From the NCBI GenBank assembly GCA_045613785.1, contig JAZLBQ010000026.1, forward strand, positions 12,697 to 76,696: 64,000 bases of DNA, given 5' to 3'. The notes below the pieces were generated by a model. That model was not told where the DNA came from and made no database searches. It saw only the letters and a list, made by a program, of their open reading frames with translations. The position numbers and the translations under genes were made by a program. This DNA comes from Candidatus Enterousia sp. GTDB taxonomy: Bacteria; Pseudomonadota; Alphaproteobacteria; Rs-D84. Positions 1-64,000 of the stretch are shown here, piece after piece. Positions within the stretch are counted from its first letter, which is position 1; the number at the start of each line of letters is the position of its first letter.

Positions 1-868
1 GCAGCAACTGTTCCTGGCTTTGGATTTTTCGCCTGATGATAAGTCGTTTTTTGAAAGAACGCCCCACTTGTCACCTTATCAAATTCTTCCTTGTTAAAAG
101 GTTTATCGTGCCAGTCCCACCACAATGCATGTGTTGGGTCCTGGTCAACGTGTGGCATTTTTGCAAAATATTTTATTGCCCGTGGGTCATTGTGAACCAT
201 TGTCTTGAACAACAATTGATGCATAAAGTAATCAAACGGTCCATTTTCTTTTGTCCAATAATCCAGCATCATAGCCCGCCAAGCGTCCAGCAAATACGCC
301 CCCTTGCGTGAACGGATAAAGCAATTTTGCATATAACTATATGGGCTGCCAACCTTTTGTCCAGCCATATAGACAAAGAAATCTTCATCAGCAATCCAGT
401 CAGGAATAGGCTGTGTTACAAAGCCCGTAGAATCCAGCCAAAAACCGCCGTGGTTATATAGCAATTCGACACGACAAATATCTGCGAAATGTGCGTGAGA
501 TATTTTTCCAGCCTTACGCTTTTTCATAATAATTTCTGGCAGTGTTATATAATCAAACACTGTCTTTTCGTCCAGCACCACCAATTCTTGTTTACAGTGT
601 TTTCTGACACTACGGAAACAAGCCTTGACTAATTCCGGTGCATTTTCTTCACCCTGCAACCACAGTGAAAAAATTTTATCATTTGCATCATTATTGACCA
701 CTTTGCGTTCCTTGACAGCGGCTGCGGCTGGCAAATATCTTTCAAAATATTTTGGTATTACACGTTCAATCACAGCACTTCGCACAGCACGACGTTTTAG
801 TCGTGGTCGCCAAAACCAGTTTAAAATATGTCCTTCTACAATAATCTGAGTCATTGCCCACATACGTT
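1..868 (-). CDS. glycosyltransferase, capsular-polysaccharide-synthesis/OCH1-like family (3' end beyond window edge)
   Basis: Manual minus-strand translation from the ATG at 868 gives MNFQRMWAMTQIIVEGH...; the AGGA RBS is 6 nt upstream. The HFADICRVELLYNHGGFWLDST segment resembles the sugar-binding motif of Gly_transf_sug / Caps_synth families. The reading frame runs off the window. Confidence 0.55.
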
Positions 869-931
869 GAAAATTCATAACCAATCCTTTTTATAAAACT
901 AAATTTCCCCAGTCAAAAACTGGGGAACCAA

Positions 932-2014
932 TTACTCTTCAGAATCCACCGCTGATGTTTCTTCATCATCGATTGGACCAGTTGTCATTTCTTCGGCTAT
1001 TCCGGACGAACGTGCCATAATTTTATTCAACAATTCTTCCTGTTCTGCCGGGTGATCTTTCAACCACTGACGAGCGTTAGCCTCGCCCTGCCCCATACGT
1101 TCACTGTTATAAGAATAGAAACTGCCTGCTTTTTCAATCAAGTCATATTTCACACCCATATCCAGAATTTCACTTATTCTTGAAATACCTTCACCATACA
1201 TAATCTTGAAATCAACAGTTCTAAATGGTGGTGCAACCTTGTTTTTAACAATTTTAACACGTGTTTCATTACCGACAATATTTTCTTTGTCTTTGATTTG
1301 TCCTGTTCTACGAATATCCAAACGCACCGACGCATAGAACTTTAACGCATTACCACCCGATGTTGTTTCTGGATTACCGAACATAACCCCAATCTTCATA
1401 CGAATTTGATTGATAAAGATAAGCAATGTATTACTGCGAGAAACAGACCCAGCCAATTTTTTCAAACTTTGACTCATAAGTCTTGCTGTTGTTCCAACGA
1501 ATGAATCCCCAATATTTCCTTCCAATTCTGCCTTTGGCACCAATGCCGCCACAGAATCAATTACAACAACATCAACCGCACCAGATTTAATCAAAGTATC
1601 TGCGATTTCCAATGCCTGTTCCCCAGAATCTGGCTGTGAAATAATAAGATTCGAAACATCAACACCCAACTTTTTTGCATAAGAAGGATCTAATGCATTT
1701 TCCGCATCAATATATGCACACGTTCCGCCTTTTTTCTGTGATTCTGCAACCGCATGCAACGCTAATGTTGTCTTACCTGATGATTCAGGGCCATATATTT
1801 CGACTATACGTCCTTTTGGATAACCGCCGACACCCAACGCAATATCCAACCCTAACGAGCCTGACGAAATCGCCTCTATATTTTGCTGCGATCCATCGCC
1901 CATTTTCATAATGGCTTCTTTACCGAACTGTTTTTGAATTTGTGCCAACGCAGATTCCAACGCTGGATTTTTTCCAGCCACTCCGCTATCTTTTGCAGCA
2001 TCTTTTTTTGCCAT
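932..2014 (-). CDS. recA: recombinase RecA
   Basis: 360-aa ORF with the Walker [10 protein letters not shown] and a RecA core ([59 protein letters not shown]). Confidence 0.95.
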
Positions 2015-2077
2015 AATTTTCCCCTTTTTTTCTTAAGGAAATCTTACAAACAAACCACGAAAAAAGCAACGAATTTG

Positions 2078-3265
2078 TTATCTTTTCTTTTCTGGCAAAA
2101 TCAACAAACTAAACGCCCCGACAAAGACGGTTACAACCCACACAGCCGACGTTGTTCCGAACAAAGAAATCACAACTGCCGCCAACATCGGTGCAATAAC
2201 ATTTGGCAAATTAGAACTTGTTCTAAACACGCCATAATACTTGGCCTGCTGTGCCCGTCCCATACCGTCAAAGAACAACAAATCATGAACAGATTCCATC
2301 AATGCCCCCGACACCTGCCATGCAACAAATATAACCAATAACGGCACACCTGTAACGATTGTTGCAGCCGCTGACAATAATGCAAAAGAACCAAATCCCA
2401 GCATCAGCCAAATTGTTTTACCAAAACGTCTAACTGCCCGCCCCATAAATTCACTAAGCAACAAATAAGGCACAATCCCCAGCGTTAAAACCCAACCCAA
2501 CACGTCCTTATCAAATCCATTTTCAACAACCAAAATCGGCACATACAAGACACGCATTGCACGCAAAGAATAATACCCAAAGTTTACCAAATAAGCCCGC
2601 ACCATACCTGGCACCCTGAAAAATTGAACAGTATTTTTCCACAACGCCCGGAAAGTCTTGCGTGGATTGACCGGCTTTATTTGTTTATCTTCCTGAACGA
2701 TTTTGAAATATTTGAACACCGACCAAGCAATCAGATAAATCACAGCAGATGCAAAAAACGCCGCCCGATTACCAAACAAATCTGCAATCCAAACAGCAAG
2801 CATTGGTGCGAACAAGGCCCCCACATTCAACCATAAATGATACCGTGAATTTAACCTAGCCATACCGATATTTTTTGAAAAATCAGACATAAACAACGGA
2901 ATCAACATACTTGACAATGTGATTGCAATCCCGGTTGTATAGTCCAGAATAACAAAAGTCCGTGGCAATATTGAAAAGCTCATCATCGCATAGCAAATTG
3001 CCATCATCAGCAAAGCAAAAAAGAACACCCGAACCTTGGAAAAAGCCCGCAAGATTTCATTTGCGAACAGCCCTACAACAAAACAGAACACAGAATAAAT
3101 AGCAACATAAATTCCGACAATTGCAGAAGACTTAAAAATCTCTAATAAAACCAGTGAATAAACAGCATTGTAAATTCCATCTGCAAACCCTGTAAACAAA
3201 CCCAGATTTGCAAACGAAAAGCCACTAACACTTTTTCGAACTGAAATATATTTATCCCTTGCCAT
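2078..3265 (-). CDS. MFS-family transporter
   Basis: 395 aa, about 12 predicted hydrophobic helices; overall resemblance to major facilitator proteins. Confidence 0.6.
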   Translation of the reverse strand: MARDKYISVRKSVSGFSFANLGLFTGFADGIYNAVYSLVLLEIFKSSAIVGIYVAIYSVFCFVVGLFANEILRAFSKVRVFFFALLMMAICYAMMSFSILPRTFVILDYTTGIAITLSSMLIPLFMSDFSKNIGMARLNSRYHLWLNVGALFAPMLAVWIADLFGNRAAFFASAVIYLIAWSVFKYFKIVQEDKQIKPVNPRKTFRALWKNTVQFFRVPGMVRAYLVNFGYYSLRAMRVLYVPILVVENGFDKDVLGWVLTLGIVPYLLLSEFMGRAVRRFGKTIWLMLGFGSFALLSAAATIVTGVPLLVIFVAWQVSGALMESVHDLLFFDGMGRAQQAKYYGVFRTSSNLPNVIAPMLAAVVISLFGTTSAVWVVTVFVGAFSLLILPEKKR

Positions 3266-3319
3266 ATTGATAAATTATAGCATAAAAAAAACAAATCAGC
3301 AAACGCAAGGAATCAAAAT

Positions 3320-3430
3320 TTTAATGAAATTAAATAGAATAATTTAGATACGGACAGTGCCGTCCCCGCTGTGTCCAGAAGCGACATAAGGGAACGGCAC
3401 CGTTCGCAGATGAATTATTATATTTAATTT
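3320..3430. repeat. MITE-like palindromic element, copy 1 (TIR AAATTAAATAGAAT / ATTATATTTAATTT with internal hairpin)
   Basis: Near-identical to copies at 16011-16120 and 22661-22760. Terminal inverted repeats plus an internal imperfect palindrome gcggacagtgccgtcccc...gggaacggcaccgttcgc. Overlaps the yebC stop codon. Confidence 0.8.
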
Positions 3431-4140
3431 GCGGCAGTAAACACCTTCTGCACATCATCATTCGCATCCAATGCATCAACTAACTTTTCCAATTTAGCAT
3501 ACGCTTCGTCGTCCAAGTCCATTGGCATATTTGGAAGCCATGTCAATTCTGCCTGTTCTGGTTCACCCAATTTATCAGCCAAGATTTTTTGTGCATTGAT
3601 AAAATCTTCTGGTTTTGTTGTGATGATAAAACCTTCTTCGGATGTTTCCAGGTTATCAGCATTAGCCTCCATAATGATTTCCATCATTTCATCTTCAGTT
3701 TTGCCGATTGATGCAGGATACATAATCTGACCGGCACGTGTAAACATAAAGACAACACTGCCTTCTTCACCCATATTTCCGCCATTTTTACCAAAGATGT
3801 TACGAATTTCTGGCACTGTGCGACGTGGGTTATCGGTCAAGGCCTCTACAATAACAGGCACTGCCCCTGGTCCATAACCTTCATATCTTACTGCTTCATA
3901 GTTTTCGGTATTTGACCCCGATGCTTTATCGATTGCACGTTTGATATTATCGTTCGGCATAGAATTCTTGCGTGCTGTCAAGATTGCCAAACGCAGGCGT
4001 GGATTATTATCAGGGTTTTTATCACCCAGCTTTGCCGCCATTGTAATTTCACGTGCTAATTTTGTAAACAAACCACTTCGTGCTGCGTCTGCTGCACCTT
4101 TTTTGTGTTGGATATTATGCCATTTACTATGTCCACTCAT
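3424..4140 (-). CDS. yebC: YebC/PmpR-family transcriptional regulator
   Basis: 238 aa; MSGHSKWHNIQHKKGAADAARSGLFTKLAREI is the canonical YebC N-terminus. Confidence 0.9.
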   Translation of the reverse strand: MSGHSKWHNIQHKKGAADAARSGLFTKLAREITMAAKLGDKNPDNNPRLRLAILTARKNSMPNDNIKRAIDKASGSNTENYEAVRYEGYGPGAVPVIVEALTDNPRRTVPEIRNIFGKNGGNMGEEGSVVFMFTRAGQIMYPASIGKTEDEMMEIIMEANADNLETSEEGFIITTKPEDFINAQKILADKLGEPEQAELTWLPNMPMDLDDEAYAKLEKLVDALDANDDVQKVFTAAN

Positions 4141-4190
4141 ATTTGACCTTTTTATTTATTTAGGTTAAAATCACCCCAAAAGGATAGCAA

Positions 4191-4784
4191 ATGATTGGTA
4201 AATTGCAAGGCATAGTTGACTATATTGGCGACGGATATGTAATTTTATTGACAGGGGGTGTCGGCTACAAGGTTTATACTGCCGAATACCTGCCGCACAA
4301 AAGCACGGTAGAGCTGTGGATAGAAACAATTGTCCGAGAAGATTCCATACGCCTATTTGGTTTTACCAGTCTATCTGCACAAAACCTGTTTAATATGCTA
4401 ACGGGGGTTTCTGGTGTTGGTCCAAAGGTTGCTTTGGCAATACTTGGGACAATAAATTCCGACACATTGATGTCAGCGATTGCGACAGGCGACGCAAAAA
4501 CGATTGCTACTGCCCCAGGGGTTGGCAAAAAGATGGCAGAAAAAATCATTGTTGAATTAAAGAACAAAGTAGGTGGCATATCTGCGACATTATTTGCCCC
4601 AGAAGTTGACACAACTATGACAGCATCGTCTGCCCTACCAGATTTATTGATGGCATTAGAATCCTTGGGCTATCGCCGTCTAGACATTATTGAAATGGCA
4701 CAAAAGTTGGTGAATCAAAACCCAACCGCAGACGTATCTAAACTGGTTCCCCTGGCATTAAAAGAAATCAGCAAAGGCAAATAA
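4191..4784 (+). CDS. ruvA: Holliday junction branch migration protein RuvA
   Basis: 197 aa; MIGKLQG...GVGYKV N-terminus and the HhH segment GVSGVGPKVALAILG. Confidence 0.9.
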   Translation: MIGKLQGIVDYIGDGYVILLTGGVGYKVYTAEYLPHKSTVELWIETIVREDSIRLFGFTSLSAQNLFNMLTGVSGVGPKVALAILGTINSDTLMSAIATGDAKTIATAPGVGKKMAEKIIVELKNKVGGISATLFAPEVDTTMTASSALPDLLMALESLGYRRLDIIEMAQKLVNQNPTADVSKLVPLALKEISKGK

Positions 4785-4788
4785 AACA

Positions 4789-6114
4789 ATGAACAATAAC
4801 GACACAATTTTTGCACTTTCATCTGGGCACGGCAAATCAGGCGTTGCGGTTATTCGCATATCTGGCGACAAACTGCACGACGTATTTTCCACTTTTATAA
4901 ACAAGCCTGAATTTACCCCACGCCAGGCATATTTTTGCAATCTTCACGACAATAATAATGACCTGCTGGATCAATGCCTGGCAATATATTTTCCTGCTCC
5001 ACACAGTTTCACAGGCACTGACGTTATTGAATTACACACACACGGTGCACCTGCAACAATCAATGCGGTATTTGAATACCTAAAGACATTAGGCATGCGT
5101 CTTGCGACCCCTGGGGAATTTTCACGTCGTGCATTTTATAATAACAAAATGGACTTAGCAGATGTTGACGGTCTGGCGGCATTACTTGACGCCCAAACAG
5201 ACCAGCAACGCAAACACGCCCTTAAATCAATGCTGGGTTCAGACAGCCAGATTTACAACACCTGGCGTAATCAGATGGTTGAAATATCGGCTTATGCTGC
5301 TGCTATCCTTGATTACAGTCCTGATGATTTACCAGAAAACATATCTGAAACAATAAAATCCAGAACATCAAAATTATACATTGAAATAACCAATGCATTA
5401 AAAAAATACAAAACATCACGTGCAATCCGTGGCGGTATAAATATTGCATTAGTTGGCGAAACAAACGTTGGTAAATCATCAATATTTAATTACATTGTTG
5501 GTTCTAATCGCGCGATTGTATCTGATATTGCTGGCACTACACGTGATGTCATATCTGCAAATCTTGACATTGACGGATACCTGGTAAATTTATCAGACAC
5601 GGCAGGTCTGCGTGAAACAGACGATATAATTGAATCAATCGGGATACAGCGAACAAAATCAGAAATCAAAAACGCAGATATTGTCTTGCACGTTTACACG
5701 CCGGACACTGTTCCACTGTTACGCATAGATGAATCCCGCATTGGTCCAAATCCAAACATAAACATTGTGAACAAGTGCGACACAATTCCTCAATCAGAAT
5801 ACGACTATGAATTTGGTCTGCCCATATCTGCCAAGACAGGTATTGGAATGGATGATTTAATGGAAACAATCCGCAATAAAATTCACGAGATATTTGACAC
5901 CACAGAAAACAGCCTTTGCATAAATGCCCGCACCAAAGAATTATTAGAAACTGCCCAATCCGAATTAGGCAACGCACTAAACGCTGGCGAAAATTACGAC
6001 ATATTTGCCGAACACACTCGCCGTTCTGCGGACGCAATTGGCAAGATTCTGGGCACAATCACGGCAAGCGAGGTTCTAGACAAAACCTTTGGGCAACTAT
6101 GCCTAGGCAAATAA
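4789..6114 (+). CDS. mnmE: tRNA modification GTPase MnmE
   Basis: 441 aa; G-domain GETNVGKSS, DTAGLRE, and a C-terminal CLGK tail typical of MnmE/TrmE. Confidence 0.9.
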   Translation: MNNNDTIFALSSGHGKSGVAVIRISGDKLHDVFSTFINKPEFTPRQAYFCNLHDNNNDLLDQCLAIYFPAPHSFTGTDVIELHTHGAPATINAVFEYLKTLGMRLATPGEFSRRAFYNNKMDLADVDGLAALLDAQTDQQRKHALKSMLGSDSQIYNTWRNQMVEISAYAAAILDYSPDDLPENISETIKSRTSKLYIEITNALKKYKTSRAIRGGINIALVGETNVGKSSIFNYIVGSNRAIVSDIAGTTRDVISANLDIDGYLVNLSDTAGLRETDDIIESIGIQRTKSEIKNADIVLHVYTPDTVPLLRIDESRIGPNPNINIVNKCDTIPQSEYDYEFGLPISAKTGIGMDDLMETIRNKIHEIFDTTENSLCINARTKELLETAQSELGNALNAGENYDIFAEHTRRSADAIGKILGTITASEVLDKTFGQLCLGK

Positions 6115-6132
6115 CTCCCCAATCAGCATAGA

Positions 6133-6315
6133 TAAAATTAAATAGAATAGTCTAGAAAAAAACAATCGGGAATCGTAGTGCACAAACGCTACATACGATT
6201 CCCGATTTAAATTATAATTTATTGAAAATAAAAGATAATAGTATAGATACGGGTGGGGACGATATCGTAGTGCTCAAACGCTACATAAGATATCCCCCCC
6301 ACCCATAGATATGCC
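6133..6315. repeat. MITE-like element, tandem divergent double unit (copy 2a/2b)
   Basis: Starts with AAATTAAATAGAATAG. Two hairpins (aatcgggaatcgtagtg...ctacatacgattcccgatt and gggtggggacgatatcgtagtg...gatatcccccccaccc) share the loop core GTGCxCAAACGCTACATA with the other copies. Confidence 0.6.
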
Positions 6316-6329
6316 ATCAGATTTTATTT

Positions 6330-7910
6330 TTATTCGTGGCGGTCAGGATACATTCCATCTATCAGATTCTGACGAACCACGTGATGTTTAACCTTTTGCG
6401 TGCCAGTCAAAGGCAAATCCTCGGTTGTCATCGCAAAGTGTGTAACCCACTTATAACTGGCAACTTTTTTATTTGCTGCTGCAATTTCCGCCCCCAGTTT
6501 TTCGATTGTCATACCTGGTTCAACACTGAACACACCATATGAAACCGTTTTATCTTTGACCTTGTGTTCAAAGACAGCAACGTTTTTAACACCAGGGATT
6601 GTGATAAACATACCTTCTAATTCATCTGGATAAACGTTTTTACCACTGTCTAAAACGATAACCTGCTTTTTGCGACCAGCAAAATGCAATTCACCGTTTT
6701 TGTCCATTGTAACCATATCACCAGTATTAAAGAAGCCACGTTCATCAAAGATTTCTTTATTGGCTTCTTCGTTATTCAAGTATCCACCGAACACCTGATG
6801 TCCACGCAACCACAGAACACCAACGCCATCTTCGTTTTTATCACGAATTTCGCATTCATTATTCAGTGTTGGTCCACCAAAAGCGAACGGCAAACGTTTT
6901 TTAGTTGGCTTTGAAATACAGATTGGTCCAACAGTTTCGGTCAAACCATACCCCTGGATAAATGTCAACCCCAAACGTTCATAGAAAGTTTCAACCTCTG
7001 GCTTAGTTGCTGCACCACCTGCAATCAACAAGCGTGCACGTCCACCAAAGACATCCAAGATTGGTTTTTGGACTTTACGCACCAGCGCACCCAAACCAAT
7101 TTTCTGCAATGTCTTGCCGTATTTCAATACAAAAGACACCAACCCCCATTTTTTCTGTGCTTTGACGTTATCAATAATTTTGTTCCGGAAAACTTCCCAC
7201 AATCTTGGCACAGCTGGGATAACTTGTGGTCGGAATTTTTTAAAGTCCGCCATAATTTCCTTTGGATTGATTGTTGGCTGCAACAACACCCCTGCCCCAT
7301 AGTGCAAAGTTGCCAAGATTTCGACTGCGAAACCGAACACGTGATACATTGGCAAAAATCCATACAGATAATCACCTGGTTTAATCCATTCAGCCATTGA
7401 TTCCAATGAATTTGTGCATTCAACGATATTAAAGTGTGTCAACGGCACAACCTTTGGCTGCCCTGTTGAGCCTGATGTAAAAGACATTGTTGCAATATCC
7501 AAAGATTCTACTGCAGCAGGCTTTAAATCAGGGTTTATATCGCCATCTTTCTTGGTAATTTCATAGAAAGTAAATTTATCTGTTTTGTAAACAAAAGACT
7601 TTTCTGCACACACGAACTTACAGTCTGTGATTGTTGCCATATTGTCATATTCAAATGGGGTCAGATTTGTATCCAACAACAATACTGTCCCCCCCAGATA
7701 CCAAATTGCGAATAACGATATTGGGAATTCTGGGATATTATGCGACAAGATACCAATTACATCGCCTTTTTTAACACCTGCTTTATCAAGTGAAGCGGCT
7801 CTAGCCTTTACCAAACCAATGAAGTCTTTATACGTAACCCCTTCACGCACCAGATATAAATTATCTGGATATGTCTGTGCTGTTTTTTCCAGCATTTGAT
7901 ACATATTCAT
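6330..7910 (-). CDS. long-chain fatty-acid--CoA ligase (AMP-binding enzyme)
   Basis: AMP-binding motif TSGSTGQPKVV, GYGLTE, and the C-terminal K of the adenylation domain. Start set at the internal MNMYQMLEKTAQTYPDN; the upstream 52 codons of the ORF look non-coding. Confidence 0.8.
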   Translation of the reverse strand: MNMYQMLEKTAQTYPDNLYLVREGVTYKDFIGLVKARAASLDKAGVKKGDVIGILSHNIPEFPISLFAIWYLGGTVLLLDTNLTPFEYDNMATITDCKFVCAEKSFVYKTDKFTFYEITKKDGDINPDLKPAAVESLDIATMSFTSGSTGQPKVVPLTHFNIVECTNSLESMAEWIKPGDYLYGFLPMYHVFGFAVEILATLHYGAGVLLQPTINPKEIMADFKKFRPQVIPAVPRLWEVFRNKIIDNVKAQKKWGLVSFVLKYGKTLQKIGLGALVRKVQKPILDVFGGRARLLIAGGAATKPEVETFYERLGLTFIQGYGLTETVGPICISKPTKKRLPFAFGGPTLNNECEIRDKNEDGVGVLWLRGHQVFGGYLNNEEANKEIFDERGFFNTGDMVTMDKNGELHFAGRKKQVIVLDSGKNVYPDELEGMFITIPGVKNVAVFEHKVKDKTVSYGVFSVEPGMTIEKLGAEIAAANKKVASYKWVTHFAMTTEDLPLTGTQKVKHHVVRQNLIDGMYPDRHE

Positions 7911-7980
7911 AGTATAAAATTCCTTGTTGTTTTTTATATTGGACACGGATATTATACTCAGTAAACCAAGGAAATCAATT

Positions 7981-8751
7981 ATGAAAATTTTGACATTAAA
8001 TATAAACTCTATCCGTGCCCACATTGAAAGTTTCATTGACATTTTGCGTCGTGGTGAATACGACACAATCCTTGTTCAGGAATTAAAGGTTGAAACTGCA
8101 AACTTTCCACATGCCCTATTTGATGAATATGGATATAACGTGAAAGTTTTTGGTCAAAAGTCCTGGAATGGCGTTGCAACATTTTCCAAATTCTCCATCG
8201 AAGACGCTATCCTTGGCATGCCAAATTACGCAGATCCTAACGCCCGTTTTCTAGAATGTGTTGTTGACGGTCACGTTCGCCTGATAAACACATACATGCC
8301 AAACGGGGACACAGTTGAATCGCCCAAATTTCCATACAAACTAGAATGGATGCGTGCCTTTACAGATTACATATCCCAATATTTGGACAGTCCAGAACCT
8401 GTAATCATTGGTGGTGATTTCAACGTTGCAATCCAGGATCGAGATATCTGGAAGCCCAAAAATTACGAAGGCATTGCAATTTCTGCACCTGCCGCACGCA
8501 GCATTATGAACCAATGGCTAGACGCAGGCTGGACAGACGCCTGGCGTTCTCTGCACCCAGACGAAATAGATTATACCTGGTATGGCTATCGTGGCCGTGA
8601 CACAGTCGGCAACAAACAAGGCCTTCGCCTGGACTACTTTTTGTGCAACAAAACTGCTACAAAAATGATAAAGAATTGTGAAATAGACCTTGAACCACGC
8701 CTGGCCACAAAACCAACAGACCACTGTGGTTTAATGCTTGAAATAAAATAA
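7981..8751 (+). CDS. xth: exodeoxyribonuclease III
   Basis: MKILTLNINSIRAH N-terminus, the EEP-fold motifs QELK, GGDFNV and DHC near the C-terminus. Start moved to the internal ATG at 7981. Confidence 0.9.
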   Translation: MKILTLNINSIRAHIESFIDILRRGEYDTILVQELKVETANFPHALFDEYGYNVKVFGQKSWNGVATFSKFSIEDAILGMPNYADPNARFLECVVDGHVRLINTYMPNGDTVESPKFPYKLEWMRAFTDYISQYLDSPEPVIIGGDFNVAIQDRDIWKPKNYEGIAISAPAARSIMNQWLDAGWTDAWRSLHPDEIDYTWYGYRGRDTVGNKQGLRLDYFLCNKTATKMIKNCEIDLEPRLATKPTDHCGLMLEIK

Positions 8752-8783
8752 AATAAAATAAAATAAAATAAAATAAAATAAAA
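8741..8783. repeat. (AAATA)8 pentanucleotide microsatellite
   Basis: Eight perfect AAATA units overlapping the last three codons and stop of xth. Confidence 0.9.
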
Positions 8784-8800
8784 CAGCACAACAAAGACCT

Positions 8801-8834
8801 AAATAGAATGGTAAAACCCCAACCATTCTATTTA
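8801..8834. repeat. mini-palindrome made of the MITE TIR motif (AAATAGAATGG...CCATTCTATTTA)
   Basis: An 11-bp inverted repeat around a 12-nt spacer. It reuses the AAATAGAAT terminal motif of the MITE family and also supplies the TAA stop of the addB-like gene. Confidence 0.6.
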
Positions 8835-11345
8835 ATCTTTTGCTCTTTTCAAATCATCAAACGCCTGATATTTCTTATCGCTTGTTTCATAGTATTCATA
8901 TCCTGCATTTCCTGCCGAATACATATTAAACAACTCTGTTGTTTTATTGACTGCGGCATCTATCATTTGTTGTGTTTGCTCTTTATCATAATTGATAACA
9001 CGTGCATCACCATTTTTTAACTGCAAGAACTTCATCACAGGTGTTTTAGACAATTCTGTTGTTTCGATTGGAAATCCATCTGTTTGCAGGATATAAGCCT
9101 CTAATGGTAATTGTGGCATATTGCCCTGCTCTAATTGACTTTTTGATGGTGCAGAACCTGTTTTAATATCCATCACCACCCCGTCCCAGAATCTATCTGC
9201 CTTGGCACGAACTGTTCGTCCAGCAATTTTTACACTACCCTCTTTTTCAATTCCTGGGTTTTGAATATCTTTCAGTGCCTCGGACACCACGGGTGCTATT
9301 TCATAAAACCGCTTTCGCCAGAAATGAAACAACACACTATTTGTTCCCAGCAATTCACGAGCCTTATTCTCCATTTGAGCCGCCAACACATCAGGATTCC
9401 AATCGGTTGCATCTTCGATAACCTTGTGAACCAGATTTCCAAAATCACGTCCATCGACCCCGACCCAATAATCGTCCAATACCCTCAGTCTTAAAATATG
9501 CTTTACATAAAAAGCGTATGGATTATGAATTAAATATTCCAGTTCTGTCACATATACATCAGACCAATCTGCTGGTGGTGTTGGCACAGAATAATCCAAA
9601 CTCTGCATTTTCACATTATCTAATTTTGCCACGGCCTGTGTAATATCTTTATTTCTGTCAAACTTTCCTTTGGCCACAATCACACGTGAAATAAATCTAG
9701 ACTCGGCGGTTTGCACCCCACCTGAAACAGTGCTTCGCAGCCACCAAACCTGTGAACCACAGGACAGATTCATAAAATCCAACGACTGCAACGAAACCTT
9801 GCGGTCAGGCGACGGCAATCCAATTTTTTCAGCCAAATGCCAGGGCAGCCAGGCATTTTCATAACCACGTGCCGGAAACATTCCATCATTTAGTCCTGTT
9901 AAAATCACAACATCTGCGGTCTGCATTCTGGATTCGATTGTTCCCAGCACAACGACCTGTGCTTTATCGTCCATAACCCCACGCACAGACACATTTGATA
10001 TGGCATCTAAAACAAAAGCACGTGCATCAACCAGACTCAACTGCACACCAATTGCAGCCAACGCATCTGAAACCTTTTTAATTTCAATCCATATCTGCAC
10101 AGATGTTGCATCGTCCACCACAAAGTTCGGTGTAAATTCCGCCTGATGTTTTTGAACAATCAAAGAAATCGTATCAAATAAATTGTGTTTGCATTCTGCA
10201 CAAATTTCATCAAATTCATTTGAAGACGTTTCAATCCATCCATCAATCATATTCAGCAACGCCCGCCCTGTTGCGGTCATTGTTCCTGGGACACCACCTG
10301 AAAAATCAGCCTTTATTCCCCGACTTGCCAATTCTGTTGCAATACGTTGATTTCCGGCTGCGTCAGGTGTTATAACTAAAACTGTTTTATTTTCATCTAA
10401 TGCCCTTTGTGCAATTTCTGCAACGGCTGCAGCCTCGACTGATTCACGTGAACATTCGACCAAATGACAGTGCGACAAATCTACATCACTATTCATCACT
10501 GAAACATCATTTCCAAAAGCCTTATTCATAAAATCAATTGCAGATGGTCCAACATCAATCGGCACAACATCATCAGCCTCTAAGCCCAGTCTTGATAAAA
10601 ATTTATATTCAGAATTATATGGATTTGTATTTAATTGAAAATCCTGAACACGCCCCGATATTTTTCCAGACAAAATTATTCGTCCATGTGGTTGCTTGGC
10701 AATTTCAACCATCAAATCAGCTGTCGCTGGAACACTAGCAGTTGACGCACAAACAACAACCAATTTATATCGATTCAAATAATCTTTCCAACGACGAATA
10801 TCCCTATTTTTAGCCATTGCAGATGTCAATCTTCCGCCTGCATAATCATTCATAAAAGTTGACATTATGCTTAAAAATCTGGCCTTATTTTGAAAATGTC
10901 GTGCATACTTTTCATCAACCAATCCCGCCCAGTCAACAGTTGCAACATCAATTCCTTCATTTTCCAGATAATCGCACATACGCACTAAATCTCGTGCCAA
11001 TGTCAAAGCAGTTGTCCAGTTTCCAACACTTGCATCTGCGACCAGCAATCTAGCCATTAAAACAATACGTTCAGTATTTGAAATAATATCCCTAGAACGA
11101 ATATCTTCCCAGTCTTCATCATTTGGGTTATCAACCCCTTCCCCCAGCGCAACCAACTGTGGCAAAATCACAGCACCACCAGACTTTTGCACAATCATTT
11201 TTTCGACTGTTCGCACAGCACGACGACTGGGCAAGAAAATCAGCATATCTGCCAACGCCACCCCAGAAGCACTGATAAGTTTCCACAACGCCTCTGAAAT
11301 CTTGGCAGGATTAGTTGCGTAAAAAACGCTATGATTATTTGACAC
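8832..11345 (-). CDS. addB: AddB-like double-strand break repair protein (PD-(D/E)XK helicase-nuclease family)
   Basis: 837 aa. The N-terminus ADMLIFLPSRRAVRTVEKM resembles alphaproteobacterial AddB. No addA was seen adjacent. Confidence 0.5.
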   Translation of the reverse strand: MSNNHSVFYATNPAKISEALWKLISASGVALADMLIFLPSRRAVRTVEKMIVQKSGGAVILPQLVALGEGVDNPNDEDWEDIRSRDIISNTERIVLMARLLVADASVGNWTTALTLARDLVRMCDYLENEGIDVATVDWAGLVDEKYARHFQNKARFLSIMSTFMNDYAGGRLTSAMAKNRDIRRWKDYLNRYKLVVVCASTASVPATADLMVEIAKQPHGRIILSGKISGRVQDFQLNTNPYNSEYKFLSRLGLEADDVVPIDVGPSAIDFMNKAFGNDVSVMNSDVDLSHCHLVECSRESVEAAAVAEIAQRALDENKTVLVITPDAAGNQRIATELASRGIKADFSGGVPGTMTATGRALLNMIDGWIETSSNEFDEICAECKHNLFDTISLIVQKHQAEFTPNFVVDDATSVQIWIEIKKVSDALAAIGVQLSLVDARAFVLDAISNVSVRGVMDDKAQVVVLGTIESRMQTADVVILTGLNDGMFPARGYENAWLPWHLAEKIGLPSPDRKVSLQSLDFMNLSCGSQVWWLRSTVSGGVQTAESRFISRVIVAKGKFDRNKDITQAVAKLDNVKMQSLDYSVPTPPADWSDVYVTELEYLIHNPYAFYVKHILRLRVLDDYWVGVDGRDFGNLVHKVIEDATDWNPDVLAAQMENKARELLGTNSVLFHFWRKRFYEIAPVVSEALKDIQNPGIEKEGSVKIAGRTVRAKADRFWDGVVMDIKTGSAPSKSQLEQGNMPQLPLEAYILQTDGFPIETTELSKTPVMKFLQLKNGDARVINYDKEQTQQMIDAAVNKTTELFNMYSAGNAGYEYYETSDKKYQAFDDLKRAKD

Positions 11346-11895
11346 CCAACGTTTCCTTTATTTTTTCCAAACCTGTTTTCTTTTCTGCAGACGTCATTAA
11401 AACTTCTGGCAACATTGCTCCATGTTCAGTATGCAGAATTTCGATCTGTTTAGTTTCACGAACTTTTTTATCTTTTTTTGTGTAAACAATCTGATAAGGG
11501 ATTGCATTTGCATCGCAAAAATCCATCAAATCCAAATCAGCATCTTTTGCACCAATTCGTGAATCAATCAATATAAACAGACGCTTTAATTGACTTCTGC
11601 TCAACAAATATTCTTCTAAACGTTTCAGCCATCTCATTGCATCGACTTTGGACACTTTGGCATAACCATAGCCCGGCAAATCAACAATCATCACCCTATC
11701 GTCCAGATTAAACAGATTTAAACTTTGTGTTCGCCCAGGGGTATTAGACGTTCGTGCAACAGGCGTTCCGACGACTGCATTTATCAACGACGACTTTCCA
11801 ACATTACTACGTCCAATAAAAGCATATTCTGCGAATTGCGTCTTGGGCAACGACTTTACTGTTTCGAAACTGCCAACAAATTTAATCATCTGCAC
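11335..11895 (-). CDS. engB: ribosome biogenesis GTP-binding protein YihA/EngB
   Basis: 186 aa; FIGRSNVGKSSLINA, DLPGYGYAKV. Confidence 0.9.
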   Translation of the reverse strand: MQMIKFVGSFETVKSLPKTQFAEYAFIGRSNVGKSSLINAVVGTPVARTSNTPGRTQSLNLFNLDDRVMIVDLPGYGYAKVSKVDAMRWLKRLEEYLLSRSQLKRLFILIDSRIGAKDADLDLMDFCDANAIPYQIVYTKKDKKVRETKQIEILHTEHGAMLPEVLMTSAEKKTGLEKIKETLGVK

Positions 11896-12682
11896 CCTCT
11901 TTTTCTAGCAAGCGTTTATAAGCTTCTTTTTTTGAAATTCCTGTCATTTTTGCTAAATCTGCCGCTGCGGATTTCATCGAAGTCAATGCGATATCATTGA
12001 CAATTTTTGATATTTCATCATCAGTCATTTTAACTTCTGGTCGTGGTGCGACGACTATAACGATTTCGCCACGTGGCGGAGTAATATTCATCAATTCCGC
12101 CGGATAGCCTATAATAGTTTCTTCATAGATTTTAGTAATTTCACGAACAATTGCAATTTTTCGTTCTGGCATAACCCGTGCCATATGTTCGATTGTTGCC
12201 ATAATTCTATTTGGGCTTTCATAGTAAATAATTGTATGCGGTATTTTATTATCATCACGCAGTTTTTTTTCATCAAAGAATCCACAAAATGTAAATCTGT
12301 CTGTTGGGAATCCGCTCAGAACCAATGCACTAATTGCTGCCACAGGCCCTGGCACAACAAAGACAGGCAGTCCTGCCTCTCGTGCTGCCCTGACGATACG
12401 AAACCCAGGATCAGAAATACCAGGCATACCCGCATCACTAACTGTTGCGACTGCCATACCGGACTGAATTTTTTCAATAATTCCTGGCACTGCATCACGT
12501 TCATTATGTTCGTGCAAAGAAATCCGCTTTGTTTTTATATCAAAATGACTGGCCAATTTGCCAAAGACCCGTGTATCTTCTGCGGTAATCAAATCAACAT
12601 TTTGCAAAACTTCTATTGCCCGTGGCGACATATCCGCCAAATTTCCTATTGGAGTTCCAACAATGTAAAGCCCTGATTGCAT
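11882..12682 (-). CDS. rsmI: 16S rRNA (cytidine1402-2'-O)-methyltransferase RsmI
   Basis: 266 aa; LYIVGTPIGNLADMSPRA...ITAEDTR. Divergent from an lpoA-like gene, as in E. coli rsmI-lpoA. Confidence 0.9.
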   Translation of the reverse strand: MQSGLYIVGTPIGNLADMSPRAIEVLQNVDLITAEDTRVFGKLASHFDIKTKRISLHEHNERDAVPGIIEKIQSGMAVATVSDAGMPGISDPGFRIVRAAREAGLPVFVVPGPVAAISALVLSGFPTDRFTFCGFFDEKKLRDDNKIPHTIIYYESPNRIMATIEHMARVMPERKIAIVREITKIYEETIIGYPAELMNITPPRGEIVIVVAPRPEVKMTDDEISKIVNDIALTSMKSAAADLAKMTGISKKEAYKRLLEKEGADD

Positions 12683-12703
12683 TAAAAATCCTTTTATAGT
12701 AAA

Positions 12704-14350
12704 ATGATACAGAATAAAATGGATTTTTCAATGTATATAAACAGAATTTTTGCATATTTAACAACTGCCGTTATCCTGGCTGGCTGTGCTGGCACTGACA
12801 ACCAAGACACCACATCAATCGATTGGTTTGATGCCCACGACGCAATGCAGACAGGCACACCAACATTGATGTATGGCCAACTATCTGACGGCTATGGAAC
12901 ACTTGAATCAACCTCTGACGATTCTGAACACACAATCGCAGTCCTATTGCCACTATCTGGTCAAAATGCATCTGTTGGAAAAACGATACGCACTTCGGTT
13001 GAAGCAGCAGTTTTAAAGAACGCACCAAAAAATCTGTCAGTCTTATTTTATGACACATCTGAAAACCTGCCTGAAACAATCAACACGGCTCTATCAGAGA
13101 ATCCAGAAATTATTGTAGGCCCTGTATTTTCCGACTCGGTCAAGACACTAGCCCAACAAAAGCCTGCAAACCTGCCGGTTATATCATTTACATCTGATGC
13201 ATCAGCCCTGGGCGATGGTATTTTAACAATGAACCTTATGCCAACAAATGGCGTTGAAACAATCGTCCACCAGATGAAGGCAGACAATACAAATCAGTTT
13301 GTAATTCTAGCACCAAATACAACATCTGGAAAATTATTGGCAGGCACTGCAAAAAACGCTGCCCAGATATATGAATTACCACTGTCTGGAATAATCTATT
13401 ATACCCCTGGCGACCCCGACTCTATTAAAACCGCCAGTCAAAGTGCCGCAATGCACAACGCCCGCACAGCGGCTCACACTCGTGCCCGCCAGGTATTATC
13501 TGATATTTTAATAAACGAACGCTTGACTGCATTGGAACGCAGCAGTCTAAACACTCAACTGGAAAAACTGTCTAAAACAGAAACCGTTGGTCGTGTTCCT
13601 TATGACGCTGTCCTATTCCTAGGCAATGGCGATGACACAAAATCATTAGCATCATACTTACGCTATTTTGATGTTCCTGCAAATAGCACAAAATTCTATG
13701 GCACAACAATGTGGGACGGCTCTGACATAACATCTGACCTGACAATGTCTGGGGCAAAATTCGCAACATTGCCTGACACAGCCCCTGAATTTATCAAGAT
13801 TTATGAACAGATTTCAGGCACACAACCTGACAAACTAGCATCATTTGGCTATGATGCCGCCAACCTTGCAATTGGAATGATTTATTCTGATAAATCAACC
13901 GCTGCATACCTACTAGACCCCAGCGGTTATATCGGCAGCAACGGCTTATTCCGTATACAACCAACAGGTGCATCTGAACACGCCTTGCGTATTGTTCAGT
14001 TAAACGGCACAGGAACACCGATTGAAATCAAATCTGCCCCAACAGACTTTCAATCACCATTGTATAACATCGAACAGCGGCACATAACACCTGCCCCTGC
14101 AATGGCTTTGGAAACCCCTGGCATTGACCCAGACAATTACGTAAAACTGCCTGAACGCCTACGCAGCAAATACCGCAGCAAAACCATTGGGACAAACATT
14201 TCCATTGCCCCAACAGTCCGCAAAAGTGAAATTGTTGCGATTCTCCCCGAAGACGACAGCGACACAATTCAATCAGAAAACTATACACCCGTAAAACTAG
14301 AATCTGTCTCACGCAGTTATATCGAAGAATACGAAATCTACGAAGACTAA
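12704..14350 (+). CDS. lpoA: LpoA-like penicillin-binding protein activator lipoprotein
   Basis: Lipobox LAGC, a periplasmic ligand-binding-type fold, and conserved divergent synteny with rsmI. Confidence 0.6.
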   Translation: MIQNKMDFSMYINRIFAYLTTAVILAGCAGTDNQDTTSIDWFDAHDAMQTGTPTLMYGQLSDGYGTLESTSDDSEHTIAVLLPLSGQNASVGKTIRTSVEAAVLKNAPKNLSVLFYDTSENLPETINTALSENPEIIVGPVFSDSVKTLAQQKPANLPVISFTSDASALGDGILTMNLMPTNGVETIVHQMKADNTNQFVILAPNTTSGKLLAGTAKNAAQIYELPLSGIIYYTPGDPDSIKTASQSAAMHNARTAAHTRARQVLSDILINERLTALERSSLNTQLEKLSKTETVGRVPYDAVLFLGNGDDTKSLASYLRYFDVPANSTKFYGTTMWDGSDITSDLTMSGAKFATLPDTAPEFIKIYEQISGTQPDKLASFGYDAANLAIGMIYSDKSTAAYLLDPSGYIGSNGLFRIQPTGASEHALRIVQLNGTGTPIEIKSAPTDFQSPLYNIEQRHITPAPAMALETPGIDPDNYVKLPERLRSKYRSKTIGTNISIAPTVRKSEIVAILPEDDSDTIQSENYTPVKLESVSRSYIEEYEIYED

Positions 14351-14371
14351 CGGAAAAACCTATACAATTTA

Positions 14372-14399
14372 CCCCCAAAAAAAACGGGGGTGTTTTTTT
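14372..14399. terminator. rho-independent terminator (bidirectional hairpin)
   Basis: acccccaaaaaaaacgggggtgttttttt. Confidence 0.7.
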
Positions 14400-14523
14400 G
14401 ACAAACAAAATAAAAAAATACCCACATAGCGTGGGTCGGGAGTATGCTTGCACTAATCGAACAGAAAACAAACAAGAATTTTCCAATTTAATGCAACTGG
14501 TAAAAGAGTTTAAAGAGAAATGG

Positions 14524-15531
14524 TTAATATCTTGATTTTTTTAATTGATTAAATAATTCGTATTCTATTCCATAGGAACTGATTTCTGTTGCGGATTTAT
14601 GGTATGCTTTGTCGTTTATATGAGCAGGTACATACGTAGCACGATCAATATACTGAATTTGTGGTCCCAATGCACCTTGGCGTGGTTTTTGATAATCTAA
14701 TGCATGGTGTATTTCGTGTGCTAATACGCTAACCATGCTATAAAAGAAATCGTTTTTATCTGGATGATGTTTTTTTACGTTCGTGATATTTACACGTACA
14801 ACTGATGATTTATATGCGTTTGGGTGTTTTTCTAGATCTTTGAGAAATTCATCCAAAAGTTCTTTCTTTTCTGTTTCGGATATATTTGATGGAAAAGTTA
14901 TGCTATAGGCGTGCGTGTGAAAACCATCGGTAACATCGTATCTGCCATTTGGTTTTACATCAGAATTTTCCCAATCAGTTATGACTTTTGAATCAATATA
15001 GCAGTCATATTCTTTGCAAAAATCTTTAGTTAAGGCATTAAATAAAGCATTATAAGCATCGATTATGCTACTTTCATCAGCCTCACGAGCAGCCACAACC
15101 AAATCTTTATGATTGTTTAATCTGCGTATCCAATCGGCAGAAAATTGTTTAGCCAATATGTATATATTTACTGTTCCTGCTTTGAATTTATCGCGTATTT
15201 TTTCTGGATTTTCATTGTTTTTGAACATTTGACTTAATTCTCTGTCGAATGTATCAAATTCACCTTTTATATAATTCAAATCCTTACTAACAGCGAACAA
15301 TGTAATAGGCAAATTTTTTGGCCTGTATTGATCCAATGAAATCGCTTTTGTAATTTTTGTGACCAATTCATCCGGTGAAAATTTGGTTAATAACCTGTTG
15401 GCAAAACCATCAATATCATTCATTTGTTTAAGTATACTATCTTTTTCATTTTGGTTTTTGGCGGCTTTATATTGTTTTAACAAATCAATGGTTTGTAATG
15501 CAGAGTTTATTTCAAGATTTTCATTATCCAT
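14524..15531 (-). CDS. hypothetical protein with HExxH zinc-metalloprotease motif
   Basis: 335 aa with no signal peptide; the VLAHEIHHALDY motif sits near the C-terminus. Confidence 0.5.
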   Translation of the reverse strand: MDNENLEINSALQTIDLLKQYKAAKNQNEKDSILKQMNDIDGFANRLLTKFSPDELVTKITKAISLDQYRPKNLPITLFAVSKDLNYIKGEFDTFDRELSQMFKNNENPEKIRDKFKAGTVNIYILAKQFSADWIRRLNNHKDLVVAAREADESSIIDAYNALFNALTKDFCKEYDCYIDSKVITDWENSDVKPNGRYDVTDGFHTHAYSITFPSNISETEKKELLDEFLKDLEKHPNAYKSSVVRVNITNVKKHHPDKNDFFYSMVSVLAHEIHHALDYQKPRQGALGPQIQYIDRATYVPAHINDKAYHKSATEISSYGIEYELFNQLKKSRY

Positions 15532-15740
15532 ATTAAATTCCTTTGCGTGAATTATATCATAAAGCTTTGTATATTAAAATTATATATAGAGAGGGAGGAT
15601 CCGAACGGGGCAAACCATTGGAAATCTTGACTGTTCGAAGATTGGTAAAATTTAGTGTTTTTTAGATATGATTTTTTCGAACAAGTAAAAGCATTGGAAA
15701 TCTAAAAGAAAACCGCACTTTAATGGTGCGGTGTATCTTT

Positions 15741-15827
15741 TGGTGGGAGTGGCTGGATTCGAACCAGCTCAGGCTTAAGCCAACAGATTTACAGTCTGCC
15801 CCGGCTCTCCAACTCCGGCGCACGCCC
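15741..15827 (-). tRNA. tRNA-Tyr (GTA), type II with long variable arm
   Basis: Reverse complement GGGCGTGCGCCGGAGTTGGAGAGCCGGGGCAGACTGTAAATCTG...CCACCA; anticodon loop CTGTAAA. Confidence 0.85.
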
Positions 15828-15833
15828 AATCCT

Positions 15834-15907
15834 TGGTGCGGGCAGCGGGAATCGAACCCGCATTTCAAGCTTGGAAGGCTTGCATACTAGCCTTTGTACT
15901 ATGCCCG
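15834..15907 (-). tRNA. tRNA-Gly (TCC)
   Basis: Reverse complement GCGGGCATAGTACAAAGGCTAGTATGCAAGCCTTCCAAGCTTGAAATGCGGGTTCGATTCCCGCTGCCCGCACCA. Confidence 0.85.
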
Positions 15908-16010
15908 CAACAAAATCAAAGCCATCTGATTATATACGAAATGAAAACAAAATCAAGAACAAAGTAAAAGAAGAATAAAAATAAATTCCTGCCCCACCCA
16001 AATCCTGAGT

Positions 16011-16120
16011 TTAATGAAATTAAATAGAATGATTTAGATGCGGACAGTGCCGTCCCCGCAGTGTCCACAAGCGACATAAGGGAACGGCACCGTTCGCAGA
16101 TGAATTATTATATTTAATTT
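16011..16120. repeat. MITE-like palindromic element, copy 3
   Basis: About 95% identical to copy 1. Its right TIR supplies the TAA stop of the 80-aa Cys-rich gene. Confidence 0.8.
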
Positions 16121-16361
16121 ACCGCAATGGCGGGAAACAATCACCCCCCACTTCCGGACAACAGTTAAATCCTAAATCAGCCATGTCGGTATATACTTCA
16201 CCTGGACAACAACCATATTTATCTGGTTGTGCACCATAATCACAGACCGGCATATCACTAGGACGCATTGCATCACGATTAGCCCCTGTTAAAACACCAA
16301 AAGCAAAGCCTACAAAAAAAGCAATTACAACTGAAACTATTGAACAGATGTTTTTCTTCAT
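16119..16361 (-). CDS. small secreted cysteine-rich protein (six-Cys C-terminal module)
   Basis: 80 aa with signal peptide MKKNICSIVSVVIAFFVGFAFG; C-terminal module CDYGAQPDKYGCCPGEVYTDMADLGFNCCPEVGGDCFPP. Confidence 0.6.
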   Translation of the reverse strand: MKKNICSIVSVVIAFFVGFAFGVLTGANRDAMRPSDMPVCDYGAQPDKYGCCPGEVYTDMADLGFNCCPEVGGDCFPPLR

Positions 16362-16382
16362 CTTTACGCCCTTTGTCTTGTG

Positions 16383-16970
16383 TTACTGTTGTTTAAATGG
16401 TGGGAAACATTCATTGCCACCGTCTTTTGGGCAACATGCAAAAACGGCATTTCCCAAATCTCTGAATATTTCATCGCCACAGCAACCAAATTTATTTGGC
16501 TTTGAACCATCTGCACAAAGCCCTGCATCTAAATTGGCTAATTCCTTTTCAACTTCGGCCTGAATCTTGGCATTTTCTGCTGCGATTTTTTCTTCTTCAG
16601 TCATCGTATCTTCTGGAGCTACTTCTTCTGCACTTGCAACTTCTTCGGCCTTAACCTCTTCTTCTGTGGTTGAATTTTCTGGATTTTCTTCAACCTCTTG
16701 TGCTTTTTCCTCTGTTTCAATCACAACCATAGACGTCGCACTAGAACGTCTTGATGCAGCAACCTTGGCACATTTGCGACGATAATCCGCCTTTAACTTG
16801 GTTAGTTCTGCAATTATTTCATCATCAGGATCCACAATCTGCACCAATTCAGTAATTTTGTTTTGAATATCAACACAAGTCAAACGCTGAGAAACATTAA
16901 CTGTTGACACATCATCAGCCCATGCATTTATTGCAAAAATACAGCCGAACAAGACAATTAGTTTTTTCAT
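16383..16970 (-). CDS. secreted acidic protein with the same six-Cys C-terminal module
   Basis: 195 aa with signal peptide MKKLIVLFGCIFAINAWA and a Glu-rich linker; C-terminal module CADGSKPNKFGCCGDEIFRDLGNAVFACCPKDGGNECFPP, paralogous to 16119..16361. Confidence 0.6.
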   Translation of the reverse strand: MKKLIVLFGCIFAINAWADDVSTVNVSQRLTCVDIQNKITELVQIVDPDDEIIAELTKLKADYRRKCAKVAASRRSSATSMVVIETEEKAQEVEENPENSTTEEEVKAEEVASAEEVAPEDTMTEEEKIAAENAKIQAEVEKELANLDAGLCADGSKPNKFGCCGDEIFRDLGNAVFACCPKDGGNECFPPFKQQ

Positions 16971-16978
16971 TTTTTTTC

Positions 16979-17515
16979 CTATTGTTCATTGATTATTTTT
17001 TCGACTTCCAAGATAAAATCAATCGCAGGTGCAGTCAGTTTTTTCGCAGTTTCGAATATTTCTTCGGCTGCCATCTGCATATTCAAACGTTTATACGTTT
17101 CAACAACTTCGATTGTATCTTCTTGACTAAATTCATCATCTGTTATTGCCCGTGCAATTTCCAGTTCTTGCTTTGCCAATTCAACATACTTTTCAGAGTT
17201 TTCCGCACATCCCCGTTCGGACAAATTAGCATAGATTTTTGCACGCATAATTCTGTCATCAGAAATAGTATTTTCTGCTGGCAATTTTTCCAACAATAAC
17301 TCTTCTACAATGACACAAGTTGGTTTTGGTTCTATCTGAATTTCTGGCACAGGGTTTGTTGTTTCTTCGACCTCTGCTGCAATAACTTTTTTTGAACTAC
17401 TGAACCCCAGTCCAACCATTATACCACATACAAACAATGCAAGCAGTCCCATAATTCCCCAGAATTTTTGAGCCTTGGTATGAACAATTTTATATTGTTG
17501 TTTTTGTTTTTTCAT
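16979..17515 (-). CDS. hypothetical single-pass membrane protein
   Basis: 178 aa; N-terminal TM GIMGLLALFVCGIMVGLGF, then a predicted helical periplasmic domain. Confidence 0.5.
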   Translation of the reverse strand: MKKQKQQYKIVHTKAQKFWGIMGLLALFVCGIMVGLGFSSSKKVIAAEVEETTNPVPEIQIEPKPTCVIVEELLLEKLPAENTISDDRIMRAKIYANLSERGCAENSEKYVELAKQELEIARAITDDEFSQEDTIEVVETYKRLNMQMAAEEIFETAKKLTAPAIDFILEVEKIINEQ

Positions 17516-17543
17516 TTAACTCTCTCCCTTAGTTTTATTATTG

Positions 17544-18254
17544 TTATTCCACGATTCCGTTGTTGATTGTAATTCTACGATCTGCCCGCTGTGCCAGATT
17601 CATATCATGTGTCACGAACAGCATTGCCATTTTATTCTTGCGTGCTAAATCCAGCAATAAATCGAACACCGCCCCTGCATTATGCGGGTCAAGACTGCCA
17701 GTTGGTTCATCTGCCAACAAAATATCAGGATTGTTTGCCAAGGCTCGTGCCACTGCCGTTCGTTGTTGTTCACCACCACTCATTTCACCAGGATGATGAG
17801 ATGCACGATGTGCAACATTTGCAGCCCGCAACAATTTCATTGCCCTGGCCCTGGCGACATTTTCTTCGACGCCATTTGCCAGCATTGGCAACATGACATT
17901 TTCCAATGCGGTAAAGTCAGCCAACAAATTATGTCGCTGATAAACAAAGCCTATTTTTTTACGACGAACCTGAGTCCTTCTTTCTTCGTCCATTCTTTGA
18001 ACAGGCATACCGTTTATCAAGATACTGCCACCACTTGGCTTGTCCAACAGTCCTACACATTGCAACAAAGTAGATTTTCCTGACCCAGACGAACCAACCA
18101 TTGCAACAATTTCACCACGATGCAAATCAAATCCCCCACCACGCAATATATGCAAAGGCTGTCCGCCTTCGACAAACGTGCGTTTAATATCCCGCACTGA
18201 CATAACCACGTCACCAGACTGTACCTTTGACAAAGACTCTAAAATATTCGCCAT
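17544..18254 (-). CDS. lolD: lipoprotein-releasing ABC transporter ATP-binding protein LolD
   Basis: 236 aa; Walker A GSSGSGKST, signature LSGGEQQR, and high similarity to E. coli LolD along its full length. Confidence 0.85.
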   Translation of the reverse strand: MANILESLSKVQSGDVVMSVRDIKRTFVEGGQPLHILRGGGFDLHRGEIVAMVGSSGSGKSTLLQCVGLLDKPSGGSILINGMPVQRMDEERRTQVRRKKIGFVYQRHNLLADFTALENVMLPMLANGVEENVARARAMKLLRAANVAHRASHHPGEMSGGEQQRTAVARALANNPDILLADEPTGSLDPHNAGAVFDLLLDLARKNKMAMLFVTHDMNLAQRADRRITINNGIVE

Positions 18255-18929
18255 TTATTCCCGCCCATTATTCTTATTTAGTTCTATCTGTGCCACAGCC
18301 TGCTTTAATATATCACGAAATTGTGGCGCAACCACATGCCCAACTCCATACCAAATGCCCTTCAGCGCTTCTTGGGTATCAACATCCATCTGGTCTTTGG
18401 TTCTATTCAGATAATATTCAATATCTTCGGGCGAAAAACCAAAGGCAACCCCATGAATAAAATCCAACTCCAAATTATTTAACAACTTATCTGCATATTG
18501 CGGAAAGTTCTTTTTTGCATCCTGCACTTTTGCTGGCTTTATCGAAACATTTGCCAATTCTGGATTCAGACGCTTTATTTCATCTACATAACGCTTCATC
18601 TGAACACGCCAATTGTCCTTATTTTGCAAAATATAATTTTCTAAATCTGCAATTTCCTGTTCTGAATATCGCGTATCACCAACCACTATTTTACGCACCG
18701 CTTTTTGATAATCTTGCAGTCTGTACATATACCCATATCGCATCATCAAACCAAATGGACTTAATCCATCTGGCAACTTATATTGATAATAAATCTTGAA
18801 TGGTAATTTTACCCCATGCTCCACAAACATCTTTTCTGCATCCAACGCACTAGACTGATACTCGCCCCACTCTGCATTAAATTGTTCCAGCATAATTTTG
18901 TTAAAAAGCAATTCTGTTTTCTTACTCAT
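18255..18929 (-). CDS. hypothetical cytoplasmic protein inserted between lolC and lolD
   Basis: 224 aa with no recognisable motif. Its start overlaps the lolC stop by 8 nt, and its stop TAA directly abuts the lolD ATG (TAAATG). Confidence 0.5.
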   Translation of the reverse strand: MSKKTELLFNKIMLEQFNAEWGEYQSSALDAEKMFVEHGVKLPFKIYYQYKLPDGLSPFGLMMRYGYMYRLQDYQKAVRKIVVGDTRYSEQEIADLENYILQNKDNWRVQMKRYVDEIKRLNPELANVSIKPAKVQDAKKNFPQYADKLLNNLELDFIHGVAFGFSPEDIEYYLNRTKDQMDVDTQEALKGIWYGVGHVVAPQFRDILKQAVAQIELNKNNGRE

Positions 18930-20175
18930 TTCTCAGCACCTCAACCGGGTCTGTATTTGCCGCTTTCCACGCTGGATACAGCGTCGCCAAAAATGCCAAC
19001 AATATTGCAATCAGCGCAATACCCAAAACATCTGTCCACACCAACTTTGATGGCAACTCTGACAGATAATATAATTCCGCCGGGAACAAATCCCGTCCTG
19101 TCAACCATTGGAAAAACTGTCGTATTGGTTCAATATAAATTGCGACCACCACCCCCAGTATTGTTCCAAATAACGCCCCAATAATTCCAATTGATGTTCC
19201 TGACAAAACAAAGATTTTCATCATAGACCGACGACTGACCCCAAAAGTTCGCAACACTGCAATATCTTTGTTTTTATCTTTGACCAGCATTACCAACGAC
19301 GAAACTATATTAAAAGCCGCCACAATAACAATCAGCAACAAGATTAAAAACATAACATTTGATTCGACCTGCAACGCCCCAACAAACCCACGATTTAAAT
19401 CACGCCAATCACGGACAACAAATCCTTCGGGCAATAACCTTGCCAAACTTTCCACAACGACTGTTGTATCTTCTGGGTCTTCCAAGAAAACATCAATATG
19501 TGTTACACTATTTCCGATATTTAGATACTTTTGTGCAGTTTCCAGCGGCATAAAGATATACCCAGAATCATATTCATACATACCCATAAAGAAAGAACTC
19601 ATCACCGGATAAGACATAATTCGTGGCATTGACCCAAAAGGTGTTGGTGTTGCTGCATTTGCCGATACCAATGAAATTTTATCCCCCATCGTGACACGCA
19701 ACGCACGTGTAAGCGACGCCCCTGCAACCAATTCACCATCAGATATAGCAGACAAATCCTTACCATAAATACGTGTTCCATTTTGTGTTTTTTTTGCCAA
19801 ATCAGACATACGAATACCACGAATCATTGCCCCTGTGTTATTACCATTGGCTGTGGCCATAACCTGCCCTTCTGCGATTGGCACGATACCGGTTGCCCGT
19901 TGTTCAACAACCTTGTTTTGTTTAATTTTGTCGATTAGGAAATCAAAGTCAGCAATTGCACCATCTTGATGATAGACAACGACATGTCCGTTCATTCCCA
20001 CGATACGCCCTAACAGAGTCTCGTGAAAACCACCCATTACAGACATCACAACAATCAAGGTCGCAACACCTAACATGATACCAATCAGCGACACCCAGGA
20101 AATCACAGAACCGAATCCCCGTTTTTTTGCCCCCAAATATCTAAAAGCGATTTTTCTTTCCAGTTTTGAAAACAT
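18922..20175 (-). CDS. lolC: lipoprotein-releasing system permease LolC/E family
   Basis: 417 aa; N-terminal TM, a large periplasmic domain, and 3 C-terminal TMs (FtsX/MacB-like topology); LolC-like N-terminus FRYLGAKKRGF. Confidence 0.8.
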   Translation of the reverse strand: MFSKLERKIAFRYLGAKKRGFGSVISWVSLIGIMLGVATLIVVMSVMGGFHETLLGRIVGMNGHVVVYHQDGAIADFDFLIDKIKQNKVVEQRATGIVPIAEGQVMATANGNNTGAMIRGIRMSDLAKKTQNGTRIYGKDLSAISDGELVAGASLTRALRVTMGDKISLVSANAATPTPFGSMPRIMSYPVMSSFFMGMYEYDSGYIFMPLETAQKYLNIGNSVTHIDVFLEDPEDTTVVVESLARLLPEGFVVRDWRDLNRGFVGALQVESNVMFLILLLIVIVAAFNIVSSLVMLVKDKNKDIAVLRTFGVSRRSMMKIFVLSGTSIGIIGALFGTILGVVVAIYIEPIRQFFQWLTGRDLFPAELYYLSELPSKLVWTDVLGIALIAILLAFLATLYPAWKAANTDPVEVLRNE

Positions 20176-20187
20176 CAGTTTTTATCC

Positions 20188-21516
20188 TTATTCACTCAAA
20201 AAATCACGCAACGCATCACCAATCAGTTCATTTGCCTGTCCAATTTGAGCAGGTCCATCAACAATTGAAATCACACGTGGCGACATAAAGACAACCAGTT
20301 CTGCAAAAGGCGACACCAATGTTTCAGGTGTTGTCACAAACGAATGCGTTGGAATACCGATAATCACATAGTTATCCCCAACACTTGTTGGCAAATTGAA
20401 TGAGCTCAATTCTCCCTGACTTGTTCGCAACACGATTTTTGCATCAATCTTATCACGACCACCAAAGTCCCCATATTTTCCGGTTGCCCCAACAATTAAA
20501 TCTGTTTCCAATCGTTCTTCACGACCACATTGTCCGATATCAAATCTTGATTGCCAACCATTTGGTATAGCAAACGTTCCTTGAGAAATTAAAACAACAT
20601 TTGCCTGTTGTGCTAAAAATTCCTGCAAAGTTTTTGTATTGATTTCAGGACCTACGACCAACGCACGTCCAACGACACCTGGCACAGACATTTTAATATT
20701 CTTTTCACCGAACGCTGGCAATAAATTCATCCAAACAATTGGGTTATCTGTTCGTGGATAGACACGATAAACATCGATATCCCACGCCAACATATATTTC
20801 TTTCCAGAAACATCTGCGATAATCCTTGCGACCTCACGTTCAGTCTGATAATTTCCTTCAAAGACCAACGTTTTATCTTGCCAATCAACAATTAGATTAC
20901 GCATATCTGCACCATGCATTGCGTCCAGCAACGCCATAATAATCGTTTCATCTTGTGGCATTTTAATCAGCCACTTTCCACGATGCATCAAATGCAATTC
21001 GCCATTTTGTGCATCATAGGAATAATAAGCACGTCCCATTTTTGCCATCAATTCAACAGCATCAGACAACGCCCCCGATGAAATAGTCCCTGAAATTTTT
21101 TCAAATAACTGTTCATCTTCTACAACTGCAATATCTGTTCCGTCCAGCAATTTATCCAACGCCCGTTTAACAGTCAAATCCTTGAATTCATAGTCTGAAA
21201 CTTTCAACTCTGGCAGTTCATCACCCACCCCCAGACGTATCATTTCAATTTTTTCAGCAGGCACAACCGAAACCACACTTTGATTATTCCAATCAACTTC
21301 ACACCGCTTTGGCAGCTCTACCGAAAAGCGTCGTGCAGTATCTGTTGTCAAGGCTGCTTTTTTTGGAAAGATTGGCACAGAATTTTCATCGATTACCAAC
21401 TCGTCAATAACAGTGATATTATCAATAATCTGCACAGGCTTGTCTTCTTGAACACAGGCCGCCATTGCGAAACAACAAATCACCCAAGATAATTTTTTTA
21501 ATGCTCTCATACCCAC
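20188..21516 (-). CDS. outer-membrane lipoprotein with secretin-like features (tentative)
   Basis: 442 aa; signal peptide plus Cys (FAMAAC), a secretin_N-like block (VKRALDKLLDGTDIAVV...LSDAVELMAKMGRAYYSYD) and a C-terminal IIGIPTHSF...ELVVFMSPRVI resembling the secretin VPxLGxIPxLGxLF...ELLVFITPRII motif. Confidence 0.35.
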   Translation of the reverse strand: MGMRALKKLSWVICCFAMAACVQEDKPVQIIDNITVIDELVIDENSVPIFPKKAALTTDTARRFSVELPKRCEVDWNNQSVVSVVPAEKIEMIRLGVGDELPELKVSDYEFKDLTVKRALDKLLDGTDIAVVEDEQLFEKISGTISSGALSDAVELMAKMGRAYYSYDAQNGELHLMHRGKWLIKMPQDETIIMALLDAMHGADMRNLIVDWQDKTLVFEGNYQTEREVARIIADVSGKKYMLAWDIDVYRVYPRTDNPIVWMNLLPAFGEKNIKMSVPGVVGRALVVGPEINTKTLQEFLAQQANVVLISQGTFAIPNGWQSRFDIGQCGREERLETDLIVGATGKYGDFGGRDKIDAKIVLRTSQGELSSFNLPTSVGDNYVIIGIPTHSFVTTPETLVSPFAELVVFMSPRVISIVDGPAQIGQANELIGDALRDFLSE

Positions 21517-21536
21517 TTCCTTTCGATTAGACCCTA

Positions 21537-21917
21537 TCAGATATTCATAACCCTTTCAAATTCTTCCAACGTCATTTCATGTATAGGCTTTTGCGTTGGT
21601 GTTACTAAATCACGCACACGTTCAAATTGTGCTGCAAAGCGATTTATCAGCCCGACAATTTCTGGGGTCAGATTTTTATTCTGTGCAATCAAACGTCGTC
21701 CATACTCTACAACATACTCTAACACATCAGCCATATAAAATCGCCCGACATAGTTTTCCATTGCAATCCCACCCTTTTGGACACAGATTGCAGACATCAT
21801 CATTGCGGTCTGATTATAGTAATTTGCCAACTTGATAAACTGCTGAACAGTCACAGCCATACTATTGTCCTTTCTCTCTTTTTTTACATTATAAAAACTA
21901 TTGCCCCCATAACGCAA
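21537..21917 (-). CDS. hypothetical protein
   Basis: 126-aa ORF; the true start may be the internal MAVTVQQ (~21860). Confidence 0.4.
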   Translation of the reverse strand: MRYGGNSFYNVKKERKDNSMAVTVQQFIKLANYYNQTAMMMSAICVQKGGIAMENYVGRFYMADVLEYVVEYGRRLIAQNKNLTPEIVGLINRFAAQFERVRDLVTPTQKPIHEMTLEEFERVMNI

Positions 21918-21936
21918 TTAAATTATAATATAAACC

Positions 21937-22323
21937 ATGAGAATAAAAATTCTAAGCATCTTTTTATGCATTGCTTTAACTTCATGTGCCTCTGTAAACC
22001 AAGGCAGTATTGACGACGCAACTGTTTTAAATTGGGAAAATGAAGCGGTTACTACCGAACAATTCGTCCGTGACCACAAATCATGCCTGGGAATAGACCG
22101 CCCGTCATACCAGCCACGCTCACGCATTGCGAAATTACTGGCCCCTAACCAGTCTGCAATGATGCCTGATTGGGACGGTCTGTGGGTAACCTTTCAATCA
22201 AACGAATATCGTGACGTTGGGCAACGCAGCCTGATGAGTGTCCCCCGCAACAGTTCATCACGCACCGTTGGTGCATACCGCCGTTGTATGTTCCGCCGTG
22301 GATATTTATTACGTGCAATGTAA
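21937..22323 (+). CDS. hypothetical lipoprotein
   Basis: 128 aa; lipobox LTSC after MRIKILSIFLCIA. Followed by the hairpin terminator at 22322-22353. Confidence 0.5.
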   Translation: MRIKILSIFLCIALTSCASVNQGSIDDATVLNWENEAVTTEQFVRDHKSCLGIDRPSYQPRSRIAKLLAPNQSAMMPDWDGLWVTFQSNEYRDVGQRSLMSVPRNSSSRTVGAYRRCMFRRGYLLRAM

Positions 22324-22353
22324 AAAAAACAATCCCGAACAGGGATTTTTTTA
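22322..22353. terminator. rho-independent terminator
   Basis: aaaaaaaacaatcccgaacagggatttttttatt. Confidence 0.7.
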
Positions 22354-22513
22354 TTCTCAAAAACAAACGCAAAATAGATGATGAATTTCTGGTGCCCGCA
22401 GGGTGCCAGAAAATTATCAGATATTGCGTATTGTGCAAATTTTACGATGGGCGTGTATTGAACATACATAACCTGAGTAAAATTAAACAAACGCAAAATA
22501 GATGGTGAATTTC

Positions 22514-22587
22514 TGGTGCCCTAAGCAAGAATCGGACTTGCGACTCGTCCTTACCAAGGACGTGTTTTACCACTAGACTATTAGGGC
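22514..22587 (-). tRNA. tRNA-Thr (GGT)
   Basis: Reverse complement GCCCTAATAGTCTAGTGGTAAAACACGTCCTTGGTAAGGACGAGTCGCAAGTCCGATTCTTGCTTAGGGCACCA. Confidence 0.85.
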
Positions 22588-22660
22588 GACAAAACTTTTT
22601 TTCAATTATACGAAGCCACAAGAAAAAATCAAGGATAAAAAATAAAGAATCCTAAACGTT

Positions 22661-22875
22661 TAAATGAAATTAAATAGAATGATTTAGATGCGGACAGTGC
22701 CGTCCCCACAGTGTCCAGAAGCGACATAAGGGAACGGCCCGTTCGCAGATGAATTATCAACAAATAAATGAAATTAAATAGAATAGTTTAGATATGTGAA
22801 AATCCGTTGGCGTAATGTATTGAACATACATGAGCCAACGGATTTACGCATAGATGAATTATTATATTTAATTTT
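22661..22875. repeat. MITE-like element, tandem pair (copy 4a canonical, 4b with a different stem aaatccgttgg/ccaacggattt)
   Basis: 4a (22661-22760) is ~95% identical to copies 1/3 and carries a truncated right TIR. 4b (22767-22875) has the same termini but a different, perfect 11-bp stem. The end of 4b supplies the TAA stop of 22874..23431. Confidence 0.75.
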
Positions 22876-23431
22876 ACTCGATACAACAGTTGACGGCATT
22901 CCTAACCCAGTTCTTTAACTTGCCCATACCACTCTTTTTTTCAGCCTTTGCGGTTTCAGGTGGACATTCAGCAGTTTTTACTGATTCTGATTTTTTTGTT
23001 GCTTTGGCTTCTTTTTTTTCGCCGGTCAGCATCCCCATATTCAATCCCCAGAACATACAATACAATTCATAGGATTGATCAAACAAAGAATACGCAGTTT
23101 CTTTATCCCCTGCAGCCAAGGCTTTAGTTCCAACTTCGAACACACGCATAGATGCCGCCAACAAGTGCTTTGAAATACACCAAACCTCACCTTCATAAGA
23201 AGGGATAATTTTCAGCATTGCATTTTTACGCATTTCACGGACTTCGTTTATCAAGTCATAGAATTCTGTCTTGCCAGTTTTTGCACCTGAAAACATTAAA
23301 TGTTCTTCGATAGAAATCAGGTTCATAATACCGATTGTCAAATCTTGGTCGCTAGACAAATCTTTTGGATTTACTTTTTTTGCGGCATCTAACTTTTCGA
23401 CAAATTCCTGAACAGATTCAATTTTTTTCAT
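22874..23431 (-). CDS. hypothetical protein (C-terminus ...NAVNCCIE)
   Basis: 185 aa with no signal peptide and a Lys-rich tail ending in CCIE. Confidence 0.45.
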   Translation of the reverse strand: MKKIESVQEFVEKLDAAKKVNPKDLSSDQDLTIGIMNLISIEEHLMFSGAKTGKTEFYDLINEVREMRKNAMLKIIPSYEGEVWCISKHLLAASMRVFEVGTKALAAGDKETAYSLFDQSYELYCMFWGLNMGMLTGEKKEAKATKKSESVKTAECPPETAKAEKKSGMGKLKNWVRNAVNCCIE

Positions 23432-23448
23432 ACCTCAATCCTTTTAAT

Positions 23449-23946
23449 TTACATACAACCAATCATCAACCAACTAGCCAACAACAATGCTACAATAGGC
23501 AAAACTACTTTTTCAAACGGAAAGTGAGCATGTCCACCATTTTTATTTTTCATCCACTGATATAATTTGCCTACCAAGACAAAAATCAATGCCCCACACA
23601 AAGTTCCAAACAACACAGGGTCCATAACGAACGCCCCACAAATTGTTACAGGGTTATATTCGACGACGCCCATATAAACGAACCCGATCATTGCAACAGA
23701 CAACAAAATCACGAATGCATCACGTCCACGGAAATGCCATTTTTTCTTGTCCATAAATTTCAAGGTCCAATACCCCAGCAAAGTCAACAATGCCCCAGCC
23801 CACAAACCAACAACTGCATCAGGCACGCCCAAGCGTCGTGCGATATCCAACCCTGCCCCAATGGCGATTGTGCAAACCGGGCACGCCGGATTAGCCAAAA
23901 GATTTCCTGGCATCAACGCAATCAAAGCCAACAAAAATTTACGCAT
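23449..23946 (-). CDS. hypothetical membrane protein with CPVC motif
   Basis: Start taken at MRKFLLALIALMPGNLLANPACPVC; about 4 predicted TM helices. The longer ORF-track N-terminus looks non-coding. Confidence 0.45.
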   Translation of the reverse strand: MRKFLLALIALMPGNLLANPACPVCTIAIGAGLDIARRLGVPDAVVGLWAGALLTLLGYWTLKFMDKKKWHFRGRDAFVILLSVAMIGFVYMGVVEYNPVTICGAFVMDPVLFGTLCGALIFVLVGKLYQWMKNKNGGHAHFPFEKVVLPIVALLLASWLMIGCM

Positions 23947-24118
23947 AACCTTTCCTTTTACTGCTAAATCGTTAGCATTATACAAAATATATAAAAGATA
24001 AGTCAACCCCCACAAATCAAAAACCACCTTCTGCTTGCACCCCTGCATTTTTATGCTATAAACTCTATGTAAAGTTTTTTTATAAAAATATTCCTAAAAA
24101 TTTGATATAATTATAGTT

Positions 24119-25048
24119 ATGAGATATATCACTTTATTTTTTATAATATTTCCATTTGTCGCATCGGCGAATGCACTGCCGCTGGATGATGCATTGCGTG
24201 CCACATACACCGCATGCGTTGGTATTGATGATGAATTGACTGACCTGAAAACAATGGCCGGGATAAATACTGCAATTACATCTGTTGGAACGGCGGCCGG
24301 TGTTGGTGCAACGGTCACAGGGCTTGTAAAAGCCAACAAAGATAAACAAATTGAAGTAAAACTGGAAAAACTGCGCGAAATTGAACAAAAAAATCCAGAC
24401 CTACAATCCACAAATGCTGAATGGGATAATTTTGAATCCGGCCTGACAACAGAACTGGCCAATGCAAAAATAGAGGTTGAAAAATATCAGGCTGAAATTG
24501 AAAAACTGAATAAGCAATCAAAAAAATTGGGTAATTGGCGGACAGGCCTGATGGCGGGCGCAACCGCAACCAATGTGGCTGGTGCAATTATTGCCGGCAC
24601 AAATAAAGTAGATGGCGACCTGAAAACGCAAATAGACAATTGTATCGGCAGTGTCAAAACCCTGCAAAATTCCATTATGCAGGCACGAATAAATGGCGAA
24701 GATGTGTCCGAGGCAGAAACAATCGCATCCGCATGCGTCGAATATGAATATGTCGATGTGTCCAAAATAAACAATCGTGCCAAGGGCGCAATGATTTCAT
24801 CCTCCGTTGGTGCTGCGACTGGATTGGCCGGAACGATTACATCCGCCACAGCCAATTCAAACAAAATACGCAATGCCCAGGGTGATGCAGCACAACAAAA
24901 AGAAAAAAATCTGAATACTGCCTCAAATGTGTTGGCGGGCGCAACAACTGTGGCTTCGGCAACAGCAACTGTATTCAACGCGACACAGATATCCGCGATA
25001 AAAAAAGTAGCAAGTGTTGCCGAAAAATGTACGGGGGTATTGAAATGA
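24119..25048 (+). CDS. secreted Ala/Gly/Thr-rich coiled-coil protein
   Basis: 309 aa; signal peptide MRYITLFFIIFPFVASANA. The stop overlaps the next ATG (ATGA). Confidence 0.5.
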   Translation: MRYITLFFIIFPFVASANALPLDDALRATYTACVGIDDELTDLKTMAGINTAITSVGTAAGVGATVTGLVKANKDKQIEVKLEKLREIEQKNPDLQSTNAEWDNFESGLTTELANAKIEVEKYQAEIEKLNKQSKKLGNWRTGLMAGATATNVAGAIIAGTNKVDGDLKTQIDNCIGSVKTLQNSIMQARINGEDVSEAETIASACVEYEYVDVSKINNRAKGAMISSSVGAATGLAGTITSATANSNKIRNAQGDAAQQKEKNLNTASNVLAGATTVASATATVFNATQISAIKKVASVAEKCTGVLK

Positions 25049-27678
25049 AGAAAACCCTGATTGCATTTTTGTGTACATTTATTGCGTTACCTGCGGTGGC
25101 TGATAATTATATCAAATTCAAGGCATCCGCAATCGAAGATACGATAAATACAATGGTGCCAGAATCACACCGCGCGTCCGCAGCAGACGAATATCAAAAA
25201 CAGATGGATTCAACCACCGGTAAAATATCTGTTATGGGTATTTACAAGGTTTGTGCAGCCGCCGGGTTCAATATAAATAACACAAATGGATATAACGGTT
25301 GTCGCCTGTTTATAAATACAATCGCAGAAAAATCTGGTTTTGGCTCTGGCAGCGCAACCCAACAAAATTGTGCAAACAAGTTCAATGGCATTTGGGCTTT
25401 ATCCCCCGATGGCACAGAACAATGTGTTGGCAGAGACGGCCATAAATTGGTATATCACGCATCATGTGATGGTGCGGGTGACGGTTGTATACGGGATTTT
25501 TCATCCCTGCAAACCCAGGAACCAAATGCACGCGAATTTATACAGGCATACGGACAACAAAAGAATCTGCAATTTACATGTTGGTATACATATGACAATC
25601 GTCGTGGCATAACCAGCCCACTGGGGCAAGATTACATAAAATGTAGTGCCGGTGGTAAATCATACGAATTTGAATTTGACGATTTGATTCAGGACCCAAG
25701 TAAAACCGCGGTTGAATCTGAAAATACAGCCCTGTGTGAAATGTTTGGTGGTAAAATTGTAAAAAATCCAGACAGCAGTATTGAAAAACAATGGCAATCG
25801 TGCGAAGTATCAAGGGAAATTTGCAATGGCCCACTACATAATTTGGCAGTCAAAATCGGACACAATGTAATGTACCAGGGATACTGCCGCCTGTCACGCA
25901 CAGTAACAGAAACATCGGTCGTTGGTCTGAAAACATTACCAGGTGTGGACAGTCGTATATTCTATAACACAGGCGCCCAAATGCGTGCCGGCATGGCCAA
26001 GGAACAAACCGAAGAATATCTGCGCACAAAATTCCCAAATGAAACATATGTAAACTGTGACCCAAATCCAAAAATATTGAACGAAGGCTTTGGAATTGAC
26101 CGGGACTATGTCATGACCTGTACCGTTGGCAGTAAACAGGTTGATTTCATATTCCATGACCTGACCGAGGGGGCGGATTATAAAGCAGAATCTGGCGAAG
26201 CAAAAATGGCATGTGCAATTGTGTCCGAGCGTCTTAACGGACAAAACTGCCATGGTTTGGACCAAGCTGCATGTACAGACCTGGGCAACAAATTAAAGCA
26301 AATGGGGCGTCGTGGCACAGACTATAAACCCGAACAAGGTGGCTGTATATTACTAGACACACAAAACGAAGAACTGGTTAATCTGGGATTGGAAATTGCG
26401 GGCGGTGTTGCATTAACAGTCCTCACAGGTGGCTATGGCGCAATTGCTGTCGTTGCCTCAATTGCAACAGATATTGGCTTTGAACAACTGAATCAATTGC
26501 TACGCAAAATTCCCTATAACGACTATCTAGAGTTTATGGAACACGCCAATAAATGTAGCGACACCGACACCAGCATTGAAAATCAGTATTGCGCTGGGAA
26601 TGTTCTGAATAAATATTTTGCATTAATTGCGGGCAGCATGGATAATCTGGCGCCTGAAATCCAGCAACGTGCAAGTGATAAATTACAATCCATGATGAGA
26701 ATTCTTTCAGATCCCGAAATCCTAACAACGGTTGATTTGTCTCACATTTCGGTTCAAAAGCGATCACGAAACCTGGCTTCGTTTGGTGCACTGGGATTAT
26801 TATGGCTGGCAAACCCTGATAAATGGGCAACCAAGGCCGATGATTTAATCCGCCAAGCCACAAAAATGGGAAAAACTATCAACAAAATTGATAATGTCGT
26901 TGACGCTGCGCGTATGTTTGGACGCACCAATCTTGATGATATTGGTGTTTATTCCAAGGGGTGGAGTGCTTTTCCATTGGAAGGATACAATAAATTCAAA
27001 ATAAAGGAAATAAGTTATCCAGGTGAAGCCGATGATGTACGTAGGGCCTTAGAATCTTCTGTGCCTAAAAAACCAAACCAAGCATTCTTAGGTGTAAAAG
27101 ACGACTATATTTACATAACATATGCAACAGATTTAGATCAGATGCGTCCTATATTCAACAGATATGTATCTGGTTCTAGTGTCGATAATGTTGCCGAAGC
27201 AACAATAAAAATTCCAGCTGGAAAACAGGGGGCGGCAGATATTATCCACAGAAGCGGAAACTCGGATGGTCTTACCGGATGGGAACCTGTCGAGACAATC
27301 GGTGATATAAAGACACCTACATATAACCAAGCTTACACATCGCCATCAAATACAAGCACAAGCAAAAGGTCTATTGTTGACGATTTGTTGGAGGAAAGAC
27401 GCAAAGCACAACAGGTATCTGTTCAAACACCGCAAACAACAGCAACAACCCAAAAATCGTTCTTAGATATTGCACGTGAAGCCGATGAGGCGGGTCAAGC
27501 AAGAATAGACGCATTTCGTGCAAAATACGACATGAGTACACAAGGCAGACTAAAATATACAAAAGAGCAATGGAAAGAAATTTTTGATAATGAAATCGGG
27601 TGGTCTGACCTAGAGGATACTTTCAGGGATGATTTTTTCCGTGATTATCAGTCTCTACTTGAACTAAATCGATACTAA
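25045..27678 (+). CDS. large secreted cysteine-containing hypothetical protein
   Basis: 877 aa from MKKTLIAFLCTFIALPAVA. Has an internal repeat (YEFEFDDL... / VDFIFHDL...) and is translationally coupled to the upstream gene. Confidence 0.5.
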   Translation: MKKTLIAFLCTFIALPAVADNYIKFKASAIEDTINTMVPESHRASAADEYQKQMDSTTGKISVMGIYKVCAAAGFNINNTNGYNGCRLFINTIAEKSGFGSGSATQQNCANKFNGIWALSPDGTEQCVGRDGHKLVYHASCDGAGDGCIRDFSSLQTQEPNAREFIQAYGQQKNLQFTCWYTYDNRRGITSPLGQDYIKCSAGGKSYEFEFDDLIQDPSKTAVESENTALCEMFGGKIVKNPDSSIEKQWQSCEVSREICNGPLHNLAVKIGHNVMYQGYCRLSRTVTETSVVGLKTLPGVDSRIFYNTGAQMRAGMAKEQTEEYLRTKFPNETYVNCDPNPKILNEGFGIDRDYVMTCTVGSKQVDFIFHDLTEGADYKAESGEAKMACAIVSERLNGQNCHGLDQAACTDLGNKLKQMGRRGTDYKPEQGGCILLDTQNEELVNLGLEIAGGVALTVLTGGYGAIAVVASIATDIGFEQLNQLLRKIPYNDYLEFMEHANKCSDTDTSIENQYCAGNVLNKYFALIAGSMDNLAPEIQQRASDKLQSMMRILSDPEILTTVDLSHISVQKRSRNLASFGALGLLWLANPDKWATKADDLIRQATKMGKTINKIDNVVDAARMFGRTNLDDIGVYSKGWSAFPLEGYNKFKIKEISYPGEADDVRRALESSVPKKPNQAFLGVKDDYIYITYATDLDQMRPIFNRYVSGSSVDNVAEATIKIPAGKQGAADIIHRSGNSDGLTGWEPVETIGDIKTPTYNQAYTSPSNTSTSKRSIVDDLLEERRKAQQVSVQTPQTTATTQKSFLDIAREADEAGQARIDAFRAKYDMSTQGRLKYTKEQWKEIFDNEIGWSDLEDTFRDDFFRDYQSLLELNRY

Positions 27679-27950
27679 TCCAATCGCCCCTGTGGCGGTT
27701 TTTGTTTAGTTGTATTTTGTATTATACCTTATCCCTTTGTAAACCTTTGTAATCTTTTGTAGCCTTTTGCCGCGACTTTCTGTTTGTTTCCCTTTATAAT
27801 TCATAGTGTAAAGCAAGCAAAAGGATTACGCATGTAAACATATTTTTCTATGTCCGAAATTATGTCTAGAATATGTAAAACAATCTGCGTAAAGTCGCGA
27901 AATCGGGAAAATTGGCACAAAATAAAAAATCCCGGAACACCGGGAAATTC

Positions 27951-28025
27951 TGGTAGCAGCGGAGGGATTCGGACCCCCGACCAAAGGATTATGATTCCTC
28001 TGCTCTACCACTGAGCTACGCTGCC
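27951..28025 (-). tRNA. tRNA with CAT anticodon (elongator Met or lysidine-Ile2)
   Basis: Reverse complement GGCAGCGTAGCTCAGTGGTAGAGCAGAGGAATCATAATCCTTTGGTCGGGGGTCCGAATCCCTCCGCTGCTACCA; followed by the hairpin tcccggaacaccggga plus a T-run. Confidence 0.7.
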
Positions 28026-28162
28026 AAACGCCACAAATTATAACATTAAAATTTTAAATTGCAAGAAAAACAAATTATTGGATTTTATTCTTGTTTACAA
28101 ACATTATGTTTTTTAACAAAATTTGATTGAGCCCTTATCCCAACTGTGGTATTATGTCCGCT

Positions 28163-28720
28163 ATGAGAAAATTTTTATGTGCCTTATTACTATCTTTATC
28201 CGTGGCAACTGCCAACGCAAAAACAAACCCATTTTTTAATGATTACGACAACCAGTTTGCCGTCAATTTTGGCTGGGGTGTGGACAGTGGTTTTTTAATT
28301 CCTGCACCTGTTCGCTGGGTTCCTTTTGTTATGTTAAACGCCCAGTATTCACAACCTTCAGATTTTTTCCGCCTGCCGGGTCGTATGTCTATCAACATAA
28401 CCCAGACACTTGGTTTTGGCACATCACGTGGCTGGCATTGGGATAAATACACAATTCCGATTGTAACTCTTTCCCAAGATTTCATTTTTGCCCAGACAAC
28501 AAATTGGTATTTCTTTTCTGGTATTTCTGCCGGTTTTCAGATGCAACAAAACGAACGCATTGGCTCTAAATTGTTATTTGGATTCAAACTAGGCACAGGG
28601 TATAAACTAAGTGATTGCACCAACCTAGAATTTTTTGCCCAGCATTATTCCAATGGCAACACCGCCCCAGAAAATCATTCTTATGCGTTTTTCGGAACAG
28701 GTTTAACCTTTAACTTTTAA
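28163..28720 (+). CDS. pagL: lipid A 3-O-deacylase PagL-like outer-membrane beta-barrel
   Basis: Signal peptide MRKFLCALLLSLSVATANA, C-terminal aromatic residue, and the HYSNGN motif matching the catalytic His/Ser region of the PagL family. Confidence 0.5.
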   Translation: MRKFLCALLLSLSVATANAKTNPFFNDYDNQFAVNFGWGVDSGFLIPAPVRWVPFVMLNAQYSQPSDFFRLPGRMSINITQTLGFGTSRGWHWDKYTIPIVTLSQDFIFAQTTNWYFFSGISAGFQMQQNERIGSKLLFGFKLGTGYKLSDCTNLEFFAQHYSNGNTAPENHSYAFFGTGLTFNF

Positions 28721-29383
28721 TCACCAATCAATTGGTGTTTTTCCGACCTTTTCCAGGTATTGATTTGCCTGACTAAAATGCTTACACCCATAAAATCCAC
28801 GATACACCGACAAGGGCGACGGATGAGCACATTTCAACACCAGATTTTTTTCATTATTCACAAAAGCCGCTTTTTTCTGGGCATCACCCCCCCACAACAA
28901 AAAGACAATATTTTCACGTTGCCCAAGAATTTTGATAACAGCATTTGTAAATTCTTCCCAACCACGACCAAAATGCGACCGTGCCTGATGAGCTTGAACA
29001 GTCAACGTCGCATTCAGCAATAAGACCCCTTGATTTGCCCAACTGGTTAAATCGCCATTTGTCTTGGACTTTCGTCCTAAATCAGATTGAATTTCCTTGT
29101 AAATATTTTGCAGACTCGGTGGCACAGGCGTTGGCGACAACACAGAAAAACAAAGCCCATGTGCCTGCCCTGGTTCATGATATGGGTCTTGACCAATGAT
29201 TACAACTTTGACTTTTTCCAATGGGCATAAATTAAAGGCATTAAAAATATTTTGTGGTGCCGGATAAATTGCCTTGCCAGACATATATTCTCCACGCACA
29301 AAATCCGTCAGTTTGATAAAATAATCCTTATCAAATTCGTCCTTTAAAGCATCTTTCCAAGATTGTTCAATTTTTACATTCAT
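28721..29383 (-). CDS. ung: uracil-DNA glycosylase (family 1)
   Basis: 220 aa; VVIIGQDPYH, GVLLLN, AHPSPLS motifs. Confidence 0.9.
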   Translation of the reverse strand: MNVKIEQSWKDALKDEFDKDYFIKLTDFVRGEYMSGKAIYPAPQNIFNAFNLCPLEKVKVVIIGQDPYHEPGQAHGLCFSVLSPTPVPPSLQNIYKEIQSDLGRKSKTNGDLTSWANQGVLLLNATLTVQAHQARSHFGRGWEEFTNAVIKILGQRENIVFLLWGGDAQKKAAFVNNEKNLVLKCAHPSPLSVYRGFYGCKHFSQANQYLEKVGKTPIDW

Positions 29384-30045
29384 AGTTTTATCAATCCTTG
29401 TTGTAAACTACGCCACAAAACGACATCTATATACCCACGTGGCAAACCTGTCTGATTTACTAGATGTGCAAACATATCATCACAAGCATTTTTCACTTCT
29501 GCTGACAAATTACCGTTATCTATTAGCAAAGATTTATTTGCAAACACACACCCCAACCGTTGAATCCAGACATCATATTTCACAACATCTTCACCCAGAT
29601 TTCTTGCCAAATGGTTTGCGGTAATTTTACCGATATGTGGTAATTTTTGCAGATAGTTCAATCGTTCATCTGTTGAATTCAACAAATAATAACCAGAACA
29701 AAAATCGACACGATTTTCCCAAATTTTACAAATCGCATTTATTTTATTTTTATTATTGAACAGATGCATCAGCATTTCGAAATCAGCACCAACTGCATTC
29801 AACACAGTCATAATTTCCAAGTGCTTTTTCTTGGCTGTTTTTTGAGAAAACCCACCTGCCAAAATCACATAGACACAGTGCGACGCAAAATCATCGGGCT
29901 TATATATTTGACGTGCAGATAAATTCTTTAAAATTTCATCAAAAGTTTGTGCATCACTATCCAGTCCCATTTGACGCAACTGTCTGTCCAACGCAAAAAA
30001 CCAATCTTTTGTCCACATAGTCATCACATATAAAAACGATGGCAC
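29380..30045 (-). CDS. HhH-GPD superfamily DNA glycosylase (3-methyladenine glycosylase/MagIII-like)
   Basis: 221 aa; helix-hairpin-helix LPHIGKITANHLARNLG; overlaps ung by 4 nt. Confidence 0.5.
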   Translation of the reverse strand: MPSFLYVMTMWTKDWFFALDRQLRQMGLDSDAQTFDEILKNLSARQIYKPDDFASHCVYVILAGGFSQKTAKKKHLEIMTVLNAVGADFEMLMHLFNNKNKINAICKIWENRVDFCSGYYLLNSTDERLNYLQKLPHIGKITANHLARNLGEDVVKYDVWIQRLGCVFANKSLLIDNGNLSAEVKNACDDMFAHLVNQTGLPRGYIDVVLWRSLQQGLIKL

Positions 30046-30069
30046 AGATTAAACTGTGCCATCATCTAA

Positions 30070-32469
<2,400 letters not shown>

Positions 32470-32546
32470 TTAACATTCCTTTCTTTTTTCTGTGTAAAAC
32501 ATAGCAATTTCTGCTATAATTAGCAAGGAAAAAGGGGATAAATATA

Positions 32547-32837
32547 GTGGTGAATGAAACAGAAAAAATTTTTACAAAATCGGATTATATGACACCACTA
32601 CAAGTGTCCAAGAAATTGAACATTGACGAAGAAACAGCATACAAAGCATTAAAAATAATGTATCTTCGTCGTGCTACAATTGCGGTTCGAACAAAAACAT
32701 CTACTGTTATCCGTCCAATTGTAATCTGTTCAAAATTCTCACGCACTAAAAATGGCGGAATTCTGCCATATCGTCTTCGTTCTGATGCACTATCTGAAAT
32801 CGCCAAATATTTACAAGAACAAAAAAACCAAGGGTAA
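32547..32837 (+). CDS. hypothetical small protein
   Basis: 96 aa, basic, possibly DNA-binding; starts with GTG. Confidence 0.35.
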   Translation: MVNETEKIFTKSDYMTPLQVSKKLNIDEETAYKALKIMYLRRATIAVRTKTSTVIRPIVICSKFSRTKNGGILPYRLRSDALSEIAKYLQEQKNQG

Positions 32838-32842
32838 GTAAT

Positions 32843-33412
32843 ATGAAATTCAAACTGTTATATTTTGGAGACATTTTAATCAATCCTAAAAAGCGTGCAC
32901 AACACATTGCTGACATTCGCATGCAGTTTCATCCACAATTAAAAAAATTGATTGAACACAGTCCTTGGAACAACCTGACCCAGTATATGGTTCCGAACCC
33001 AACCAAAAGCCCAATAACAACGCGTCACGTTGGTGGCATTGATTGGAACCCCATTATTACACCAAATTTAAAATTGATTGCAGAGCTAGACATTCAAATG
33101 CTGCATCCTGAAATCGTAGGTGTTCCACGTTCAGACATTGACAACCGTGTAAAGACAATTATGGACGGTCTTCGTTGTCCACAAAACGAACACGAAATAG
33201 GCTCAAACACGCCACGTGATATTGGTCCTATTTATACACTGCTGGACGACGACCATTTGATTACAAAACTATCCGTCAACACCAGCCACTTGCTTGATTC
33301 AAACATATTTGCAGAACACGAATTAAGCACACCTGATTCTGTATTTATGATGATTGATGTAAATGTCCGTGTTGCCGAAGGCACATTGGAAAATCTGCCA
33401 TTTATGGTATAA
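32843..33412 (+). CDS. hypothetical protein
   Basis: 189 aa; starts 5 nt after the previous ORF; no motif recognised. Confidence 0.4.
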   Translation: MKFKLLYFGDILINPKKRAQHIADIRMQFHPQLKKLIEHSPWNNLTQYMVPNPTKSPITTRHVGGIDWNPIITPNLKLIAELDIQMLHPEIVGVPRSDIDNRVKTIMDGLRCPQNEHEIGSNTPRDIGPIYTLLDDDHLITKLSVNTSHLLDSNIFAEHELSTPDSVFMMIDVNVRVAEGTLENLPFMV

Positions 33413-33432
33413 AGCCAAAAAGCAAATAAAAC

Positions 33433-33515
33433 AAAAAATCCCCTACTTGGGGATTTTTTAATATTAAATAACACATAACAGATAAAAAAAATCCCCCAAA
33501 CGGGGGAATTTATTA
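33433..33515. terminator. two adjacent hairpin terminators (aaaaaatcccctacttggggatttttt ; aaaaaaaatcccccaaacgggggaattt)
   Basis: Sit between convergent 32843..33412(+) and pal(-). Confidence 0.7.
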
Positions 33516-33932
33516 TTTAACCGTTGTTGTAGCATTACGGTTCCACTTCCAGACTTCTTCACCAGAACCCTGAACTAATGGACGTTCTTTACCATATGAG
33601 ATAGTAGAGATACGTTTTGCATCGACACCGTCTTTTACGATAACAGCTTTTGCTGCATTTGCACGACGTGCACCCAATGCCAAGTTGTATTCTGTTGAAC
33701 CACGTTCGTCGCAATTACCTGCGATTTGGATTTTAACATCTTCGTGATTTTTCATATACAAAGCCTGACCCAGCAAGTTATTCTGTGCATCTTCTGAGAT
33801 TTCATAAGAATTAAAACCAAAGAATACACGCTGATCGTTCAAGTCTGCTGGTTCAACGATTTTAGAAGAACCGCCGCACGCTGCCAACAAGCCTGCAACG
33901 CCTGCCAACAAAGCAAAGTTTTTGATTTTCAT
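33513..33932 (-). CDS. pal: peptidoglycan-associated lipoprotein Pal (OmpA-family)
   Basis: 139 aa; lipobox LAAC; OmpA-like motif NLALGARRANAAKAVIV. Confidence 0.85.
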   Translation of the reverse strand: MKIKNFALLAGVAGLLAACGGSSKIVEPADLNDQRVFFGFNSYEISEDAQNNLLGQALYMKNHEDVKIQIAGNCDERGSTEYNLALGARRANAAKAVIVKDGVDAKRISTISYGKERPLVQGSGEEVWKWNRNATTTVK

Positions 33933-34013
33933 GAAAATACTCCCTTGTATTTCTGTTGCTCGTGGTATATTCTACTATAAAAATATTGAATTATCAAGGG
34001 GCAAACAAAAAAA

Positions 34014-34790
34014 ATGTCTTACAGTGAATTGGCTTATCTTGAACTTGCTGGCGTTCGTTGGGAAATCAGCGACACCCCGATTACTGCACCTCGAACACCT
34101 GTTGAAACGACTAATTCTGCCCCTGCCCGTCCAACGGCTGCCACCATTATTGCAGAAATTGGTCGCAGTGCATCGGCTGTTGTTCCACCGATTACTCCGA
34201 CTGCAACAGTATCGATTGAAACTGTCCGTTCAATGGCGGCACGTCCTGGCGATACAGCAACATTGAATCGAATGATTGGTGAATTTAATCACCCATTACG
34301 TCCAACGGCGACAAACACTGTCCTGCCACACATTGGCAATGGCAAACTGATGATTATCACAGACACCCCTGGTCCAGATGATGATTTAAGTGGCAACGTC
34401 TTGTCTGGGACACCTGGTGAATTGATGGATAAAATGCTGGCAGCAATTGGGCAAAGCCGTCAAACAACATCGATAGTTCCGATTGTATTCTGGCGAACAC
34501 CTGGTGGCCGCACACCGACCCAATCAGAACTTGACCTTGCCCGTCCATTTATTGACCGTGCAATAGAATTATTAAAACCAACTGTAATTTTAACACTTGG
34601 GACATTACCTGCCACCCAGATGTGCGGTGTAAACCTTGCCAAATCGCACGGTGTTGCGACAACTCTTGAAAATGGCACAACAATAGTCCCGATTTATCAT
34701 CCAAATTATCTGATATTAAAGCCAGCGGCCAAGCGTGACGTATGGACTGTCCTACAAAATGTTCAAAATATCTTGAAAAGTGCCGAATAA
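34014..34790 (+). CDS. uracil-DNA glycosylase superfamily protein (family 4/5-like, no Fe-S cysteines)
   Basis: 258 aa; Ala/Pro/Thr-rich N-terminal extension, then ITDTPGPDDDLSGNVLSG (GEGPG-like) and IYHPNYLI (HPSPL-like) motifs. Confidence 0.55.
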   Translation: MSYSELAYLELAGVRWEISDTPITAPRTPVETTNSAPARPTAATIIAEIGRSASAVVPPITPTATVSIETVRSMAARPGDTATLNRMIGEFNHPLRPTATNTVLPHIGNGKLMIITDTPGPDDDLSGNVLSGTPGELMDKMLAAIGQSRQTTSIVPIVFWRTPGGRTPTQSELDLARPFIDRAIELLKPTVILTLGTLPATQMCGVNLAKSHGVATTLENGTTIVPIYHPNYLILKPAAKRDVWTVLQNVQNILKSAE

Positions 34791-34828
34791 TAGTTAATAA
34801 TTTGGCATATTTAACAAAGGAGCCTACA

Positions 34829-35377
34829 ATTAAACCTACAATGAACCGTGACAATCGTCGTGACGCAGGTCCACGTATGAACAATCGGATATTTGCAAAA
34901 GCCGTCCAGGTAATTAGTTCAGACGGCCAGAATCTGGGCATTATGCCAACATCTCAGGCCTTACAGATGGCATCTGACGCTGGTCTTGACCTGGTTGAAA
35001 TCAATGCGAACAACGCCACCCCTATTGTAAAGATAATGGATTATGGCAAATTCAAATACGAACAAAAGAAACGTGCGTCTGAGGCTCGCAAGAATCAAAA
35101 AACCATTGAAATGAAAGAAGTTTGGGTAAAACCTTTTATCGAAGAAAACGACCTGAACATCAAATTAAAAAAGGTTTTTGAATTTTTATCATCAGGGAAC
35201 AAGGTTAAAATTGCAGTTATGACCCGTGGTTCCAAGAAAGTTCTAGCCCGTGGCAAAGATGCAGTTCCTGAATTATTTGCCCGCATTTTGGAAATAATTG
35301 GTGACAAGGGAACACTGGAATCAAAATCGAAACCAGACGAACGCACAAAATCAATTATTGTTGCCCCGGCAAAATAA
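34829..35377 (+). CDS. infC: translation initiation factor IF-3, probable AUU start
   Basis: The IF-3 core (LGIMPTSQALQMASDAGLDLVEI..PIVKIMDYGKFKYE) is clear. An ATT at 34829 sits 6 nt after the AGGAG SD; the first in-frame ATG (34841) is 18 nt from the SD. Confidence 0.8.
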   Translation: MKPTMNRDNRRDAGPRMNNRIFAKAVQVISSDGQNLGIMPTSQALQMASDAGLDLVEINANNATPIVKIMDYGKFKYEQKKRASEARKNQKTIEMKEVWVKPFIEENDLNIKLKKVFEFLSSGNKVKIAVMTRGSKKVLARGKDAVPELFARILEIIGDKGTLESKSKPDERTKSIIVAPAK

Positions 35378-35387
35378 AGAATAGATT

Positions 35388-35471
35388 AAAAAAATCCCCG
35401 TTTGGGGATTTATTTTTTCAAGAACAGTTGATTTATCCAATAAAAAAATCCCCACTTGGGGATTTTCATTA
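35388..35471. terminator. two hairpin terminators (aaaaaaatccccgtttggggattt ; aaaaaaatccccacttggggatttt)
   Basis: Sit between infC(+) and the lipoprotein gene(-). Confidence 0.7.
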
Positions 35472-35882
35472 TTTACAATTTCCATACTCACATTCCCGAT
35501 ATGGATTTGGTGCACTAACTGTGGCAGGCCCACCATCTTTTGCAGTTCTAACATTATTAGGATGTGGACAGTCATAAACATTTGCGACCAAAACAAAAGC
35601 ACGTTCTGGGCCAAATATTACCCATTCGTTTGGTTTTGTTCTCTGACTTGTAATCCAGTATGCATTACCTGTTCTTGCCTGGTCAACGATACGATTTTCC
35701 AAATATCTACGTGCATCATCAGCATCATAAACCGAAACTTCTGATTCCAGTTTATACAAGAAAGTGCAACCAATTGGTTCTGCATCTAATTGAACAAGAT
35801 ACTGACTGCCGTTTTCATTTTTTATCATGCCACCGCATGCTGCCAATGCACCAACAATCAACAATGCAAAAATTTTTTTCAT
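35469..35882 (-). CDS. hypothetical lipoprotein
   Basis: 137 aa; lipobox LAAC; C-terminal Cys-rich tail. Confidence 0.5.
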   Translation of the reverse strand: MKKIFALLIVGALAACGGMIKNENGSQYLVQLDAEPIGCTFLYKLESEVSVYDADDARRYLENRIVDQARTGNAYWITSQRTKPNEWVIFGPERAFVLVANVYDCPHPNNVRTAKDGGPATVSAPNPYRECEYGNCK

Positions 35883-35899
35883 AACAGTGCCTTTTTATT

Positions 35900-36841
35900 C
35901 TATTCAGCTTCAATTATATCATAATTGTCAGGATTACTAAATAACTTTTTCAAGACTAAATTATTCAACGCATGGCTGCCTTTATAAGATTCCAATTTTC
36001 CACAAACCATACCACCGCTGGTAAACATATCGCCAACAGCATCAACGATTTTATGTCTAACGAATTCATCAGGCCAAATCAGTTCATTTAATGTCCCATC
36101 CCCTGCATCGTTCAATGCAATAACATTATGTTCACTTGCACCACGTCCCATACCACGTTTTTTCAAATACTCCCATTCAGAATACTTACCAAAAGTTCTT
36201 GCCCGTGCGATATTTTGCACAAAATCTTCCGCCGCCTTTTCCGACCCATCAAAAGAATAAGAAAAAGATTGCTTTCCTATAATTTTTTCTGGATAAACCA
36301 ACGTTGCAACAATATCCAAAGACTTAGCGTCATTTGGGCTCAACTTTACAAATCCATCTGATTTACGTCCTGCGATTGTATTGATAATCCACAGTTTAAA
36401 TCGGCCAAACAATGGCAGTTGACGCAAAACTTCCTGTGCTTTTACAACAACTTCTTTTTTCACAACGACACGTTTTCTAGCACCACCTGTAATACCTGCA
36501 GCACGGAAAGCCTTGATAAATTCTGCAGCACTACCGTCCAGAATTGGTGTTTCTGGTCCATTTATTTCAATAACAGCACTGTCCACACCGACAATAAATA
36601 ACGCTGCCATTAAATGTTCTACTGTCTGAACATGTGCCCCTGACATTTTACCAATAGTGGTATTACGCATTTTTGTTTCACCGACATTATTCCATGTTGC
36701 CGGAATCAATTCAGAATCTTTCAAATCCACCCTACGCCAAAAGATTCCAGGTTTCTCAGATGGCCGAATCAAAACTTCGACTTTATCCCCAGAATGAATA
36801 CCAACCCCCGAAATTTTCAACATATTTTTCAAAGTGCTCAT
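35900..36841 (-). CDS. lpxC: UDP-3-O-acyl-N-acetylglucosamine deacetylase LpxC
   Basis: 313 aa; ...TVEHLMAAL, ARTFG, EFVRHKIVDAVGD, GSHALNN, all LpxC hallmarks. Confidence 0.9.
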   Translation of the reverse strand: MSTLKNMLKISGVGIHSGDKVEVLIRPSEKPGIFWRRVDLKDSELIPATWNNVGETKMRNTTIGKMSGAHVQTVEHLMAALFIVGVDSAVIEINGPETPILDGSAAEFIKAFRAAGITGGARKRVVVKKEVVVKAQEVLRQLPLFGRFKLWIINTIAGRKSDGFVKLSPNDAKSLDIVATLVYPEKIIGKQSFSYSFDGSEKAAEDFVQNIARARTFGKYSEWEYLKKRGMGRGASEHNVIALNDAGDGTLNELIWPDEFVRHKIVDAVGDMFTSGGMVCGKLESYKGSHALNNLVLKKLFSNPDNYDIIEAE

Positions 36842-37740
36842 TTAACTTTCTCCTTTAACCAATCCAAAAACGCATTATCAATAACAGTATCCAAACGTGC
36901 GTATTTAATTTGATCCTGCATTGGTGCAGGCAATCGCACCCAGTCTTTTTCAGTTGTAATCAGTTTTGCGTTTTTCTTATTTGCCAGATTTATCAACTTT
37001 TCCAAATCTTCATTTGTGTATTGATAGTGGTCTGCAAACGAACGAGTTGCTACAACATTTTTCAACGCATTAAAGAACTTTTTTGGATAACCGATTCCAG
37101 CAAAAGCGACCAATTTCACATCATCTGCATATGGCGACACAGTCTGATTTTTTGCATAGAACACGGGCACACCATCTGGCAATTTAAAGTTCTTTTTTGC
37201 TTTTTTATTTTTTATGACAATAATAGCGTCTGCTTTTTTTGCAAATCTTTTTGGCACTCGCAAAGGCCCTGCTGGCAAGATAAACCCATTTCCATATCCC
37301 AACGCCTCATCAAATACGATAATAGAAACATCTTTTTTTATTGTTGGATTTTGCAAACCATCGTCCATAACAATTGGTGTTTTATCATCTTGCTTGTTCA
37401 ACAAGACAATATTAGACCGCCTATCACCGACATGCACAGCCAACCCAGTTCGTGCCAGCATTGCGGCCTCGTCCCCGACATTACCATTTTCTTTACTTTT
37501 CTTATACCCCCTCATAACGACAGGGGCGCCAAAATAGTTTGCAATAGCCCTAACCACAGGTGTTTTTCCGACCCCACCTGCAAAAATATTACCAACACAA
37601 ATAATTGGTCGCTGTGATTTTAACGGTCTAAATGCACGCAACCAAAATACAACACGACTAAAAGCAAAATAAATCCACCCCACCGGCATCAGAACTAACG
37701 CCACAGGATTTTTTTTCAAAAACCACCACGGAGTCTTCAT
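36838..37740 (-). CDS. lpxK: tetraacyldisaccharide 4'-kinase LpxK
   Basis: 300 aa; P-loop VGNIFAGGVGKTPVV. Confidence 0.85.
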   Translation of the reverse strand: MKTPWWFLKKNPVALVLMPVGWIYFAFSRVVFWLRAFRPLKSQRPIICVGNIFAGGVGKTPVVRAIANYFGAPVVMRGYKKSKENGNVGDEAAMLARTGLAVHVGDRRSNIVLLNKQDDKTPIVMDDGLQNPTIKKDVSIIVFDEALGYGNGFILPAGPLRVPKRFAKKADAIIVIKNKKAKKNFKLPDGVPVFYAKNQTVSPYADDVKLVAFAGIGYPKKFFNALKNVVATRSFADHYQYTNEDLEKLINLANKKNAKLITTEKDWVRLPAPMQDQIKYARLDTVIDNAFLDWLKEKVK

Positions 37741-37742
37741 TT

Positions 37743-38540
37743 TTATCCTTTTTTCTTAGCGTTCTTTTTTTCTTGTGCGACTTCTCTTTTTTTACGTTTA
37801 TACTCAGAGGCAGTCAAATCCTGTTCTATTTCAGGCAATCCAAATTCGGCATCCAATTCACGCATCTGTGCCACCATAAAGTTCTCTAAATCCTTTCGAA
37901 TTTTTTCAAACTCTTCGTTTGTTGCCTTACGTGGGACAAATATAGGATTACCTATATTGCATATAATTTTCGAGAACGGCAAACAAACCAAATACTTATC
38001 CCATCTATCCTGAATCCATGCCCGTGAAGTCGAATAGCAAACAGGAATAATTGGTGCCCCTGACATTTTTGCGAAATACAAAGCCCCATCTTGCACACGC
38101 AAGGACGGTCCACCAGGTCCATCTGGCGACATACAAATAGCATGATCTCCACGTGCCAAAATACGCAACCCCTCACGCAGGACAGACACCCCGCCCTTAT
38201 GAGAAGAACCATAAATTGCCCTCAACCCGAACAGATGCTGTAATTTTGCCATCATTCGTCCATCTTTATGGCGACTTGCTACGGCATAAGCCCTCATTCC
38301 GCCCAAACAAATAATCGGGCTAAGCATCATTGACCGCCCATGCCAAAAGACAAAAATTGCTGGTTTTTTACGATATTCATAGAAAGTTTCGATATTAGAA
38401 ACACGTTTTTTTGATGTAAAATACGTAAACCACATTGGGATTGCCAAGCAAACAGCGATAATCCATTGAAAGATTCCCAATCCCAGGATAGGCTCCCAAA
38501 ACTTTTTCCAAACTTTTCTAAACGTTTTATTATGAATCAC
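37743..38540 (-). CDS. lysophospholipid acyltransferase family protein (DUF374-type)
   Basis: 265 aa with an N-terminal TM; a conserved partner upstream of lpxK in alphaproteobacteria. Confidence 0.6.
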   Translation of the reverse strand: MIHNKTFRKVWKKFWEPILGLGIFQWIIAVCLAIPMWFTYFTSKKRVSNIETFYEYRKKPAIFVFWHGRSMMLSPIICLGGMRAYAVASRHKDGRMMAKLQHLFGLRAIYGSSHKGGVSVLREGLRILARGDHAICMSPDGPGGPSLRVQDGALYFAKMSGAPIIPVCYSTSRAWIQDRWDKYLVCLPFSKIICNIGNPIFVPRKATNEEFEKIRKDLENFMVAQMRELDAEFGLPEIEQDLTASEYKRKKREVAQEKKNAKKKG

Positions 38541-38697
38541 AATAAACCCTTACTTTAAATACGACTGTGCAAATCTTAGCAACAAAAATTAGATAATTCA
38601 AGGCACTTAGGAAATTCCGACAAAAAAGCAGGTATAATTTTTTTCATTTGACTTTTCGTATAACAATAAGTATAATAGCATAGCTTTTTTACTTTAT

Positions 38698-38774
<77 letters not shown>

Positions 38775-39064
38775 GAATTCCGCCCCATTTTCACCCTTTT
38801 GCTACCTATTTGCTACCAAGAACAACCATTAAAGATAAACAAAATCATACATTATTAAGAATTGACATCTGATTTGAACATACTAGAATTCAAGCATAAT
38901 CAAAAGAATTCTTATTTTTCTAACAATACCTAACCCAACTTCAAATACACACAGGGGACGGGGGGGGGAGCAAGGTATAAGCCATAAAAAACACAAATCG
39001 GTCTTGAACTAAATAAAATAGAACAAGAATTAAACCAAACATCGTATCTTATTACTATACAATA

Positions 39065-39739
39065 TCAAACATTCTGGCTTATAAACTTCTCATTTACTAT
39101 TTCTTTTGTTTTATGCATCAAATACAATCTCATCAAATGTGAAAATGTTTCCGTTGTCGGTTTTATAATATCCCAAACCAACAATTCTGTATCAAACACA
39201 CCTGTTTTCATCCATTTTTCTTCAAGTTTTTCATAAACATAAATCATACTTTGGCCAACATATTTATAATCAAAACTATAAACCTTTCTTTCTTGTGGGT
39301 TAAGACTAGGAATAGCACTTGCCGCTATTGCCATTCCCATAAATGCAAACTTTGGTTCAAATGTTTGATAATCCCAACACGCTGAAACACCTATTATATT
39401 TCCATACTTATCCCACAACAGCCATGTATAGGTATCCAATGAGTTATTATAAGTCGGAACCAAATGCTTAAAATACCAATCCGTCCTATCCAGACAAATA
39501 TCCTTTAGCAAAGGATAATTTCCAACAAGTTTTTCAACATTGTTAAAATCACCAGCATATTCAAATAATAATGGTCCTGTTTCTCTGTTATAAGAAAACA
39601 TCATAATGGTGCTTATCTCAGAATTAATACCGTTGTCTTTTAAGATTTTATAATTTATCTCAAACCAATCTTTTGAATATTGTGTATAAACTGGCAATTT
39701 TACTTTTTTTTGAAATAACTTTTTAATTATATTTGTCAT
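39065..39739 (-). CDS. hypothetical protein (island cargo)
   Basis: 224 aa, very AT-rich codon usage; no motif recognised. Confidence 0.45.
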   Translation of the reverse strand: MTNIIKKLFQKKVKLPVYTQYSKDWFEINYKILKDNGINSEISTIMMFSYNRETGPLLFEYAGDFNNVEKLVGNYPLLKDICLDRTDWYFKHLVPTYNNSLDTYTWLLWDKYGNIIGVSACWDYQTFEPKFAFMGMAIAASAIPSLNPQERKVYSFDYKYVGQSMIYVYEKLEEKWMKTGVFDTELLVWDIIKPTTETFSHLMRLYLMHKTKEIVNEKFISQNV

Positions 39740-39747
39740 ATTTCCCC

Positions 39748-40410
39748 CTATTCAGACACCACGTTTTCTCTCTTTCTTTCCAATTCTAAAATATCTCTAA
39801 ACTGGTAGGTATATGTAAAAATTTTATCCATATACATATTATCACCAGCCCAATACTTATCAGAAATATACCCCAAATATATTTTATCTTTATAAAACTT
39901 TATTTCTGTCAAAAATAACGTTTTTCTACAAGGCACTAACTCTGTATTAAATACAGGATATGAATTATTAAAAGCATTCATATAACCATACCCCACGATA
40001 GTTTTTGACCCCGTATAAACAGAACCAGCATAATTAGCTTTTTCACAAACATCCGGCACAGATATACTATATACATTAATTTCCCTTCTTACCTTTACAG
40101 GATTTTTGCATTTATAATTATTTATTTCTTTATCATAGTCTCGCTTAGTCATTTTTATACCCGACCTTGCGTAACCAACATTTGTATTAAACGGGTCATT
40201 GGTATAAAATGGATTTTCATCCAATTCTTTAAACCCAGTACTAAATTCTGCACCTTCAAAAACAATGCAAAAATCATCCGATTTTAAATACTGTTCAATT
40301 TTGTGCATATTTTCATAATCATAACCACTACCTTCAAAACACCTATCTACACAAGGTTCCATTACACATCCAAACAACAAAAAAACAGACAATAAAAACG
40401 CCCTATTCAT
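39748..40410 (-). CDS. hypothetical lipoprotein (island cargo)
   Basis: Start at MNRAFLLSVFLLFGCV, a lipobox-like segment; Cys- and Tyr-rich. Confidence 0.45.
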   Translation of the reverse strand: MNRAFLLSVFLLFGCVMEPCVDRCFEGSGYDYENMHKIEQYLKSDDFCIVFEGAEFSTGFKELDENPFYTNDPFNTNVGYARSGIKMTKRDYDKEINNYKCKNPVKVRREINVYSISVPDVCEKANYAGSVYTGSKTIVGYGYMNAFNNSYPVFNTELVPCRKTLFLTEIKFYKDKIYLGYISDKYWAGDNMYMDKIFTYTYQFRDILELERKRENVVSE

Positions 40411-40878
40411 ACCACACCCCTTATAAAAAAATACCGTCAACAAGGGAATATTGACGGTCGGGTGGCTTCAAAACATCAAGTAAATGCCCCGTTGCTTTCA
40501 GAATAATCCTATTATATAACAACGGACACCCGACCACAGGTCAGGCAAAACGGTGCGAACACACCATTTAGAATATGGATAACGATGCAATTCGCACCGT
40601 ACTTGATGGGTTTTGAAGGCCCCGAACCCGCTAGTCCCCTATCGGATTCAATGCTTATGATAACAATAAATACCTATAAATGCAAAACAAAAACCGGCCC
40701 ACCACAACTATTAAATAACCAACAACAAAAGCCCGTATTTTAATACTAACAGACCTTTTAGATTATATTTAAACACAAACAACTTAATTAGCTTGTATTA
40801 AAACATTGACTATTTGTTTTGCTTGTATTAAAATACAATCTATATAAATAGGTTATATTAAAATAAAAGGTAATAAAA

Positions 40879-41976
40879 TTGGCTTCTTTTACTTTAAAAA
40901 AATTTCCAGACATTTTATCCGATATACCATCAACTACAGATACATCTAGTGCCTTATTAAAATTAGCTAGATATGATGGCATGATAGAATTCATACCGTA
41001 TCCAGAAGTATTAACAAGCATATTATTTTACCAAGAATCGGTTATGTCATCTAGACTGGAAGGCACGATAGCAACAATTACTGACATATTAAATTATAAA
41101 GTTGGAAAAAATCTATCAGAAAGATTAGAAAAAGACGCTACAGAAATAGAAAATTATAAAGACGCTCTAGGATACTGTATTAAAGAAGCAAAAGATAATA
41201 ATTTTGAAATCACAAACAGACTAATAAAAAACATACAAGCTATTATACTAAACAACTCTAGAGGTGGAGACAAACTTAAAGGAAAATATAAAGAAAAACA
41301 GAATTATATAGGTAATAAATACGATGGAGAGATAACATATACTCCAGTATCTTACTTACACACAGAAGAATATATGAATAATCTAATAAATTTTATAAAT
41401 TCAAATACATCTGAAAACCCGCTTGTTAAAACCGCAATTATTCATGCATATTTTGAACTAATACACCCTTTTGAAGATGGAAACGGAAGAGTTGGACGTA
41501 TTTTAATACCAATACTATTAAAAAAATACAATATACTATCCACGCCATATTTTTATATAAGTTATTACTTTTCTGTAAATAGAAACAAATACATATCTGC
41601 CTTGGAAAAAATTTCAAAAGAAAACGATTGGCAGACCTGGATTGACTTTTTTATCAAAGCAATTGAACACCAGACAACGGTATTAACAAACATATTAAGA
41701 CAATTAAAAGAAATTAGAAAAAAAACAGAAGAAGAAATATCAAGCTTAAAAACACAATTTTGTATCCCTATACTTAATTTTCTATTTAAACAAATTAAAT
41801 TTAAAACTACTGATTTTATAGAAAAAACAGGAATTAATGCTAACACATCAAGAGCATTATTGAAAACACTAGAAGAGAAAAACATACTTGAAATAGAAGA
41901 AAAAGGAACCGGACAAAGTCCAACAATATACAGGTTTAAAGAGTTATATCAAATTGTTAAGGATATATCAGCATAA
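40879..41976 (+). CDS. fic: Fic-family AMPylator, class II (intramolecular inhibitory helix)
   Basis: Canonical active site HPFEDGNGRVGR, plus an N-terminal SSRLEG matching the (S/T)xxxE(G/N) inhibitory motif. Confidence 0.85.
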   Translation: MASFTLKKFPDILSDIPSTTDTSSALLKLARYDGMIEFIPYPEVLTSILFYQESVMSSRLEGTIATITDILNYKVGKNLSERLEKDATEIENYKDALGYCIKEAKDNNFEITNRLIKNIQAIILNNSRGGDKLKGKYKEKQNYIGNKYDGEITYTPVSYLHTEEYMNNLINFINSNTSENPLVKTAIIHAYFELIHPFEDGNGRVGRILIPILLKKYNILSTPYFYISYYFSVNRNKYISALEKISKENDWQTWIDFFIKAIEHQTTVLTNILRQLKEIRKKTEEEISSLKTQFCIPILNFLFKQIKFKTTDFIEKTGINANTSRALLKTLEEKNILEIEEKGTGQSPTIYRFKELYQIVKDISA

Positions 41977-42136
41977 ATGTTTATCCACAAACCCCAGCAT
42001 TTTATCTGTAGCGGTTTGCATTGAATCACGAATTGGGTCAACCGTCAGGCGGCTATAAACCTGTGTTTCGCTGGTGGATTTGTGGCCAAGTGATTTACCA
42101 ATAACCGGCAAACTGGCACCTAATATCGCCTGTCAT
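41968..42136 (-). pseudogene. tyrosine recombinase/integrase remnant (C-terminal ~55 codons, frameshifted)
   Basis: Minus-strand frames give MTGDIRCQFAGYW* and then, after a frameshift, SLGHKSTSETQVYSRL...DKH. This matches the HxLRHTFAT...LGHSSIxTTxxYxH integrase C-terminal catalytic-Tyr region. Confidence 0.6.
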
Positions 42137-42540
42137 GAATCCAAATACACCAACCCCTGTGGAGGGGATTTCAACCCAATTTCTGCCAACGTTTTTGGCA
42201 CATCAAACCGAACAACATTCCCCAATTGATATGCATACGCCACATCACAACCTGCAAAATAAGACTTAAAAAATTCATACGACACGCCGGCATTATTCTT
42301 TACAATTTCCCACATTTCATCAGGCCCCATTGAAATAATCCGAACAACCCTTGCCGCACCTACAACCCTTTTCATCGGCCGTGTTTCATAGATAAAAATT
42401 TCATCAACCGCCTTTCTTGGACAAACTTTTCTAAATTCAAACTTTTTATCCCCAGATAAAATTTTTTCAACAAATTCAGGCTTTATCGCCAACAAAATCG
42501 CCATTTGTTCCTCTTTCAAGATAAAAACAGAATTATTCAA
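42133..42540 (-). CDS. ASCH-domain protein
   Basis: 135 aa; similar to ASCH/PUA-like small proteins (ILLAIKPEFVEKILSGDKKFEFR). Confidence 0.5.
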   Translation of the reverse strand: MNNSVFILKEEQMAILLAIKPEFVEKILSGDKKFEFRKVCPRKAVDEIFIYETRPMKRVVGAARVVRIISMGPDEMWEIVKNNAGVSYEFFKSYFAGCDVAYAYQLGNVVRFDVPKTLAEIGLKSPPQGLVYLDS

Positions 42541-42599
42541 TATGACCTATTGGGCACTTATCCAAGAAACCCAACGATTTCAACGTTAAAAGAAAATAA

Positions 42600-43583
42600 T
42601 CACATTTTATAGATTCTAACAAAACTTGTTTCACTAGTTCCCGTTGAACCACTTCCACCATCACCACCATTTACAACAAGTGTTGTTGATGTTCCAGCAC
42701 CATTGATTGCACCACCACCGCCGCCACCACCATAAGATATTGCCGTCTGACCACCGCATGAAAAACTAACACTTTCACCGCCCTTGCCACCTATGACCGA
42801 TGCATATTCTGTGCATTTATATGTTTTACAACTGGTGGCATTACCGCCATCGCCACCACTTTCTGGTGTTCCGTCCGTTCCCGGGTCAATACTCACAGTA
42901 AAATCTGGATAAGATGACGCATTATTATATTGCCACGACGTCCCCCCCTTATCACTTGGCGAACCACCGCCACCGCCACCAACACCATATGTATCTGTTT
43001 TATATATTCTAAATCCCCGATATCCATTTGCACCGCTAAGTCCAGACTTTCCACCAAAACCATTGCCTATTGCCACAGCAGTTGCACTATACAATCTGTT
43101 CACGGCACTATTATTATATGAAATTGTGCATGTATTTCCGGGACCACCTTCGGCCCGCCAAACACGTTCACCAACAACCAGCAAAGAATCGACCCCTGAT
43201 GCACCACCACCAAAAGTCCCGTGTTTTGTTCCCGTTTTCTTCACACTTCCTGGATTACCATCGCCACCACGAAACACATGAACTTCTGTTGGTTCAAACA
43301 CTGAAAACAAAGCAGACACAACCGATGTTTCAGACAAATCAACAAAGTCCACACATTCATCGTTTTTCAGTCCGACACCACCACGCAATTCCGCCCGATA
43401 ACATCCTGGTTCCAAGGTAATAGAATTACAAACATTGATATCATTTTCTTCATAGACTAATTCTTCACTACCGGACATAACGCAAGCCCCCTGTGGCACT
43501 TCGTCTGCCGCCATATAGATATTACCTCCAGGTCCGGTTATATATAATGCATTTGCTAAGATCAAGGCAGGTATAAACATCAA
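42600..43583 (-). CDS. glycine-rich secreted protein, paralogue A
   Basis: 327 aa; N-terminal hydrophobic signal, poly-Gly runs (GGGGGGS, GGGGGGAING). Shares the blocks LVYEEN.IN.CNS, YRAELRGG, VFRGGDGN, GGGASGVDSLLVV, ISYGGGGGGG and ETSFV.IYK with 43592..44596. Confidence 0.55.
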   Translation of the reverse strand: MMFIPALILANALYITGPGGNIYMAADEVPQGACVMSGSEELVYEENDINVCNSITLEPGCYRAELRGGVGLKNDECVDFVDLSETSVVSALFSVFEPTEVHVFRGGDGNPGSVKKTGTKHGTFGGGASGVDSLLVVGERVWRAEGGPGNTCTISYNNSAVNRLYSATAVAIGNGFGGKSGLSGANGYRGFRIYKTDTYGVGGGGGGSPSDKGGTSWQYNNASSYPDFTVSIDPGTDGTPESGGDGGNATSCKTYKCTEYASVIGGKGGESVSFSCGGQTAISYGGGGGGGAINGAGTSTTLVVNGGDGGSGSTGTSETSFVRIYKM

Positions 43584-43591
43584 GTATTACT

Positions 43592-44596
43592 TTAACCTAT
43601 TTTATAAATTTTTACAAAGCTTGTTTTACTTGTTCCTTTTGAACCACTGGCACCATCACCACCATTGACACAGTCCGTGTCACACCACTGCCCACTTGAT
43701 TCACATCCCGACTGATAAAAAAAACACATGCCACCACCACCACCGCCACCATACGAAATTGCCGTCGTCCCAGCACAAGAAAACACAACATTTTCTCCAC
43801 CCTTTCCACCATAACCATAATTAGAGGTCAAAGAATTTTCTTTTTTATTTTTTACAGTTCCACCATCACCACCGGCACTTGCAGTTGCGTTACTACCACC
43901 TGCAATATAAGAATACGAAGAACTTGCCTCACCTCCTATTCCGCCACCAATATTATTTGAACCACCACCGCCAGCACCACAATAACCACGTGCCTGGTAT
44001 TTAATTGTTGACCCATTATTTATGGTTTTATCTGCCGTAATACCACCGCCACCGCCATAACAAACGTCAAACAAAGCATACCCCCCACCATTCAAACCAC
44101 TCACTGTTCCTGTGATACACTTTGAACCAACCGCCCCTGTTGCCCTGATTACACGTCCTTCAACAACCAACAACGAATCCACCCCTGACGCACCACCACC
44201 AGAAATCTGATGTGAATTCGCCCTTTTGCTATCATTACCATCGCCACCACGAAAAACATCAATCACTGTTTCTTGGTTTATTTTGAAAATACTTGAAACA
44301 ATTTCACTATCAAAACGTTGAGTTCCAATTCCGGACTGACAAGACGCAGGTTTTCCCCCTGTTCCACCACGCAATTCTGCCCGATAAATTCCTGCTTCCA
44401 ACCGCACAGAATTACAGGTATTTATCGAGTTTTCTTCATACACCAGTGTTTCAGATCCATCATAAATTCCACCTTCTACTGGGATTAAAGCTACGTGAAA
44501 AACCTCGCCTGCGGCGTTTTTTATATGCATAGCAGGCGACGTCAACTGTTGCTGTTGTGCAACAATTTGAATATTATCAACATTTATTACAGGCAT
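43592..44596 (-). CDS. glycine-rich protein, paralogue B (no obvious signal peptide)
   Basis: 334 aa; the same conserved blocks as paralogue A; tandem duplicate 8 nt upstream. Confidence 0.55.
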   Translation of the reverse strand: MPVINVDNIQIVAQQQQLTSPAMHIKNAAGEVFHVALIPVEGGIYDGSETLVYEENSINTCNSVRLEAGIYRAELRGGTGGKPASCQSGIGTQRFDSEIVSSIFKINQETVIDVFRGGDGNDSKRANSHQISGGGASGVDSLLVVEGRVIRATGAVGSKCITGTVSGLNGGGYALFDVCYGGGGGITADKTINNGSTIKYQARGYCGAGGGGSNNIGGGIGGEASSSYSYIAGGSNATASAGGDGGTVKNKKENSLTSNYGYGGKGGENVVFSCAGTTAISYGGGGGGGMCFFYQSGCESSGQWCDTDCVNGGDGASGSKGTSKTSFVKIYKIG

Positions 44597-44734
44597 AGTC
44601 CCTCAAAATACCTACTCTAATCATAGAAAAAAAACATCACATTGAGCAAGTCATAAAGAAAGAAACAATAAAGTAATTGCGACATATTCATAAAAAGTCT
44701 TAAAATAGCATTAAACAAAGACAGGCAAACAGAT

Positions 44735-45310
44735 ATGAAAAAGATAATCGCAACAATTTTACTATTTATTTTCAGCACCCTGCCAGGACAATCCAAAGAT
44801 TTTGCCCCATATCTTGGTGTTGATATAGGATTAAACATTGCACAATACACATCAGACTACGGTCTGGACAAGAATTATTACAACGGAACAATCAACGCAG
44901 GTGCACGCATTGGCAGTAATTTTGGAATAGAATTATTTTATACTCACACGCTACCCAACGAAGTTGATTATGTTTTTTCGGCTGAAACAATAACCAACCA
45001 AGTTTATTATAATGCATTTGGTTTTGACATTTATGCATATTATAACCTGCCATCGAACTTTGATTTTTTCACATCATTTGGGGTTGCAAATTATAAAACA
45101 TATAACAAATTGACCTATACCACACCGTTCGATGAAGCATCTGCCAAGACAGACTTTACCAACACCACGACCCGATTTGGAATAGGCCTGTTATACACAT
45201 TTTCTGACGATAATGTATCAGGTCTTATTCAATATCAATATGCCCCGATAAACAATGAAATAATAAATACTATATCTGAATTTTCGATTGGTTTTCGATA
45301 TATATTCTAA
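44735..45310 (+). CDS. small outer-membrane beta-barrel protein (OmpA/OmpW-like porin family)
   Basis: 191 aa; signal peptide, alternating aromatic/hydrophilic strands, C-terminal ...GFRYIF. Confidence 0.6.
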   Translation: MKKIIATILLFIFSTLPGQSKDFAPYLGVDIGLNIAQYTSDYGLDKNYYNGTINAGARIGSNFGIELFYTHTLPNEVDYVFSAETITNQVYYNAFGFDIYAYYNLPSNFDFFTSFGVANYKTYNKLTYTTPFDEASAKTDFTNTTTRFGIGLLYTFSDDNVSGLIQYQYAPINNEIINTISEFSIGFRYIF

Positions 45311-45338
45311 AAAAATCCCCGGAAAGGGGATTTATTTT
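45309..45338. terminator. bidirectional hairpin terminator
   Basis: aaaaaaatccccggaaaggggatttatttt, between the OMP gene(+) and rfbD(-). Confidence 0.75.
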
Positions 45339-46161
45339 AATCAAAATCTTTTAATGCTTTTTTCAAACTATCCTTCCAGTGTGAAATTTTTATTCCAAAG
45401 ACTTCTTTTATTTTATCTTTATCCAAGACACTATAAAACGGTCGCACTGCCCGTGTAGGATATTGATTTGATTTAATTGGATTTACAACACATTTAATTC
45501 CAGACAAATCCAAAATCTCGACTGCAAAGTCATACCACGAACAAACACCTTCATTAGTAAAATGATAAACACCTGAGTTTTCTGGTTTCATCTGTGGAAT
45601 AATTTGCACGATTGCATCTGCCAAATCCGCTGCAAACGTAGGCGTTCCAATCTGGTCTGCGACAACATTGATAACATCTTTTTCATTACCTAATTTTCGC
45701 ATAGTCTTTACGAAATTATTACCAAACGCTGAATACAACCACGCAGTTCTAATAACAACTGCACAATTTGAATTTTTCAGAACAGCAATTTCCCCTGCCC
45801 GCTTTGTTTTTCCATAAACAGACACAGGATTTGTTTTTTCATCTGTTTCATATGGTCTATGTGCTGTTCCATCAAAAACATAGTCCGTTGAAATATGTAT
45901 AATTTTTGCTCCTGTCTTGGCCAGATTTCTTGGGCCATCAACATTTATTTTTGTTGCTAACTCCACCTCATCTTCGGCCTTGTCCACGGCGGTCCATGCA
46001 GCACAATTTATAATCAGTTCAATATTATTTTCTTTTACAAAATTCTGAACAGCTCTTTCATCTGTGATATCAAGTTTATCAACATCAGCACAAATTGCAT
46101 CGGGCAATTTTTTTGATAATTCTTTACCCAACTGTCCATTACAGCCCGTTATCAGGAACAT
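45337..46161 (-). CDS. rfbD: dTDP-4-dehydrorhamnose reductase
   Basis: 274 aa; MFLITGCNGQLGKEL Rossmann motif and overall RmlD similarity. Confidence 0.85.
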   Translation of the reverse strand: MFLITGCNGQLGKELSKKLPDAICADVDKLDITDERAVQNFVKENNIELIINCAAWTAVDKAEDEVELATKINVDGPRNLAKTGAKIIHISTDYVFDGTAHRPYETDEKTNPVSVYGKTKRAGEIAVLKNSNCAVVIRTAWLYSAFGNNFVKTMRKLGNEKDVINVVADQIGTPTFAADLADAIVQIIPQMKPENSGVYHFTNEGVCSWYDFAVEILDLSGIKCVVNPIKSNQYPTRAVRPFYSVLDKDKIKEVFGIKISHWKDSLKKALKDFD

Positions 46162-46690
46162 CTTTCAATCCTTTTGCTATTCTATCTTTATCCGAAGTTA
46201 TAATTTTATCTGCTGGTATTTTCCAATCGATTCCGATATCTGGGTCATCAAATCTGATACCAAATTCTGCCGCTGGTGCATAGAAATTATCACATTTGTA
46301 TGCGAAAACGGCCTCGTCAGACAAAACAGAAAACCCATGCAAGAATCCACGAGGAATAAACAACTGCCTTTTATTATCATCACTCAATTCCACAGCCACG
46401 TGTTTACCAAAAGTAGGTGAATTTTTTCTGATATCAACTGCGACGTCCAGCACCCGTCCAGATAAAACCCGAACTAATTTAGCCTGGGCAAATTCCCCCA
46501 ACTGACAGTGCAAACCACGCACCACCCCGAACGAAGACTTTGATTGATTATCTTGGACAAACTTATTAGGTATTCCATTTTTTTCAAATTCTGCTTCATT
46601 ATAACTTTCAAAGAAATACCCACGTGCATCCACAAAAATCCGTGGTTCAACAATAACCACACCATCTATTTCGGTTTTAATAAAGTTCAT
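46139..46690 (-). CDS. rfbC: dTDP-4-dehydrorhamnose 3,5-epimerase
   Basis: Cupin motifs ...RGLHCQ..., FIPRGFLHGF; start taken at the internal MNFIKTEIDG. Confidence 0.85.
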   Translation of the reverse strand: MNFIKTEIDGVVIVEPRIFVDARGYFFESYNEAEFEKNGIPNKFVQDNQSKSSFGVVRGLHCQLGEFAQAKLVRVLSGRVLDVAVDIRKNSPTFGKHVAVELSDDNKRQLFIPRGFLHGFSVLSDEAVFAYKCDNFYAPAAEFGIRFDDPDIGIDWKIPADKIITSDKDRIAKGLKDVPDNGL

Positions 46691-46715
46691 ATTTTTCCCC
46701 TGCTTTCTAAGAACA

Positions 46716-47327
46716 TTAAAAACACTTATCCAGTTCTGCACCAGACTCGTTTTGATCAATTTGTTTATTTCTAATTTCTTGTGCGGCTTTGATTTTTTGT
46801 TTCAACAAAATTATTTCGGGGTGTTTTTGAAATTCCATATTAAACAAATCAATAACCGCATCTACATCATCTTTTGATTTAACAAAGACGGGCATAACAG
46901 AATCTGCCGCCACAAACATAGACTGTTGTAAATCTGGCTTAAAATCATCAATCACCGATAAATAAGATTCAATATGTTTATCTTCGTGTTTTAGCACGGC
47001 ATTATAACTGCACGATTTTGGGACGTGTCGCATATCAATTTGAACTATAAATTCAGAATATCCAACCAAAGCCTCAACTGTTTTTAATCCGACACAAAAA
47101 CCATCATCAACAGGATTGACATCTGCGACAAAATCATAATTATCAACCAAAGTTGCGACGACATTGCCATGCCAAAAATCCATTGGTGTTTTTGGTTGAA
47201 CAACGACTTTTTCCCAATCTGGCAAATTCACGAAAACGGCTGGATTTTTTTTAAATTTCAAACAATCATTGGCCACAGCCTGCCCTGACACCAAGATTGC
47301 AAAAATCCACCCCAAACACTTTTGCAT
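46716..47327 (-). CDS. secreted DUF922-like putative Zn-dependent protease (HExxH)
   Basis: 203 aa; signal peptide MQKCLGWIFAILVSGQAVA; YNAVLKHEDKHIESY resembles the DUF922 HExxH core. Lies immediately downstream of virB4. Confidence 0.4.
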   Translation of the reverse strand: MQKCLGWIFAILVSGQAVANDCLKFKKNPAVFVNLPDWEKVVVQPKTPMDFWHGNVVATLVDNYDFVADVNPVDDGFCVGLKTVEALVGYSEFIVQIDMRHVPKSCSYNAVLKHEDKHIESYLSVIDDFKPDLQQSMFVAADSVMPVFVKSKDDVDAVIDLFNMEFQKHPEIILLKQKIKAAQEIRNKQIDQNESGAELDKCF

Positions 47328-47334
47328 AATAAAG

Positions 47335-49764
47335 TTACTCTGCCGCCCCCTGCTTTTTCAGGTATTCATTTACAAAATTATTACCATACATTTTGTATAA
47401 TTCTTCTGCCAACAGCACTGACGAGCGTCCAGATTCAAACAATCTCAACAGATTTCCCAAACCGCCCAATTCTGTATTTAATATAACAGATTCACCATTT
47501 ACAGGTCTTGACAACAACACAGCTCTTTTCAGATTTGGATATGCCTTACCCTGGATAAAAGCCATTTCCAGCGGATTCAAATTCCAGTGTGCATAGTCAT
47601 TTGCATCAGCGGCAGGATTTCTGAAAAACATCACCGTCTGAGCCTGTCCACGCACCACATCACCAATTCCCATTTTATCCAAAACATTCGCACGTTGGAA
47701 CGCCACCATATATGCCTGACGGTTTTTACGTCCTTCTTGTAAACCGGTAATAAAGTTATCACGGAACATTTTGTTTTCCAGCATAGGTGCAGTTTCGTCA
47801 ATCATAATCAGCGACGGATTTCCCCCTGACACAGTAATATTATTGATTCTGTGCAAGATATAAGAAATAACTGCTGGCGACAAGACCTCGTCCTGTAAGA
47901 TATCAGTAAAATCGAACGTAGTCAGTCTTGAATGTAAATCCAATGTATCTGATGCTTCATTAAACATATCACCATATTGCAGTGGATCGACCCATTTTTT
48001 TAGTGCGGGCCGCATATTACCAGCCGAAGAAAAACAACTTTCCCACAGATTTTTCAACATTCTGTCATTTTCGTTCAGATAATCAAAATTCACGGAAACA
48101 GCCCGTGCTATTTCATCTGCTGACACTGCATCATTTTGTCCAGAAATAATGGCAAACCACCGCCGCAAGAACGCACGATTTGCGGCACTATCAGGCATTT
48201 TCAATGGATTTAAGTGTGTAATAAAACTTTGTTCTGTTGCATTTTGAGCTTTTTCCTTTCCCTGCATAGTGATATATTTTCCACCAGCGGCCAGTGTGAA
48301 TATTTCTGCCCCTTTATTTCTATCAAAGAAAAACGCTTTTAACTTTGGATGTCTTAAACTTTGTGCAATCAGGAAAGAAAACAGCGTAGTTTTTCCCCCA
48401 CCTGTCGGACCTATTGTCAAAGTATGTCCCACAGCAGCAGGTTTATCAGACACATGGAATTGGAATTGATAAGGTGTTCCCTGTGCAGTTGGGAAAACCA
48501 CCAATGGTCCTGGACCCCAGTCTGAATTTTCAACACCACGTGGCTGGGTTGACATAGGAATTGAAATTGCTGCTGCCCTTGACAACAACTTGAAACTGCG
48601 TGGGAAAACATCAAATCCTGGGATTTGTGCAAACCACGAAACTTTTGACGCAAACGTTTCCACGACAGGCGAAATTCCAAATGTTGCTGAAATCTTTTTA
48701 AATTCATCAACATACTTTTGCAAATCACTTGGCGTTGCCCCGAACAGAACAAACAGCGGATAATAATTTACCAGACTTTGATTTCCTGAAACATTTTCGT
48801 CCATCACGCTTTGTGCCTGAGAAATTTGTGTTTCTGTTGAATCTTTGTTTTCATCTGCTGTTGAACGCCGCTGACGGATAGTCGCTTCTACATCTGCAGC
48901 CCCCATAATATGAAATCCGTTCATACAAATCATTTCTGTCTGAATAGTAGATATTGTATCAAAGAATTCTTCTTCCAGATAATCAGGTGAAATCTTGAAA
49001 GACAAACAAGCAGCAAACGATTGATTTGGTCCACTGATATATCTTATTAAACCATCATTCAAGAATTCTACATCATCAACGGTTGTTAAACTAGCAATAT
49101 TGTTATCGGCCCTCATTGGTCTTGGTTTTGAAATAGGCGATAATATACGCCCCAAAAAGCAGGCCATATTATCAGGTGCATTATTTTTCAACAATTTTGG
49201 TCGATACGCTGCCAATATAGATTCAATATAATTACCATATTGATTTAATTTTGCCCGTGCATCACTGCCACTAACTGACAAAACGACATAGTAATTATTC
49301 AAAAATATTTTCAAGCCTTGTCCCCGCCACTTATTATAGATACGCTGTAAGGTAGGCTGATCAAATTCATAGTTTGTATTTTCATCTGCTGCATCACGCA
49401 CCATATAGAAACGCAACACAACATTAGGGTCTCTGATTTGATTAAACAACTGTGCTCTTAAATCCAAGAATTTTTCTTTTGTAGCATTATCCTGCATACT
49501 GGTCTGAACACCATCAATATGATAAACCCTGATGATACTACCGTCAGTCAGTTCCATTGAATTATCATTATAAACAGTTTTGAACGGCAAATAGTTAGCA
49601 TATTTTGCATATCCGAACTTTGGGAACAGCCTTTTTGTTAAAAAGGGCAAATAAATCAGCAATACAATAAACACAAACGCCACAGCCAAGGCCAGAACCA
49701 CCAAAGTCATCTGAAAACCACTACCTGCGAAATAGTTAAAAAAATCATTTAAATGTGTGTTCAT
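47335..49764 (-). CDS. virB4: type IV secretion system ATPase VirB4/TrbE
   Basis: 809 aa; N-terminal TM, Walker A TIGPTGGGKTT, and the CagE/TrbE/VirB4 architecture; overlaps virB3 by 4 nt. Confidence 0.85.
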   Translation of the reverse strand: MNTHLNDFFNYFAGSGFQMTLVVLALAVAFVFIVLLIYLPFLTKRLFPKFGYAKYANYLPFKTVYNDNSMELTDGSIIRVYHIDGVQTSMQDNATKEKFLDLRAQLFNQIRDPNVVLRFYMVRDAADENTNYEFDQPTLQRIYNKWRGQGLKIFLNNYYVVLSVSGSDARAKLNQYGNYIESILAAYRPKLLKNNAPDNMACFLGRILSPISKPRPMRADNNIASLTTVDDVEFLNDGLIRYISGPNQSFAACLSFKISPDYLEEEFFDTISTIQTEMICMNGFHIMGAADVEATIRQRRSTADENKDSTETQISQAQSVMDENVSGNQSLVNYYPLFVLFGATPSDLQKYVDEFKKISATFGISPVVETFASKVSWFAQIPGFDVFPRSFKLLSRAAAISIPMSTQPRGVENSDWGPGPLVVFPTAQGTPYQFQFHVSDKPAAVGHTLTIGPTGGGKTTLFSFLIAQSLRHPKLKAFFFDRNKGAEIFTLAAGGKYITMQGKEKAQNATEQSFITHLNPLKMPDSAANRAFLRRWFAIISGQNDAVSADEIARAVSVNFDYLNENDRMLKNLWESCFSSAGNMRPALKKWVDPLQYGDMFNEASDTLDLHSRLTTFDFTDILQDEVLSPAVISYILHRINNITVSGGNPSLIMIDETAPMLENKMFRDNFITGLQEGRKNRQAYMVAFQRANVLDKMGIGDVVRGQAQTVMFFRNPAADANDYAHWNLNPLEMAFIQGKAYPNLKRAVLLSRPVNGESVILNTELGGLGNLLRLFESGRSSVLLAEELYKMYGNNFVNEYLKKQGAAE

Positions 49765-50057
49765 GCTGCTAACTTTCCTGGTATTTTCTTTTTAAACAAT
49801 TGAATTTTTGCGGACACAATCTGTCCCAACTGCGGATCACGTTTTGAAAATATAGCGATAATAGAATGAACGACAATAACAGAGATTAAAAAGAACAATG
49901 GATTTACGCTTTCTTTTCCGCCTGAAACAATCAAGACGATGACGAAAACCGCCATAAAAATAATAAATTGCACAACAAAGTTCAACACGGCCAGCGAATA
50001 AGGCACATAAAAAATATGTGCTGGATTTGCCAACGCTTTTAATACCTGCTGTTTCAT
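49761..50057 (-). CDS. virB3: type IV secretion system protein VirB3
   Basis: 98 aa with two TM helices, located immediately upstream of virB4 and translationally coupled to it. Confidence 0.7.
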   Translation of the reverse strand: MKQQVLKALANPAHIFYVPYSLAVLNFVVQFIIFMAVFVIVLIVSGGKESVNPLFFLISVIVVHSIIAIFSKRDPQLGQIVSAKIQLFKKKIPGKLAA

Positions 50058-50084
50058 TCTCTATCCGTCCTTGTTTACAATTAT

Positions 50085-50300
50085 AACAATTTCAACAATT
50101 TTCAACAAGCAGAAAAGCCCCCCGTCCTAAAATTGTTAAAAGTGTTAAAAACTTCAAATTTATCAACTGTTGATTATTTTGTTTAATATTTAACAATTTG
50201 AAATCAAAACCGCACAAATCCTGGATTTTTTTGTTAAAAAACTGTTCAGAAAAAGTTAAAAACAGTTTTCAACAATTTCAACAGGCCCTACAACAACAAC
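50085..50300. promoter_or_regulatory. repeat-rich divergent promoter region (4x TTTCAACA(A/G), 3x GTTAAAAAC, palindrome ATCAAC-T-GTTGAT)
   Basis: TTTCAACAA at 50091, 50101, 50267 and 50276; GTTAAAAAC at 50143, 50232 and 50254; ATCAACTGTTGAT at 50162. All between virB3(-) and rpmJ(+). Confidence 0.45.
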
Positions 50301-50370
50301 TATTAAATAATATTATTATTTGATTTTTCAAAAAATATGTTTATAATCGACCTGTAAAAAGGATAACGAT

Positions 50371-50505
50371 ATGAAATTTTTAAGTTCATTAAAGGCTTGG
50401 AAGAAACGTGGAAATGTAAAACAGATCCGTCGTGGAAAGCAAGTTATCTTAATAGACCCTGACAATCCAAAGTTCAAAGCGAAACAGGGCTTTAAGAAGA
50501 AATAA
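50371..50505 (+). CDS. rpmJ: 50S ribosomal protein L36, cysteine-less (Rcc-type) variant
   Basis: 44 aa MKFLSSLKAWKKRGNVKQIRRGKQVILIDPDNPKFKAKQGFKKK. This matches the Rickettsia-type L36 (MKVVSSLKSLKKR...KRFKAKQG); followed by a terminator. Absent from the ORF track because it is under 60 aa. Confidence 0.8.
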   Translation: MKFLSSLKAWKKRGNVKQIRRGKQVILIDPDNPKFKAKQGFKKK

Positions 50506-50532
50506 AAAATCGCCGCTTGGCGGTTTTTTTTT
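50504..50532. terminator. rho-independent terminator
   Basis: aaaaaatcgccgcttggcggttttttttt. Confidence 0.8.
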
Positions 50533-50545
50533 ATACCTATAATAA

Positions 50546-51217
50546 TTATTCAAAAGATAAGAACGCCTCTTTCAGAACTTCTTGGACTTCACATCCTGAC
50601 AGCCCTGCCCCACGCAAGAAACGCATTTGAAAATCAGTTGGTTTATAAATACTTGCACTATGGTCTGCTTGTTTAGGAATCGATTTAATTTTCTGTCCGG
50701 GGATAAAATCAATTTTTGCACCTTCATCTGCCATTGCGACAAAAGCAACATCAGACTGGCAATCATCACAGTTTTTATCGATAACGGCAATACCAGATAA
50801 TTTAGAAACAGAATTTTTACCGGCCAGTATTTTATTTTTAATTAAAATGCCGGTATTTTTATATAGATGCCGTGCATTGCAATTATAATTCAGTTCACTG
50901 GAATTATCAATCAACACAGTTCCTGAAATTTTAGAATTTTCCCCGGCGTTTTTAATAAAAATGTTCAAAAAAGCCGGTGATTTTATTTTTACATTTACAC
51001 TTAAAATTACATTTTGATTTTTTACACCGACTTCTATATCTAAAATATTTTCGCCGGCGATTTCCCCGACATAAATAAAATGGACAGGCAAATCGTAATT
51101 TTTATTTATTGGCTTATTTTCCAAAGTAGATAATTCAGGGCAATAAACACCATCACGGAAAACGACAGTTTCCGCTGGCATAGTTTTTATGTTGAATTCA
51201 TTCCACATGTATGACAT
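50546..51217 (-). CDS. short SufB/SufD-family protein
   Basis: 223 aa; beta-helix-like repeats and a C-terminal DFQMRFLRGAGLS..EVLKEAFL resembling the SufD C-terminal LFYLRSRGI...EAF helix. No sufB or sufC genes flank it. Confidence 0.4.
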   Translation of the reverse strand: MSYMWNEFNIKTMPAETVVFRDGVYCPELSTLENKPINKNYDLPVHFIYVGEIAGENILDIEVGVKNQNVILSVNVKIKSPAFLNIFIKNAGENSKISGTVLIDNSSELNYNCNARHLYKNTGILIKNKILAGKNSVSKLSGIAVIDKNCDDCQSDVAFVAMADEGAKIDFIPGQKIKSIPKQADHSASIYKPTDFQMRFLRGAGLSGCEVQEVLKEAFLSFE

Positions 51218-51244
51218 ATTATCGACATTATAAAGGATTTTAAA

Positions 51245-52324
51245 ATGGGATTCAATTGTGGAATCGTAGGCTTACCAAATGTAGGTAAATCTACATTATT
51301 TAATGCTTTAACCCAAAGTGCAGCGGCAGACGCTCAGAACTATCCGTTTTGCACCATAGAACCGAACACAGGTCGTGTTGTTGTTCCTGATTCAACCTTG
51401 CATGAATTGGCACGTGTTGCTGGCTCGCAAAAGATTTTACCGACACAACTTGAAATTGTTGACATTGCAGGTCTTGTCCGTGGTGCATCAAATGGCGAAG
51501 GTTTAGGTAATAAATTCCTGGGCAATATTTTATCGACTGACGCAATTATTCACGTTGTTCGTTGTTTTGAAAATGACGACATTGTTCACGTTCACGGTCA
51601 AATTGATCCATTAGGCGACATAGAAACGATTGAAACAGAATTGATGTTGGCAGATCTTGAAAGCATTGATAAACAAATAAAAAACCTTGAAAAAAAGGCA
51701 CGTGGTCTGGACAAAGACGCAATAAAATTATTATCGGATGCCCAGGCAATCAAATCGAATTTAGAAAAATCAATACCTGCCCGTCTTGGCGATATTGATT
51801 CCAGTCCATTTAACTTATTGACCACCAAGCCAGTGATTTATGTATGTAATGTTGACGAAGCATCGGCAGCCACTGGTAATAAATATTCAGACCAAGTTCG
51901 TGAAAAATTTGGTGCGACAAATGATGTATTGGTAATATCATCAAAAATAGAAATGGAGATTTCACAAATTGTTGACCCAGACGAACGGAAAATGTTTTTA
52001 GACGACCTTGGCTTATCAGAATCAGGTCTGGATCAAGTTATAAAGACAGGTTATAAAACACTTGGGCTGCAAACATATTATACCATTGGTCCAAAGGAAG
52101 CACATGCCTGGACAATTACAACTGGAATGACTGCACCGCAGGCTGCTGGAAAAATTCACACAGATTTTGAACGTGGTTTTATCCGTGCCGAAGTAATTTC
52201 ACCTGCTGACTTTATTGCACTTGGTGGCGAAGTTGCCGTCAAAGAAGCAGGCAAGATGCGTCTGGTTGGTCGTGATTATATAATGCAGCCTGGCGACATA
52301 TGCCACTTCTTATTTAACACATAA
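51245..52324 (+). CDS. ychF: redox-regulated ATPase YchF
   Basis: 359 aa; GIVGLPNVGKSTLFNALT, a TGS-like C-terminus. Confidence 0.9.
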   Translation: MGFNCGIVGLPNVGKSTLFNALTQSAAADAQNYPFCTIEPNTGRVVVPDSTLHELARVAGSQKILPTQLEIVDIAGLVRGASNGEGLGNKFLGNILSTDAIIHVVRCFENDDIVHVHGQIDPLGDIETIETELMLADLESIDKQIKNLEKKARGLDKDAIKLLSDAQAIKSNLEKSIPARLGDIDSSPFNLLTTKPVIYVCNVDEASAATGNKYSDQVREKFGATNDVLVISSKIEMEISQIVDPDERKMFLDDLGLSESGLDQVIKTGYKTLGLQTYYTIGPKEAHAWTITTGMTAPQAAGKIHTDFERGFIRAEVISPADFIALGGEVAVKEAGKMRLVGRDYIMQPGDICHFLFNT

Positions 52325-52352
52325 AAATTCCCCCTTGTGGGGGATTTTTTTT
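52324..52352. terminator. bidirectional hairpin terminator
   Basis: aaaaattcccccttgtgggggatttttttt. Confidence 0.8.
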
Positions 52353-52453
52353 ACCTTTTTTATATTGAAATTATTGTCATAAATATTAAAATAAAAATGT
52401 TAAAAATTCCCGGTCTTTTTGATAATTTTGTTCAAAAAAGCCGGGAAATTATT

Positions 52454-54079
52454 TTATAAAGAAATCAGCAATTTTAATTTTTCATTATATTTTTTTAAAT
52501 CGTTATCAATCTGTGCAATTTCATCACGAATTTTAACATCACCTGTTTCCAGCAACCGATTTGTCAGTTCACGTTTTTTTGTATTTAGTTTTTCCAAATA
52601 GCGTTGCAATTTTAACGATACAATAAATTTTTCTGCTGACACTAAATCCATATTTAAATCTGGTGCATTACCATCGAAATCGATTCCCAGTGTTCCCAAG
52701 AATTCCAAATATCTTTCTGCCAGTTCTGGGAAAGTATTCACAATATACAGCAACGTTCTTTTAGTAATTGCATCGATATCAGGCAGTTTAATATTTATTG
52801 GTTCTTTAACTTTTTTCCAACTTTGCCAGTTTTGAAATTTCCGCTTATCGTATTCTTGTTTATAGTGTTTTTTTAATTCATTATCAGCCAACTTTTCCGA
52901 TTCTGCGTCCAAGAATTTTTCAGCCTGTGCACGTCCTCCTGGCGTTGAAACGACAAAGTTGTTATTTGCTATTTCCCACAAGAAATCAGTCAACCCAACC
53001 GCATCATCAATAATTTTACGCATTGCATCGACGCCGCCATTTTCAAGTATTTCATCAGGGTCTTTACCACCTGAAACAAATGCAAATTTGATATCAGACG
53101 TATCACGAACAAACGGCATAACAATACTGCATGCACGTGCTGCGGCCTTTTGTCCTGCCCCATCGCCATCAAAACAAAAAGTAATATTTCGATTAGATTT
53201 ACATAGCAACGCAATATGGTCTTCGGTCAGTGCTGTCCCAAGAGGTGCAACAGTTTCACCAAAACCATTACATTGCATTTTAATTGCGTCAATTTGTCCT
53301 TCGACAACGATACTACGGTTTGCACGATGAATTGCATCACGTGCAAAGTTCAAACCGAAAACAGTTTTACGTTTATGAAAAATATCAGTATCAGTTGTAT
53401 TTATATACTTTGGTTCACTTCCGTCCAGTGAGCGTCCAGAAAAAGCAACAACTTTACCCTTGGCGTTAAACAAAGGGAACATCAATTTATCACGAAAGAA
53501 ATCATACATTCCATAATCGCCACGCCGGCAAAGTCCAGCATCAATCAGGTATTTTGAATCTGCATATTTATTTGCGATGATATTATTTTTTGGTGCATAT
53601 CCGATACGATATTTTTTTATCATATCATCTGTGAATCCACGTTTACGGATATAATCCAATGCAACCGCCCCATCAGGTGTGAATAATTTTTCAGAATAAG
53701 TCTGTGCGGCTTTTTCGCAAATATCAAACAACGCTTCTTCACGTTGCACGACATTTTGTGGTCTAGGCTTGTATTCTGGCATTTTCATACCAGCCATATT
53801 AGCCAGTTCTTCGATTGCTTCCTTAAAGTCAATATTATTGACCTTCATAGTAAAAGAAATGATATCTCCACTTTCGCCACAGCCAAAGCACTTACAAATA
53901 CCCTTTTCTTCATTTACACAGAAACTGGGGGTTTTTTCATTATGGAAAGGGCAACACCCCCAATAATTTTGCCCTTTTTTTGTCAGCGGCACACGTCGTC
54001 CGACCACATCAACGATAGACAGTCGTTGACGCAGTTCATCGGTAAAGTTTGAATAACTAAATTTACCTTGTTGTGCCAT
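52454..54079 (-). CDS. dnaG: DNA primase
   Basis: 541 aa; zinc ribbon CPFHNEKTPSF...CFGCG; TOPRIM EGQIDA. Confidence 0.9.
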   Translation of the reverse strand: MAQQGKFSYSNFTDELRQRLSIVDVVGRRVPLTKKGQNYWGCCPFHNEKTPSFCVNEEKGICKCFGCGESGDIISFTMKVNNIDFKEAIEELANMAGMKMPEYKPRPQNVVQREEALFDICEKAAQTYSEKLFTPDGAVALDYIRKRGFTDDMIKKYRIGYAPKNNIIANKYADSKYLIDAGLCRRGDYGMYDFFRDKLMFPLFNAKGKVVAFSGRSLDGSEPKYINTTDTDIFHKRKTVFGLNFARDAIHRANRSIVVEGQIDAIKMQCNGFGETVAPLGTALTEDHIALLCKSNRNITFCFDGDGAGQKAAARACSIVMPFVRDTSDIKFAFVSGGKDPDEILENGGVDAMRKIIDDAVGLTDFLWEIANNNFVVSTPGGRAQAEKFLDAESEKLADNELKKHYKQEYDKRKFQNWQSWKKVKEPINIKLPDIDAITKRTLLYIVNTFPELAERYLEFLGTLGIDFDGNAPDLNMDLVSAEKFIVSLKLQRYLEKLNTKKRELTNRLLETGDVKIRDEIAQIDNDLKKYNEKLKLLISL

Positions 54080-56322
54080 TACTTTTTATTTGCCTTGTTA
54101 TTTATCAGTTTAATTGCGGTTTCCAAATCAGGTTGTTCTTTGACAGAAACATTGACCCGATTAGAAGATATATATGCACCATACCGCCCAGTTGGGTAAA
54201 AGAAAATCATTTTTTTAGTTTCTGGATTTTCACCGATTTTAATAGGTTCTGCTTTTTTACCAGCATTTGCCAATAATTCACGTGCGGTTTCCAGTGTTAT
54301 TGTTTCTGCTGTCCATTGTTTTGCAGCGACATTTTTAGCCCCATCTGTGACATAAGGTCCAAATTTACCAACTCTAAATTCGATACCATCACCCAGTTCG
54401 ACAGCATCAGATTTAACAGCCTGTGCGGTTGATTCTGCGGCCTGTGCGACTGCGGCATCGACTTTGCCCAACTGTTTAGTGTATTTACAGTCTGGATATT
54501 TTTCGCATCCTATAAAAGGTCCAAACTTAGACAATTTAATTCCCAGTTTTGCTCCACATTCTGGACAAACATCATTGTCATCAGGGAACAAGTGTTTATG
54601 CATAAACTCATTTATTTCATCGATAATATCTGCTGTTCTAATACCTCTTGCCCCATCAATCATATTGTTAGTAGGTGTCCAGAAATTTTCCAACGCAGTA
54701 ATTTTATCTTGTTTACCATTTGAAACATCGTCCAAAGTATCTTCTGTTTTTGCGGTAAAGTTCACATCAACCAAATCAGTAAAATATTTATTAAGATAAG
54801 AAGCGATAACCCAACCACCATTTGTTGGATGGAAACGTCGTTGTTTATCCTGTTCAACATATGCCCTATCAACAATTGTTGACATAATAGTTGCGTATGT
54901 AGAAGGTCGTCCGATTCCCAGTTCTTCCATTTTTTTTACAAGAGATGCTTCTGTATATCTTGGTGGTGCCTGTGTAAAGTGCTGTTCAGGGATAAATTCT
55001 GTGATAATGATTTTATCACCGACCTGCATATTTGGCAGTTTTGATTCTTTTTTATCGTCTTCGTCGTCTTTATCTTCGGTATAAACCTTCATAAATCCGT
55101 CAAAGGTTCGCACAGACCCCACAGCGTGGAACACACCGACGTGATTATCTGTTTCTATATCTGCTGCGACAGAATCAAATTCTGCATTTTTCATTTGGCA
55201 TGCAATAGTTCTTTTCCAAATAAGATCGTATAATTTTGCTTCATCACCACTAAGATTTTTTGCAGGTGCATCAAAGTGTGTTGGTCGAATAGCTTCGTGT
55301 GCTTCCTGTGCATTTTTTGATTTTGTTGCATAAATATTTGGAGAACTTGGCACAAAGTTATCACCATATTCCCGTCCGATAAAGTTTCTAATTTCGCTAA
55401 CTGCATCAGCGTTCAAGTTTGTTGCGTCGGTTCGCATATATGTAATTAAACCTTGTTCATACAAGTGCTGTGCGGCACTCATTGTTCGTTTAGACGCAAA
55501 GAATAATTTTCGTGCGGCTTCCTGTTGCAGTGTAGATGTTGTAAAAGGTGCGGCAGGTTTACGTTGTGTTTTTTTCTTTTCGATATTGATAACGCTTGCA
55601 CTAACTTCTGGTGTTCCCAGAGTGTTCAAAATATTATCAACTTGTTCTTGATTTTCGATGGTCATTTTTTCAATTTTCTGACCATTGAATTTATTTAGCA
55701 TTGCCTTGAACGCCACGGAATTTGCCGTGCAGGCTGATTCCAGACTCCAATATTCCACAGGTTTAAAGTTTTCAATTTCTTTTTCACGGTCAACGACCAG
55801 CTTTACTGCCACAGACTGAACACGTCCTGCGGACTTTCCCAAATTTCTACGCCACAGCAACGGTGAAATACTAAAACCAATCAGATAATCTAATGCCCGT
55901 CTGACCAGATATGCATCGACCAAGTTTTTATCAATTTCACGTGGTTCATCGATTGCGGCCTGAACAGCTTTTTTTGTAATTTCGTGAAAAGCGACACGAT
56001 AGACTTTTTTATCTTTAAGTAGTCTTTTAGCTTTAAGTATATCCAGCAAGTGCCACGCAATGGCTTCACCTTCACGATCAGGGTCGCTTGCCAGATAAAC
56101 GGCATCTGCTTTTTTTAATTCTTCTGTAATCAGTTTAATTTGTTTTTCTTTACCTGGCATAATCTGCCATTTCATTTTGAAATTATTTTCTGTATCAACG
56201 CTGCCGTTTTCAGGCACTAAATCACGGACATGACCAACCGATGCGATAACACGCCAACCGCTACCTAAGTATTTTTCAATAGTCTTTGCCTTGGACGGTG
56301 ATTCCACAATCAGTAAATTCAT
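54079..56322 (-). CDS. topA: DNA topoisomerase I
   Basis: Start taken at MNLLIVESPSKAKTIEKYLG (cf. E. coli [22 protein letters not shown]); TOPRIM, Tyr domain and C-terminal Zn ribbons. Confidence 0.9.
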   Translation of the reverse strand: MNLLIVESPSKAKTIEKYLGSGWRVIASVGHVRDLVPENGSVDTENNFKMKWQIMPGKEKQIKLITEELKKADAVYLASDPDREGEAIAWHLLDILKAKRLLKDKKVYRVAFHEITKKAVQAAIDEPREIDKNLVDAYLVRRALDYLIGFSISPLLWRRNLGKSAGRVQSVAVKLVVDREKEIENFKPVEYWSLESACTANSVAFKAMLNKFNGQKIEKMTIENQEQVDNILNTLGTPEVSASVINIEKKKTQRKPAAPFTTSTLQQEAARKLFFASKRTMSAAQHLYEQGLITYMRTDATNLNADAVSEIRNFIGREYGDNFVPSSPNIYATKSKNAQEAHEAIRPTHFDAPAKNLSGDEAKLYDLIWKRTIACQMKNAEFDSVAADIETDNHVGVFHAVGSVRTFDGFMKVYTEDKDDEDDKKESKLPNMQVGDKIIITEFIPEQHFTQAPPRYTEASLVKKMEELGIGRPSTYATIMSTIVDRAYVEQDKQRRFHPTNGGWVIASYLNKYFTDLVDVNFTAKTEDTLDDVSNGKQDKITALENFWTPTNNMIDGARGIRTADIIDEINEFMHKHLFPDDNDVCPECGAKLGIKLSKFGPFIGCEKYPDCKYTKQLGKVDAAVAQAAESTAQAVKSDAVELGDGIEFRVGKFGPYVTDGAKNVAAKQWTAETITLETARELLANAGKKAEPIKIGENPETKKMIFFYPTGRYGAYISSNRVNVSVKEQPDLETAIKLINNKANKK

Positions 56323-56326
56323 TTCC

Positions 56327-57472
56327 CTAACTCCCCTTTGCCGATAATTGTTGGTCCTTGTGAATATATGCGTTTTGACATAAACCAAATCCGAACATCA
56401 GTGATAACAGACTGCTACCTCCGAAAGACATCAGTGGCAACGGCACACCCACGGTTGGTAATAACCCCAAAACCATAGAAATATTTATAAAGTAATAAAC
56501 AAAAAAGTTCAACATAAATCCAAAGCAAATCAGTTGTCCAAATCTGTTGCGACATAATTTTGCACACCAAAACAGCACGACCACAATCCAAGTATAAATC
56601 AGCAACAGGCTAAACGCACCGATAAAACCAAATTCTTCACCCAGCATAGTAAAAATAAAATCGGTTTGTTTTTCTGGCAAAAAAGATTGTTGTGATTGCG
56701 AGCCTTTCATATACCCTTTTCCTGTCATACCACCACTGCCAAAAGCAATTTTTGCCTGATTGATTTGATAACCTGCCCCTTGCAAATCGCTGTCTGGATT
56801 AAACAGTGTAATAATGCGTCCACGCTGATAATCGTGCAATCCACCGAACCAAATTGCTGGTGCTGCCATCAGTCCTAATATTGCTGCGATAATAAACCAT
56901 TTTTTATTTGCCCCAACGATATAGAAGACCCCAACTGTAATCATACCCAGTGATAATGCAGTTCCTAAATCAGGTTGTGCCACAATCAAACCGAATGGCA
57001 CCAGCAGCATTAGTCCTGGCACCAGATAGTTTTTAAATTGTCCTAGTTCAACGGAATTAAACCAAGCAAAATATCGTGCCAACGCCAACACTAATGCAAT
57101 TTTAATAAGTTCAGAAGGTTGAATATGAATAAATCCCAGGTTTAACCAACGTTGTGCCCCCATACCTGTATGTCCGACAAAAGTAACCAAAACAATCATA
57201 ATCAGTGCGACAGCATAAATCAGATAAGCCGACTTTACCCATGTTTTGATATTTGTAAATGCGGCGAAAAAGAACACACCAAACCCCAGCATAATTTTCA
57301 TCAACTGGCTAAACGCAAAAGGTTTCCAATTACCGCCTCCTGCTGAATACAGCACAACGATTGATATCGTCAGCACCATACACATAGGCACAAACAATCC
57401 CCACGAAAAACGTCCCAGTTTTTCTGGCAGTGTCATCATATTTGCATTTGAAACACGTGTTTGTTTTGCCAT
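56327..57472 (-). CDS. rodA: peptidoglycan glycosyltransferase RodA/MrdB (SEDS family)
   Basis: 381 aa, 10 TM helices, SEDS motifs; located downstream of mrdA. Confidence 0.85.
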   Translation of the reverse strand: MAKQTRVSNANMMTLPEKLGRFSWGLFVPMCMVLTISIVVLYSAGGGNWKPFAFSQLMKIMLGFGVFFFAAFTNIKTWVKSAYLIYAVALIMIVLVTFVGHTGMGAQRWLNLGFIHIQPSELIKIALVLALARYFAWFNSVELGQFKNYLVPGLMLLVPFGLIVAQPDLGTALSLGMITVGVFYIVGANKKWFIIAAILGLMAAPAIWFGGLHDYQRGRIITLFNPDSDLQGAGYQINQAKIAFGSGGMTGKGYMKGSQSQQSFLPEKQTDFIFTMLGEEFGFIGAFSLLLIYTWIVVVLFWCAKLCRNRFGQLICFGFMLNFFVYYFINISMVLGLLPTVGVPLPLMSFGGSSLLSLMFGFGLCQNAYIHKDQQLSAKGS

Positions 57473-57476
57473 TTGA

Positions 57477-59249
57477 TTAAATTCCTTTTAACAGTTCCTT
57501 CATCAACGCTGCTGCACTGCGTGCTGCTGGTCCACTTGAACCAGAGTGTTCAGTAACAACACAGACTGCATACTTTGGATTATCTGTTGGTGCATATCCA
57601 ACAAACAGTCCGTGATTTCGCATACTCCACTTTAATTGTTCATTGGTCAGAACACCACTTAAACGTTCTTTTTTAGAAATGCTACGCACCTGTGAAGTCC
57701 CGGTTTTACCGCCCATACGCTTACCTTTGACATTGATTGCACTGCCGCTGGCTGTTCCGCCTTTTTTTAGAACTTGTTCCAGTCCGTTCATCACAAATTT
57801 GATATTTTTCTGTTGTAATCCCATCGTATCAAATTGTGGTATTTTATCTGTTTTAATCAGTCGTGGTATAATCTTTTTATTAGAAGCAACACGTGCCATC
57901 ATTACTGCCAACTGTAAACAGTTTGCCAAAATAAATCCCTGACCGATTCCAGAAATAACTGTATCACCGTGCACCCATCGTGTTCCGACCTGTTTTTCCT
58001 TCCAGTATCTATCTGGCATAACGCCTGGCATTTCACGTGCGATGACATCGTCCATAAATTTTTCTGTAAATCCCAGACGAATAGCCATTTCTTTGATAGC
58101 GTCGATTCCGATACGCAATGCGACTTGATAGAAATAAATATCGCACGAATGTTTCAAAGCCCCTGCCAGGTCAACCCAACCATGTCCTTTTTCTTCCCAA
58201 CAGTGATATCTGCGGTCGCCATAGTCCCAATGTCCTGGACAGAAAACTTTTTCACGTTCTGTTATTGCCCCTGCTTCCAAGGCCGCCAACGCTACAACGA
58301 TTTTGAACGTTGACCCTGGTGGATAAAGCCCTTCAACGGCTTTGTTCATAAAAGGTTTTGCGATATCATCACGCAAGTTTTGGATATATTCATCACCGTC
58401 ATCTTCACGGAACATATTCGGGTCAAAACTAGGTGTAGAAACCATTGCCAAAATATCACCTGTTTCAATATCCAACGCCACACCACAGCCAGAACGATGA
58501 TTAGTCAATGCGTCATAAAGAACACGCTGTGCATTATCATTGATAGTTGTCTGGACATCATTACCAGCAACAGGCGGAATAAATTGAGATTTATCTTCAC
58601 CTGTGATACGACCGACTGCATTAGTAATCATAACAGTCTGTCCTGCATCACCCTTCATATTATCGTTATAAATTTTTTCCAGTCCGGTGATACCAGTGGT
58701 TAAAAACGGAGCGTTTGGCACAGGATTTTTAGGTTCTCCTACATAACCGAATATTTGTGCCCCAGCAGGTCCTAATTCATATATACGTGCATATCCGCTT
58801 TCTACGTGCAACCCAGGCAAATTTTTTGCTTGTAATTTTGCTAACTTTCCCCAGTTTGTATTTTCGCTGACCAAGACCGGTTGAAACTTTAATTGTTTTT
58901 TTATTTTTTGTCTGATTTTATCGACTTTTTTTTGTTTAAGATTCAAATCATTTTGGACAACAGCAATCAGTTCATCTATATCGACAGCTTCTTCTGGGAT
59001 GATATAAATTCTGTAAATAGGTGCATCACGTGAAATAGGCACACCATTTCTGGACAATATTTTACCACGTTCAGGCATATCTATTTGAATACGGAAAGAA
59101 TTATTTTCGCTTTTCTTTTTATAGTCCTGATAACTAAACAGTTGCATTTGCAGCATACGCAAAACCAAAGCAGACGTCAAAACAGCCCCTGCTGTAAGGA
59201 ACAAAGCACTTCTGCGGTCAAAGGTGCGTGAAACTTCTGTATCAATCAT
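57477..59249 (-). CDS. mrdA: penicillin-binding protein 2
   Basis: 590 aa; transpeptidase STFK, SCD, KTGT motifs. Confidence 0.9.
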   Translation of the reverse strand: MIDTEVSRTFDRRSALFLTAGAVLTSALVLRMLQMQLFSYQDYKKKSENNSFRIQIDMPERGKILSRNGVPISRDAPIYRIYIIPEEAVDIDELIAVVQNDLNLKQKKVDKIRQKIKKQLKFQPVLVSENTNWGKLAKLQAKNLPGLHVESGYARIYELGPAGAQIFGYVGEPKNPVPNAPFLTTGITGLEKIYNDNMKGDAGQTVMITNAVGRITGEDKSQFIPPVAGNDVQTTINDNAQRVLYDALTNHRSGCGVALDIETGDILAMVSTPSFDPNMFREDDGDEYIQNLRDDIAKPFMNKAVEGLYPPGSTFKIVVALAALEAGAITEREKVFCPGHWDYGDRRYHCWEEKGHGWVDLAGALKHSCDIYFYQVALRIGIDAIKEMAIRLGFTEKFMDDVIAREMPGVMPDRYWKEKQVGTRWVHGDTVISGIGQGFILANCLQLAVMMARVASNKKIIPRLIKTDKIPQFDTMGLQQKNIKFVMNGLEQVLKKGGTASGSAINVKGKRMGGKTGTSQVRSISKKERLSGVLTNEQLKWSMRNHGLFVGYAPTDNPKYAVCVVTEHSGSSGPAARSAAALMKELLKGI

Positions 59250-59698
59250 TTATGCACCTTTTTAATAAGCGTTGTAATTGGGATATACAACAAGGTTGTC
59301 CAAAAGAAAATCCATAACCCCCACAGCAGGTTTAAAAACGTAAAATTCATTAAAACCTGAACCAGAACGGCACAACCAAAGAATACCATAAAAGCTGCGA
59401 TTGCATCTTTGTCCAGTCTTGTTAAATCAACCAAGGTTTGGAAACCGTTCAATGCACTGAACAGGCAATACATAGCAATCCAAAAGCAAACAGTTTCAAA
59501 ATTGTAATCCAAACACAAACACATCAATATAGAAAAAATCGTGAACCATCTAACAGGCTGAACAAACGAGCAAAAGAAAATAGGAATTATTGCCAATACC
59601 CCTGCAGGATTCCAAAAACGTCCTGACAATCGCCACAAAGCCACCGTTATAAGAAACGGGAAAGAAATCTGCAAAAAGTTTATAATTTTGCTTTTCAT
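59246..59698 (-). CDS. mreD: rod shape-determining protein MreD
   Basis: 150-aa polytopic membrane protein between mreC and mrdA. Confidence 0.7.
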   Translation of the reverse strand: MKSKIINFLQISFPFLITVALWRLSGRFWNPAGVLAIIPIFFCSFVQPVRWFTIFSILMCLCLDYNFETVCFWIAMYCLFSALNGFQTLVDLTRLDKDAIAAFMVFFGCAVLVQVLMNFTFLNLLWGLWIFFWTTLLYIPITTLIKKVHK

Positions 59699-60519
59699 CT
59701 GTATTCATTTTGTGGTGTATCAAATTTCAATATTAAAACACGAGATAATTTATCGTGTGCGACAACATCAACATCGACACTGTCAATCATTTCACCGATA
59801 ATTAAACCTGCTGGCAAAACCCCTGAAATATTACTAGAAACCAGTTTTATCCCTTTTGAAGGTTGGAATTCTGGGTCGCTAAAAAATCCCATTGTAGGAT
59901 TATTTGAACCATTACCGGTCATAAACCCATAGACTTCTGACCCGACGACCCGAACGGCGATATTTGTATCGGCATCAGTCAAGGCTCTTACACGGGCGAA
60001 GTTTTCAGCCACATCGATTACGATACCGACTAAATGCATATCTGTTGTTGCGACTGCCATGCCACTTTCCAGTCCATCACGAATACCCCGATTTATGATA
60101 AAGGTGTTATGACCCAGGACACTGTTGTCATGGATAACATCAGCGATAACAGTATCTCTTGGTTGTGCATTGACGATATTTAACTCGTCATTTAGTTTTT
60201 TATTTTCTGCCAATGCGATATCGCACAAATTTTTATTGATTGTTGCGGCATCAAGTTTTGCTCTCAGTTCTTCATTTTCGGCACGCAGGTTTGACAGTTC
60301 TGCGACATTATCGATTGTTCCCCCGACGACCCGAATAGGCCATGTAATAATATCACCTACGACTTGTGCGACAGGGACGACGATATGTCCCAGTGCGTTC
60401 ATTATTGCATAATCGGGTTTAGCGATCATAATATAGATGAACAGCACAGGCAGCACTGCCGCTGTTGCGACTGCCTTGGCCAGTGGATATAATTTGGAAG
60501 TGACATTATTTTTTTTCAT
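59695..60519 (-). CDS. mreC: rod shape-determining protein MreC
   Basis: 274 aa; N-terminal TM plus a coiled-coil (LRAENEELRAKL). Confidence 0.8.
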   Translation of the reverse strand: MKKNNVTSKLYPLAKAVATAAVLPVLFIYIMIAKPDYAIMNALGHIVVPVAQVVGDIITWPIRVVGGTIDNVAELSNLRAENEELRAKLDAATINKNLCDIALAENKKLNDELNIVNAQPRDTVIADVIHDNSVLGHNTFIINRGIRDGLESGMAVATTDMHLVGIVIDVAENFARVRALTDADTNIAVRVVGSEVYGFMTGNGSNNPTMGFFSDPEFQPSKGIKLVSSNISGVLPAGLIIGEMIDSVDVDVVAHDKLSRVLILKFDTPQNEYR

Positions 60520-60658
60520 CGCCTGCTACTTTAATCCTAAAAAGTCAGATATTCAATAAAAACTTGATTTTTGAAATAAATATGGCACAATTGGGCTGGT
60601 CAAAGTGGCAGGCATTGCCACCAGACCAAGAACTATCTAGAAAATAAAAGGATATAAA

Positions 60659-60862
60659 ATGCCAAAATTAAAGACAAAGTCGTACTTAAAGAAACGTGCG
60701 TCTATGACCGCAACCGGCAAAATCCGTGTTGCCCGCAACTCTCACAAGAAACTGTTGCGTAAGAAATCTGCCCGTGCGAACAAAGCGGGTGCAAAACCAC
60801 AGTATCTGAATGAAAATATGGTTGGACAGGCAAAAATCCTGGCACCATATGGGTTGAAATAA
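60659..60862 (+). CDS. rpmI: 50S ribosomal protein L35
   Basis: MPKLKTKSYLKKRASMTATGKIRV. Confidence 0.9.
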   Translation: MPKLKTKSYLKKRASMTATGKIRVARNSHKKLLRKKSARANKAGAKPQYLNENMVGQAKILAPYGLK

Positions 60863-60880
60863 GCAAGGGGGTAACAGGTC

Positions 60881-61249
60881 ATGGCAAGAGTAAAACGTGG
60901 AACAACCGTAAAACAAAAGCACAATAAAATATTGGCACGTGCCAAGGGTTATTTGGGTCGTCATCATTCTACATACCGTGCGGCCCGTGAAAAGACAGAA
61001 AAGGCAGGACAGTATGCATACCGTGATCGTCGCGTTAAAAAGCGTGAATTTCGTGGTTTGTGGATTGTTCGTATCAATGCCGCTGTCCGTGCAAATGGTA
61101 TGACTTACAGCCAGTTTATGAACGGCTTGAAAAAAGCTGGTGTTGCTTTGGATCGTAAAGTATTGGCAGAAATGGCATATGCTGGTGATGCAAACTTCAC
61201 AAAATTGGTTGACACAGCGAAACGATTTATCAACGCCGAAAGTAAATAA
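60881..61249 (+). CDS. rplT: 50S ribosomal protein L20
   Basis: [24 protein letters not shown]. Confidence 0.95.
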
Positions 61250-61328
61250 TACCTTGTCGGCGGGGTATCTGTTTTGTAATAATAAAGCCGTCGTTTGACG
61301 GCTTTTTAATTTTGATTGGGGTAAAGTT

Positions 61329-62276
61329 ATGCACGAACAAATAAAGAACATAAATACACTAGAAGAATTGCAATCGCTGTATTCTGCAACATTTGGAAAA
61401 AATGGCACGATGACAATGCGATTAAAAGAAATGAAGAATTTGGACAATGAAGCCCGTGCGGCACTAAACAGTGAAAACACAGCGTTGCGTGAATTGTTCA
61501 AAACACGTCAAAGTGAAATTGAAAATGCGGTCTTGATGGCAGGTCTGCAAAAGCAACGCCTGGATATGTCGTTAAATCCATTACCTGAGAACACGGGGAC
61601 AATCCATCCGCTGACACAAAGTCTGTCTGAAATTGCAGAAATATTAGAATCATTTGGTTATAAAATGTTCACTGGCCCAGAAATCGAAGACGACTGGCAT
61701 AATTTTACAGCATTAAACACACCATTGCATCACCCTGCCCGTGATATGCAAGACAGTTTCTTCTTGGAAAACGGGAATGTTTTACGCACTCAGACATCTG
61801 CGATACAAATACGTGCAATGGAATCAGACGGTGTTCCAATCAAGATGTTTGGTGTTGGTTCGACATACCGCAAAGAATGGGACGCAACCCATGGTCCAAT
61901 GTTTGGTCAAATCGAAGGTTTATATGTTGATAAGAATATAACTATGTCAGATTTGTTGGCAGATGTTCGTGCATTTTTATCACGCTTTTTTGGAATTGAA
62001 AATGTTGAGTTGCGTATTCGACCATCATTTTTTCCTTTCACAGATCCGTCTATTGAAATTGATATGAAATGGCGTGGTGATAAGTGGCTGGAATTGATGG
62101 GTGCAGGTATGGTTCACCCGAACGTTTTGCGTAATTGTGGCATTGACCCTGATGAATACCAAGGTTTTGCATTTGGTTTTGGTTGGGATCGTCTTGCGAT
62201 GTTGAAATACAATTTACCAGACTTGCGTGATTTGTATAACAATGACGTTCGTTGGTTAAAATCGGCTGGCTTTTAA
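61329..62276 (+). CDS. pheS: phenylalanine--tRNA ligase alpha subunit
   Basis: 315-aa ORF; class II motifs FRPSFFPFTDPS, GFAFGFGWDRLAML; the start may lie upstream or be non-ATG. Confidence 0.85.
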   Translation: MHEQIKNINTLEELQSLYSATFGKNGTMTMRLKEMKNLDNEARAALNSENTALRELFKTRQSEIENAVLMAGLQKQRLDMSLNPLPENTGTIHPLTQSLSEIAEILESFGYKMFTGPEIEDDWHNFTALNTPLHHPARDMQDSFFLENGNVLRTQTSAIQIRAMESDGVPIKMFGVGSTYRKEWDATHGPMFGQIEGLYVDKNITMSDLLADVRAFLSRFFGIENVELRIRPSFFPFTDPSIEIDMKWRGDKWLELMGAGMVHPNVLRNCGIDPDEYQGFAFGFGWDRLAMLKYNLPDLRDLYNNDVRWLKSAGF

Positions 62277-62291
62277 TACGGGGGTATAATT

Positions 62292-64000
62292 ATGAAATGG
62301 ACTTATGATTGGCTGACAGAATATTTAGAAACGACGGCATCTGCAAAAGATGTTGCTGACACGCTTACCCGTATTGGTCTGGAAATAGAAGACGTTCAAT
62401 CTCCTATTTCACCGATTGCCGCCCGCATTGTTGAATGCAAGGCTCACGAAAACAGCGACCACTTGCATGTTTTAATGGTTGATGATGGAACTGATACATT
62501 TCGTCAGGTTGTATGTGGTGCACCGAACGCTCGTGTTGGTTTGATATCTGCCTTGGCAGTGCCAGGTTGTGTGATTGGTGGCCACGAAATAACATCTGGC
62601 AAATTGCGTGGTGTTCTATCGAATGGTATGATGTGTTCTGCACTGGAATTAGGAATTGGCGACGACCACAGTGGAATAATTGAATTACCAACTGACACAA
62701 AAATTGGTTCTGCTGTTCTGGAAACAAAAACAGTATTTGACGCAGGCATTACACCGAACAGACCTGATTATTTATCTGTTCGTGGCATTGCACGTGATTT
62801 ATCTGCGGCAGGTCTTGGGAAGTATATTGCACCATCTGACAGTGCGTTTGAAATTGTTTCTGGCGATCGTCAGGTTATTTTACAGACAGATAAATGTCGT
62901 GCGTATAAAATGATAGAAATTCACGATATAACTGTGAATCAAAGCGACAAGAAAATTTCATCACGTTTGGCAGCGATTGGAATCAATCCAAAGAACGCCC
63001 CTGTTGATGCGACCAATTATATCTGTTATGACATGGCACAACCGATGCATTGCTTTGACGCAGATGAAATCCATGGTGATATAGTTGTCCGCCAGGCGAC
63101 CAGTGGTGAAAAATTCACAGACTTGTTTGGCAACGAACACCAATTACAAGAAACAGATATGGTAATTGCCGACAGCGAAGGTATTTTGGCACTGGCTGGT
63201 GTGATTGGTGGTGCACGTGGTGCAACAACGGAAAGCACAAAAAACATAATCCTAGAATCAGCATATTTTGATTCTGTATCTGTCCGCAAGACTGCAAAAC
63301 GTTTGGGGATTTCTACGGATGCGTCATACCGCTATGAACGTGGCATAGACCCGACAATAACAGGTTCTGCTGCAATGTGTGCTGCAAAAATTATTATGTC
63401 ATCTTGTGGTGGTAAAATTGTTGGCACATTTGCTGCTGGTGATGATTCTGCACCAAATAAGCAAATAAAATACAATCCAAATTACTTTACTAAAAAGACG
63501 GGTTTTGACATTGCCCAAGATATCCAGCGTGATATTCTGGTTGCATTAGGTTATGGTGTTGATTATTCAAATTCATCACAATGGATTTTGACTGTTCCAC
63601 CATTTCGTGTTGATGTAGAAATACCTGAAACAGTTGTTGCAGATTTATTGCGTATTCACGGCTATGACAAGATTGCTCAGTCAACCAATCACACGCATGG
63701 CGAAATCTGTCATCACGACAACCATGAAATGAATATCAAAAGATTATTGTCATCACGTGGTTTAAATGAGTGTCGTTCATTTGGATTTGGTAATCTGTCA
63801 ACAGAACAATTGTTGTCTGACAAGCCAAACATTAAAATATCAAATCCGATTACATCAGACTATGACACGATGCGAAATGGTTTGATGTTTGGTTTATTAC
63901 AGGCGGTATCAAATAATGAAAAGCGTGGATTTGCTGATTTGAATTTATTTGAATTGGGGACAGTATTTGATGGTGATGCACCGACCCAGCAACACACATC
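62292..64000 (+). CDS. pheT: phenylalanine--tRNA ligase beta subunit (3' end beyond window)
   Basis: Manual translation gives MKWTYDWLTEYLETTASAKDVADTLTRIGLEIEDV..., a B3/4 domain; the frame is open to the window end. Confidence 0.85.
   Translation, partial: MKWTYDWLTEYLETTASAKDVADTLTRIGLEIEDVQSPISPIAARIVECKAHENSDHLHVLMVDDGTDTFRQVVCGAPNARVGLISALAVPGCVIGGHEITSGKLRGVLSNGMMCSALELGIGDDHSGIIELPTDTKIGSAVLETKTVFDAGITPNRPDYLSVRGIARDLSAAGLGKYIAPSDSAFEIVSGDRQVILQTDKCRAYKMIEIHDITVNQSDKKISSRLAAIGINPKNAPVDATNYICYDMAQPMHCFDADEIHGDIVVRQATSGEKFTDLFGNEHQLQETDMVIADSEGILALAGVIGGARGATTESTKNIILESAYFDSVSVRKTAKRLGISTDASYRYERGIDPTITGSAAMCAAKIIMSSCGGKIVGTFAAGDDSAPNKQIKYNPNYFTKKTGFDIAQDIQRDILVALGYGVDYSNSSQWILTVPPFRVDVEIPETVVADLLRIHGYDKIAQSTNHTHGEICHHDNHEMNIKRLLSSRGLNECRSFGFGNLSTEQLLSDKPNIKISNPITSDYDTMRNGLMFGLLQAVSNNEKRGFADLNLFELGTVFDGDAPTQQHT

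Follow-up and report, generated by a model that had tools for sequence, protein, structure and literature searches.

The 64,000-nt stretch of Candidatus Enterousia DNA analysed here (the window) carries, among 20 neighbouring ORFs scanned with Pfam, genes for RecA, an MFS transporter, YebC, RuvA, MnmE, an AMP-binding enzyme, an exonuclease, an AddB-like nuclease and parts of ABC transporters; eleven of the 20 gave no match, and no transposase was found among them. Six units of a palindromic repeat lie at four sites in the window, all on the + strand. An earlier note on this DNA had placed six units at four loci, and a covariance model built from relatives and run with filters off returns exactly these six from the same sequences, together with weak matches to two decayed remnants (8795–8838 and 22410–22512). 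The left-end motif, the 18-mer AATGAAATTAAATAGAAT, occurs in the window as four exact matches and one match with two mismatches (0.48 expected), and the 23-mer right-end motif as three exact matches (0.00 expected). The two ends are inverted repeats of each other, complementary by eye at 19 of 23 positions in the window units, and a single rod-like hairpin is predicted for each unit with a z-score of −6 to −12 relative to dinucleotide shuffles, so that the palindromic multi-copy family with inverted ends described in the earlier note is real.

The first unit, u1 (3327–3430, +; 102.3 bits with the covariance model), is a full 104-nt unit preceded by a clade-specific left extension, TTTAATG, at 3320–3326. 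A dimer follows at the MnmE gene (4789–6114, +): u2 (6135–6224, +; 38.4 bits) is its first unit, lies 17 nt past the MnmE stop codon, and combines a type-1 left end with a degenerate right end, and u3 (6226–6329, +; 67.1 bits) has type-2 ends, AAAATAAAAGATAATAGTATAGAT ... ATAGATATGCCATCAGATTTTATTTT. A full unit with the u1 stem type is found in u4 (16017–16120, +; 107.2 bits), and the last site is an array in which the internal unit u5 (22667–22770, +; 56.4 bits), again of the u1 stem type, carries the linker CAACAAATAAATG in place of an outer right end and is joined to u6 (22771–22874, +; 108.2 bits), a full unit with a different stem and apical loop. The termini had been taken as common to all six units; type-1 ends do recur, but u3 has a second end type (AAAATAAAAGATAAT... 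/ ...CAGATTTTATTTT), and the array-internal u2 and u5 are without the outer right end. The element had also been credited with supplying the TAA stop of three genes, which applies in full to yebC only (− strand), whose stop (3424–3426) lies wholly inside the right end of u1. The other two stops only overlap the element, that of the 80-aa gene (16119–16121) by the final two Ts of u4 and that of gene 22874–23431 (−; stop at 22874–22876) by the last T of u6, whereas the stop codon of the converging AMP-binding gene 6330–8066 (6330–6332) only abuts the right end of u3.

Of the two remnants, the mini hairpin at 8795–8838 (20.9 bits, assigned to neither strand) consists of family end sequence only, TAAATAGAATGGT and ACCATTCTATTTAAT around a loop, and provides the TAA stop (8832–8834) of the AddB-like gene 8832–11345. 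Among relatives it is the same in L057, absent from L095 and represented by a full, diverged unit in L081. The decayed unit at 22410–22512 (+; 25.6 bits, E = 0.0055; core GTGTATTGAACATACAT) sits between two 37-nt direct repeats that duplicate the tRNA-Thr 3′ end. The two copies (22361–22397 and 22485–22521) are 97% identical, the second overlaps the 3′ (CCA) end of tRNA-Thr (22514–22587, −), and the 87 nt between them carry the decayed core, which indicates a 124-nt partial tandem duplication that includes the tRNA-Thr end. Elsewhere in the window, a pentanucleotide microsatellite (AATAA/AAATA, ~8 repeats; 8742–8779) directly follows the stop of ORF 7924–8751 and is shorter in L057, a relative with 94% identity. 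Two tandem paralogous ORFs of ~1 kb with Gly-rich repeats (GGTGGTGGCGG, coding strand) lie on the − strand at 42600–44596, and GC content falls to 30–35% at 38–42 kb; this region may be a variable surface-protein locus or acquired DNA.

In a search of one genome per species, the left-end pattern matched at least 115 stretches. About 100 of the matches listed fall in 51 different Rs-D84/Ca. Enterousia assemblies, so that the copies beyond the window are many and occur in at least 51 related species-level genomes. All 51 assemblies are metagenome-assembled, labelled Alphaproteobacteria or Candidatus Enterousia, and come from the guts of ruminants, deer, yak and other hosts. Thirteen of the matches listed come from unrelated organisms and are without the remaining element; 12 of these 13 were among the 100 loci searched with the covariance model, and none gave a match. 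Enterousia belongs to the uncultured order Rs-D84, with genomes of ~0.75–1.0 Mb (PMC12306168). One pair of loci, L006/L057, shares 92–94% identity with the window over 11.8 kb, so that the window derives from a close relative of that Enterousia genome. The window YebC protein has matches solely on short metagenome contigs. No copy of the element was found in phage, plasmid and IMG/VR viral collections. With Rfam 15, only tRNAs reach the gathering threshold in the window, and the best sub-threshold match of the element is a plant microRNA hairpin (39 bits versus a threshold of 96). The searchable literature, queried with the end sequence, Enterousia and Rs-D84, yielded no description of such a repeat, and as far as Rfam and this literature show the family is apparently undescribed. 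Six contigs (L001, L120, L121, L124, L125 and L127) terminate within a unit; the repeat thus breaks short-read assemblies of these organisms, and chimeric contigs may result.

Ninety-nine full units were extracted from the loci, and the 93 distinct ones were aligned. The left end served as the search pattern and the right end as the selector of full units, so that part of the near-invariance of the ends follows from the selection itself, in which the AGAT loop, the apical stem and the length played no role. Length is exactly 104 nt in 72 of the 99 units (range 102–106), and the consensus fold of the 93-unit alignment is one rod of 42 pairs. At its base, an AT-rich stem pairs AAATTAAATAGAATGATTT with GAATTATTATATTTAATTT and leads into a conserved symmetric internal loop, AGAT opposite AGAT with tandem G.A, above which a middle stem of ~18 bp differs wholly between subfamilies and is always paired. 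A second conserved internal loop, small and purine-rich, separates this stem from a conserved 5-bp apical stem, GTGTA/TACAT, with a 7–8-nt loop of variable sequence. The ‘loop core’ regarded as conserved in the earlier note is not constant (u6 has GTAATGTATTGAACATACATGAG), and the part that is kept is this apical stem. Its statement that internal stems differ yet stay paired is borne out now that more copies are aligned, since both sides have changed in a compensatory manner in 24 of the 42 pairs. Paired cells amount to 95.6%, versus 81.1% with the 3′ letters shuffled (0 of 500 shuffles reach 95.6%), and to only 36–47% when the partners are slid by 1–3 columns. Compensatory changes that keep pairs of the basal stem are seen at columns 15–94, 16–93 and 18–91, and in the second end type, AAAATAAAAGATAATGGTATAGAT / ATAGATATGCCATCAGATTTTATTTT, of which u3 is the window example, left and right again covary. 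Two other candidate features of the unit were set aside: small ORFs inside it (ATGATTTAG; ATGAATTATTATATTTAA) are not conserved between subfamilies, and the commonest apical loop (reverse complement TAGCGT), which resembles the CS-6 motif of plasmid single-strand origins, is present in 32 of 93 units only.

Such covariation is what selection on a hairpin of either DNA or RNA would leave, as had been proposed, and it is strong; it is, though, no argument for RNA. In an RNA stem, G.U should be far in excess on the transcribed strand, but the non-Watson–Crick cells of the variable middle stem comprise 74 A.C, 42 G.T and 72 other mismatches, and with no G.T excess there the covariation does not favour RNA over DNA. 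The selected hairpin could thus be either. Within the conserved parts, G.T pairs are kept on the element-sense strand, together with three G.A mismatches. Of the two strands, this one gives the more stable hairpin in 91 of 93 units under RNA parameters (mean difference −10.7 kcal/mol) and in 90 of 93 when DNA parameters are used. No conserved promoter was found upstream of the units. A promoter within the left end, with TAGAAT as the −10 element, was considered and rejected: the −35-like TTGCA of some clades lies 14 nt away and is absent in the window, and a transcript starting there would also lose the left arm, whose pairing covaries.

The placement of the element relative to genes follows a strict rule. 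A right end is present in 91 arrays. For 83 of these, an ORF of 100 aa or more lies no further than 300 nt to the right, and this ORF converges on the element in 83/83. In agreement with the earlier observation that copies adjoin gene 3′ ends, the ORF has its stop codon at −13 to +9 nt relative to the final base of the element in 79 of the 83 cases, mostly −2 to +2 nt, and 7 nt inside where the element's own TAA serves. On the left side (69 sites with a neighbour), a converging gene is found at 40 sites and the start of a co-directional gene at 29. At three window sites, a promoter-like sequence on the − strand separates the element from the next gene: TTGATT-16-TATAAT at 15929–15956 (between the u4 left end and tRNA-Gly), which places u4 at the end of the upstream transcription unit; TTGATT-16-TATAAT at 22605–22632 (between the u5 left end and tRNA-Thr); and TTGCTG-16-TGcTATAAT, with an extended −10, at 3274–3301 (between the u1 left end and the MFS start at 3265), the last found by eye and below the threshold of the promoter scan. 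Promoter-like sites in this position put the element in the place of a terminator. Stop-codon adjacency is probably due in part to genome compaction, and the simple terminators of the window likewise begin ~10 nt past stop codons. The majority subfamily has an AAAA-stem-TTTT arrangement; the u1/u4/u5 type of the window reads GC...GCAGATGAATT, without a clean U run after the GC stem. Simple bidirectional terminator hairpins (AAAAAATCCCC...GGGGATTTTTT) are present at 33433–33520, 35388–35468, 45310–45336, 50504–50530 and 52324–52350, and several are followed by ATTTATTATTTAA and the stop of the converging gene, resembling the element right end; these hairpins may be decayed relatives of the 104-nt element.

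Orientation is constrained as well. Both orientations occur together at none of 96 loci, and wherever one contig carries several loci, at distances of up to ~90 kb, their orientation is the same. Read on the element-sense strand, the GC skew is −0.055 for ORFs on that strand and −0.241 for ORFs on the opposite strand; averaging the two removes the coding-strand effect and gives a negative value in 56/56 loci (median −0.14), and the element-sense strand is the C-rich strand in all of them. By the usual GC-skew rule, the C-rich strand has the sequence of the lagging strand and serves as template for the leading strand. On this rule the element-sense strand is the leading-strand template and the gene touched at its stop codon is a leading-strand gene, with ‘leading strand’ assigned here by GC skew and the strand bias of genes instead of a mapped origin. 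The more stable of the two hairpins would therefore always lie on the leading-strand template. Trinh and Sinden (1991) reportedly found faster deletion of asymmetric palindromes whose more stable hairpin forms on the lagging-strand template. The bias could come from such a survival filter at replication or from a single-strand copying step, and neither fully accounts for the absence of the element behind lagging-strand genes. This absence is seen in a census of junctions with intergenic gaps of at least 80 nt, in which the element is present at 39/97 leading co-directional and 46/69 convergent junctions, and at 0/50 divergent and 0/19 lagging co-directional junctions, the latter having simple terminators instead. 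Simple terminators are rarer at convergent junctions with the element (20/46 against 29/38), so that mutual exclusion of the two, which we considered, is partial only.

The same sites are occupied across species of ~72% identity. In other species the orthologous junction may instead have a simple terminator hairpin, a mini hairpin or a diverged unit, or may be empty. At the u4 site, metagenome contigs that encode an identical 80-aa protein have identical flanks, within which the window and L119 have a u1-type 66-nt interior and L123 a u6-type one; the swap begins and ends at the conserved ATCT...ATCT. Unit number varies there as well, with two units in L118 and three or more in L122. The window carries a single u1-type unit at the yebC site, where a relative of 82% identity has two u1-type units and a relative of 92% identity two u6-type units. 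One stem subfamily recurs at several sites per genome and across species: the u1 stem type is found at three window sites and in L017, the u6 stem type in the window and three other species, and the AAACGCAGTGCCGGAAACG subfamily at no fewer than five sites in one sheep genome and also in two others. Hybrid units combine arms of different subfamilies, with crossovers in the conserved core, and array-internal units, whose outer right end is missing, are joined by clade-specific linkers. Comparing strains for empty sites at an OmpA-like gene showed no polymorphism, and two other exact-protein look-ups returned no matches. The tandem arrays, hybrid units and whole-interior swaps probably result from recombination through the conserved ends and core, and turnover appears to proceed through these modules.

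Several rearrangements were noted around the same sites. In L002 (1000–1221) the yebC unit is joined to the tRNA-Gly flank, and in L126 (762–941) the 80-aa gene unit is joined to the MFS flank; these may be the reciprocal junctions that a u1–u4 exchange would leave, the two units being direct repeats separated by 12.7 kb, or else assembly chimeras. The gene blocks RecA–MFS, YebC–RuvA–MnmE and AMP-binding–exonuclease (window 960–8751) are reordered in L064, L053, L088, L102 and L105, and the breakpoints of block order fall in element-bearing intergenic regions. Downstream of a tRNA pair, the conspecific scaffold L119 carries a T5orf172/MUG113 (GIY-YIG-related) gene at 894–1544, where its counterpart in the window (14524–15531) is an unrelated 335-aa ORF without a Pfam match; the different genes mark a strain-variable spot.

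These properties invite comparison with REPINs, in which conserved ends enclose a spacer where length, hairpin formation and compensatory changes matter (PMC3116915). Like the REPIN and REP-BIME repeats of Pseudomonas and enterobacteria, the element is a ~100-nt hairpin repeat with highly conserved ends and an interior constrained in length and pairing; it is extragenic, often at gene 3′ ends, forms mosaic arrays, and is vertically inherited and long-lived with no target duplication. One possibility is a non-autonomous element of REPIN type, copied by a domesticated Y1 (HUH) transposase with a single-copy gene (a RAYT, IS200/IS605-like). The substrate of such an enzyme would be the folded single strand at the replication fork, and the enzyme, not general recombination, would be the source of orientation and turnover. 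We consider this explanation unlikely, even though it would fit the strict orientation with respect to GC skew (56/56), an orientation bias being known for single-strand transposons (PMC6006769), as well as the hairpin with conserved ends and compensatory interior, the missing target duplication, the stem subfamilies common to several species with several copies per genome, and a strain-swapped segment bounded exactly by conserved direct AGAT...AGAT. The ends, however, are AT-rich 23-mers instead of short GC-rich REP palindromes with a 5′ GTAG; their consensus is, by eye, not self-complementary, and GTAG-like sequence (GTAG/GCAG) occurs only beside the apical stem. REPINs also differ from the element in that the latter has a conserved apical stem and two conserved G.A loops, a right end on the stop codon, one orientation, leading-strand genes only and hosts with genomes below 1 Mb, and its more stable hairpin is on the leading-strand template, not on the lagging-strand template. 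RAYT genes are usually flanked by inverted copies, and no gene is so flanked at any site. Within 0.93 Mb around ~120 sites no Y1/HUH-like ORF or RAYT was found, which is a weak test with approximate queries: tblastn with approximate IS200 and IS608 TnpA queries gave a best E-value of 0.076, and a screen for ORFs with the HUH motif gave no credible candidate. The REPIN reading thus fits the architecture, without its enzyme and its REP-type ends.

The label given in the earlier note, a MITE, implies a deletion derivative of a DDE-transposase insertion sequence that is mobilised in trans through its terminal inverted repeats. The ~23-nt inverted ends, small size, lack of coding capacity and high copy number agree with this, as does the occupation of sites in some species and not others, and the element recalls Correia/NEMIS, ERIC, RUP, Bru-RS and Rickettsia RPE, lineage-specific families of many 100–150-bp copies with inverted ends that form a long hairpin when transcribed and are able to affect neighbouring transcripts. 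Those families, though, show target duplications (TA for Correia) or in-frame insertions (RPE) and both orientations, whereas here the longest direct repeats in the flanks of 52 single units average 2.58 nt versus 2.76 nt in re-paired controls; with no target-site duplication the strict MITE reading fails on a defining feature. No autonomous element is seen either: in 0.93 Mb around the copies no end pair more than 135 nt apart encloses an ORF, and phage, plasmid and viral collections are devoid of copies. Position and orientation are fixed behind a converging stop codon (83/83), and sites are occupied alike across species of ~72% identity, so that in its strict sense we regard the label as very improbable. 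A structured RNA, either a small RNA gene on the element-sense strand or a cis-acting 3′-UTR element with a protein partner at the loops, seems improbable. The very strong covariation, the three conserved G.A mismatches, the conserved G.U pairs (columns 46–63 in 89/93 units, 15–94 in 62 and 19–90 in 59) and the ~10.7 kcal/mol advantage of the element-sense fold would suit it, but G.U is not favoured in the variable stem (42 versus 74 A.C and 72 other), no gene reads into the element-sense strand at 29 of the 69 sites with a left neighbour, a conserved upstream promoter is missing (TTGCA being absent in the window and 14 nt from TAGAAT elsewhere), and Rfam offers only sub-threshold microRNA-hairpin matches. 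Most doubtful of all is an attC-like single-strand recombination site, at which a recombinase would exchange or excise the DNA between sites so that gene blocks act as cassettes. As in integron attC, an imperfect palindrome starts right at the stop of an ORF and has conserved ends, a variable paired centre and mismatches that mark one strand, and its orientation is related to replication; chromosomal integrons hold the recombinogenic attC strand on the leading-strand template, as does the element its stable-hairpin strand. The reordered element-bounded gene blocks and the two reciprocal u1–u4 junctions could be read in the same sense, but breakpoints between operons are expected in any case and L002 and L126 are possibly chimeras. 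Moreover, the 93-unit alignment is without GTTRRRY / RYYYAAC core sites, no integrase is seen, and the units do not form a cassette array and are scattered among housekeeping operons (RecA, YebC, RuvA, MnmE, tRNAs) with their own promoters. Overall, the element resembles known bacterial hairpin repeats, with stricter placement rules.

Building on the observed structure, covariation, phyletic spread, stop-codon position, skew-linked single orientation and strain-level turnover, we favour, with about even confidence, a lineage-specific member of the REP/REPIN/BIME class of hairpin repeats, one that marks where leading-strand transcription units end and whose turnover is by recombination. A unit, whose right end rests on a leading-strand stop codon and whose other side faces a downstream promoter or converging gene, would most likely serve, to judge from its position, as the 3′-end hairpin of the transcription unit, that is, as a terminator-like insulator and 3′ protector, and in convergent pairs this role would be bidirectional. 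It would in this respect be akin to the repeated terminators formed by Neisseria DUS pairs, Haemophilus USS pairs and mycobacterial TRIT, which are likewise sequence-family hairpins that end transcription units, and it replaces ordinary terminators at some orthologous sites as they do. Unlike those, it is much longer, has three conserved modules and a fixed length, is found on one replication strand only, and in many copies has no canonical U tract. Copies would not move by cut and paste; recombination through the conserved ends and core would add, remove and replace them at fixed sites, and the orientation found would be the one expected to survive replication or the trace of a single-strand copying step. 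The first colonisation of new sites and the absence from lagging-strand gene ends are beyond what recombination alone explains. The 20-nt ends, the two conserved G.A loops and the fixed 104-nt length exceed the needs of a terminator, which implies a putative sequence-specific factor that would read the conserved modules. We suggest only tentatively, and at low confidence, that the outer ends, the AGAT/AGAT loop and the apical GTGTA/TACAT stem form the binding site of a lineage-specific protein on the folded single strand; if so, candidates for this putative protein would include a transposase or recombinase that has been domesticated and a factor for termination or replication.

Most known REPs and REPINs are those of free-living proteobacteria with large genomes, where their persistence and role for the host are debated, and shrunken genomes normally lose useless DNA. 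A comparable hairpin family is kept here in at least 51 species of a lineage with genomes below 1 Mb. If a putative protein of the kind just suggested reads the folded strand, the repeat would be a host-integrated marker of leading-strand transcription-unit ends in a genome of ~0.9 Mb, and its copying or exchange at the replication fork would involve no classical transposon. It would then represent either a REPIN-like replicator with a new enzyme or a new coordination of transcription ends with replication. The rules that the family obeys are sharp (a fixed length, a right end on the stop codon, one orientation, leading-strand genes only and interiors that are swapped between strains), and they bear on termination, on the replication-dependent stability of asymmetric palindromes and on the missing recognition protein.

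Follow-up and report, generated by a model that had tools for sequence, protein, structure and literature searches.

A six-cysteine C-terminal domain of envelope proteins in uncultured gut Alphaproteobacteria

Results

Two adjacent genes share a C-terminal module

The window, by which we mean the whole 64,000-nucleotide (64-kb) stretch of Candidatus Enterousia DNA analysed here, carries on its minus strand a gene for a protein of 195 aa (the long gene, 16383..16970) and, downstream of it, a gene for a protein of 80 aa (the short gene, 16119..16361), exactly where the first-pass annotation had placed two open reading frames. The gaps to the preceding gene are 8 nt for the long gene and 21 nt for the short gene, and SD-like sequences stand 7-9 nt from the ATG in both: AAAGGG lies 7 nt 5' of the short-gene ATG, and the TAGGA of the long gene overlaps the stop codon of its upstream neighbour, unk178. 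At the DNA level, the locus is closest to that of a MAG bearing the label Candidatus Enterousia sp. (L004), whose proteins are 97-100% identical.

The C-terminal module sequences of the two proteins are ...CDYGAQPDKYGCCPGEVYTDMADLGFNCCPEVGGDCFPPLR (short) and ...CADGSKPNKFGCCGDEIFRDLGNAVFACCPKDGGNECFPPFKQQ (long). A single BLASTP comparison aligns the proteins across 46 residues at 43% identity (E 2e-13), which bears out the earlier proposal that they are paralogous in this region. Both follow the pattern C-x10-CC-x14-CC-x6/7-CFPP, the last loop having six residues (x6) in the short protein and seven (x7) in the long one. The formula first proposed needs small corrections: its start is C-x10-CC (x7-K-[YF]-G) and not x8 plus K[YF]G, and the spacer between the doublets, given as 14/15, is 14 in both proteins. 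We distinguish a type-A module in the short protein (C40..P78, CDYGAQPDKYGCCPGEVYTDMADLGFNCCPEVGGDCFPP; 16128..16244, minus strand) from a type-B module in the long protein (C152..P191, CADGSKPNKFGCCGDEIFRDLGNAVFACCPKDGGNECFPP; 16398..16517, minus strand). In a six-frame scan of the window, these are the only two copies.

Ahead of its module, the long protein has several parts, which we delimited using the reading frame, the family alignment, and an AF2 model. An N-terminal segment of 18 residues (16917..16970, minus strand), read by eye as MKKLIVLFGCIFAINAWA↓DD, has the n-h-c layout of a Sec signal peptide and ends in an A-x-A cleavage site (AWA↓DD). This A-x-A↓D/E site is conserved across 27 aligned long-protein homologues, and, judged by its sequence, the long protein is Sec-exported. 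In the mature protein, AF2 predicts, in order, a confident hairpin with an extra cysteine pair, a disordered linker, a helix, and the module. The helical hairpin (aa ~26-80; 16731..16895, minus strand) contains an LKADYRR motif and is modelled as helices 32-43 and 50-80 with a pLDDT of about 90; its Cys32 and Cys67 are invariant columns of the long-family alignment. The linker (aa 81-121; 16608..16730, minus strand) is the acidic stretch that had already been spotted in front of the module; it is length-variable, gappy, and unconserved in the family alignment, and disordered in the model (pLDDT <50). A conserved helix with the motif ..LEQELANLDAG (aa 125-148; 16527..16598, minus strand) then leads into the module. 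Exactly eight cysteines are found in the mature protein in 118 of 120 family members.

The short protein consists of a hydrophobic N-terminus (aa 1-27), a spacer of about 12 residues, and the type-A module, in which six cysteines are present in 31/31 members. The hydrophobic stretch spans ~20 residues and is followed in the window copy by a T-G-A↓N site; an A-x-A-like site (WAHA↓SR) is present in most short orthologues, and several are without any A-x-A. Because of the latter, the N-terminus of the short protein may, on its sequence, be either a signal peptide that is cleaved off or a membrane anchor that is retained, so the signal peptide originally assigned to each of the two proteins is upheld for the long one and ambiguous for the short one. 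With a spacer of about 12 residues, an anchored short protein would not reach the peptidoglycan, a point against the docking role considered in the Discussion.

The module is a conserved, lineage-specific domain

For the short family, homologue searches recovered 34 to about 190 clusters at 90% identity, and for the long family more than 311. Their members are annotated as 'hypothetical protein' and lack Pfam domains; one is named 'uncharacterized Zn-finger protein' by the JGI pipeline. Word-index searches with module profiles returned almost solely short proteins, and the large carriers described below emerged from an exhaustive hmmsearch, in which a profile built from 22 module sequences was run over 1.84 billion representatives. 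This search yielded 262 clusters (50% identity) at E<=1e-3, including 145 at E<=1e-10. The first-pass annotation had suggested such an HMM search and had raised the prospect that the module is absent from other genomes; since the module is conserved in many of them, that prospect does not hold.

Scanning one genome per GTDB species, we found 416 stretches that encode the module. The 80 listed among them all come from MAGs assigned to Alphaproteobacteria, proteobacterium, or 'Rickettsiales', many of them Ca. Enterousia. One carrier lies on a contig of 55% GC that also encodes GcrA, suggesting that the family may extend somewhat beyond Enterousia. The order Rs-D84, which includes Enterousia, comprises uncultured animal-gut Alphaproteobacteria with genomes of <1 Mb that are fermentative and without respiratory chains, and for which an obligate symbiotic or parasitic lifestyle has been proposed; they encode many hypothetical membrane proteins, which in the view of the authors may serve transport or cell-cell interaction (PMC12306168).

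The commonest spacing, 10/0/14/0/6, occurs in 153 of 250 unique modules, the x14 spacer being almost invariant. Across 114 diverse modules, the six cysteines are invariant, as are the Gly that precedes the first CC and the Glu two residues past that doublet; an Asp is near-invariant, and the tail is conserved as C[FY]PP[ILM][KR]. These alignments indicate that the module is under strong purifying, not diversifying, selection. When the module alone was modelled, as had also been suggested at the outset, AF2 with 114 sequences gave a pLDDT of 79.9 and a pTM of 0.54, and placed a central beta-hairpin at residues 20-26/29-34, spanning the x14 spacer. The conserved Glu, [YF], and Asp occupy alternate positions of strand 1 and, given this predicted secondary structure, should share one face.

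The impression that the module resembles no recognised domain was borne out by every search, as neither the module nor either whole protein has a significant match in Pfam-A, NCBIfam, or PADLOC, and PDB searches by sequence and by fold were likewise negative. By sequence, the lone PDB match of a profile search was tetraspanin CCG at E 0.84, which we attribute to chance. Neither the two proteins nor the 114 modules match chlamydial Cys-rich families in Pfam, and the hevein/CBM18, CBM1, and CBM10 HMMs gave no match save that of one module to CBM_10 at E 1.2. Granulin (PF00396) is the lone recurring Pfam family, with 3 of 114 modules and a best E of 0.097; neither window protein matches it at E<=1. 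Granulin structures are also among the top Foldseek matches of the module model, at a non-significant E of about 6. We therefore conclude that the module is an undescribed, lineage-specific extracytoplasmic domain of ~40 residues, seen so far solely in MAGs of uncultured gut Alphaproteobacteria.

Four carrier types include VirB10

The module ends four types of protein. Besides the short proteins (72-96 aa), in which a TM segment or signal peptide precedes the module, and the hairpin or 'long' family (about 170-335 aa), built of a signal peptide, a hairpin, a linker, and 1-3 modules, it is found on VirB10-like proteins of 630-850 aa, in which a TrbI/VirB10 domain is followed by a Cys-containing C-terminal extension of ~200 residues and then the module, and on bitopic proteins of 635-870 aa with a conserved cytoplasmic N-domain, a coiled coil, a TM segment, a P/E-rich periplasmic linker, and the module. 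The VirB10 assignment of the relatives rests on matches to PF03743 (E 5e-18 to 4e-10) and to NF038091 VirB10 (E 4e-16), and the gene directly follows virB8-virB9, with VirB8, CagX/VirB9, and TrbI in order at one locus (L045). In two distant lineages, the bitopic carriers have a gene for a prepilin peptidase as neighbour; their N-terminal domain returned only coiled-coil noise against the PDB and NCBIfam.

In essentially all carriers, 1-7 residues separate the module from the C-terminus, and multi-module proteins (P0155-P0157, P0172) contain internal copies as well. Two subtypes can be told apart, here by a crude regular expression: subtype A (GE.YTDMG..GFNCCP) occurs in the short, VirB10, and bitopic proteins and in the internal copies, and subtype B (PNKFGCC..E.FKDLGN.VFACCP) almost solely as the terminal module of the hairpin family. 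All four carriers are encoded in the genome of Ca. E. intestinigallinarum, where the A modules are 69-75% identical to one another and 56-59% identical to the B module.

The pair belongs to a conserved gene block

In all 37 pair loci recovered, the gene order is unk442 - lolCE - (optional unk224) - lolD - unk178 - long - short, with one pair per locus and the short gene always directly downstream of the long gene. The exception to this pairing is locus L052, which has a short gene without a recognisable long gene. In the window, the block runs on the minus strand from unk442 (20188..21516), a lipoprotein of 442 aa with the lipobox AMAAC, through a LolCE permease (18922..20175) and a LolD-like ABC ATPase (17544..18254) to unk178 (16979..17515), which stands between lolD and the long gene in 37/37 loci. 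The intergenic gaps are -8 to 28 nt; no terminator-like site falls between block genes, the first on the minus strand lying past the downstream tRNA-Gly and tRNA-Tyr.

The permease, with MacB_PCD and FtsX domains, scores 423.8 bits on TIGR02212, above the equivalog cutoff of 362. The ATPase, an ABC_tran protein, matches TIGR02211 best (254 bits, under the equivalog cutoff of 308) and scores on bacteriocin-exporter models too. Unk442 is 77-98% identical in all pair loci; it has no family match and an empty PDB search, with a weak STN hint alone (E 0.056). Unk178 is a TM-anchored periplasmic helical protein with two cysteines, for which Pfam, NCBIfam, and a PDB search gave no match; we considered it as a paralogue of the long-protein hairpin, and BLASTP shows no similarity between them.

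The neighbours of the pair are thus LolCE, LolD, two envelope proteins of no known family, and tRNAs. Pfam and NCBIfam searches of these neighbours revealed no immunity, leader-peptidase, maturation, or modification genes, and the pair proteins have no GG leader. Elsewhere, the window (GC 39%) encodes VirB4 (47335-49764), PBP2, gyrase B, topoisomerase I, and primase, which mark it as ordinary chromosome. The pair is encoded with lolCDE and not with T4SS genes, an arrangement that speaks against the docking role considered in the Discussion. In compact genomes, a shared gene order and tight packing say little about a functional link, and for this reason we claim no link between the pair and the Lol system.

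Discussion

A possible docking unit of the cell envelope

As the leading interpretation, to which we assign a probability of roughly 45%, the module is a disulfide-locked periplasmic docking or anchoring unit of envelope machinery. Its six cysteines would pair into three intradomain disulfides and so hold a small hairpin fold in place, as suggested by the even cysteine counts, the cysteine pair of the hairpin, the abundance of Cys in other proteins of the periplasm in this lineage (the VirB10 extension and a 751-aa neighbour), and a model that is confident and compact. In strict fermenters without respiratory chains, however, a quinone-dependent DsbB route may be missing, which counts against the disulfide assignment. 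Since the inner membrane anchors VirB10 and the bitopic protein, and possibly the short protein too (three of the four carrier types), the module is expected to act in the periplasm rather than at the surface. Its partner could be another module (A with B) or a common ligand, for example peptidoglycan or an outer-membrane component; in both cases, envelope machines, the T4SS included, would be tethered. The VirB4 and PBP2 genes in the window, and the many hypothetical membrane proteins of these probably partner-dependent bacteria (PMC12306168), are in keeping with this view. In such a mechanism, the long protein would be a two-headed tether in which a disulfide-stapled hairpin is joined to the module by a flexible acidic linker of ~40 residues, and the short protein would be a minimal module, either membrane-anchored or free.

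A more specific version, which we consider rather unlikely as a whole, makes the module an envelope-scaffold connector, in which the long protein, through its type-B module, bridges the type-A modules of the VirB10, bitopic, and short proteins, or these type-A modules dock to peptidoglycan or another glycan. VirB10 would then probably present 14 type-A modules per T4SS core, the bitopic protein would act in a PodJ/FimV-like manner, and docking to peptidoglycan or glycan might use the conserved Glu-[YF]-Asp face of the strand. Were this correct, the connector would organise a secretion apparatus by which these bacteria, being metabolically dependent, may exploit partner cells. It would also add a new type of decoration to the T4SS outer complex and a new fold to the disulfide-rich binding domains.

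Several known systems offer partial parallels to a docking unit. SPOR is a small C-terminal periplasmic targeting domain of FtsN, DamX, DedD, and RlpA, and PodJ has a peptidoglycan-binding end; as in these systems, one small C-terminal domain is found here on minimal TM-anchored, large bitopic, and soluble exported proteins. Unlike SPOR, the module is Cys-rich and does not have the RNP-like fold, and it is not known to resemble SPOR in sequence or fold; we know of no parallel for SPOR in an attachment to VirB10. VirB7 is a small lipoprotein of the T4SS outer-membrane complex that is disulfide-linked to VirB9 in Agrobacterium. The short protein resembles it in being very small, exported, and Cys-containing, and could decorate the VirB9/VirB10 core, as its module also ends the C-terminus of VirB10; in contrast to VirB7, it has no lipobox, is encoded outside the virB cluster, and shows no homology to VirB7. 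The shared module suggests that the short or long protein may associate with the T4SS. In the literature, we found no link between Rs-D84 and type IV secretion.

With granulin, the module shares a small, disulfide-rich build, vicinal CC doublets at strand ends, and, in its model, a beta-hairpin core, as well as a 'PDG..(T/G)CC' stretch followed by 'G(W/F)xCCP'. However, granulin has 12 cysteines with four CC doublets (C-C-CC-CC-CC-CC-C-C), and the module has six with two doublets. Aligned by hhalign against granulin sequences, the module reached a probability of 4%, and we regard the likeness as one of pattern alone and not of homology. In the literature, we found no description of granulin-like domains in the bacterial periplasm. 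OmcA and OmcB, Cys-rich envelope proteins with CC doublets in the obligately host-associated, reduced-genome Chlamydia, resemble the module carriers in these features; the module differs in being a discrete domain of 40 residues on several carriers, and Rs-D84 keeps its peptidoglycan synthesis genes.

Alternative explanations

If the cysteines stayed reduced, with no oxidation coupled to a respiratory chain, the CC doublets together with the conserved Glu and Asp could hold a Zn, Cu(I), or Fe-S-type centre in the periplasm, and the module would serve as a buffer, a chaperone, or a structural site. This is improbable, even though six invariant cysteines including two vicinal pairs, the invariant Glu and near-invariant Asp, the fermentative metabolism of the organisms without respiratory chains (PMC12306168), and the Zn-finger name given to one family member all speak for it, as does the lack of a Dsb-like CxxC protein in the 64-kb window, too small a stretch to be informative. 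The strictly even cysteine counts and the separate pair on the two hairpin helices fit disulfides, an oxidising envelope is implied by further Cys-rich proteins in the periplasm of the lineage, and AF2 gives a confident fold of the module with no ligand present; moreover, the module is devoid of the His residues and CxxC motifs typical of Zn/Cu sites. We rate it as slightly less probable still that the disulfides are intermolecular, so that modules on different proteins are bridged into a covalent envelope lattice comparable to that of OmcA/OmcB/MOMP in Chlamydia. Each genome encodes several module-bearing envelope proteins, the neighbouring envelope proteins are Cys-rich, the side chains of a vicinal CC are expected on structural grounds to point to opposite sides, and the reduced genomes and probably host-dependent lifestyle (PMC12306168) would suit such a lattice. 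Against it, the peptidoglycan machinery is retained (RodA/MreB/MrdA, PMC12306168; PBP2 in the window), intradomain pairing satisfies the even number of cysteines and the compact predicted fold, and the Pfam search of chlamydial families mentioned above was negative.

The first-pass annotation had proposed a small disulfide-rich effector, toxin, adhesin, or signalling module. Adhesin and signalling roles are further candidates, for which the anchored carriers would favour a site in the periplasm over the surface; a secreted toxin, bacteriocin, or effector exported with the aid of the adjacent MacB/FtsX-type ABC transporter or of the T4SS now appears very unlikely. The proteins are small, exported, and Cys-rich, a transporter whose ATPase also scores on bacteriocin-exporter models adjoins them, and a T4SS is present in the genome. 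However, the permease scores above the curated LolCE cutoff and counts as a true LolCE, VirB10 itself and an inner-membrane scaffold protein contain the module, the module sequence is highly conserved and not diversifying, the pair occurs once per locus recovered, the immunity, leader-peptidase, and modification genes expected beside a toxin are lacking, and PADLOC gave no match. The same two large carriers weigh on the proposal that the module is a C-terminal sorting or secretion tag directing its carrier to the outer membrane or surface, for example via unk442 as a secretin-like lipoprotein, since VirB10 and the bitopic protein are inner-membrane-anchored parts of machines and not cargo. The position of the module close to the C-terminus, the conserved C[FY]PP[ILM][KR] tail, and the co-encoded, highly conserved unk442 favour a tag; the internal copies in multi-module proteins, the predicted fold, and the lack of the TM-plus-basic-tail of known CTERM signals do not, and we give it equally little credence.

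Significance

The present analysis defines a new domain family, with a profile, two subtypes, and a set of carrier architectures, and ties anonymous small ORFs to the secretion apparatus through the fusion to VirB10, a core subunit of the T4SS, which we regard as the most interesting property of the module. That four envelope carriers including VirB10 are maintained among only ~900 genes suggests that the module is likely functionally important. Rs-D84 and Enterousia are widespread in the gut, and the clue to how they attach to or feed on partners has so far been 'hypothetical membrane-bound proteins' (PMC12306168). No concept is overturned by these results, small disulfide-rich binding domains being a familiar kind of module. 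For structural work, a foldable module of 40 residues is an easily expressed reagent.

Organization of the conserved gene block

The conserved block that ends in the long and short module genes begins with the gene for a 442-aa lipoprotein (20188-21516, minus strand; lipobox AMAAC). By eye, the C-terminal third of this protein reads like that of a secretin (..ELVVFMSPRVI). The lipoprotein retains 77-98% identity across all Rs-D84 loci compared and has no match in Pfam, NCBIfam or PDB. A weak hint of an STN domain was also recorded in it (E 0.056).

Between lolD and the long gene, every pair locus encodes a helical periplasmic protein of 178 aa (16979-17515, minus strand) that is TM-anchored and has two cysteines; the stop codon of its gene overlaps the Shine-Dalgarno sequence of the long gene. 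This protein matched no family, and similarity to the helical hairpin of the long protein was not detectable. A further ORF of 224 aa without a signal peptide (18255-18929, minus strand) overlaps lolCE by 8 nt and abuts lolD with a 0-nt gap. Because it is found in only about 8 of the 37 related loci, with identity of just 22-33%, it represents a variable insertion within an otherwise fixed block.

Downstream of the short gene by about 200 nt and on the same strand lie tRNA-Tyr(GTA) and tRNA-Gly(TCC) (15741-15908, minus strand). Since the first terminator-like hairpin (15712-15732) occurs only past both tRNAs, these may share a transcript with the block. Just beyond them is encoded a 335-aa protein with a metalloprotease-like HEIHH (HExxH) motif and without a family match (14524-15531, minus strand).

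Module carriers and their genomic neighborhoods

The window also encodes a VirB4/CagE-type T4SS ATPase (47335-49764, minus strand) and a Fic-domain protein (40879-41976, plus strand). The T4SS genes appear scattered, as virB8-9-10 sit elsewhere in related genomes. In L045, a locus from a complete 958-kb Rs-D84 MAG, an unusually long VirB9 of 507 aa (2119-3642) is followed by VirB10 (3643-6126), which bears a Cys-containing C-terminal extension of about 200 residues ahead of the module; their neighbor, a 751-aa exported and extremely Cys-rich protein (7191-9446), is without a family match.

The gene for the bitopic inner-membrane carrier of the module has a prepilin peptidase (Peptidase_A24) gene close by in the opposite orientation, both in an Enterousia-like genome (L050; peptidase 2658-3554, carrier 3772-6138) and on a distant alphaproteobacterial contig of 55% GC (L084; 1683-2222 and 2961-5519), where GcrA is encoded between the two.

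Among hairpin-family relatives of the long protein, P0155, P0156, P0157 and P0172 contain two or three modules per chain, of which the internal ones are usually of type A and the terminal one of type B, and in P0192, P0263 and P0282 the helical hairpin is duplicated.

Follow-up and report, generated by a model that had tools for sequence, protein, structure and literature searches.

Four described systems come closest to the locus considered here: BfpB (PDB 9U5S), a secretin of the lipoprotein type that serves the type IVb bundle-forming pilus; the LolCDE and LolDF transporters, which release lipoproteins; the Aat system of enteroaggregative E. coli; and, from type IV secretion systems (T4SS), the lipoproteins DotD and Xanthomonas VirB7, which carry an N0 domain. 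To our knowledge, every solved secretin is a large, gated, double-walled channel that serves pili, phage export or secretion of type II or III, the hallmark of the superfamily (PF00263; GspD/PilQ/BfpB/pIV) being an outer-membrane beta-barrel of 12 to 17 subunits with two walls and a gate in its centre, and alphaproteobacteria lack LolB. The channel of Aat is TolC-like and is accompanied by a periplasmic adaptor and an acyltransferase of its own. BfpB consists of a lipid anchor, an LG linker, N0, N3 and a secretin domain, and the N0 fold is common to BfpG and VirB7 (PMC12531336). In Aat, a Lol-like ABC transporter together with an outer-membrane channel exports a lipoprotein (PMC7943197).

In this study, we examined a gene string in a 64-kb window, the whole stretch of DNA analysed (64,000 nucleotides), from Candidatus Enterousia sp. 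Candidatus Enterousia are gut alphaproteobacteria of the order Rs-D84. A preliminary description of this DNA had noted eight tightly packed, co-directional genes at 16119-21917 and had suggested that they form a single elaborated Lol or export pathway. All eight open reading frames (ORFs) were found on the minus strand, and we place a probability of roughly 0.55 on a different reading, namely that the string is a vertically inherited mosaic of separate modules plus variable cargo, not one machine. The first part would be an older two-gene module made of the cytoplasmic helical protein p126 and the outer-membrane lipoprotein p442, the second the housekeeping LolC-LolD lipoprotein-release transporter, and the third a variable cargo comprising p224, in a usually empty slot, and a downstream set of bitopic and secreted Cys-module proteins. 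The features of the region are as follows.

21537..21917, minus strand: p126, ORF
20188..21516, minus strand: p442, ORF
18922..20175, minus strand: lolC, ORF, single LolC/E-type permease
18255..18929, minus strand: p224, ORF
17544..18254, minus strand: lolD, ORF, ABC ATPase
16979..17515, minus strand: p178, ORF
16383..16970, minus strand: p195, ORF
16119..16361, minus strand: p80, ORF
~16010-16120, no strand assigned: palindromic MITE/REP-like repeat of ~112 nt, an inverted repeat that abuts the p80 stop codon
15834-15908, minus strand: tRNA-Gly(tcc), downstream of the cluster
15741-15827, minus strand: tRNA-Tyr(gta), downstream of the cluster
22514-22587, minus strand: tRNA-Thr(ggt), upstream of the cluster

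Layout and conservation of the gene string

From p126 to p80, the intergenic gaps are 20, 12, -8, 0, 28, 8 and 21 nt; these are the values given earlier except for the first, which had been put at 19 nt. The 224-aa gene is indeed wedged between lolC and lolD, with the lolC stop overlapping the p224 start (ATGAGTAA) and the p224 stop TAA directly adjoining the lolD ATG. A scan of the minus strand inside the cluster found no terminator-like sites, and the eight genes are probably co-transcribed. The bracketing of the cluster by tRNA-Tyr/Gly and a MITE on one side and tRNA-Thr on the other is also confirmed, a divergent 128-aa lipoprotein gene (21937-22323, plus strand) separating the cluster from tRNA-Thr. 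The palindromic element, of which a second, ~95% identical copy lies near 3320-3430, folds into a hairpin of -43.6 kcal/mol (z = -6.5) that may serve as a terminator. The tRNA flanks are conserved, and the position of the tRNA-Gly/Tyr pair is conserved synteny, not an island border: the pair also lies downstream of the cluster in four relatives (L017, L044, L072 and L154). The GC content of the cluster is that of its surroundings.

Relatives of p442 occur in 277 species genomes, 80 of which, from Ca. Enterousia or uncultured alphaproteobacteria, were fetched. The backbone order p126-p442-lolC-lolD-p178-p195-p80 is kept in 80/80 of these species-representative genomes, contigs that end inside the cluster being counted as far as they run, and the arrangement is far beyond chance. 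The gene order is, as had been supposed, lineage-specific; it is conserved among relatives, and public records label its genes only 'hypothetical protein'. Conservation differs among the genes: median identity across species is 90% for lolC, 83% for lolD, 81% for p442 and 76% for p126 (80 Enterousia species), and falls to 66% for p178, 56% for p80, 40% for p195 and 31% for p224.

p442 as a shortened secretin-type lipoprotein

The 442-aa ORF had been described as a lipoprotein with secretin-like motifs, and profile and structure comparison both bear out secretin homology from N0 through the secretin domain. Translation most probably begins at the ATG at 21510, downstream of GAAAGGAAG; this yields a protein of 440 aa, the length of its homologues, with Cys21 in its lipobox (..AMAAC). 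Behind the lipid anchor come a linker, the N0 domain, ring-building domains of N1/N3-like type and a secretin domain of reduced size; Cys72 and Cys330 are invariant. Alignment by hhalign of the p442 family with genuine lipoprotein secretins (A2 vs A5) gave a probability of 99.96% (E 5.5e-39) over query residues 81-419, reaching the C-terminal 'EL(V/L)xxxxPRxI' strand, and the closest solved relative of the secretins linked in this way is BfpB (E 5.5e-36). Relative to genuine secretins, three deletions shorten the p442 secretin domain by ~75-80 residues in the hhalign comparison. The PF00263 Secretin model matches neither p442, even at E<=1, nor the family representatives P0123, P0134 and P0157; PF00263 secretins do form the weak tail of the p442 representative search, and the STN (N0) sequence match is faint (E 0.056 for p442, 2.9e-4 for P0123).

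An AF2 model of p442, a monomer built from a shallow alignment of 24 sequences (pLDDT 72), contains beta-alpha-beta-beta-alpha-beta units at ~82-177, 180-254 and 262-318, and its best Foldseek match is BfpB (PDB 9U5S; E 1.6e-9). The arrangement of the domains differs from that in assembled secretins, which keeps the Foldseek TM-scores low (0.14-0.25). Ring and gate architecture aside, p442 is, as judged from its sequence profile, a secretin homologue. By alignment to BfpB-like secretins, the deleted residues lie where solved secretins have their inner barrel and gate hairpins.

A shortened secretin domain that fails PF00263, the absence of pilus or type II secretion genes nearby, and a host lineage that is under genome reduction (PMC12306168) might together indicate that p442 is a decaying, functionless relic of a lost pilus or type II system. 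We find this scarcely credible, and the conservation of p442 has already largely refuted it. Identity is 77-91% over 80 species (median 81%), similar to that of LolD; Cys, Gly, Pro and Trp positions do not vary among 33 representatives of the family, whose identity goes down to 22%; genomes of <1 Mb have kept the gene; and the shortened secretin domain is common to all family members, which marks it as an old and stable form. The family is unnamed and rare. Among the neighbours of p442, which are housekeeping genes or genes of unknown function, we found none for filamentous-phage assembly, type IV pili or secretion of type II or III, and a survey of Rs-D84 genomes reported type IV pili from a different lineage alone (PMC12306168).

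Modules and cargo around p442

For p126, the likely start is an ATG at 21860 that has a Shine-Dalgarno site, GAAAGGA, eight nt ahead of it, giving a small, all-helical protein of 107 aa that lacks a signal peptide and has no match in Pfam, NCBIfam, PADLOC or PHROG. In every lineage a 'gene B' stands ahead of the p442-like gene, and p126 corresponds to its conserved core domain; tblastn searches from distant loci find p126 at E 1e-7 to 1e-9, as supported by alignment A8. Twenty-two distant loci carry a p126-like gene B with p442 and no lolCD, and in 20 of these 22 a bitopic membrane gene, D, follows p442. This modularity argues against the eight genes forming a single Lol or export pathway, as do the canonical nature of lolC and the downstream Cys-module genes, which evolve fast, come in varying numbers and are missing from the sister lineage L112.

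The genes lolC and lolD themselves had been correctly identified. lolC is canonical, scoring above the equivalog cut-off for the housekeeping permease (TIGR02212, 423.8 bits vs 362.45), and carries FtsX (PF02687) and MacB_PCD (PF12704) domains, the latter MacB-type periplasmic. lolD (ABC_tran, E 3e-33) has TIGR02211 LolD as its best NCBIfam match, at 254 bits and so below the cut-off of 307.75, and adjoins lolC in all relatives. Given genomes of <1 Mb (PMC12306168) and a LolC identity of 82-100% across species, a housekeeping role for LolCD is likely.

Direct action of p442 with LolCD, in which it would be a receptor, insertase or conduit in the outer membrane (for instance for surface-exposed lipoproteins, or in place of LolB) and the operon one pathway, is an idea we regard as distinctly unlikely. 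In its favour, only 12 nt separate p442 from the lolC gene downstream of it in every Enterousia genome, p442 is conserved about as well as LolD, and Aat offers a precedent for a Lol-like ABC transporter with an outer-membrane channel (PMC7943197). A second, far more distant group (L103-L108 and L110), in which p442 is 40-43% and LolC 44-46% identical, also keeps p442, lolC and lolD next to each other, 12-45 nt apart; this adjacency has thus outlasted the usual chance adjacency at a LolC identity of ~45%, and for this reason we do not dismiss Lol coupling. Against it stand the 22 distant loci, in 20 of which a bitopic protein takes the place of lolCD after p442, and the equivalog-level score of lolC. 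Moreover, p126, the conserved partner, has no signal peptide and is a misfit for a periplasmic or outer-membrane Lol step, and unrelated genes are inserted at both the p442/lolC junction (L014, L151 and L158) and the lolC/lolD junction. A more specific version, in which p442 is a gate-less 'mini-secretin' conduit that, with LolCD, inserts lipoproteins into the outer membrane or moves them to its surface in LolB-less, ultra-reduced alphaproteobacteria, seems to us very unlikely.

The neighbours of the module in distant loci raise the alternative that p442, with p126 and gene B, is the outer-membrane ring component of a virB-type system, akin to DotD or Xanthomonas VirB7, and that its position beside lolCD is incidental. 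A TrbL/VirB6-like gene lies upstream of the module in 9 loci, in L101 the module sits between such a gene and VirB11 plus VirB10 (TrbI), and virB3-virB4 are encoded in the window, 26 kb from the cluster; the N0 fold shared by BfpG and VirB7 fits as well. However, the T4SS-adjacent loci come from only two or three related sublineages, and we found no T4SS genes within 10 kb of the L081 module, nor any adjoining the module in the tier-2 loci inspected (L106 and L110) or in the Enterousia loci inspected (the window and L017). p442 is also homologous to secretins over its whole length: it has no Pfam or NCBIfam match to VirB7, VirB9, DotC, DotD or DotH families, and its likeness to DotD is confined to the N0 fold. 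We consider this alternative unlikely.

p224, too, argues against the single pathway in which it had been included. In 70/78 species genomes and 98/116 loci (~85% of lineages) the lolC/lolD slot contains no gene; its occupants in other lineages include an in-frame deletion remnant (L023), a NUDIX gene (L144) and a zeta-toxin-like gene (L158). p224 itself is a cytoplasmic, all-alpha protein and, to judge from comparison of these sequences, is accessory cargo in a variable slot. Downstream of lolD, p178 is bitopic and N-in (TM ~19-38), with a periplasmic helical module bearing a Cys pair; its family varies in copy number (L017 has two extra paralogues), its orthologues have N-terminal parts of variable length, and it shows no homology to gene D of the distant loci beyond the TM segment. 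p195, a secreted protein, begins with a signal peptide, continues with a helical Cys-pair module and an acidic linker, and ends in a six-Cys module (C-x8-CC-x13-CC-x7-C); it matches no Pfam, NCBIfam, PADLOC or PHROG family. The same six-Cys module recurs in p80, a small membrane-anchored or secreted protein, and a regex scan found only these two in the window.

Proposed assembly and comparison with known systems

In the model that we favour, p442 would derive from BfpB-type lipoprotein secretins by the loss of ~75-80 secretin-domain residues and, once lipidated, would reach the outer membrane as other Lol substrates do. There it may oligomerise through its N0/N3 ring-building domains and reduced beta-sheet domain into an outer-membrane-anchored ring or portal that lacks a canonical gate and is possibly clamped by a Cys72-Cys330 disulfide. 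Such a ring would belong to a trans-envelope assembly, having no specific work with LolCD, whose other parts in relatives are probably the cytoplasmic proteins A and B and the bitopic protein D, often beside type IV secretion genes. A tblastn search of the window found no partner genes A or D and no virB6/10/11-like genes, which leaves the proposed assembly without an identified inner-membrane part in Enterousia.

The p442 family keeps a lipid anchor, the N0/N3 ring domains and about half of the secretin domain under strong conservation, in bacteria with genomes <1 Mb for which no pilus system has been reported. If p442 still forms a ring, it marks a minimal secretin scaffold. It could also represent a part of the cell envelope that has gone unnoticed in uncultured gut alphaproteobacteria. 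Its position before lolCD also yields a concrete hypothesis on outer-membrane lipoprotein handling in LolB-less bacteria. The lolC/lolD slot, where p224, NUDIX and zeta-toxin-like genes are inserted precisely between two essential genes, the start ATG lying within the last lolC codons, is an example of reduced genomes hosting variable cargo inside essential operons.

Compared with known systems, p442 has the same order of parts as BfpB and likewise lacks a conserved S domain. It differs from BfpB in that its secretin region is ~75-80 residues shorter and misses the Pfam Secretin model, that no pilin, ATPase, platform or BfpG/TcpQ-like gene lies nearby, and that the gene conserved beside it encodes a cytoplasmic helical protein; a short C-terminal helix is added in Enterousia p442 and is absent from distant family members. 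From the T4SS N0-domain lipoproteins it is set apart by its additional N3-like and secretin-derived domains, and whereas virB genes adjoin p442-like genes in some relatives, no T4SS genes adjoin p442 in the Enterousia loci inspected. Aat is the known precedent for combining a LolCDE-like transporter with an outer-membrane channel, yet here LolCD is canonical, the outer-membrane protein is secretin-derived, and acyltransferase and adaptor are missing. Finally, the locus resembles LolCDE and LolDF in that lolC passes TIGR02212 and has FtsX and a MacB periplasmic core, and lolD best matches TIGR02211, but it has a single permease gene, an accessory gene between lolC and lolD, and a secretin-like lipoprotein gene conserved directly upstream of lolC.

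Layout and conservation of the cluster

On the minus strand we found eight open reading frames that are co-directional and closely packed, as the preliminary description had claimed, with measured intergenic gaps of 20, 12, -8, 0, 28, 8 and 21 nt. Proteins of the cluster are named here by their length in residues (p126, p442 and so on), and the features of the window discussed below are as follows.

16119-21917, minus strand: the cluster, p126-p442-lolC-p224-lolD-p178-p195-p80
21937-22323, plus strand: 128-aa lipoprotein gene (..LTSCAS..), divergently transcribed, without a family hit
~16010-16120: palindromic element of ~112 nt, touching the p80 stop codon
~3320-3430: second copy of the element, ~95% identical
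38698-42000: patch with a GC content of 0.30-0.35, beside tRNA-Met (38698-38774), holding a Fic/DOC-family protein gene (40879-41976) and two unknown genes of ~225-230 aa
47335-50057, minus strand: virB3-like gene (98 aa, two TM segments) and virB4 (809 aa, CagE_TrbE_VirB), overlapping by 4 nt; after them an unknown 203-aa gene, then rmlC/rmlD

The overlap of the lolC stop with the p224 start reads ATGAGTAA, the lolD ATG directly abuts the p224 TAA, and no minus-strand terminator-like sites were found within the cluster. The start of p126 is most likely the ATG at 21860, which gives 107 aa and has GAAAGGA 8 nt upstream, and that of p442, the secretin-like lipoprotein, is most likely the ATG at 21510, which gives 440 aa, as in almost every homologue.

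ARAGORN placed tRNA-Tyr and tRNA-Gly downstream and tRNA-Thr upstream of the cluster, in agreement with the flanks first described. These flanks suggested a genomic island, an origin that we rejected: the cluster GC of 0.40 is in line with the remainder of the window, and the tRNA-Gly/Tyr pair also trails the cluster in other species, which makes the flanks a case of conserved, inherited synteny rather than the borders of an island. What had been called a MITE is indeed a palindromic element, with a predicted hairpin of -43.6 kcal/mol (z = -6.5), and both copies are intergenic, each just 3' of a gene on the minus strand. This MITE/REP-like element may serve as a terminator.

Elsewhere in the window, the 128-aa lipoprotein gene lies beside p126, an adjacency kept in Enterousia and in L112, a sister lineage. 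The low-GC patch may be a small acquired island. The virB3-virB4 pair is 26 kb from the cluster, and type IV secretion genes seem scattered in this genome.

Close relatives of p442 number more than 1,200, come from uncultured alphaproteobacteria and are all unnamed or titled 'hypothetical protein'; 277 species-representative genomes encode one. The best 80 of these 277 genomes, with p442 identities of 77-91%, bear titles such as Candidatus Enterousia or uncultured alphaproteobacteria and derive from animal and human guts. Gene order proved to be conserved, with p126-p442-lolC-lolD-p178-p195-(p80) in 80/80 loci. Enterousia belongs to the order Rs-D84 and has genomes of <1 Mb without a TCA cycle, respiration or flagella (PMC12306168).

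Median identity of relatives' proteins to the window proteins
lolC: 90%
lolD: 83%
p442: 81%
p126: 76%
p178: 66%
p80: 56%
p195: 40%
p224: 31%

LolCD, variable slots and downstream genes

The lolC product scores 423.8 bits against TIGR02212 (cut-off 362.45) and has FtsX and MacB periplasmic domains, while the top match of lolD is TIGR02211, at 254 bits under its cut-off of 307.75. There is a single permease gene, and nothing points to a specialised paralogue.

Only 13 homologue clusters of p224 occur among 5.8 billion proteins; its conserved motifs indicate that it is a real gene. The spacing between lolC and lolD is <50 nt in 70 of 78 species genomes, a p224-like gene (26-52% identity) being present in 7 of the 78, and when 116 loci are ordered by LolC similarity p224 appears in 15, scattered across many clades beside sisters without it. 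The slot is bounded in the window by 18922-18929 and 18252-18257. Among relatives, it holds an in-frame deletion remnant, the first ~30 and last ~40 codons joined (L023, 2871-3086), a NUDIX hydrolase gene (L144, 10455-11037; E 1.1e-10) or a zeta-toxin-family kinase gene (L158, 11487-12195; 37.7 bits, cut-off 22.3). All slot genes use as their start an ATG lying within the final lolC codons (AAT GAR TAA), so that their products all open with M-[S/N]-K. The junction of lolC and lolD is a variable slot, and p224 is one of its cargo genes. Occasional unrelated inserts also occupy the p442/lolC junction, in L014, L151 and L158; judged by eye, those of L014 (7526-8050) and L151 (9215-9742) encode a membrane protein of ~170 aa, and that of L158 (9299-10240) a protein of ~310 aa resembling NAD-dependent 2-hydroxyacid dehydrogenases. 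Given variable inserts at both junctions, tight packing is no sign of shared function here.

Downstream of lolD, p178 is bitopic and has a periplasmic helical module with a Cys pair. In p195, an acidic linker comes between a similar helical module and a six-Cys module, and p80 has the six-Cys module alone; the window contains only these two six-Cys modules. Orthologues of the three differ greatly in length. In L017 (13990-16081), lolD and the gene of the p178 orthologue are separated by genes for two additional bitopic Cys-module paralogues (247 and 178 aa), and the orthologue itself is 257 aa long with its Cys-pair helical module duplicated. Searches of p126, p224, p178, p195 and p80 against Pfam, NCBIfam, PADLOC and PHROGs gave nothing significant.

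The p126-p442 module in distant relatives

Distant loci, consisting of two relatives placed on contigs and 80 from a metagenome scan with an 11-sequence alignment, were sorted into three tiers. In tier 1 (p442 identity of at least 60%), every locus has p126-p442-lolC-lolD, and the Cys-module genes that follow lolD are missing from L112 and L161. Tier 2 (L103-L108 and L110) is AT-rich, with identities of 40-43% for p442 and 44-46% for LolC, and here an XRE-S24-type regulator comes first, followed by genes A and B, p442, lolC and lolD. The 22 loci of tier 3 (p442 identity 29-33%) have no lolCD nearby; they show the same order as far as p442, after which comes gene D. A p126-homologous domain is found at the end of gene B (tblastn E 1e-7 to 1e-9); the p126/gene-B profile had no match in a PDB sequence search. 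Gene D, present in 20 tier-3 loci, encodes a bitopic protein, 214-301 aa long, whose N-terminus is rich in proline. We rejected p178 as a diverged gene D, as hhalign covers the TM segment only (42%, 24 columns).

The regulator that precedes these genes in tiers 2 and 3 (L084 1939-2931; L101 4133-5104; L100 974-1951; L105 79-747) is highly conserved. It contains two HTH domains of the XRE type, and its C-terminal domain resembles, by eye, an S24/LexA-type peptidase. The Enterousia arrangement is without it.

Since p442 and its cytoplasmic partner, the p126-like product of gene B, occur without lolCD in tier 3, the two are older than their connection with lolCD. This connection has a single origin, in the ancestor shared by tiers 1 and 2, and has persisted from then on. 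The preliminary description had suggested an elaborated Lol or export pathway, a reading that finds no support given this lolCD-free pair, the variable p224 slot and a lolC above the TIGR02212 cut-off. Direct cooperation of p442 with LolCD, whose genes adjoin that of p442 in tiers 1 and 2 but not in tier 3, has a low probability. The evidence best supports a mosaic operon that combines a secretin-derived outer-membrane lipoprotein module, housekeeping LolCD and variable cargo.

A role for p442 in type IV secretion is suggested by its neighbours in tier 3, where a TrbL/VirB6-like gene lies upstream of the module in 9 loci and, in L101, VirB11 and a 1,437-aa VirB10/TrbI protein come directly after it. 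No tblastn match in the window was obtained for genes A and D, the XRE-S24 regulator or the VirB6-, VirB10- and VirB11-like proteins, and such a role likewise has a low probability. L101, a distant gut alphaproteobacterial contig, encodes at 970-3978 a VirB6/TrbL-like protein fused to an M23 peptidase domain, and its VirB10/TrbI protein (10793-15106) has many beta-flower repeats.

Secretin descent and predicted form of p442

Pfam finds no Secretin domain in p442, its sole match being a faint STN (E 0.056), and PDB sequence searches with p442 and with its family profile gave no match. When 1.8 billion cluster representatives were searched exhaustively, only 125 matches emerged. The full-length ones are lipoproteins of ~400 aa with 23-41% identity, and the weakest (E 1e-4 to 1e-11) are longer proteins with PF00263 Secretin, STN and sometimes TcpQ. 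The secretin likeness claimed for the 442-aa protein was borne out by profile comparison with 20 true secretins (99.96% probability, E 5.5e-39), in an alignment of 335 columns that covers query residues 81-419 and includes the terminal 'ELVVFMSPRVI' strand. The p442 family is undescribed, yet clearly a member of the secretin superfamily. Across 33 aligned representatives, Cys72, Pro102, Trp262, Gly283, Gly313 and Cys330 are invariant, and a disulfide between Cys72 and Cys330 is predicted. This conservation, together with the median identity of 81%, argues against the idea that p442 is a decaying pseudogene or relic, which we rejected as unlikely.

The secretin domain of p442 is shorter by ~75-80 residues, at three places. 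By alignment to BfpB-like sequences, the missing stretches coincide with what we take to be the inner-barrel and gate hairpins of solved secretins. We infer that p442 forms a ring anchored in the outer membrane and lacking a canonical gate, and such a ring would be one part of a trans-envelope assembly.

The AlphaFold2 model of p442, built from a shallow alignment, has a pLDDT of 72 overall and of ~80-90 over residues 65-420. In it, a lipobox is followed by a disordered linker, by alpha/beta units at ~82-177, 180-254 and 262-318, and by a C-terminal part with a six- or seven-stranded beta region (305-419). The top 20 Foldseek matches to this model are all secretins, BfpB first (E 1.6e-9), then PilQ, GspD, InvG and pIV. 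BfpB is also the closest solved structure to the 20 true secretins compared with p442 (E 5.5e-36), and these match the MshL, PilN and GspD models below the cut-off. BfpB consists of a lipid anchor, an LG linker, N0, N3 and the secretin domain, with no S domain (PMC12531336), and the order of parts in p442 is the same.

Follow-up and report, generated by a model that had tools for sequence, protein, structure and literature searches.

A conserved two-gene operon of Candidatus Enterousia encodes an exported protein with an interchangeable, toxin-like tail

Introduction

Polymorphic toxins such as CdiA, Rhs and LXG proteins combine a conserved N-terminus and a sharp junction with many unrelated C-terminal domains that are swapped by recombination (Zhang, Aravind and colleagues 2012, PMC3482391). 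In the Maf system (MafA/MafB/MafI) of Neisseria, MafA is the dedicated outer-membrane secretion partner of the Sec-exported polymorphic toxin MafB (PMC7738311). The operon described here resembles both. As in Maf, a partner gene of similar size (~310–320 aa in both systems) lies directly 5' of a gene for a protein that bears a Sec signal and whose C-terminus is replaceable while its N-terminus is conserved; a dedication of the partner to export, known for MafA (PMC7738311), is proposed here. As in other polymorphic toxins, a conserved junction motif (...K[LI]D[DN][AV]xD...) precedes the variable part of the large protein.

AB toxins (Pseudomonas exotoxin A, CNF1, PMT) carry receptor, translocation and catalytic parts in this order on a single chain. 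The general scheme, in which a binding domain with disulfides is followed by a hydrophobic helical hairpin carrying acidic residues and then by a Cys-poor C-terminal enzyme, is also reminiscent of the large Enterousia protein, for which the features compared are those of its sequence. The bacteria that carry the operon belong to the order Rs-D84, whose genomes are mostly <1 Mb, encode no TCA cycle, respiration or standard transporters, and suggest partner dependence (PMC12306168).

Results

Organization of the block between two tRNA genes

The window, a 64,000-nt stretch of Candidatus Enterousia sp. DNA, contains a 5-kb block of four open reading frames (ORFs) bounded by two tRNA genes, of which tRNA-Met(CAT) points its 3' end toward the block. 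Both tRNA genes and their orientation, the four ORFs, the ATGA overlap between two of them and the MITE copies at the far end, a real repeat, were found as claimed in an earlier note on this DNA.

3311–3436 and 16001–16126: further MITE-like copies
22514–22587, minus strand: tRNA-Thr(GGT), identified with ARAGORN and Rfam; left edge of the block
22651–22880, no strand: two overlapping MITE-like copies (repeat search and alignment)
22874–23431, minus strand: 185-aa gene from the ORF list; product ends NCCIE
23449–24048, minus strand: 199-aa gene with CPVC motif (ORF extent; likely true gene 23449–23949)
24119–27678, plus strand: operon of the 309-aa and 877-aa genes
27930–27945, minus strand: terminator-like hairpin of tRNA-Met(CAT)
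27951–28025, minus strand: tRNA-Met(CAT), identified with ARAGORN and Rfam; right edge of the block

Pfam, NCBIfam, PADLOC and PHROGs gave no match to any of the four proteins, which to this extent lack recognizable homology, but relatives of the 309-aa and 877-aa proteins exist in metagenomes. The description of the block as "secreted/membrane" holds for the 309-aa and 877-aa proteins (signal peptides) and the 199-aa protein (transmembrane segments) but not for the 185-aa protein, which has no hydrophobic segment and is thus cytoplasmic, neither secreted nor membrane-bound. The block comprises two unrelated gene pairs, 185/199 and 309/877, rather than a single unit, because the 185/199 pair is missing from locus L011 despite the same tRNA-Thr/pair/tRNA-Met/PagL layout. 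The tRNA-Thr(GGT) gene is 97–99% identical in L011 and L016.

Among the loci examined, the 185/199 pair occurs only in the window, L003 and L016. The 185-aa protein, which ends in CCIE as described, is 81–84% identical to the L003 and L016 copies; its gene has a dS of 1.2–1.7, like the genome backbone, and the 199-aa gene one of 1.25–1.62. The latter encodes the CPVC membrane protein of the earlier note, with 4–5 strong transmembrane segments (Kyte-Doolittle peaks 1.6–2.5), and its true start is probably Met34 at 23949, giving a product of ~166 aa, because relatives (165 aa) align only from ~residue 31. Its partner is the 185-aa gene, which stands outside the operon system. The MITE-like repeat (~106–126 nt, with terminal inverted repeats) occurs in four copies, at 3311, 16001, 22651 and 22755, and the last abuts the stop codon of the 185-aa gene. 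Together with the MITEs, the 185/199 genes form an insertion of their own between tRNA-Thr and the operon, one that is lineage-restricted.

The 309-aa/877-aa operon

24103–24111, plus strand: extended -10-like TGATATAAT (sequence reading), ending 7 nt before the ATG of the 309-aa gene
24119–25048, plus strand: 309-aa gene, the conserved partner
25045–27678, plus strand: 877-aa gene
25045–26364, plus strand: signal peptide (aa 1–19) and Cys-rich ectodomain (aa 20–440)
26172–26173, plus strand: left recombination breakpoint, codon 376 (blastn; identity per 50 alignment columns)
26389–26481, plus strand: Gly-rich hydrophobic segment, aa 449–479, LEIAGGVALTVLTGGYGAIAVVASIATDIGF (hydropathy scans and alignment)
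26482–26949, plus strand: helical region with conserved C504 and C516 (alignment; AlphaFold secondary structure)
26950–27675, plus strand: variable C-terminal region of the window allele, zero Cys
27682–27700, plus strand: intrinsic terminator-like hairpin of the operon, within the swapped segment
27731–27900, no strand: conserved intergenic element, where homology with syntenic relatives resumes

The 309-aa protein bears out its earlier description as a secreted coiled-coil protein, with a signal peptide (predicted cleavage ...FVASA/NALP) and a variable coiled coil predicted at ~aa 75–135. It is predicted to be all-helical, with four conserved Ala/Gly/Thr-rich segments and four invariant Cys residues (33, 175, 206 and 304); its structure model is of low confidence (pLDDT 53). 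Metagenomes contain >1900 relatives, and a homolog lies directly 5' of the large gene, the two overlapping by 4 bp or standing a few bp apart, wherever a full-length ectodomain homolog has upstream DNA on its contig. In the window the 877-aa ATG overlaps the 309-aa stop as ATGA, with a GGGGG ribosome-binding site upstream, the layout of translational coupling that had been proposed. Purifying selection on the 309-aa protein is strong (omega 0.08–0.16), and the protein keeps 50–95% identity even where the N-terminus of the large protein drops to 22–25%.

Structure prediction of the 877-aa protein yielded a confident AlphaFold model of the ectodomain (pLDDT 80–94), but Foldseek searches of the PDB and BFVD returned no match. 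The internal duplication previously suggested finds weak support in the similarity of CSAGGKSYEFEFDDL to CTVGSKQVDFIFHDL (pairwise E = 0.04) and in matching strand-strand-helix units of the model. The hydrophobic segment that follows the ectodomain spans 35–50 aa with a central TGGxxxP turn in most relatives, consistent with a helical hairpin. It is strongly hydrophobic (Kyte-Doolittle 1.9–2.2); in the window allele it is, at 31 aa, short for a full hairpin. The next region contains a second short hydrophobic stretch ending NPD and then the Lys-rich junction KTINKIDNVVDA before the variable part. The window tail consists of a small alpha/beta domain (aa 635–710), a Ser/Thr/Gln-rich disordered linker (711–779) and a helical end domain (~780–877), and domain and motif searches with aa 636–877 gave no recognizable enzyme domain or motif. 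Besides the signal peptide, the protein contains no known secretion or trafficking domain.

C-terminal classes of the large protein

The 309/877 pair occurs across uncultured gut Alphaproteobacteria (Ca. Enterousia, order Rs-D84) and has at least five different genomic contexts there. The 117 metagenomic relatives of the 877-aa protein share 29–83% identity across aa 1 to ~535–554, past which content and length diverge (totals 850–1312 aa). The C-termini sort into ~22 unrelated classes; a single class is seen on divergent N-termini and a single N-terminal lineage carries several classes. Cys accounts for 3.76% of residues in the N-terminal part versus 0.097% in the variable tails, 93 of 116 of which have none, and for 0.87% in other window proteins.

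Judged by sequence matches, enzyme domains of kinds typical of toxins or effectors make up some of the replacement tails. One class matches Pfam Zeta_toxin (E = 1e-23). In a kinase-like class, 20 of 20 PDB profile matches are protein kinases (best E = 0.014), the alignment spans the HxDxxxxN...DF catalytic motifs, and there are weak Pfam Kdo matches too. In the largest class HExxHxxD is invariant, and the sole PDB matches are to anthrax lethal factor at a non-significant E of 1.2. Tails called by eye as RelA/SpoT-like, ADP-ribosyltransferase-like and His-Asp-Cys protease-like were unsupported in PDB profile searches.

Two Zeta-class proteins, P0014 and P0060, are 47–74% identical in the N-terminus and 90–100% identical over the last 250 aa. 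The class has two conserved downstream genes, one of 180 aa and one of 180 aa with an HD_4 domain, which retain 93% identity across different genomic contexts and 75% in a third; an additional paralog (44%) occurs in L059. The Zeta tail and these genes move together as a cassette, as tails and downstream genes do in Maf, and the two genes look like immunity genes. The window has no gene between the 877-aa stop codon and tRNA-Met, hence no adjacent immunity gene, and most loci of the nearest subfamily are without a same-strand downstream ORF. Silent C-terminal cassettes were found neither in the window nor in the relatives' loci.

Mosaic structure of the window allele

The 309-aa gene and codons 1–376 of the 877-aa gene are 87–92.5% identical in nucleotide sequence to those of six other species, and this identity stops exactly at the codon 376 breakpoint. 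The dS of this 5' 2.07 kb is 0.12–0.50 and the omega of the shared part 0.09–0.3; six flanking genes of the same genome pairs, including 185/199, have saturated dS values of 1.2–3.2. Sharp homology boundaries lie at ~24064–24133, 26172 and 27731. The 3' 1.56 kb of the operon is a swapped cassette from a different allele lineage. The last 100 aa of the tail share 90–100% identity with P0003 and 43% with the tail of L039, the N-terminus of which is only 23% identical. The window allele is a mosaic whose 5' 2.07 kb was recently common to at least six other species, and a horizontal history is real for the operon only. The intergenic element at 27731–27900 contains CTTTGTAA-type short repeats and TATAAT, and L011 has a copy on each side of the pair.

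Discussion

The 309/877 pair is a previously undescribed system of gut bacteria with tiny genomes; its large exported protein is conserved but ends in a toxin-like tail that is interchangeable and traded between species. It is unrelated in sequence to Maf, neither protein matching Pfam or NCBIfam. Moreover, a lipobox Cys is missing from the 309-aa protein, for which an all-helical fold is predicted, MafB has no counterpart of the 420-aa Cys-rich ectodomain and hydrophobic hairpin of the large protein, and most loci, including the window, have neither an immunity gene nor silent-cassette arrays. Polymorphic toxins in general share with at least one Enterousia class the linked immunity-like genes, which most Enterousia loci are missing; in contrast to them, the N-terminal module is no catalogued trafficking domain, the export signal is Sec only, and the window breakpoint falls inside the ectodomain rather than at the junction. 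AB toxins show no detectable sequence or fold similarity to the large protein, which has an obligatory co-encoded partner and whose translocation would be presumed. The Zeta tail and its two small neighbors recall Zeta/epsilon (PezT/PezA); however, an exported 800-aa carrier bears the Zeta domain as a fusion, neither downstream gene resembles epsilon, one being an HD_4 phosphohydrolase, and the window allele carries another tail class.

The operon is probably a lineage-specific, Sec-dependent two-gene polymorphic toxin/effector system of Ca. Enterousia. As to delivery and target, the ectodomain would fold with disulfides after Sec export and serve binding or anchoring, the hydrophobic hairpin would enter a membrane, and the Cys-free tail would pass unfolded across a membrane into another cell, which could be a competing bacterium or else the partner or host that these reduced-genome bacteria are thought to need. 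The 309-aa protein, positioned as MafA is to MafB, might be a dedicated export, assembly or pore partner. The window tail, with no enzyme motif and no neighboring immunity gene, counts against this reading, as do the negative search for silent cassettes and the absence of any known secretion or trafficking domain besides the signal peptide.

A different topology was considered, in which the hydrophobic segment would be a single stop-transfer helix and the tail would stay in the cytoplasm of the producer. The pair would then be a membrane-anchored sensor of the defense or abortive-infection type, its Cys-rich domain sensing in the periplasm and its swappable killing or signaling domain held inside until triggered. 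This is unlikely, although the segment that follows the exported domain is strongly hydrophobic and, in the window allele, short, the Lys-rich residues past the second hydrophobic stretch fit the positive-inside rule, and no immunity gene would be needed at most loci. Kinase, Zeta-kinase and metalloprotease effectors are known from defense systems too. However, the tails are ~ninefold Cys-poorer than other window proteins, atypical for cytoplasmic domains, and the central Gly/Pro turn in the longer segment of most members places both flanks on the same membrane side. The two conserved genes linked to the Zeta tail also argue against a sensor, and the only PADLOC hit was a spurious coiled-coil match.

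A variable surface protein or adhesin pair that mediates attachment to a partner or host cell, its tail varying under immune, phage or partner-specificity pressure, is a little less credible again. It would suit the partner-dependent lifestyle proposed for Rs-D84 and a window tail that has neither enzyme motif nor immunity gene, and a tail free of Cys is likewise typical of surface passengers crossing the outer membrane in an unfolded state. On the other hand, several tail classes are enzymes (Zeta toxin, kinase-like, HExxH), candidate immunity genes accompany the Zeta tail, and the variation is wholesale domain replacement, not point diversification, over a shared part of low omega.

The earlier note had interpreted the whole 22.6–27.95 kb as an island that had integrated into the genome at tRNA-Met(CAT). 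The tRNA orientation, the MITEs at the far end and an operon history that differs from that of the flanks agree with this, as does the position of the pair in relatives, where it lies <1 kb from a downstream tRNA gene at 11 of 43 loci, the tRNA 3' end facing it in 10, and <1 kb from an upstream tRNA gene at 6 further loci, a proximity far above chance. However, ORF and family searches revealed no integrase or other mobility gene between the two tRNAs, and no repeat of ≥10 nt from either tRNA was found within 15–35 kb. In GC, GC3 and codon usage the four genes all lie inside the spread of 19 core genes, the one exception being the GC3 of the 199-aa gene, ~3 sd high. The 309/877 pair is not variable but present in every relative examined, the tRNA-Thr/pair/tRNA-Met frame recurs in L011 and L016, and the 185/199 genes, with backbone-like dS, represent a separate indel. 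The tRNA-Met island reading is thus largely refuted and very improbable; the horizontal history of the operon stands and the classical tRNA-integrated island does not.

Least probable of all is a phage-derived receptor-binding or tail-associated pair or a phage-carried moron: in two IMG/VR contigs (L061 and L062) a 309-aa homolog (59% identity) adjoins a 450-aa signal-peptide protein with a ...LEFIFDDI motif 3.4 kb downstream of tape-measure, baseplate-hub and lysin genes, but a restriction-modification pair stands in between, PHROGs match neither the 309-aa homolog and its neighbor nor the four ORFs downstream of them, phage genes are absent near the pair in the window and 58 other loci, and the BFVD fold search gave no match.

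The extended -10-like TGATATAAT could be a promoter that gives rise to a leaderless or near-leaderless mRNA.

An operon of two genes under lineage-wide conservation

The 309-aa partner gene and the 877-aa large gene (24119-27678, plus strand) form an operon that is probably a new, lineage-specific, Sec-dependent putative polymorphic toxin/effector system with a dedicated partner. The operon lies in a stretch, 22874-27950, that an earlier note had described as a block of secreted or membrane proteins, oriented towards tRNA-Met(CAT) as an integrated island would be, with MITEs at the far end. The four ORFs are present between tRNA-Thr and tRNA-Met as claimed; the tRNAs were located with ARAGORN and Rfam and the genes are taken from the ORF list:

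22514-22587, minus strand: tRNA-Thr(GGT)
22874-23431, minus strand: 185-aa ORF, C-terminus NCCIE
23449-24048, minus strand: CPVC membrane protein ORF (199 aa), start probably Met34
24119-25048, plus strand: 309-aa ORF with signal peptide
25045-27678, plus strand: 877-aa ORF with signal peptide
27951-28025, minus strand: tRNA-Met(CAT)

The ATG of the 877-aa gene overlaps the stop codon of the 309-aa gene as ATGA and has a GGGGG ribosome-binding site ahead of it. Of the four proteins, 0/4 match Pfam, NCBIfam, PADLOC or PHROGs, the searches returning only coiled-coil noise, a weak 'MG_279/280' match and a LmuB coiled-coil match. The 185-aa protein has no hydrophobic segment and is thus neither secreted nor membrane-bound. 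The internal duplication reported in the 877-aa protein is weak and confined to the motif level (pairwise E = 0.04).

Homologs number 117 for the 877-aa protein and more than 1900 for the 309-aa protein, all from uncultured gut Alphaproteobacteria; an exact-sequence contig lookup with the 877-aa protein itself gave no record. A scan of species-representative genomes yielded 46 loci, all in MAGs labeled Candidatus Enterousia or, less specifically, Alphaproteobacteria, Rickettsiales or proteobacterium, and originating from sheep, goat, horse, buffalo, deer, chicken, termites and other gut or faecal samples. The operon is kept in every genome examined, in some with several copies, and the pair with the identical 4-bp overlap occurs in at least 5 different genomic contexts. 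Enterousia belongs to the order Rs-D84, which occurs widely in the guts of humans, livestock, birds and termites. Its genomes are mostly smaller than 1 Mb, with no TCA cycle, respiration or standard transporters, and its members are suspected to live in dependence on a partner (PMC12306168).

Among the relatives, L043, L049, L050 and L054 carry ORFs of ~ 1670-2200 codons with homology to part of the ectodomain (approximately aa 135-570) and no adjacent 309-aa gene, which represent another architecture of the ectodomain. In L041, the DNA immediately 3' of the large-gene stop (11249-11863) still aligns at 71% with the L038 homolog's tail; a frameshift or stop has therefore probably cut this gene short, and L041 is a possible decaying allele.

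The block comprises two units

The presence of the 309/877 pair is invariable and that of the 185-aa and 199-aa genes is not. The latter two adjoin the operon only in the window, L003 and L016. In L011, the frame of tRNA-Thr(GGT), operon, tRNA-Met and PagL is kept without the 185/199 genes and the MITEs, which identifies these genes and MITEs as a lineage-restricted insertion. The block is therefore two units, the 309/877 operon and the 185/199 genes with the MITEs. The variable presence of the 185/199 genes notwithstanding, their dS is backbone-like. An immunity or accessory role for them in the operon was considered and rejected, as they stand alongside three different tail classes and are missing from most loci.

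The MITE copies at the far end were found as claimed, two of them at 22651-22880, touching the stop codon of the 185-aa gene. The repeat is short (~ 106-126 nt), non-coding, present in four copies in the window and bounded by terminal inverted repeats, as is typical of MITEs; the copies share 81% mean column identity and the inverted arms span 41 nt at 83% complementarity. The further copies, at 3311-3436 and 16001-16126, are 92% identical to each other and both intergenic.

Architecture of the large protein

The homologs align by blastp over aa 1 to ~ 535-554 at 29-83% identity; beyond this point their content and length diverge, full lengths being 850-1312 aa. The following architecture was drawn from the alignment, hydropathy scans and an AlphaFold model for which 117 sequences were used, in order from the N-terminus:

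aa 1-19: signal peptide
aa 20-440: Cys-rich alpha/beta ectodomain, pLDDT 80-94
next: Gly-rich hydrophobic segment (Kyte-Doolittle 1.9-2.2), 31 aa in the window allele; most members have 35-50 aa and a TGGxxxP turn at the center
after the hydrophobic segment: helical region with conserved C504 and C516
next: short second hydrophobic stretch ending NP(D/G)
then: Lys-rich junction, followed by the variable part

Structure prediction, proposed earlier as a check, gave a confident ectodomain (pLDDT 80-94) and no fold match. A Foldseek comparison of the 877-aa model with the PDB and BFVD produced no match at E ≤ 0.001, the best being dsRBD and MHC noise. Secretion or trafficking domains (T5SS, T6SS, T7SS and others) were sought in Pfam and NCBIfam and none was found; the only export signals are Sec-type signal peptides.

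The N-terminal part of the large protein contains 3.76% Cys and the tails 0.097%, compared with 0.87% in the other window proteins, and 93 of 116 tails are Cys-free. This partition fits a disulfide-bonded exported head and a tail that is kept unfolded or crosses a membrane, a Cys-poor tail being read in this way from what is known of secreted passengers and translocated toxins.

Variable tails and a candidate cassette

The C-termini cluster into ~ 22 classes that are incongruent with the N-terminal lineages. As in polymorphic toxins, a conserved N-terminus is joined to unrelated C-termini in close homologs, which was seen by blastp, clustering, identity profiles and nucleotide breakpoints. One class matches Pfam Zeta_toxin with E = 1e-23. 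A second is protein-kinase-like: 20/20 PDB profile matches are kinases (best E = 0.014), the alignment covers the catalytic loop and DF motif, and weak Pfam Kdo matches occur as well. The largest class has an invariant HExxHxxD motif, and its only PDB matches are to anthrax lethal factor at a non-significant E = 1.2. PDB profile searches of tails that were unmatched or had been read by eye took in c7, c2, c3 and c4. They gave no support to by-eye readings of c7 as RelA/SpoT-like, c3 as ADP-ribosyltransferase-like or c2 as His-Asp-Cys protease-like, and found nothing for c4; the c10 tail was read by eye as ADP-ribosyltransferase-like as well, and none of these four readings is claimed.

In two large-protein homologs, P0014 and P0060, identity is 47-74% in the N-terminus and 90-100% in the final 250 aa. 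Each has the same two genes downstream, both of 180 aa and one with an HD_4 domain; between the two loci these genes are 93% identical despite differing genomic contexts. A 75% copy is present at a third locus, and L059 has an extra 44% paralog. The Zeta class has immunity-like genes downstream in L009, L059 and L060. Judged by gene content and identity, the Zeta tail with its two downstream genes has the pattern of a toxin-immunity cassette. In most loci, the window included, no ORF follows the large gene on the same strand; in the window, only a terminator, the tRNA-Met and, between them, a conserved intergenic element come after the stop codon, with no immunity gene. When all tails were compared by tblastn with the window and 62 loci, no silent or orphan cassettes turned up outside the main genes.

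Among rival readings of the operon, a membrane sensor with a cytoplasmic effector is unlikely, and a variable adhesin slightly less likely still. A putative toxin/effector system remains the preferred reading.

The 309-aa partner

The 309-aa gene is located directly upstream of every full-length large-protein homolog with upstream DNA on its contig. The protein is 50-95% identical even where the N-terminus of the large protein is only 22-25% identical, and its conservation approximately equals that of gyrB at the protein level. Four Cys residues are invariant and four Ala/Gly/Thr-rich segments of marginal hydrophobicity (1.05-1.43) are conserved; the coiled coil is variable. The signal peptide ends FVASA with no lipobox Cys. 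The AlphaFold model is all-helical and unreliable (pLDDT 53). A PDB profile search with the 309-aa family retrieved only coiled coils, and no informative Pfam domain was found in 417 distant representatives, including four long variants. Considering its position, its conservation and the precedent of MafA, the Neisseria partner protein (PMC7738311), the 309-aa protein may serve as an export, assembly or pore partner.

Within 24103-24121, an extended -10-like sequence, TGATATAAT, ends 7 nt ahead of the 309-aa ATG, and no Shine-Dalgarno sequence intervenes, which suggests a leaderless transcript.

A mosaic allele and exchange among species

In the AlphaFold model, the window tail (aa 636-877) starts with a small alpha/beta domain (pLDDT 80-89), which a disordered linker joins to a helical domain at the end. 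Its last 100 aa are 90-100% identical to the homolog P0003 and 43% identical to the L039 tail, where the N-terminus is only 23% identical. Pfam, NCBIfam and tail searches found no domain, motif or immunity gene for it, and only three fragmentary homologs of aa 630-877 were found elsewhere.

At the nucleotide level, 24100-26172 is 87-92.5% identical to L003, L016, L025, L011, L017 and L009. All six alignments stop at exactly 26172, which is codon 376 of the large gene, and homology to these loci returns at 27731, 53 nt 3' of the stop codon. The intervening 1.56 kb is closer to L007, L001, L015 and L014 (74-80%). The window allele is thus a mosaic. In the same genome pairs, the 309-aa gene has a dS of 0.31-0.50 and codons 1-376 one of 0.12-0.25, against a dS of 1.2-3.2 in gyrB, udg, the 221-aa gene, pagL and the 185/199 genes, which puts the operon 5-10 times below its flanks. 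Omega is 0.08-0.3, and codon usage is ordinary. The low dS of the operon against saturated backbones indicates that it was recently exchanged among species.

It is in this sense that the earlier idea of a foreign origin survives. The observation itself is confirmed and the island interpretation is partly supported: exchange of the operon between species stands, and the marks of a classical island are missing. The composition of the block resembles that of 19 core genes, with GC of 0.38-0.44 versus 0.403 ± 0.021 and codon distance of 0.11-0.14 versus 0.111 ± 0.036; GC3 and codon usage are in range except for the GC3 of the 199-aa gene, ~ 3 sd above the core genes. No integrase or mobility gene was found among the four ORFs in 22.5-28 kb, which have 0 family matches. 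A k-mer search of 15-35 kb found no recurrence of any tRNA-Met k-mer of at least 10 nt, and for tRNA-Thr a single shared chance 10-mer. In relatives, tRNA genes are found near the pair more often than chance predicts: a tRNA lies within 1 kb downstream in 11 of 43 loci, in 10 of these 11 with its 3' end facing the pair, and within 1 kb upstream in 6 more; against a background of 0.04 tRNAs per kb, the binomial p is ~ 7e-7, uncorrected for shared ancestry. A strict tRNA-integrated island is very unlikely.

The tRNAs near the pair in L001-L058 are Met, Ser-CGA, Asn, Arg-CCG, Ser-GCT, Glu and Gly downstream, and Gln-CTG, Thr-GGT, Asn, Gly/Tyr, Pro and Gln-TTG upstream. The intergenic element just 3' of the large gene (27731-27900, ~ 150 nt) is conserved; besides a TATAAT and a possible small ORF, it contains short repeats of the CTTTGTAA type, and it may act as a promoter or regulatory site or as a substrate for recombination. 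L011 has copies at 6874-7022 and 11145-11292, and in both L011 and L012 a 93%-identical copy is also located just upstream of the 309-aa gene, placing the pair between direct repeats. A 78-nt repeat flanks the pair in L031. The search for flanking repeats was positive in L011 and L031 only, and such repeats are not a general feature.

Relation to known systems and to phages

The operon is likened in its mode of action to the Maf system and to polymorphic toxin systems in general. It differs from Maf in sequence, with no match to the MafB N-terminal domain or the MafA lipoprotein in Pfam/NCBIfam at E up to 0.1, and from polymorphic toxin systems in that the window locus has no immunity gene, silent cassette or trafficking domain. 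A bolder and doubtful proposal is that the operon encodes a previously unknown Sec-dependent delivery platform, in which a conserved helical partner and a carrier would pass interchangeable Cys-free enzymes into other cells. The carrier would supply a binding domain of new fold and a glycine-zipper translocation hairpin; the targets would be cells on which these gut Alphaproteobacteria, with their sub-1-Mb genomes, live or with which they compete; and the platform would move between species through recombination and be central to the partner-dependent lifestyle. If it is a delivery system, the operon offers a concrete handle on the Rs-D84 lifestyle and would bring an N-terminal carrier, a fold and a helper protein that are all new into the polymorphic toxin catalogue. 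The many tail classes without assignment are a source of candidate new toxin/effector domains.

A phage-derived module is highly improbable, the point in its favor being two IMG/VR contigs, L061 and L062, with a homologous pair 3.4 kb from tail genes. In these contigs (L061, 8001-10303) a 59%-identical 309-aa homolog stands beside a 450-aa signal-peptide protein consisting of the ectodomain only. The pair lies downstream of phage tape-measure, baseplate-hub and lysin genes, from which it is separated by a PLD/EcoRI-methylase pair, and is either phage cargo or host flank.

Other features of the window

The remainder of the window is core sequence, with RecA, MnmE, GyrB, LpxC, LpxK, DnaG, TopA, RodA, PBP2, MreC and PheS. 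A VirB4/TrbE-family ATPase of 809 aa (47335-49764, minus strand; Pfam CagE_TrbE_VirB, E = 4e-12), with neighbors at 46139-47327, shows the genome to carry a component of type IV secretion or conjugation. A second tRNA-Met(CAT) (38698-38774, plus strand) is followed directly by a low-GC stretch; 38698-42000 has GC of 0.28-0.33 and GC3 of 0.18-0.26, with a GC of 0.28-0.31, deviant from the core genes, in the Fic region at 39-42 kb, and holds two unassigned ORFs at 39065-39739 and 39748-40443 (both minus strand) and a Fic/DOC gene at 40879-41976. This region looks far more like a tRNA-linked compositional island than the 22874-27950 block does.

Tandem paralogous ORFs of 327 and 334 aa (42600-43583 and 43592-44596, minus strand), with 0/2 Pfam matches, share repeats that are ~ 76-85% identical at 1-kb spacing and contain GGTGG-rich stretches coding for poly-Gly. 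An operon at 16383-21516 (minus strand) encodes a MacB-like permease (FtsX/MacB_PCD), an ABC ATPase, three unassigned proteins and a 442-aa protein with a faint secretin-N (STN) match. Its 442-, 126- and 128-aa genes also occur ~ 4 kb from the pair in L042 (1056-3194), in inverted order.
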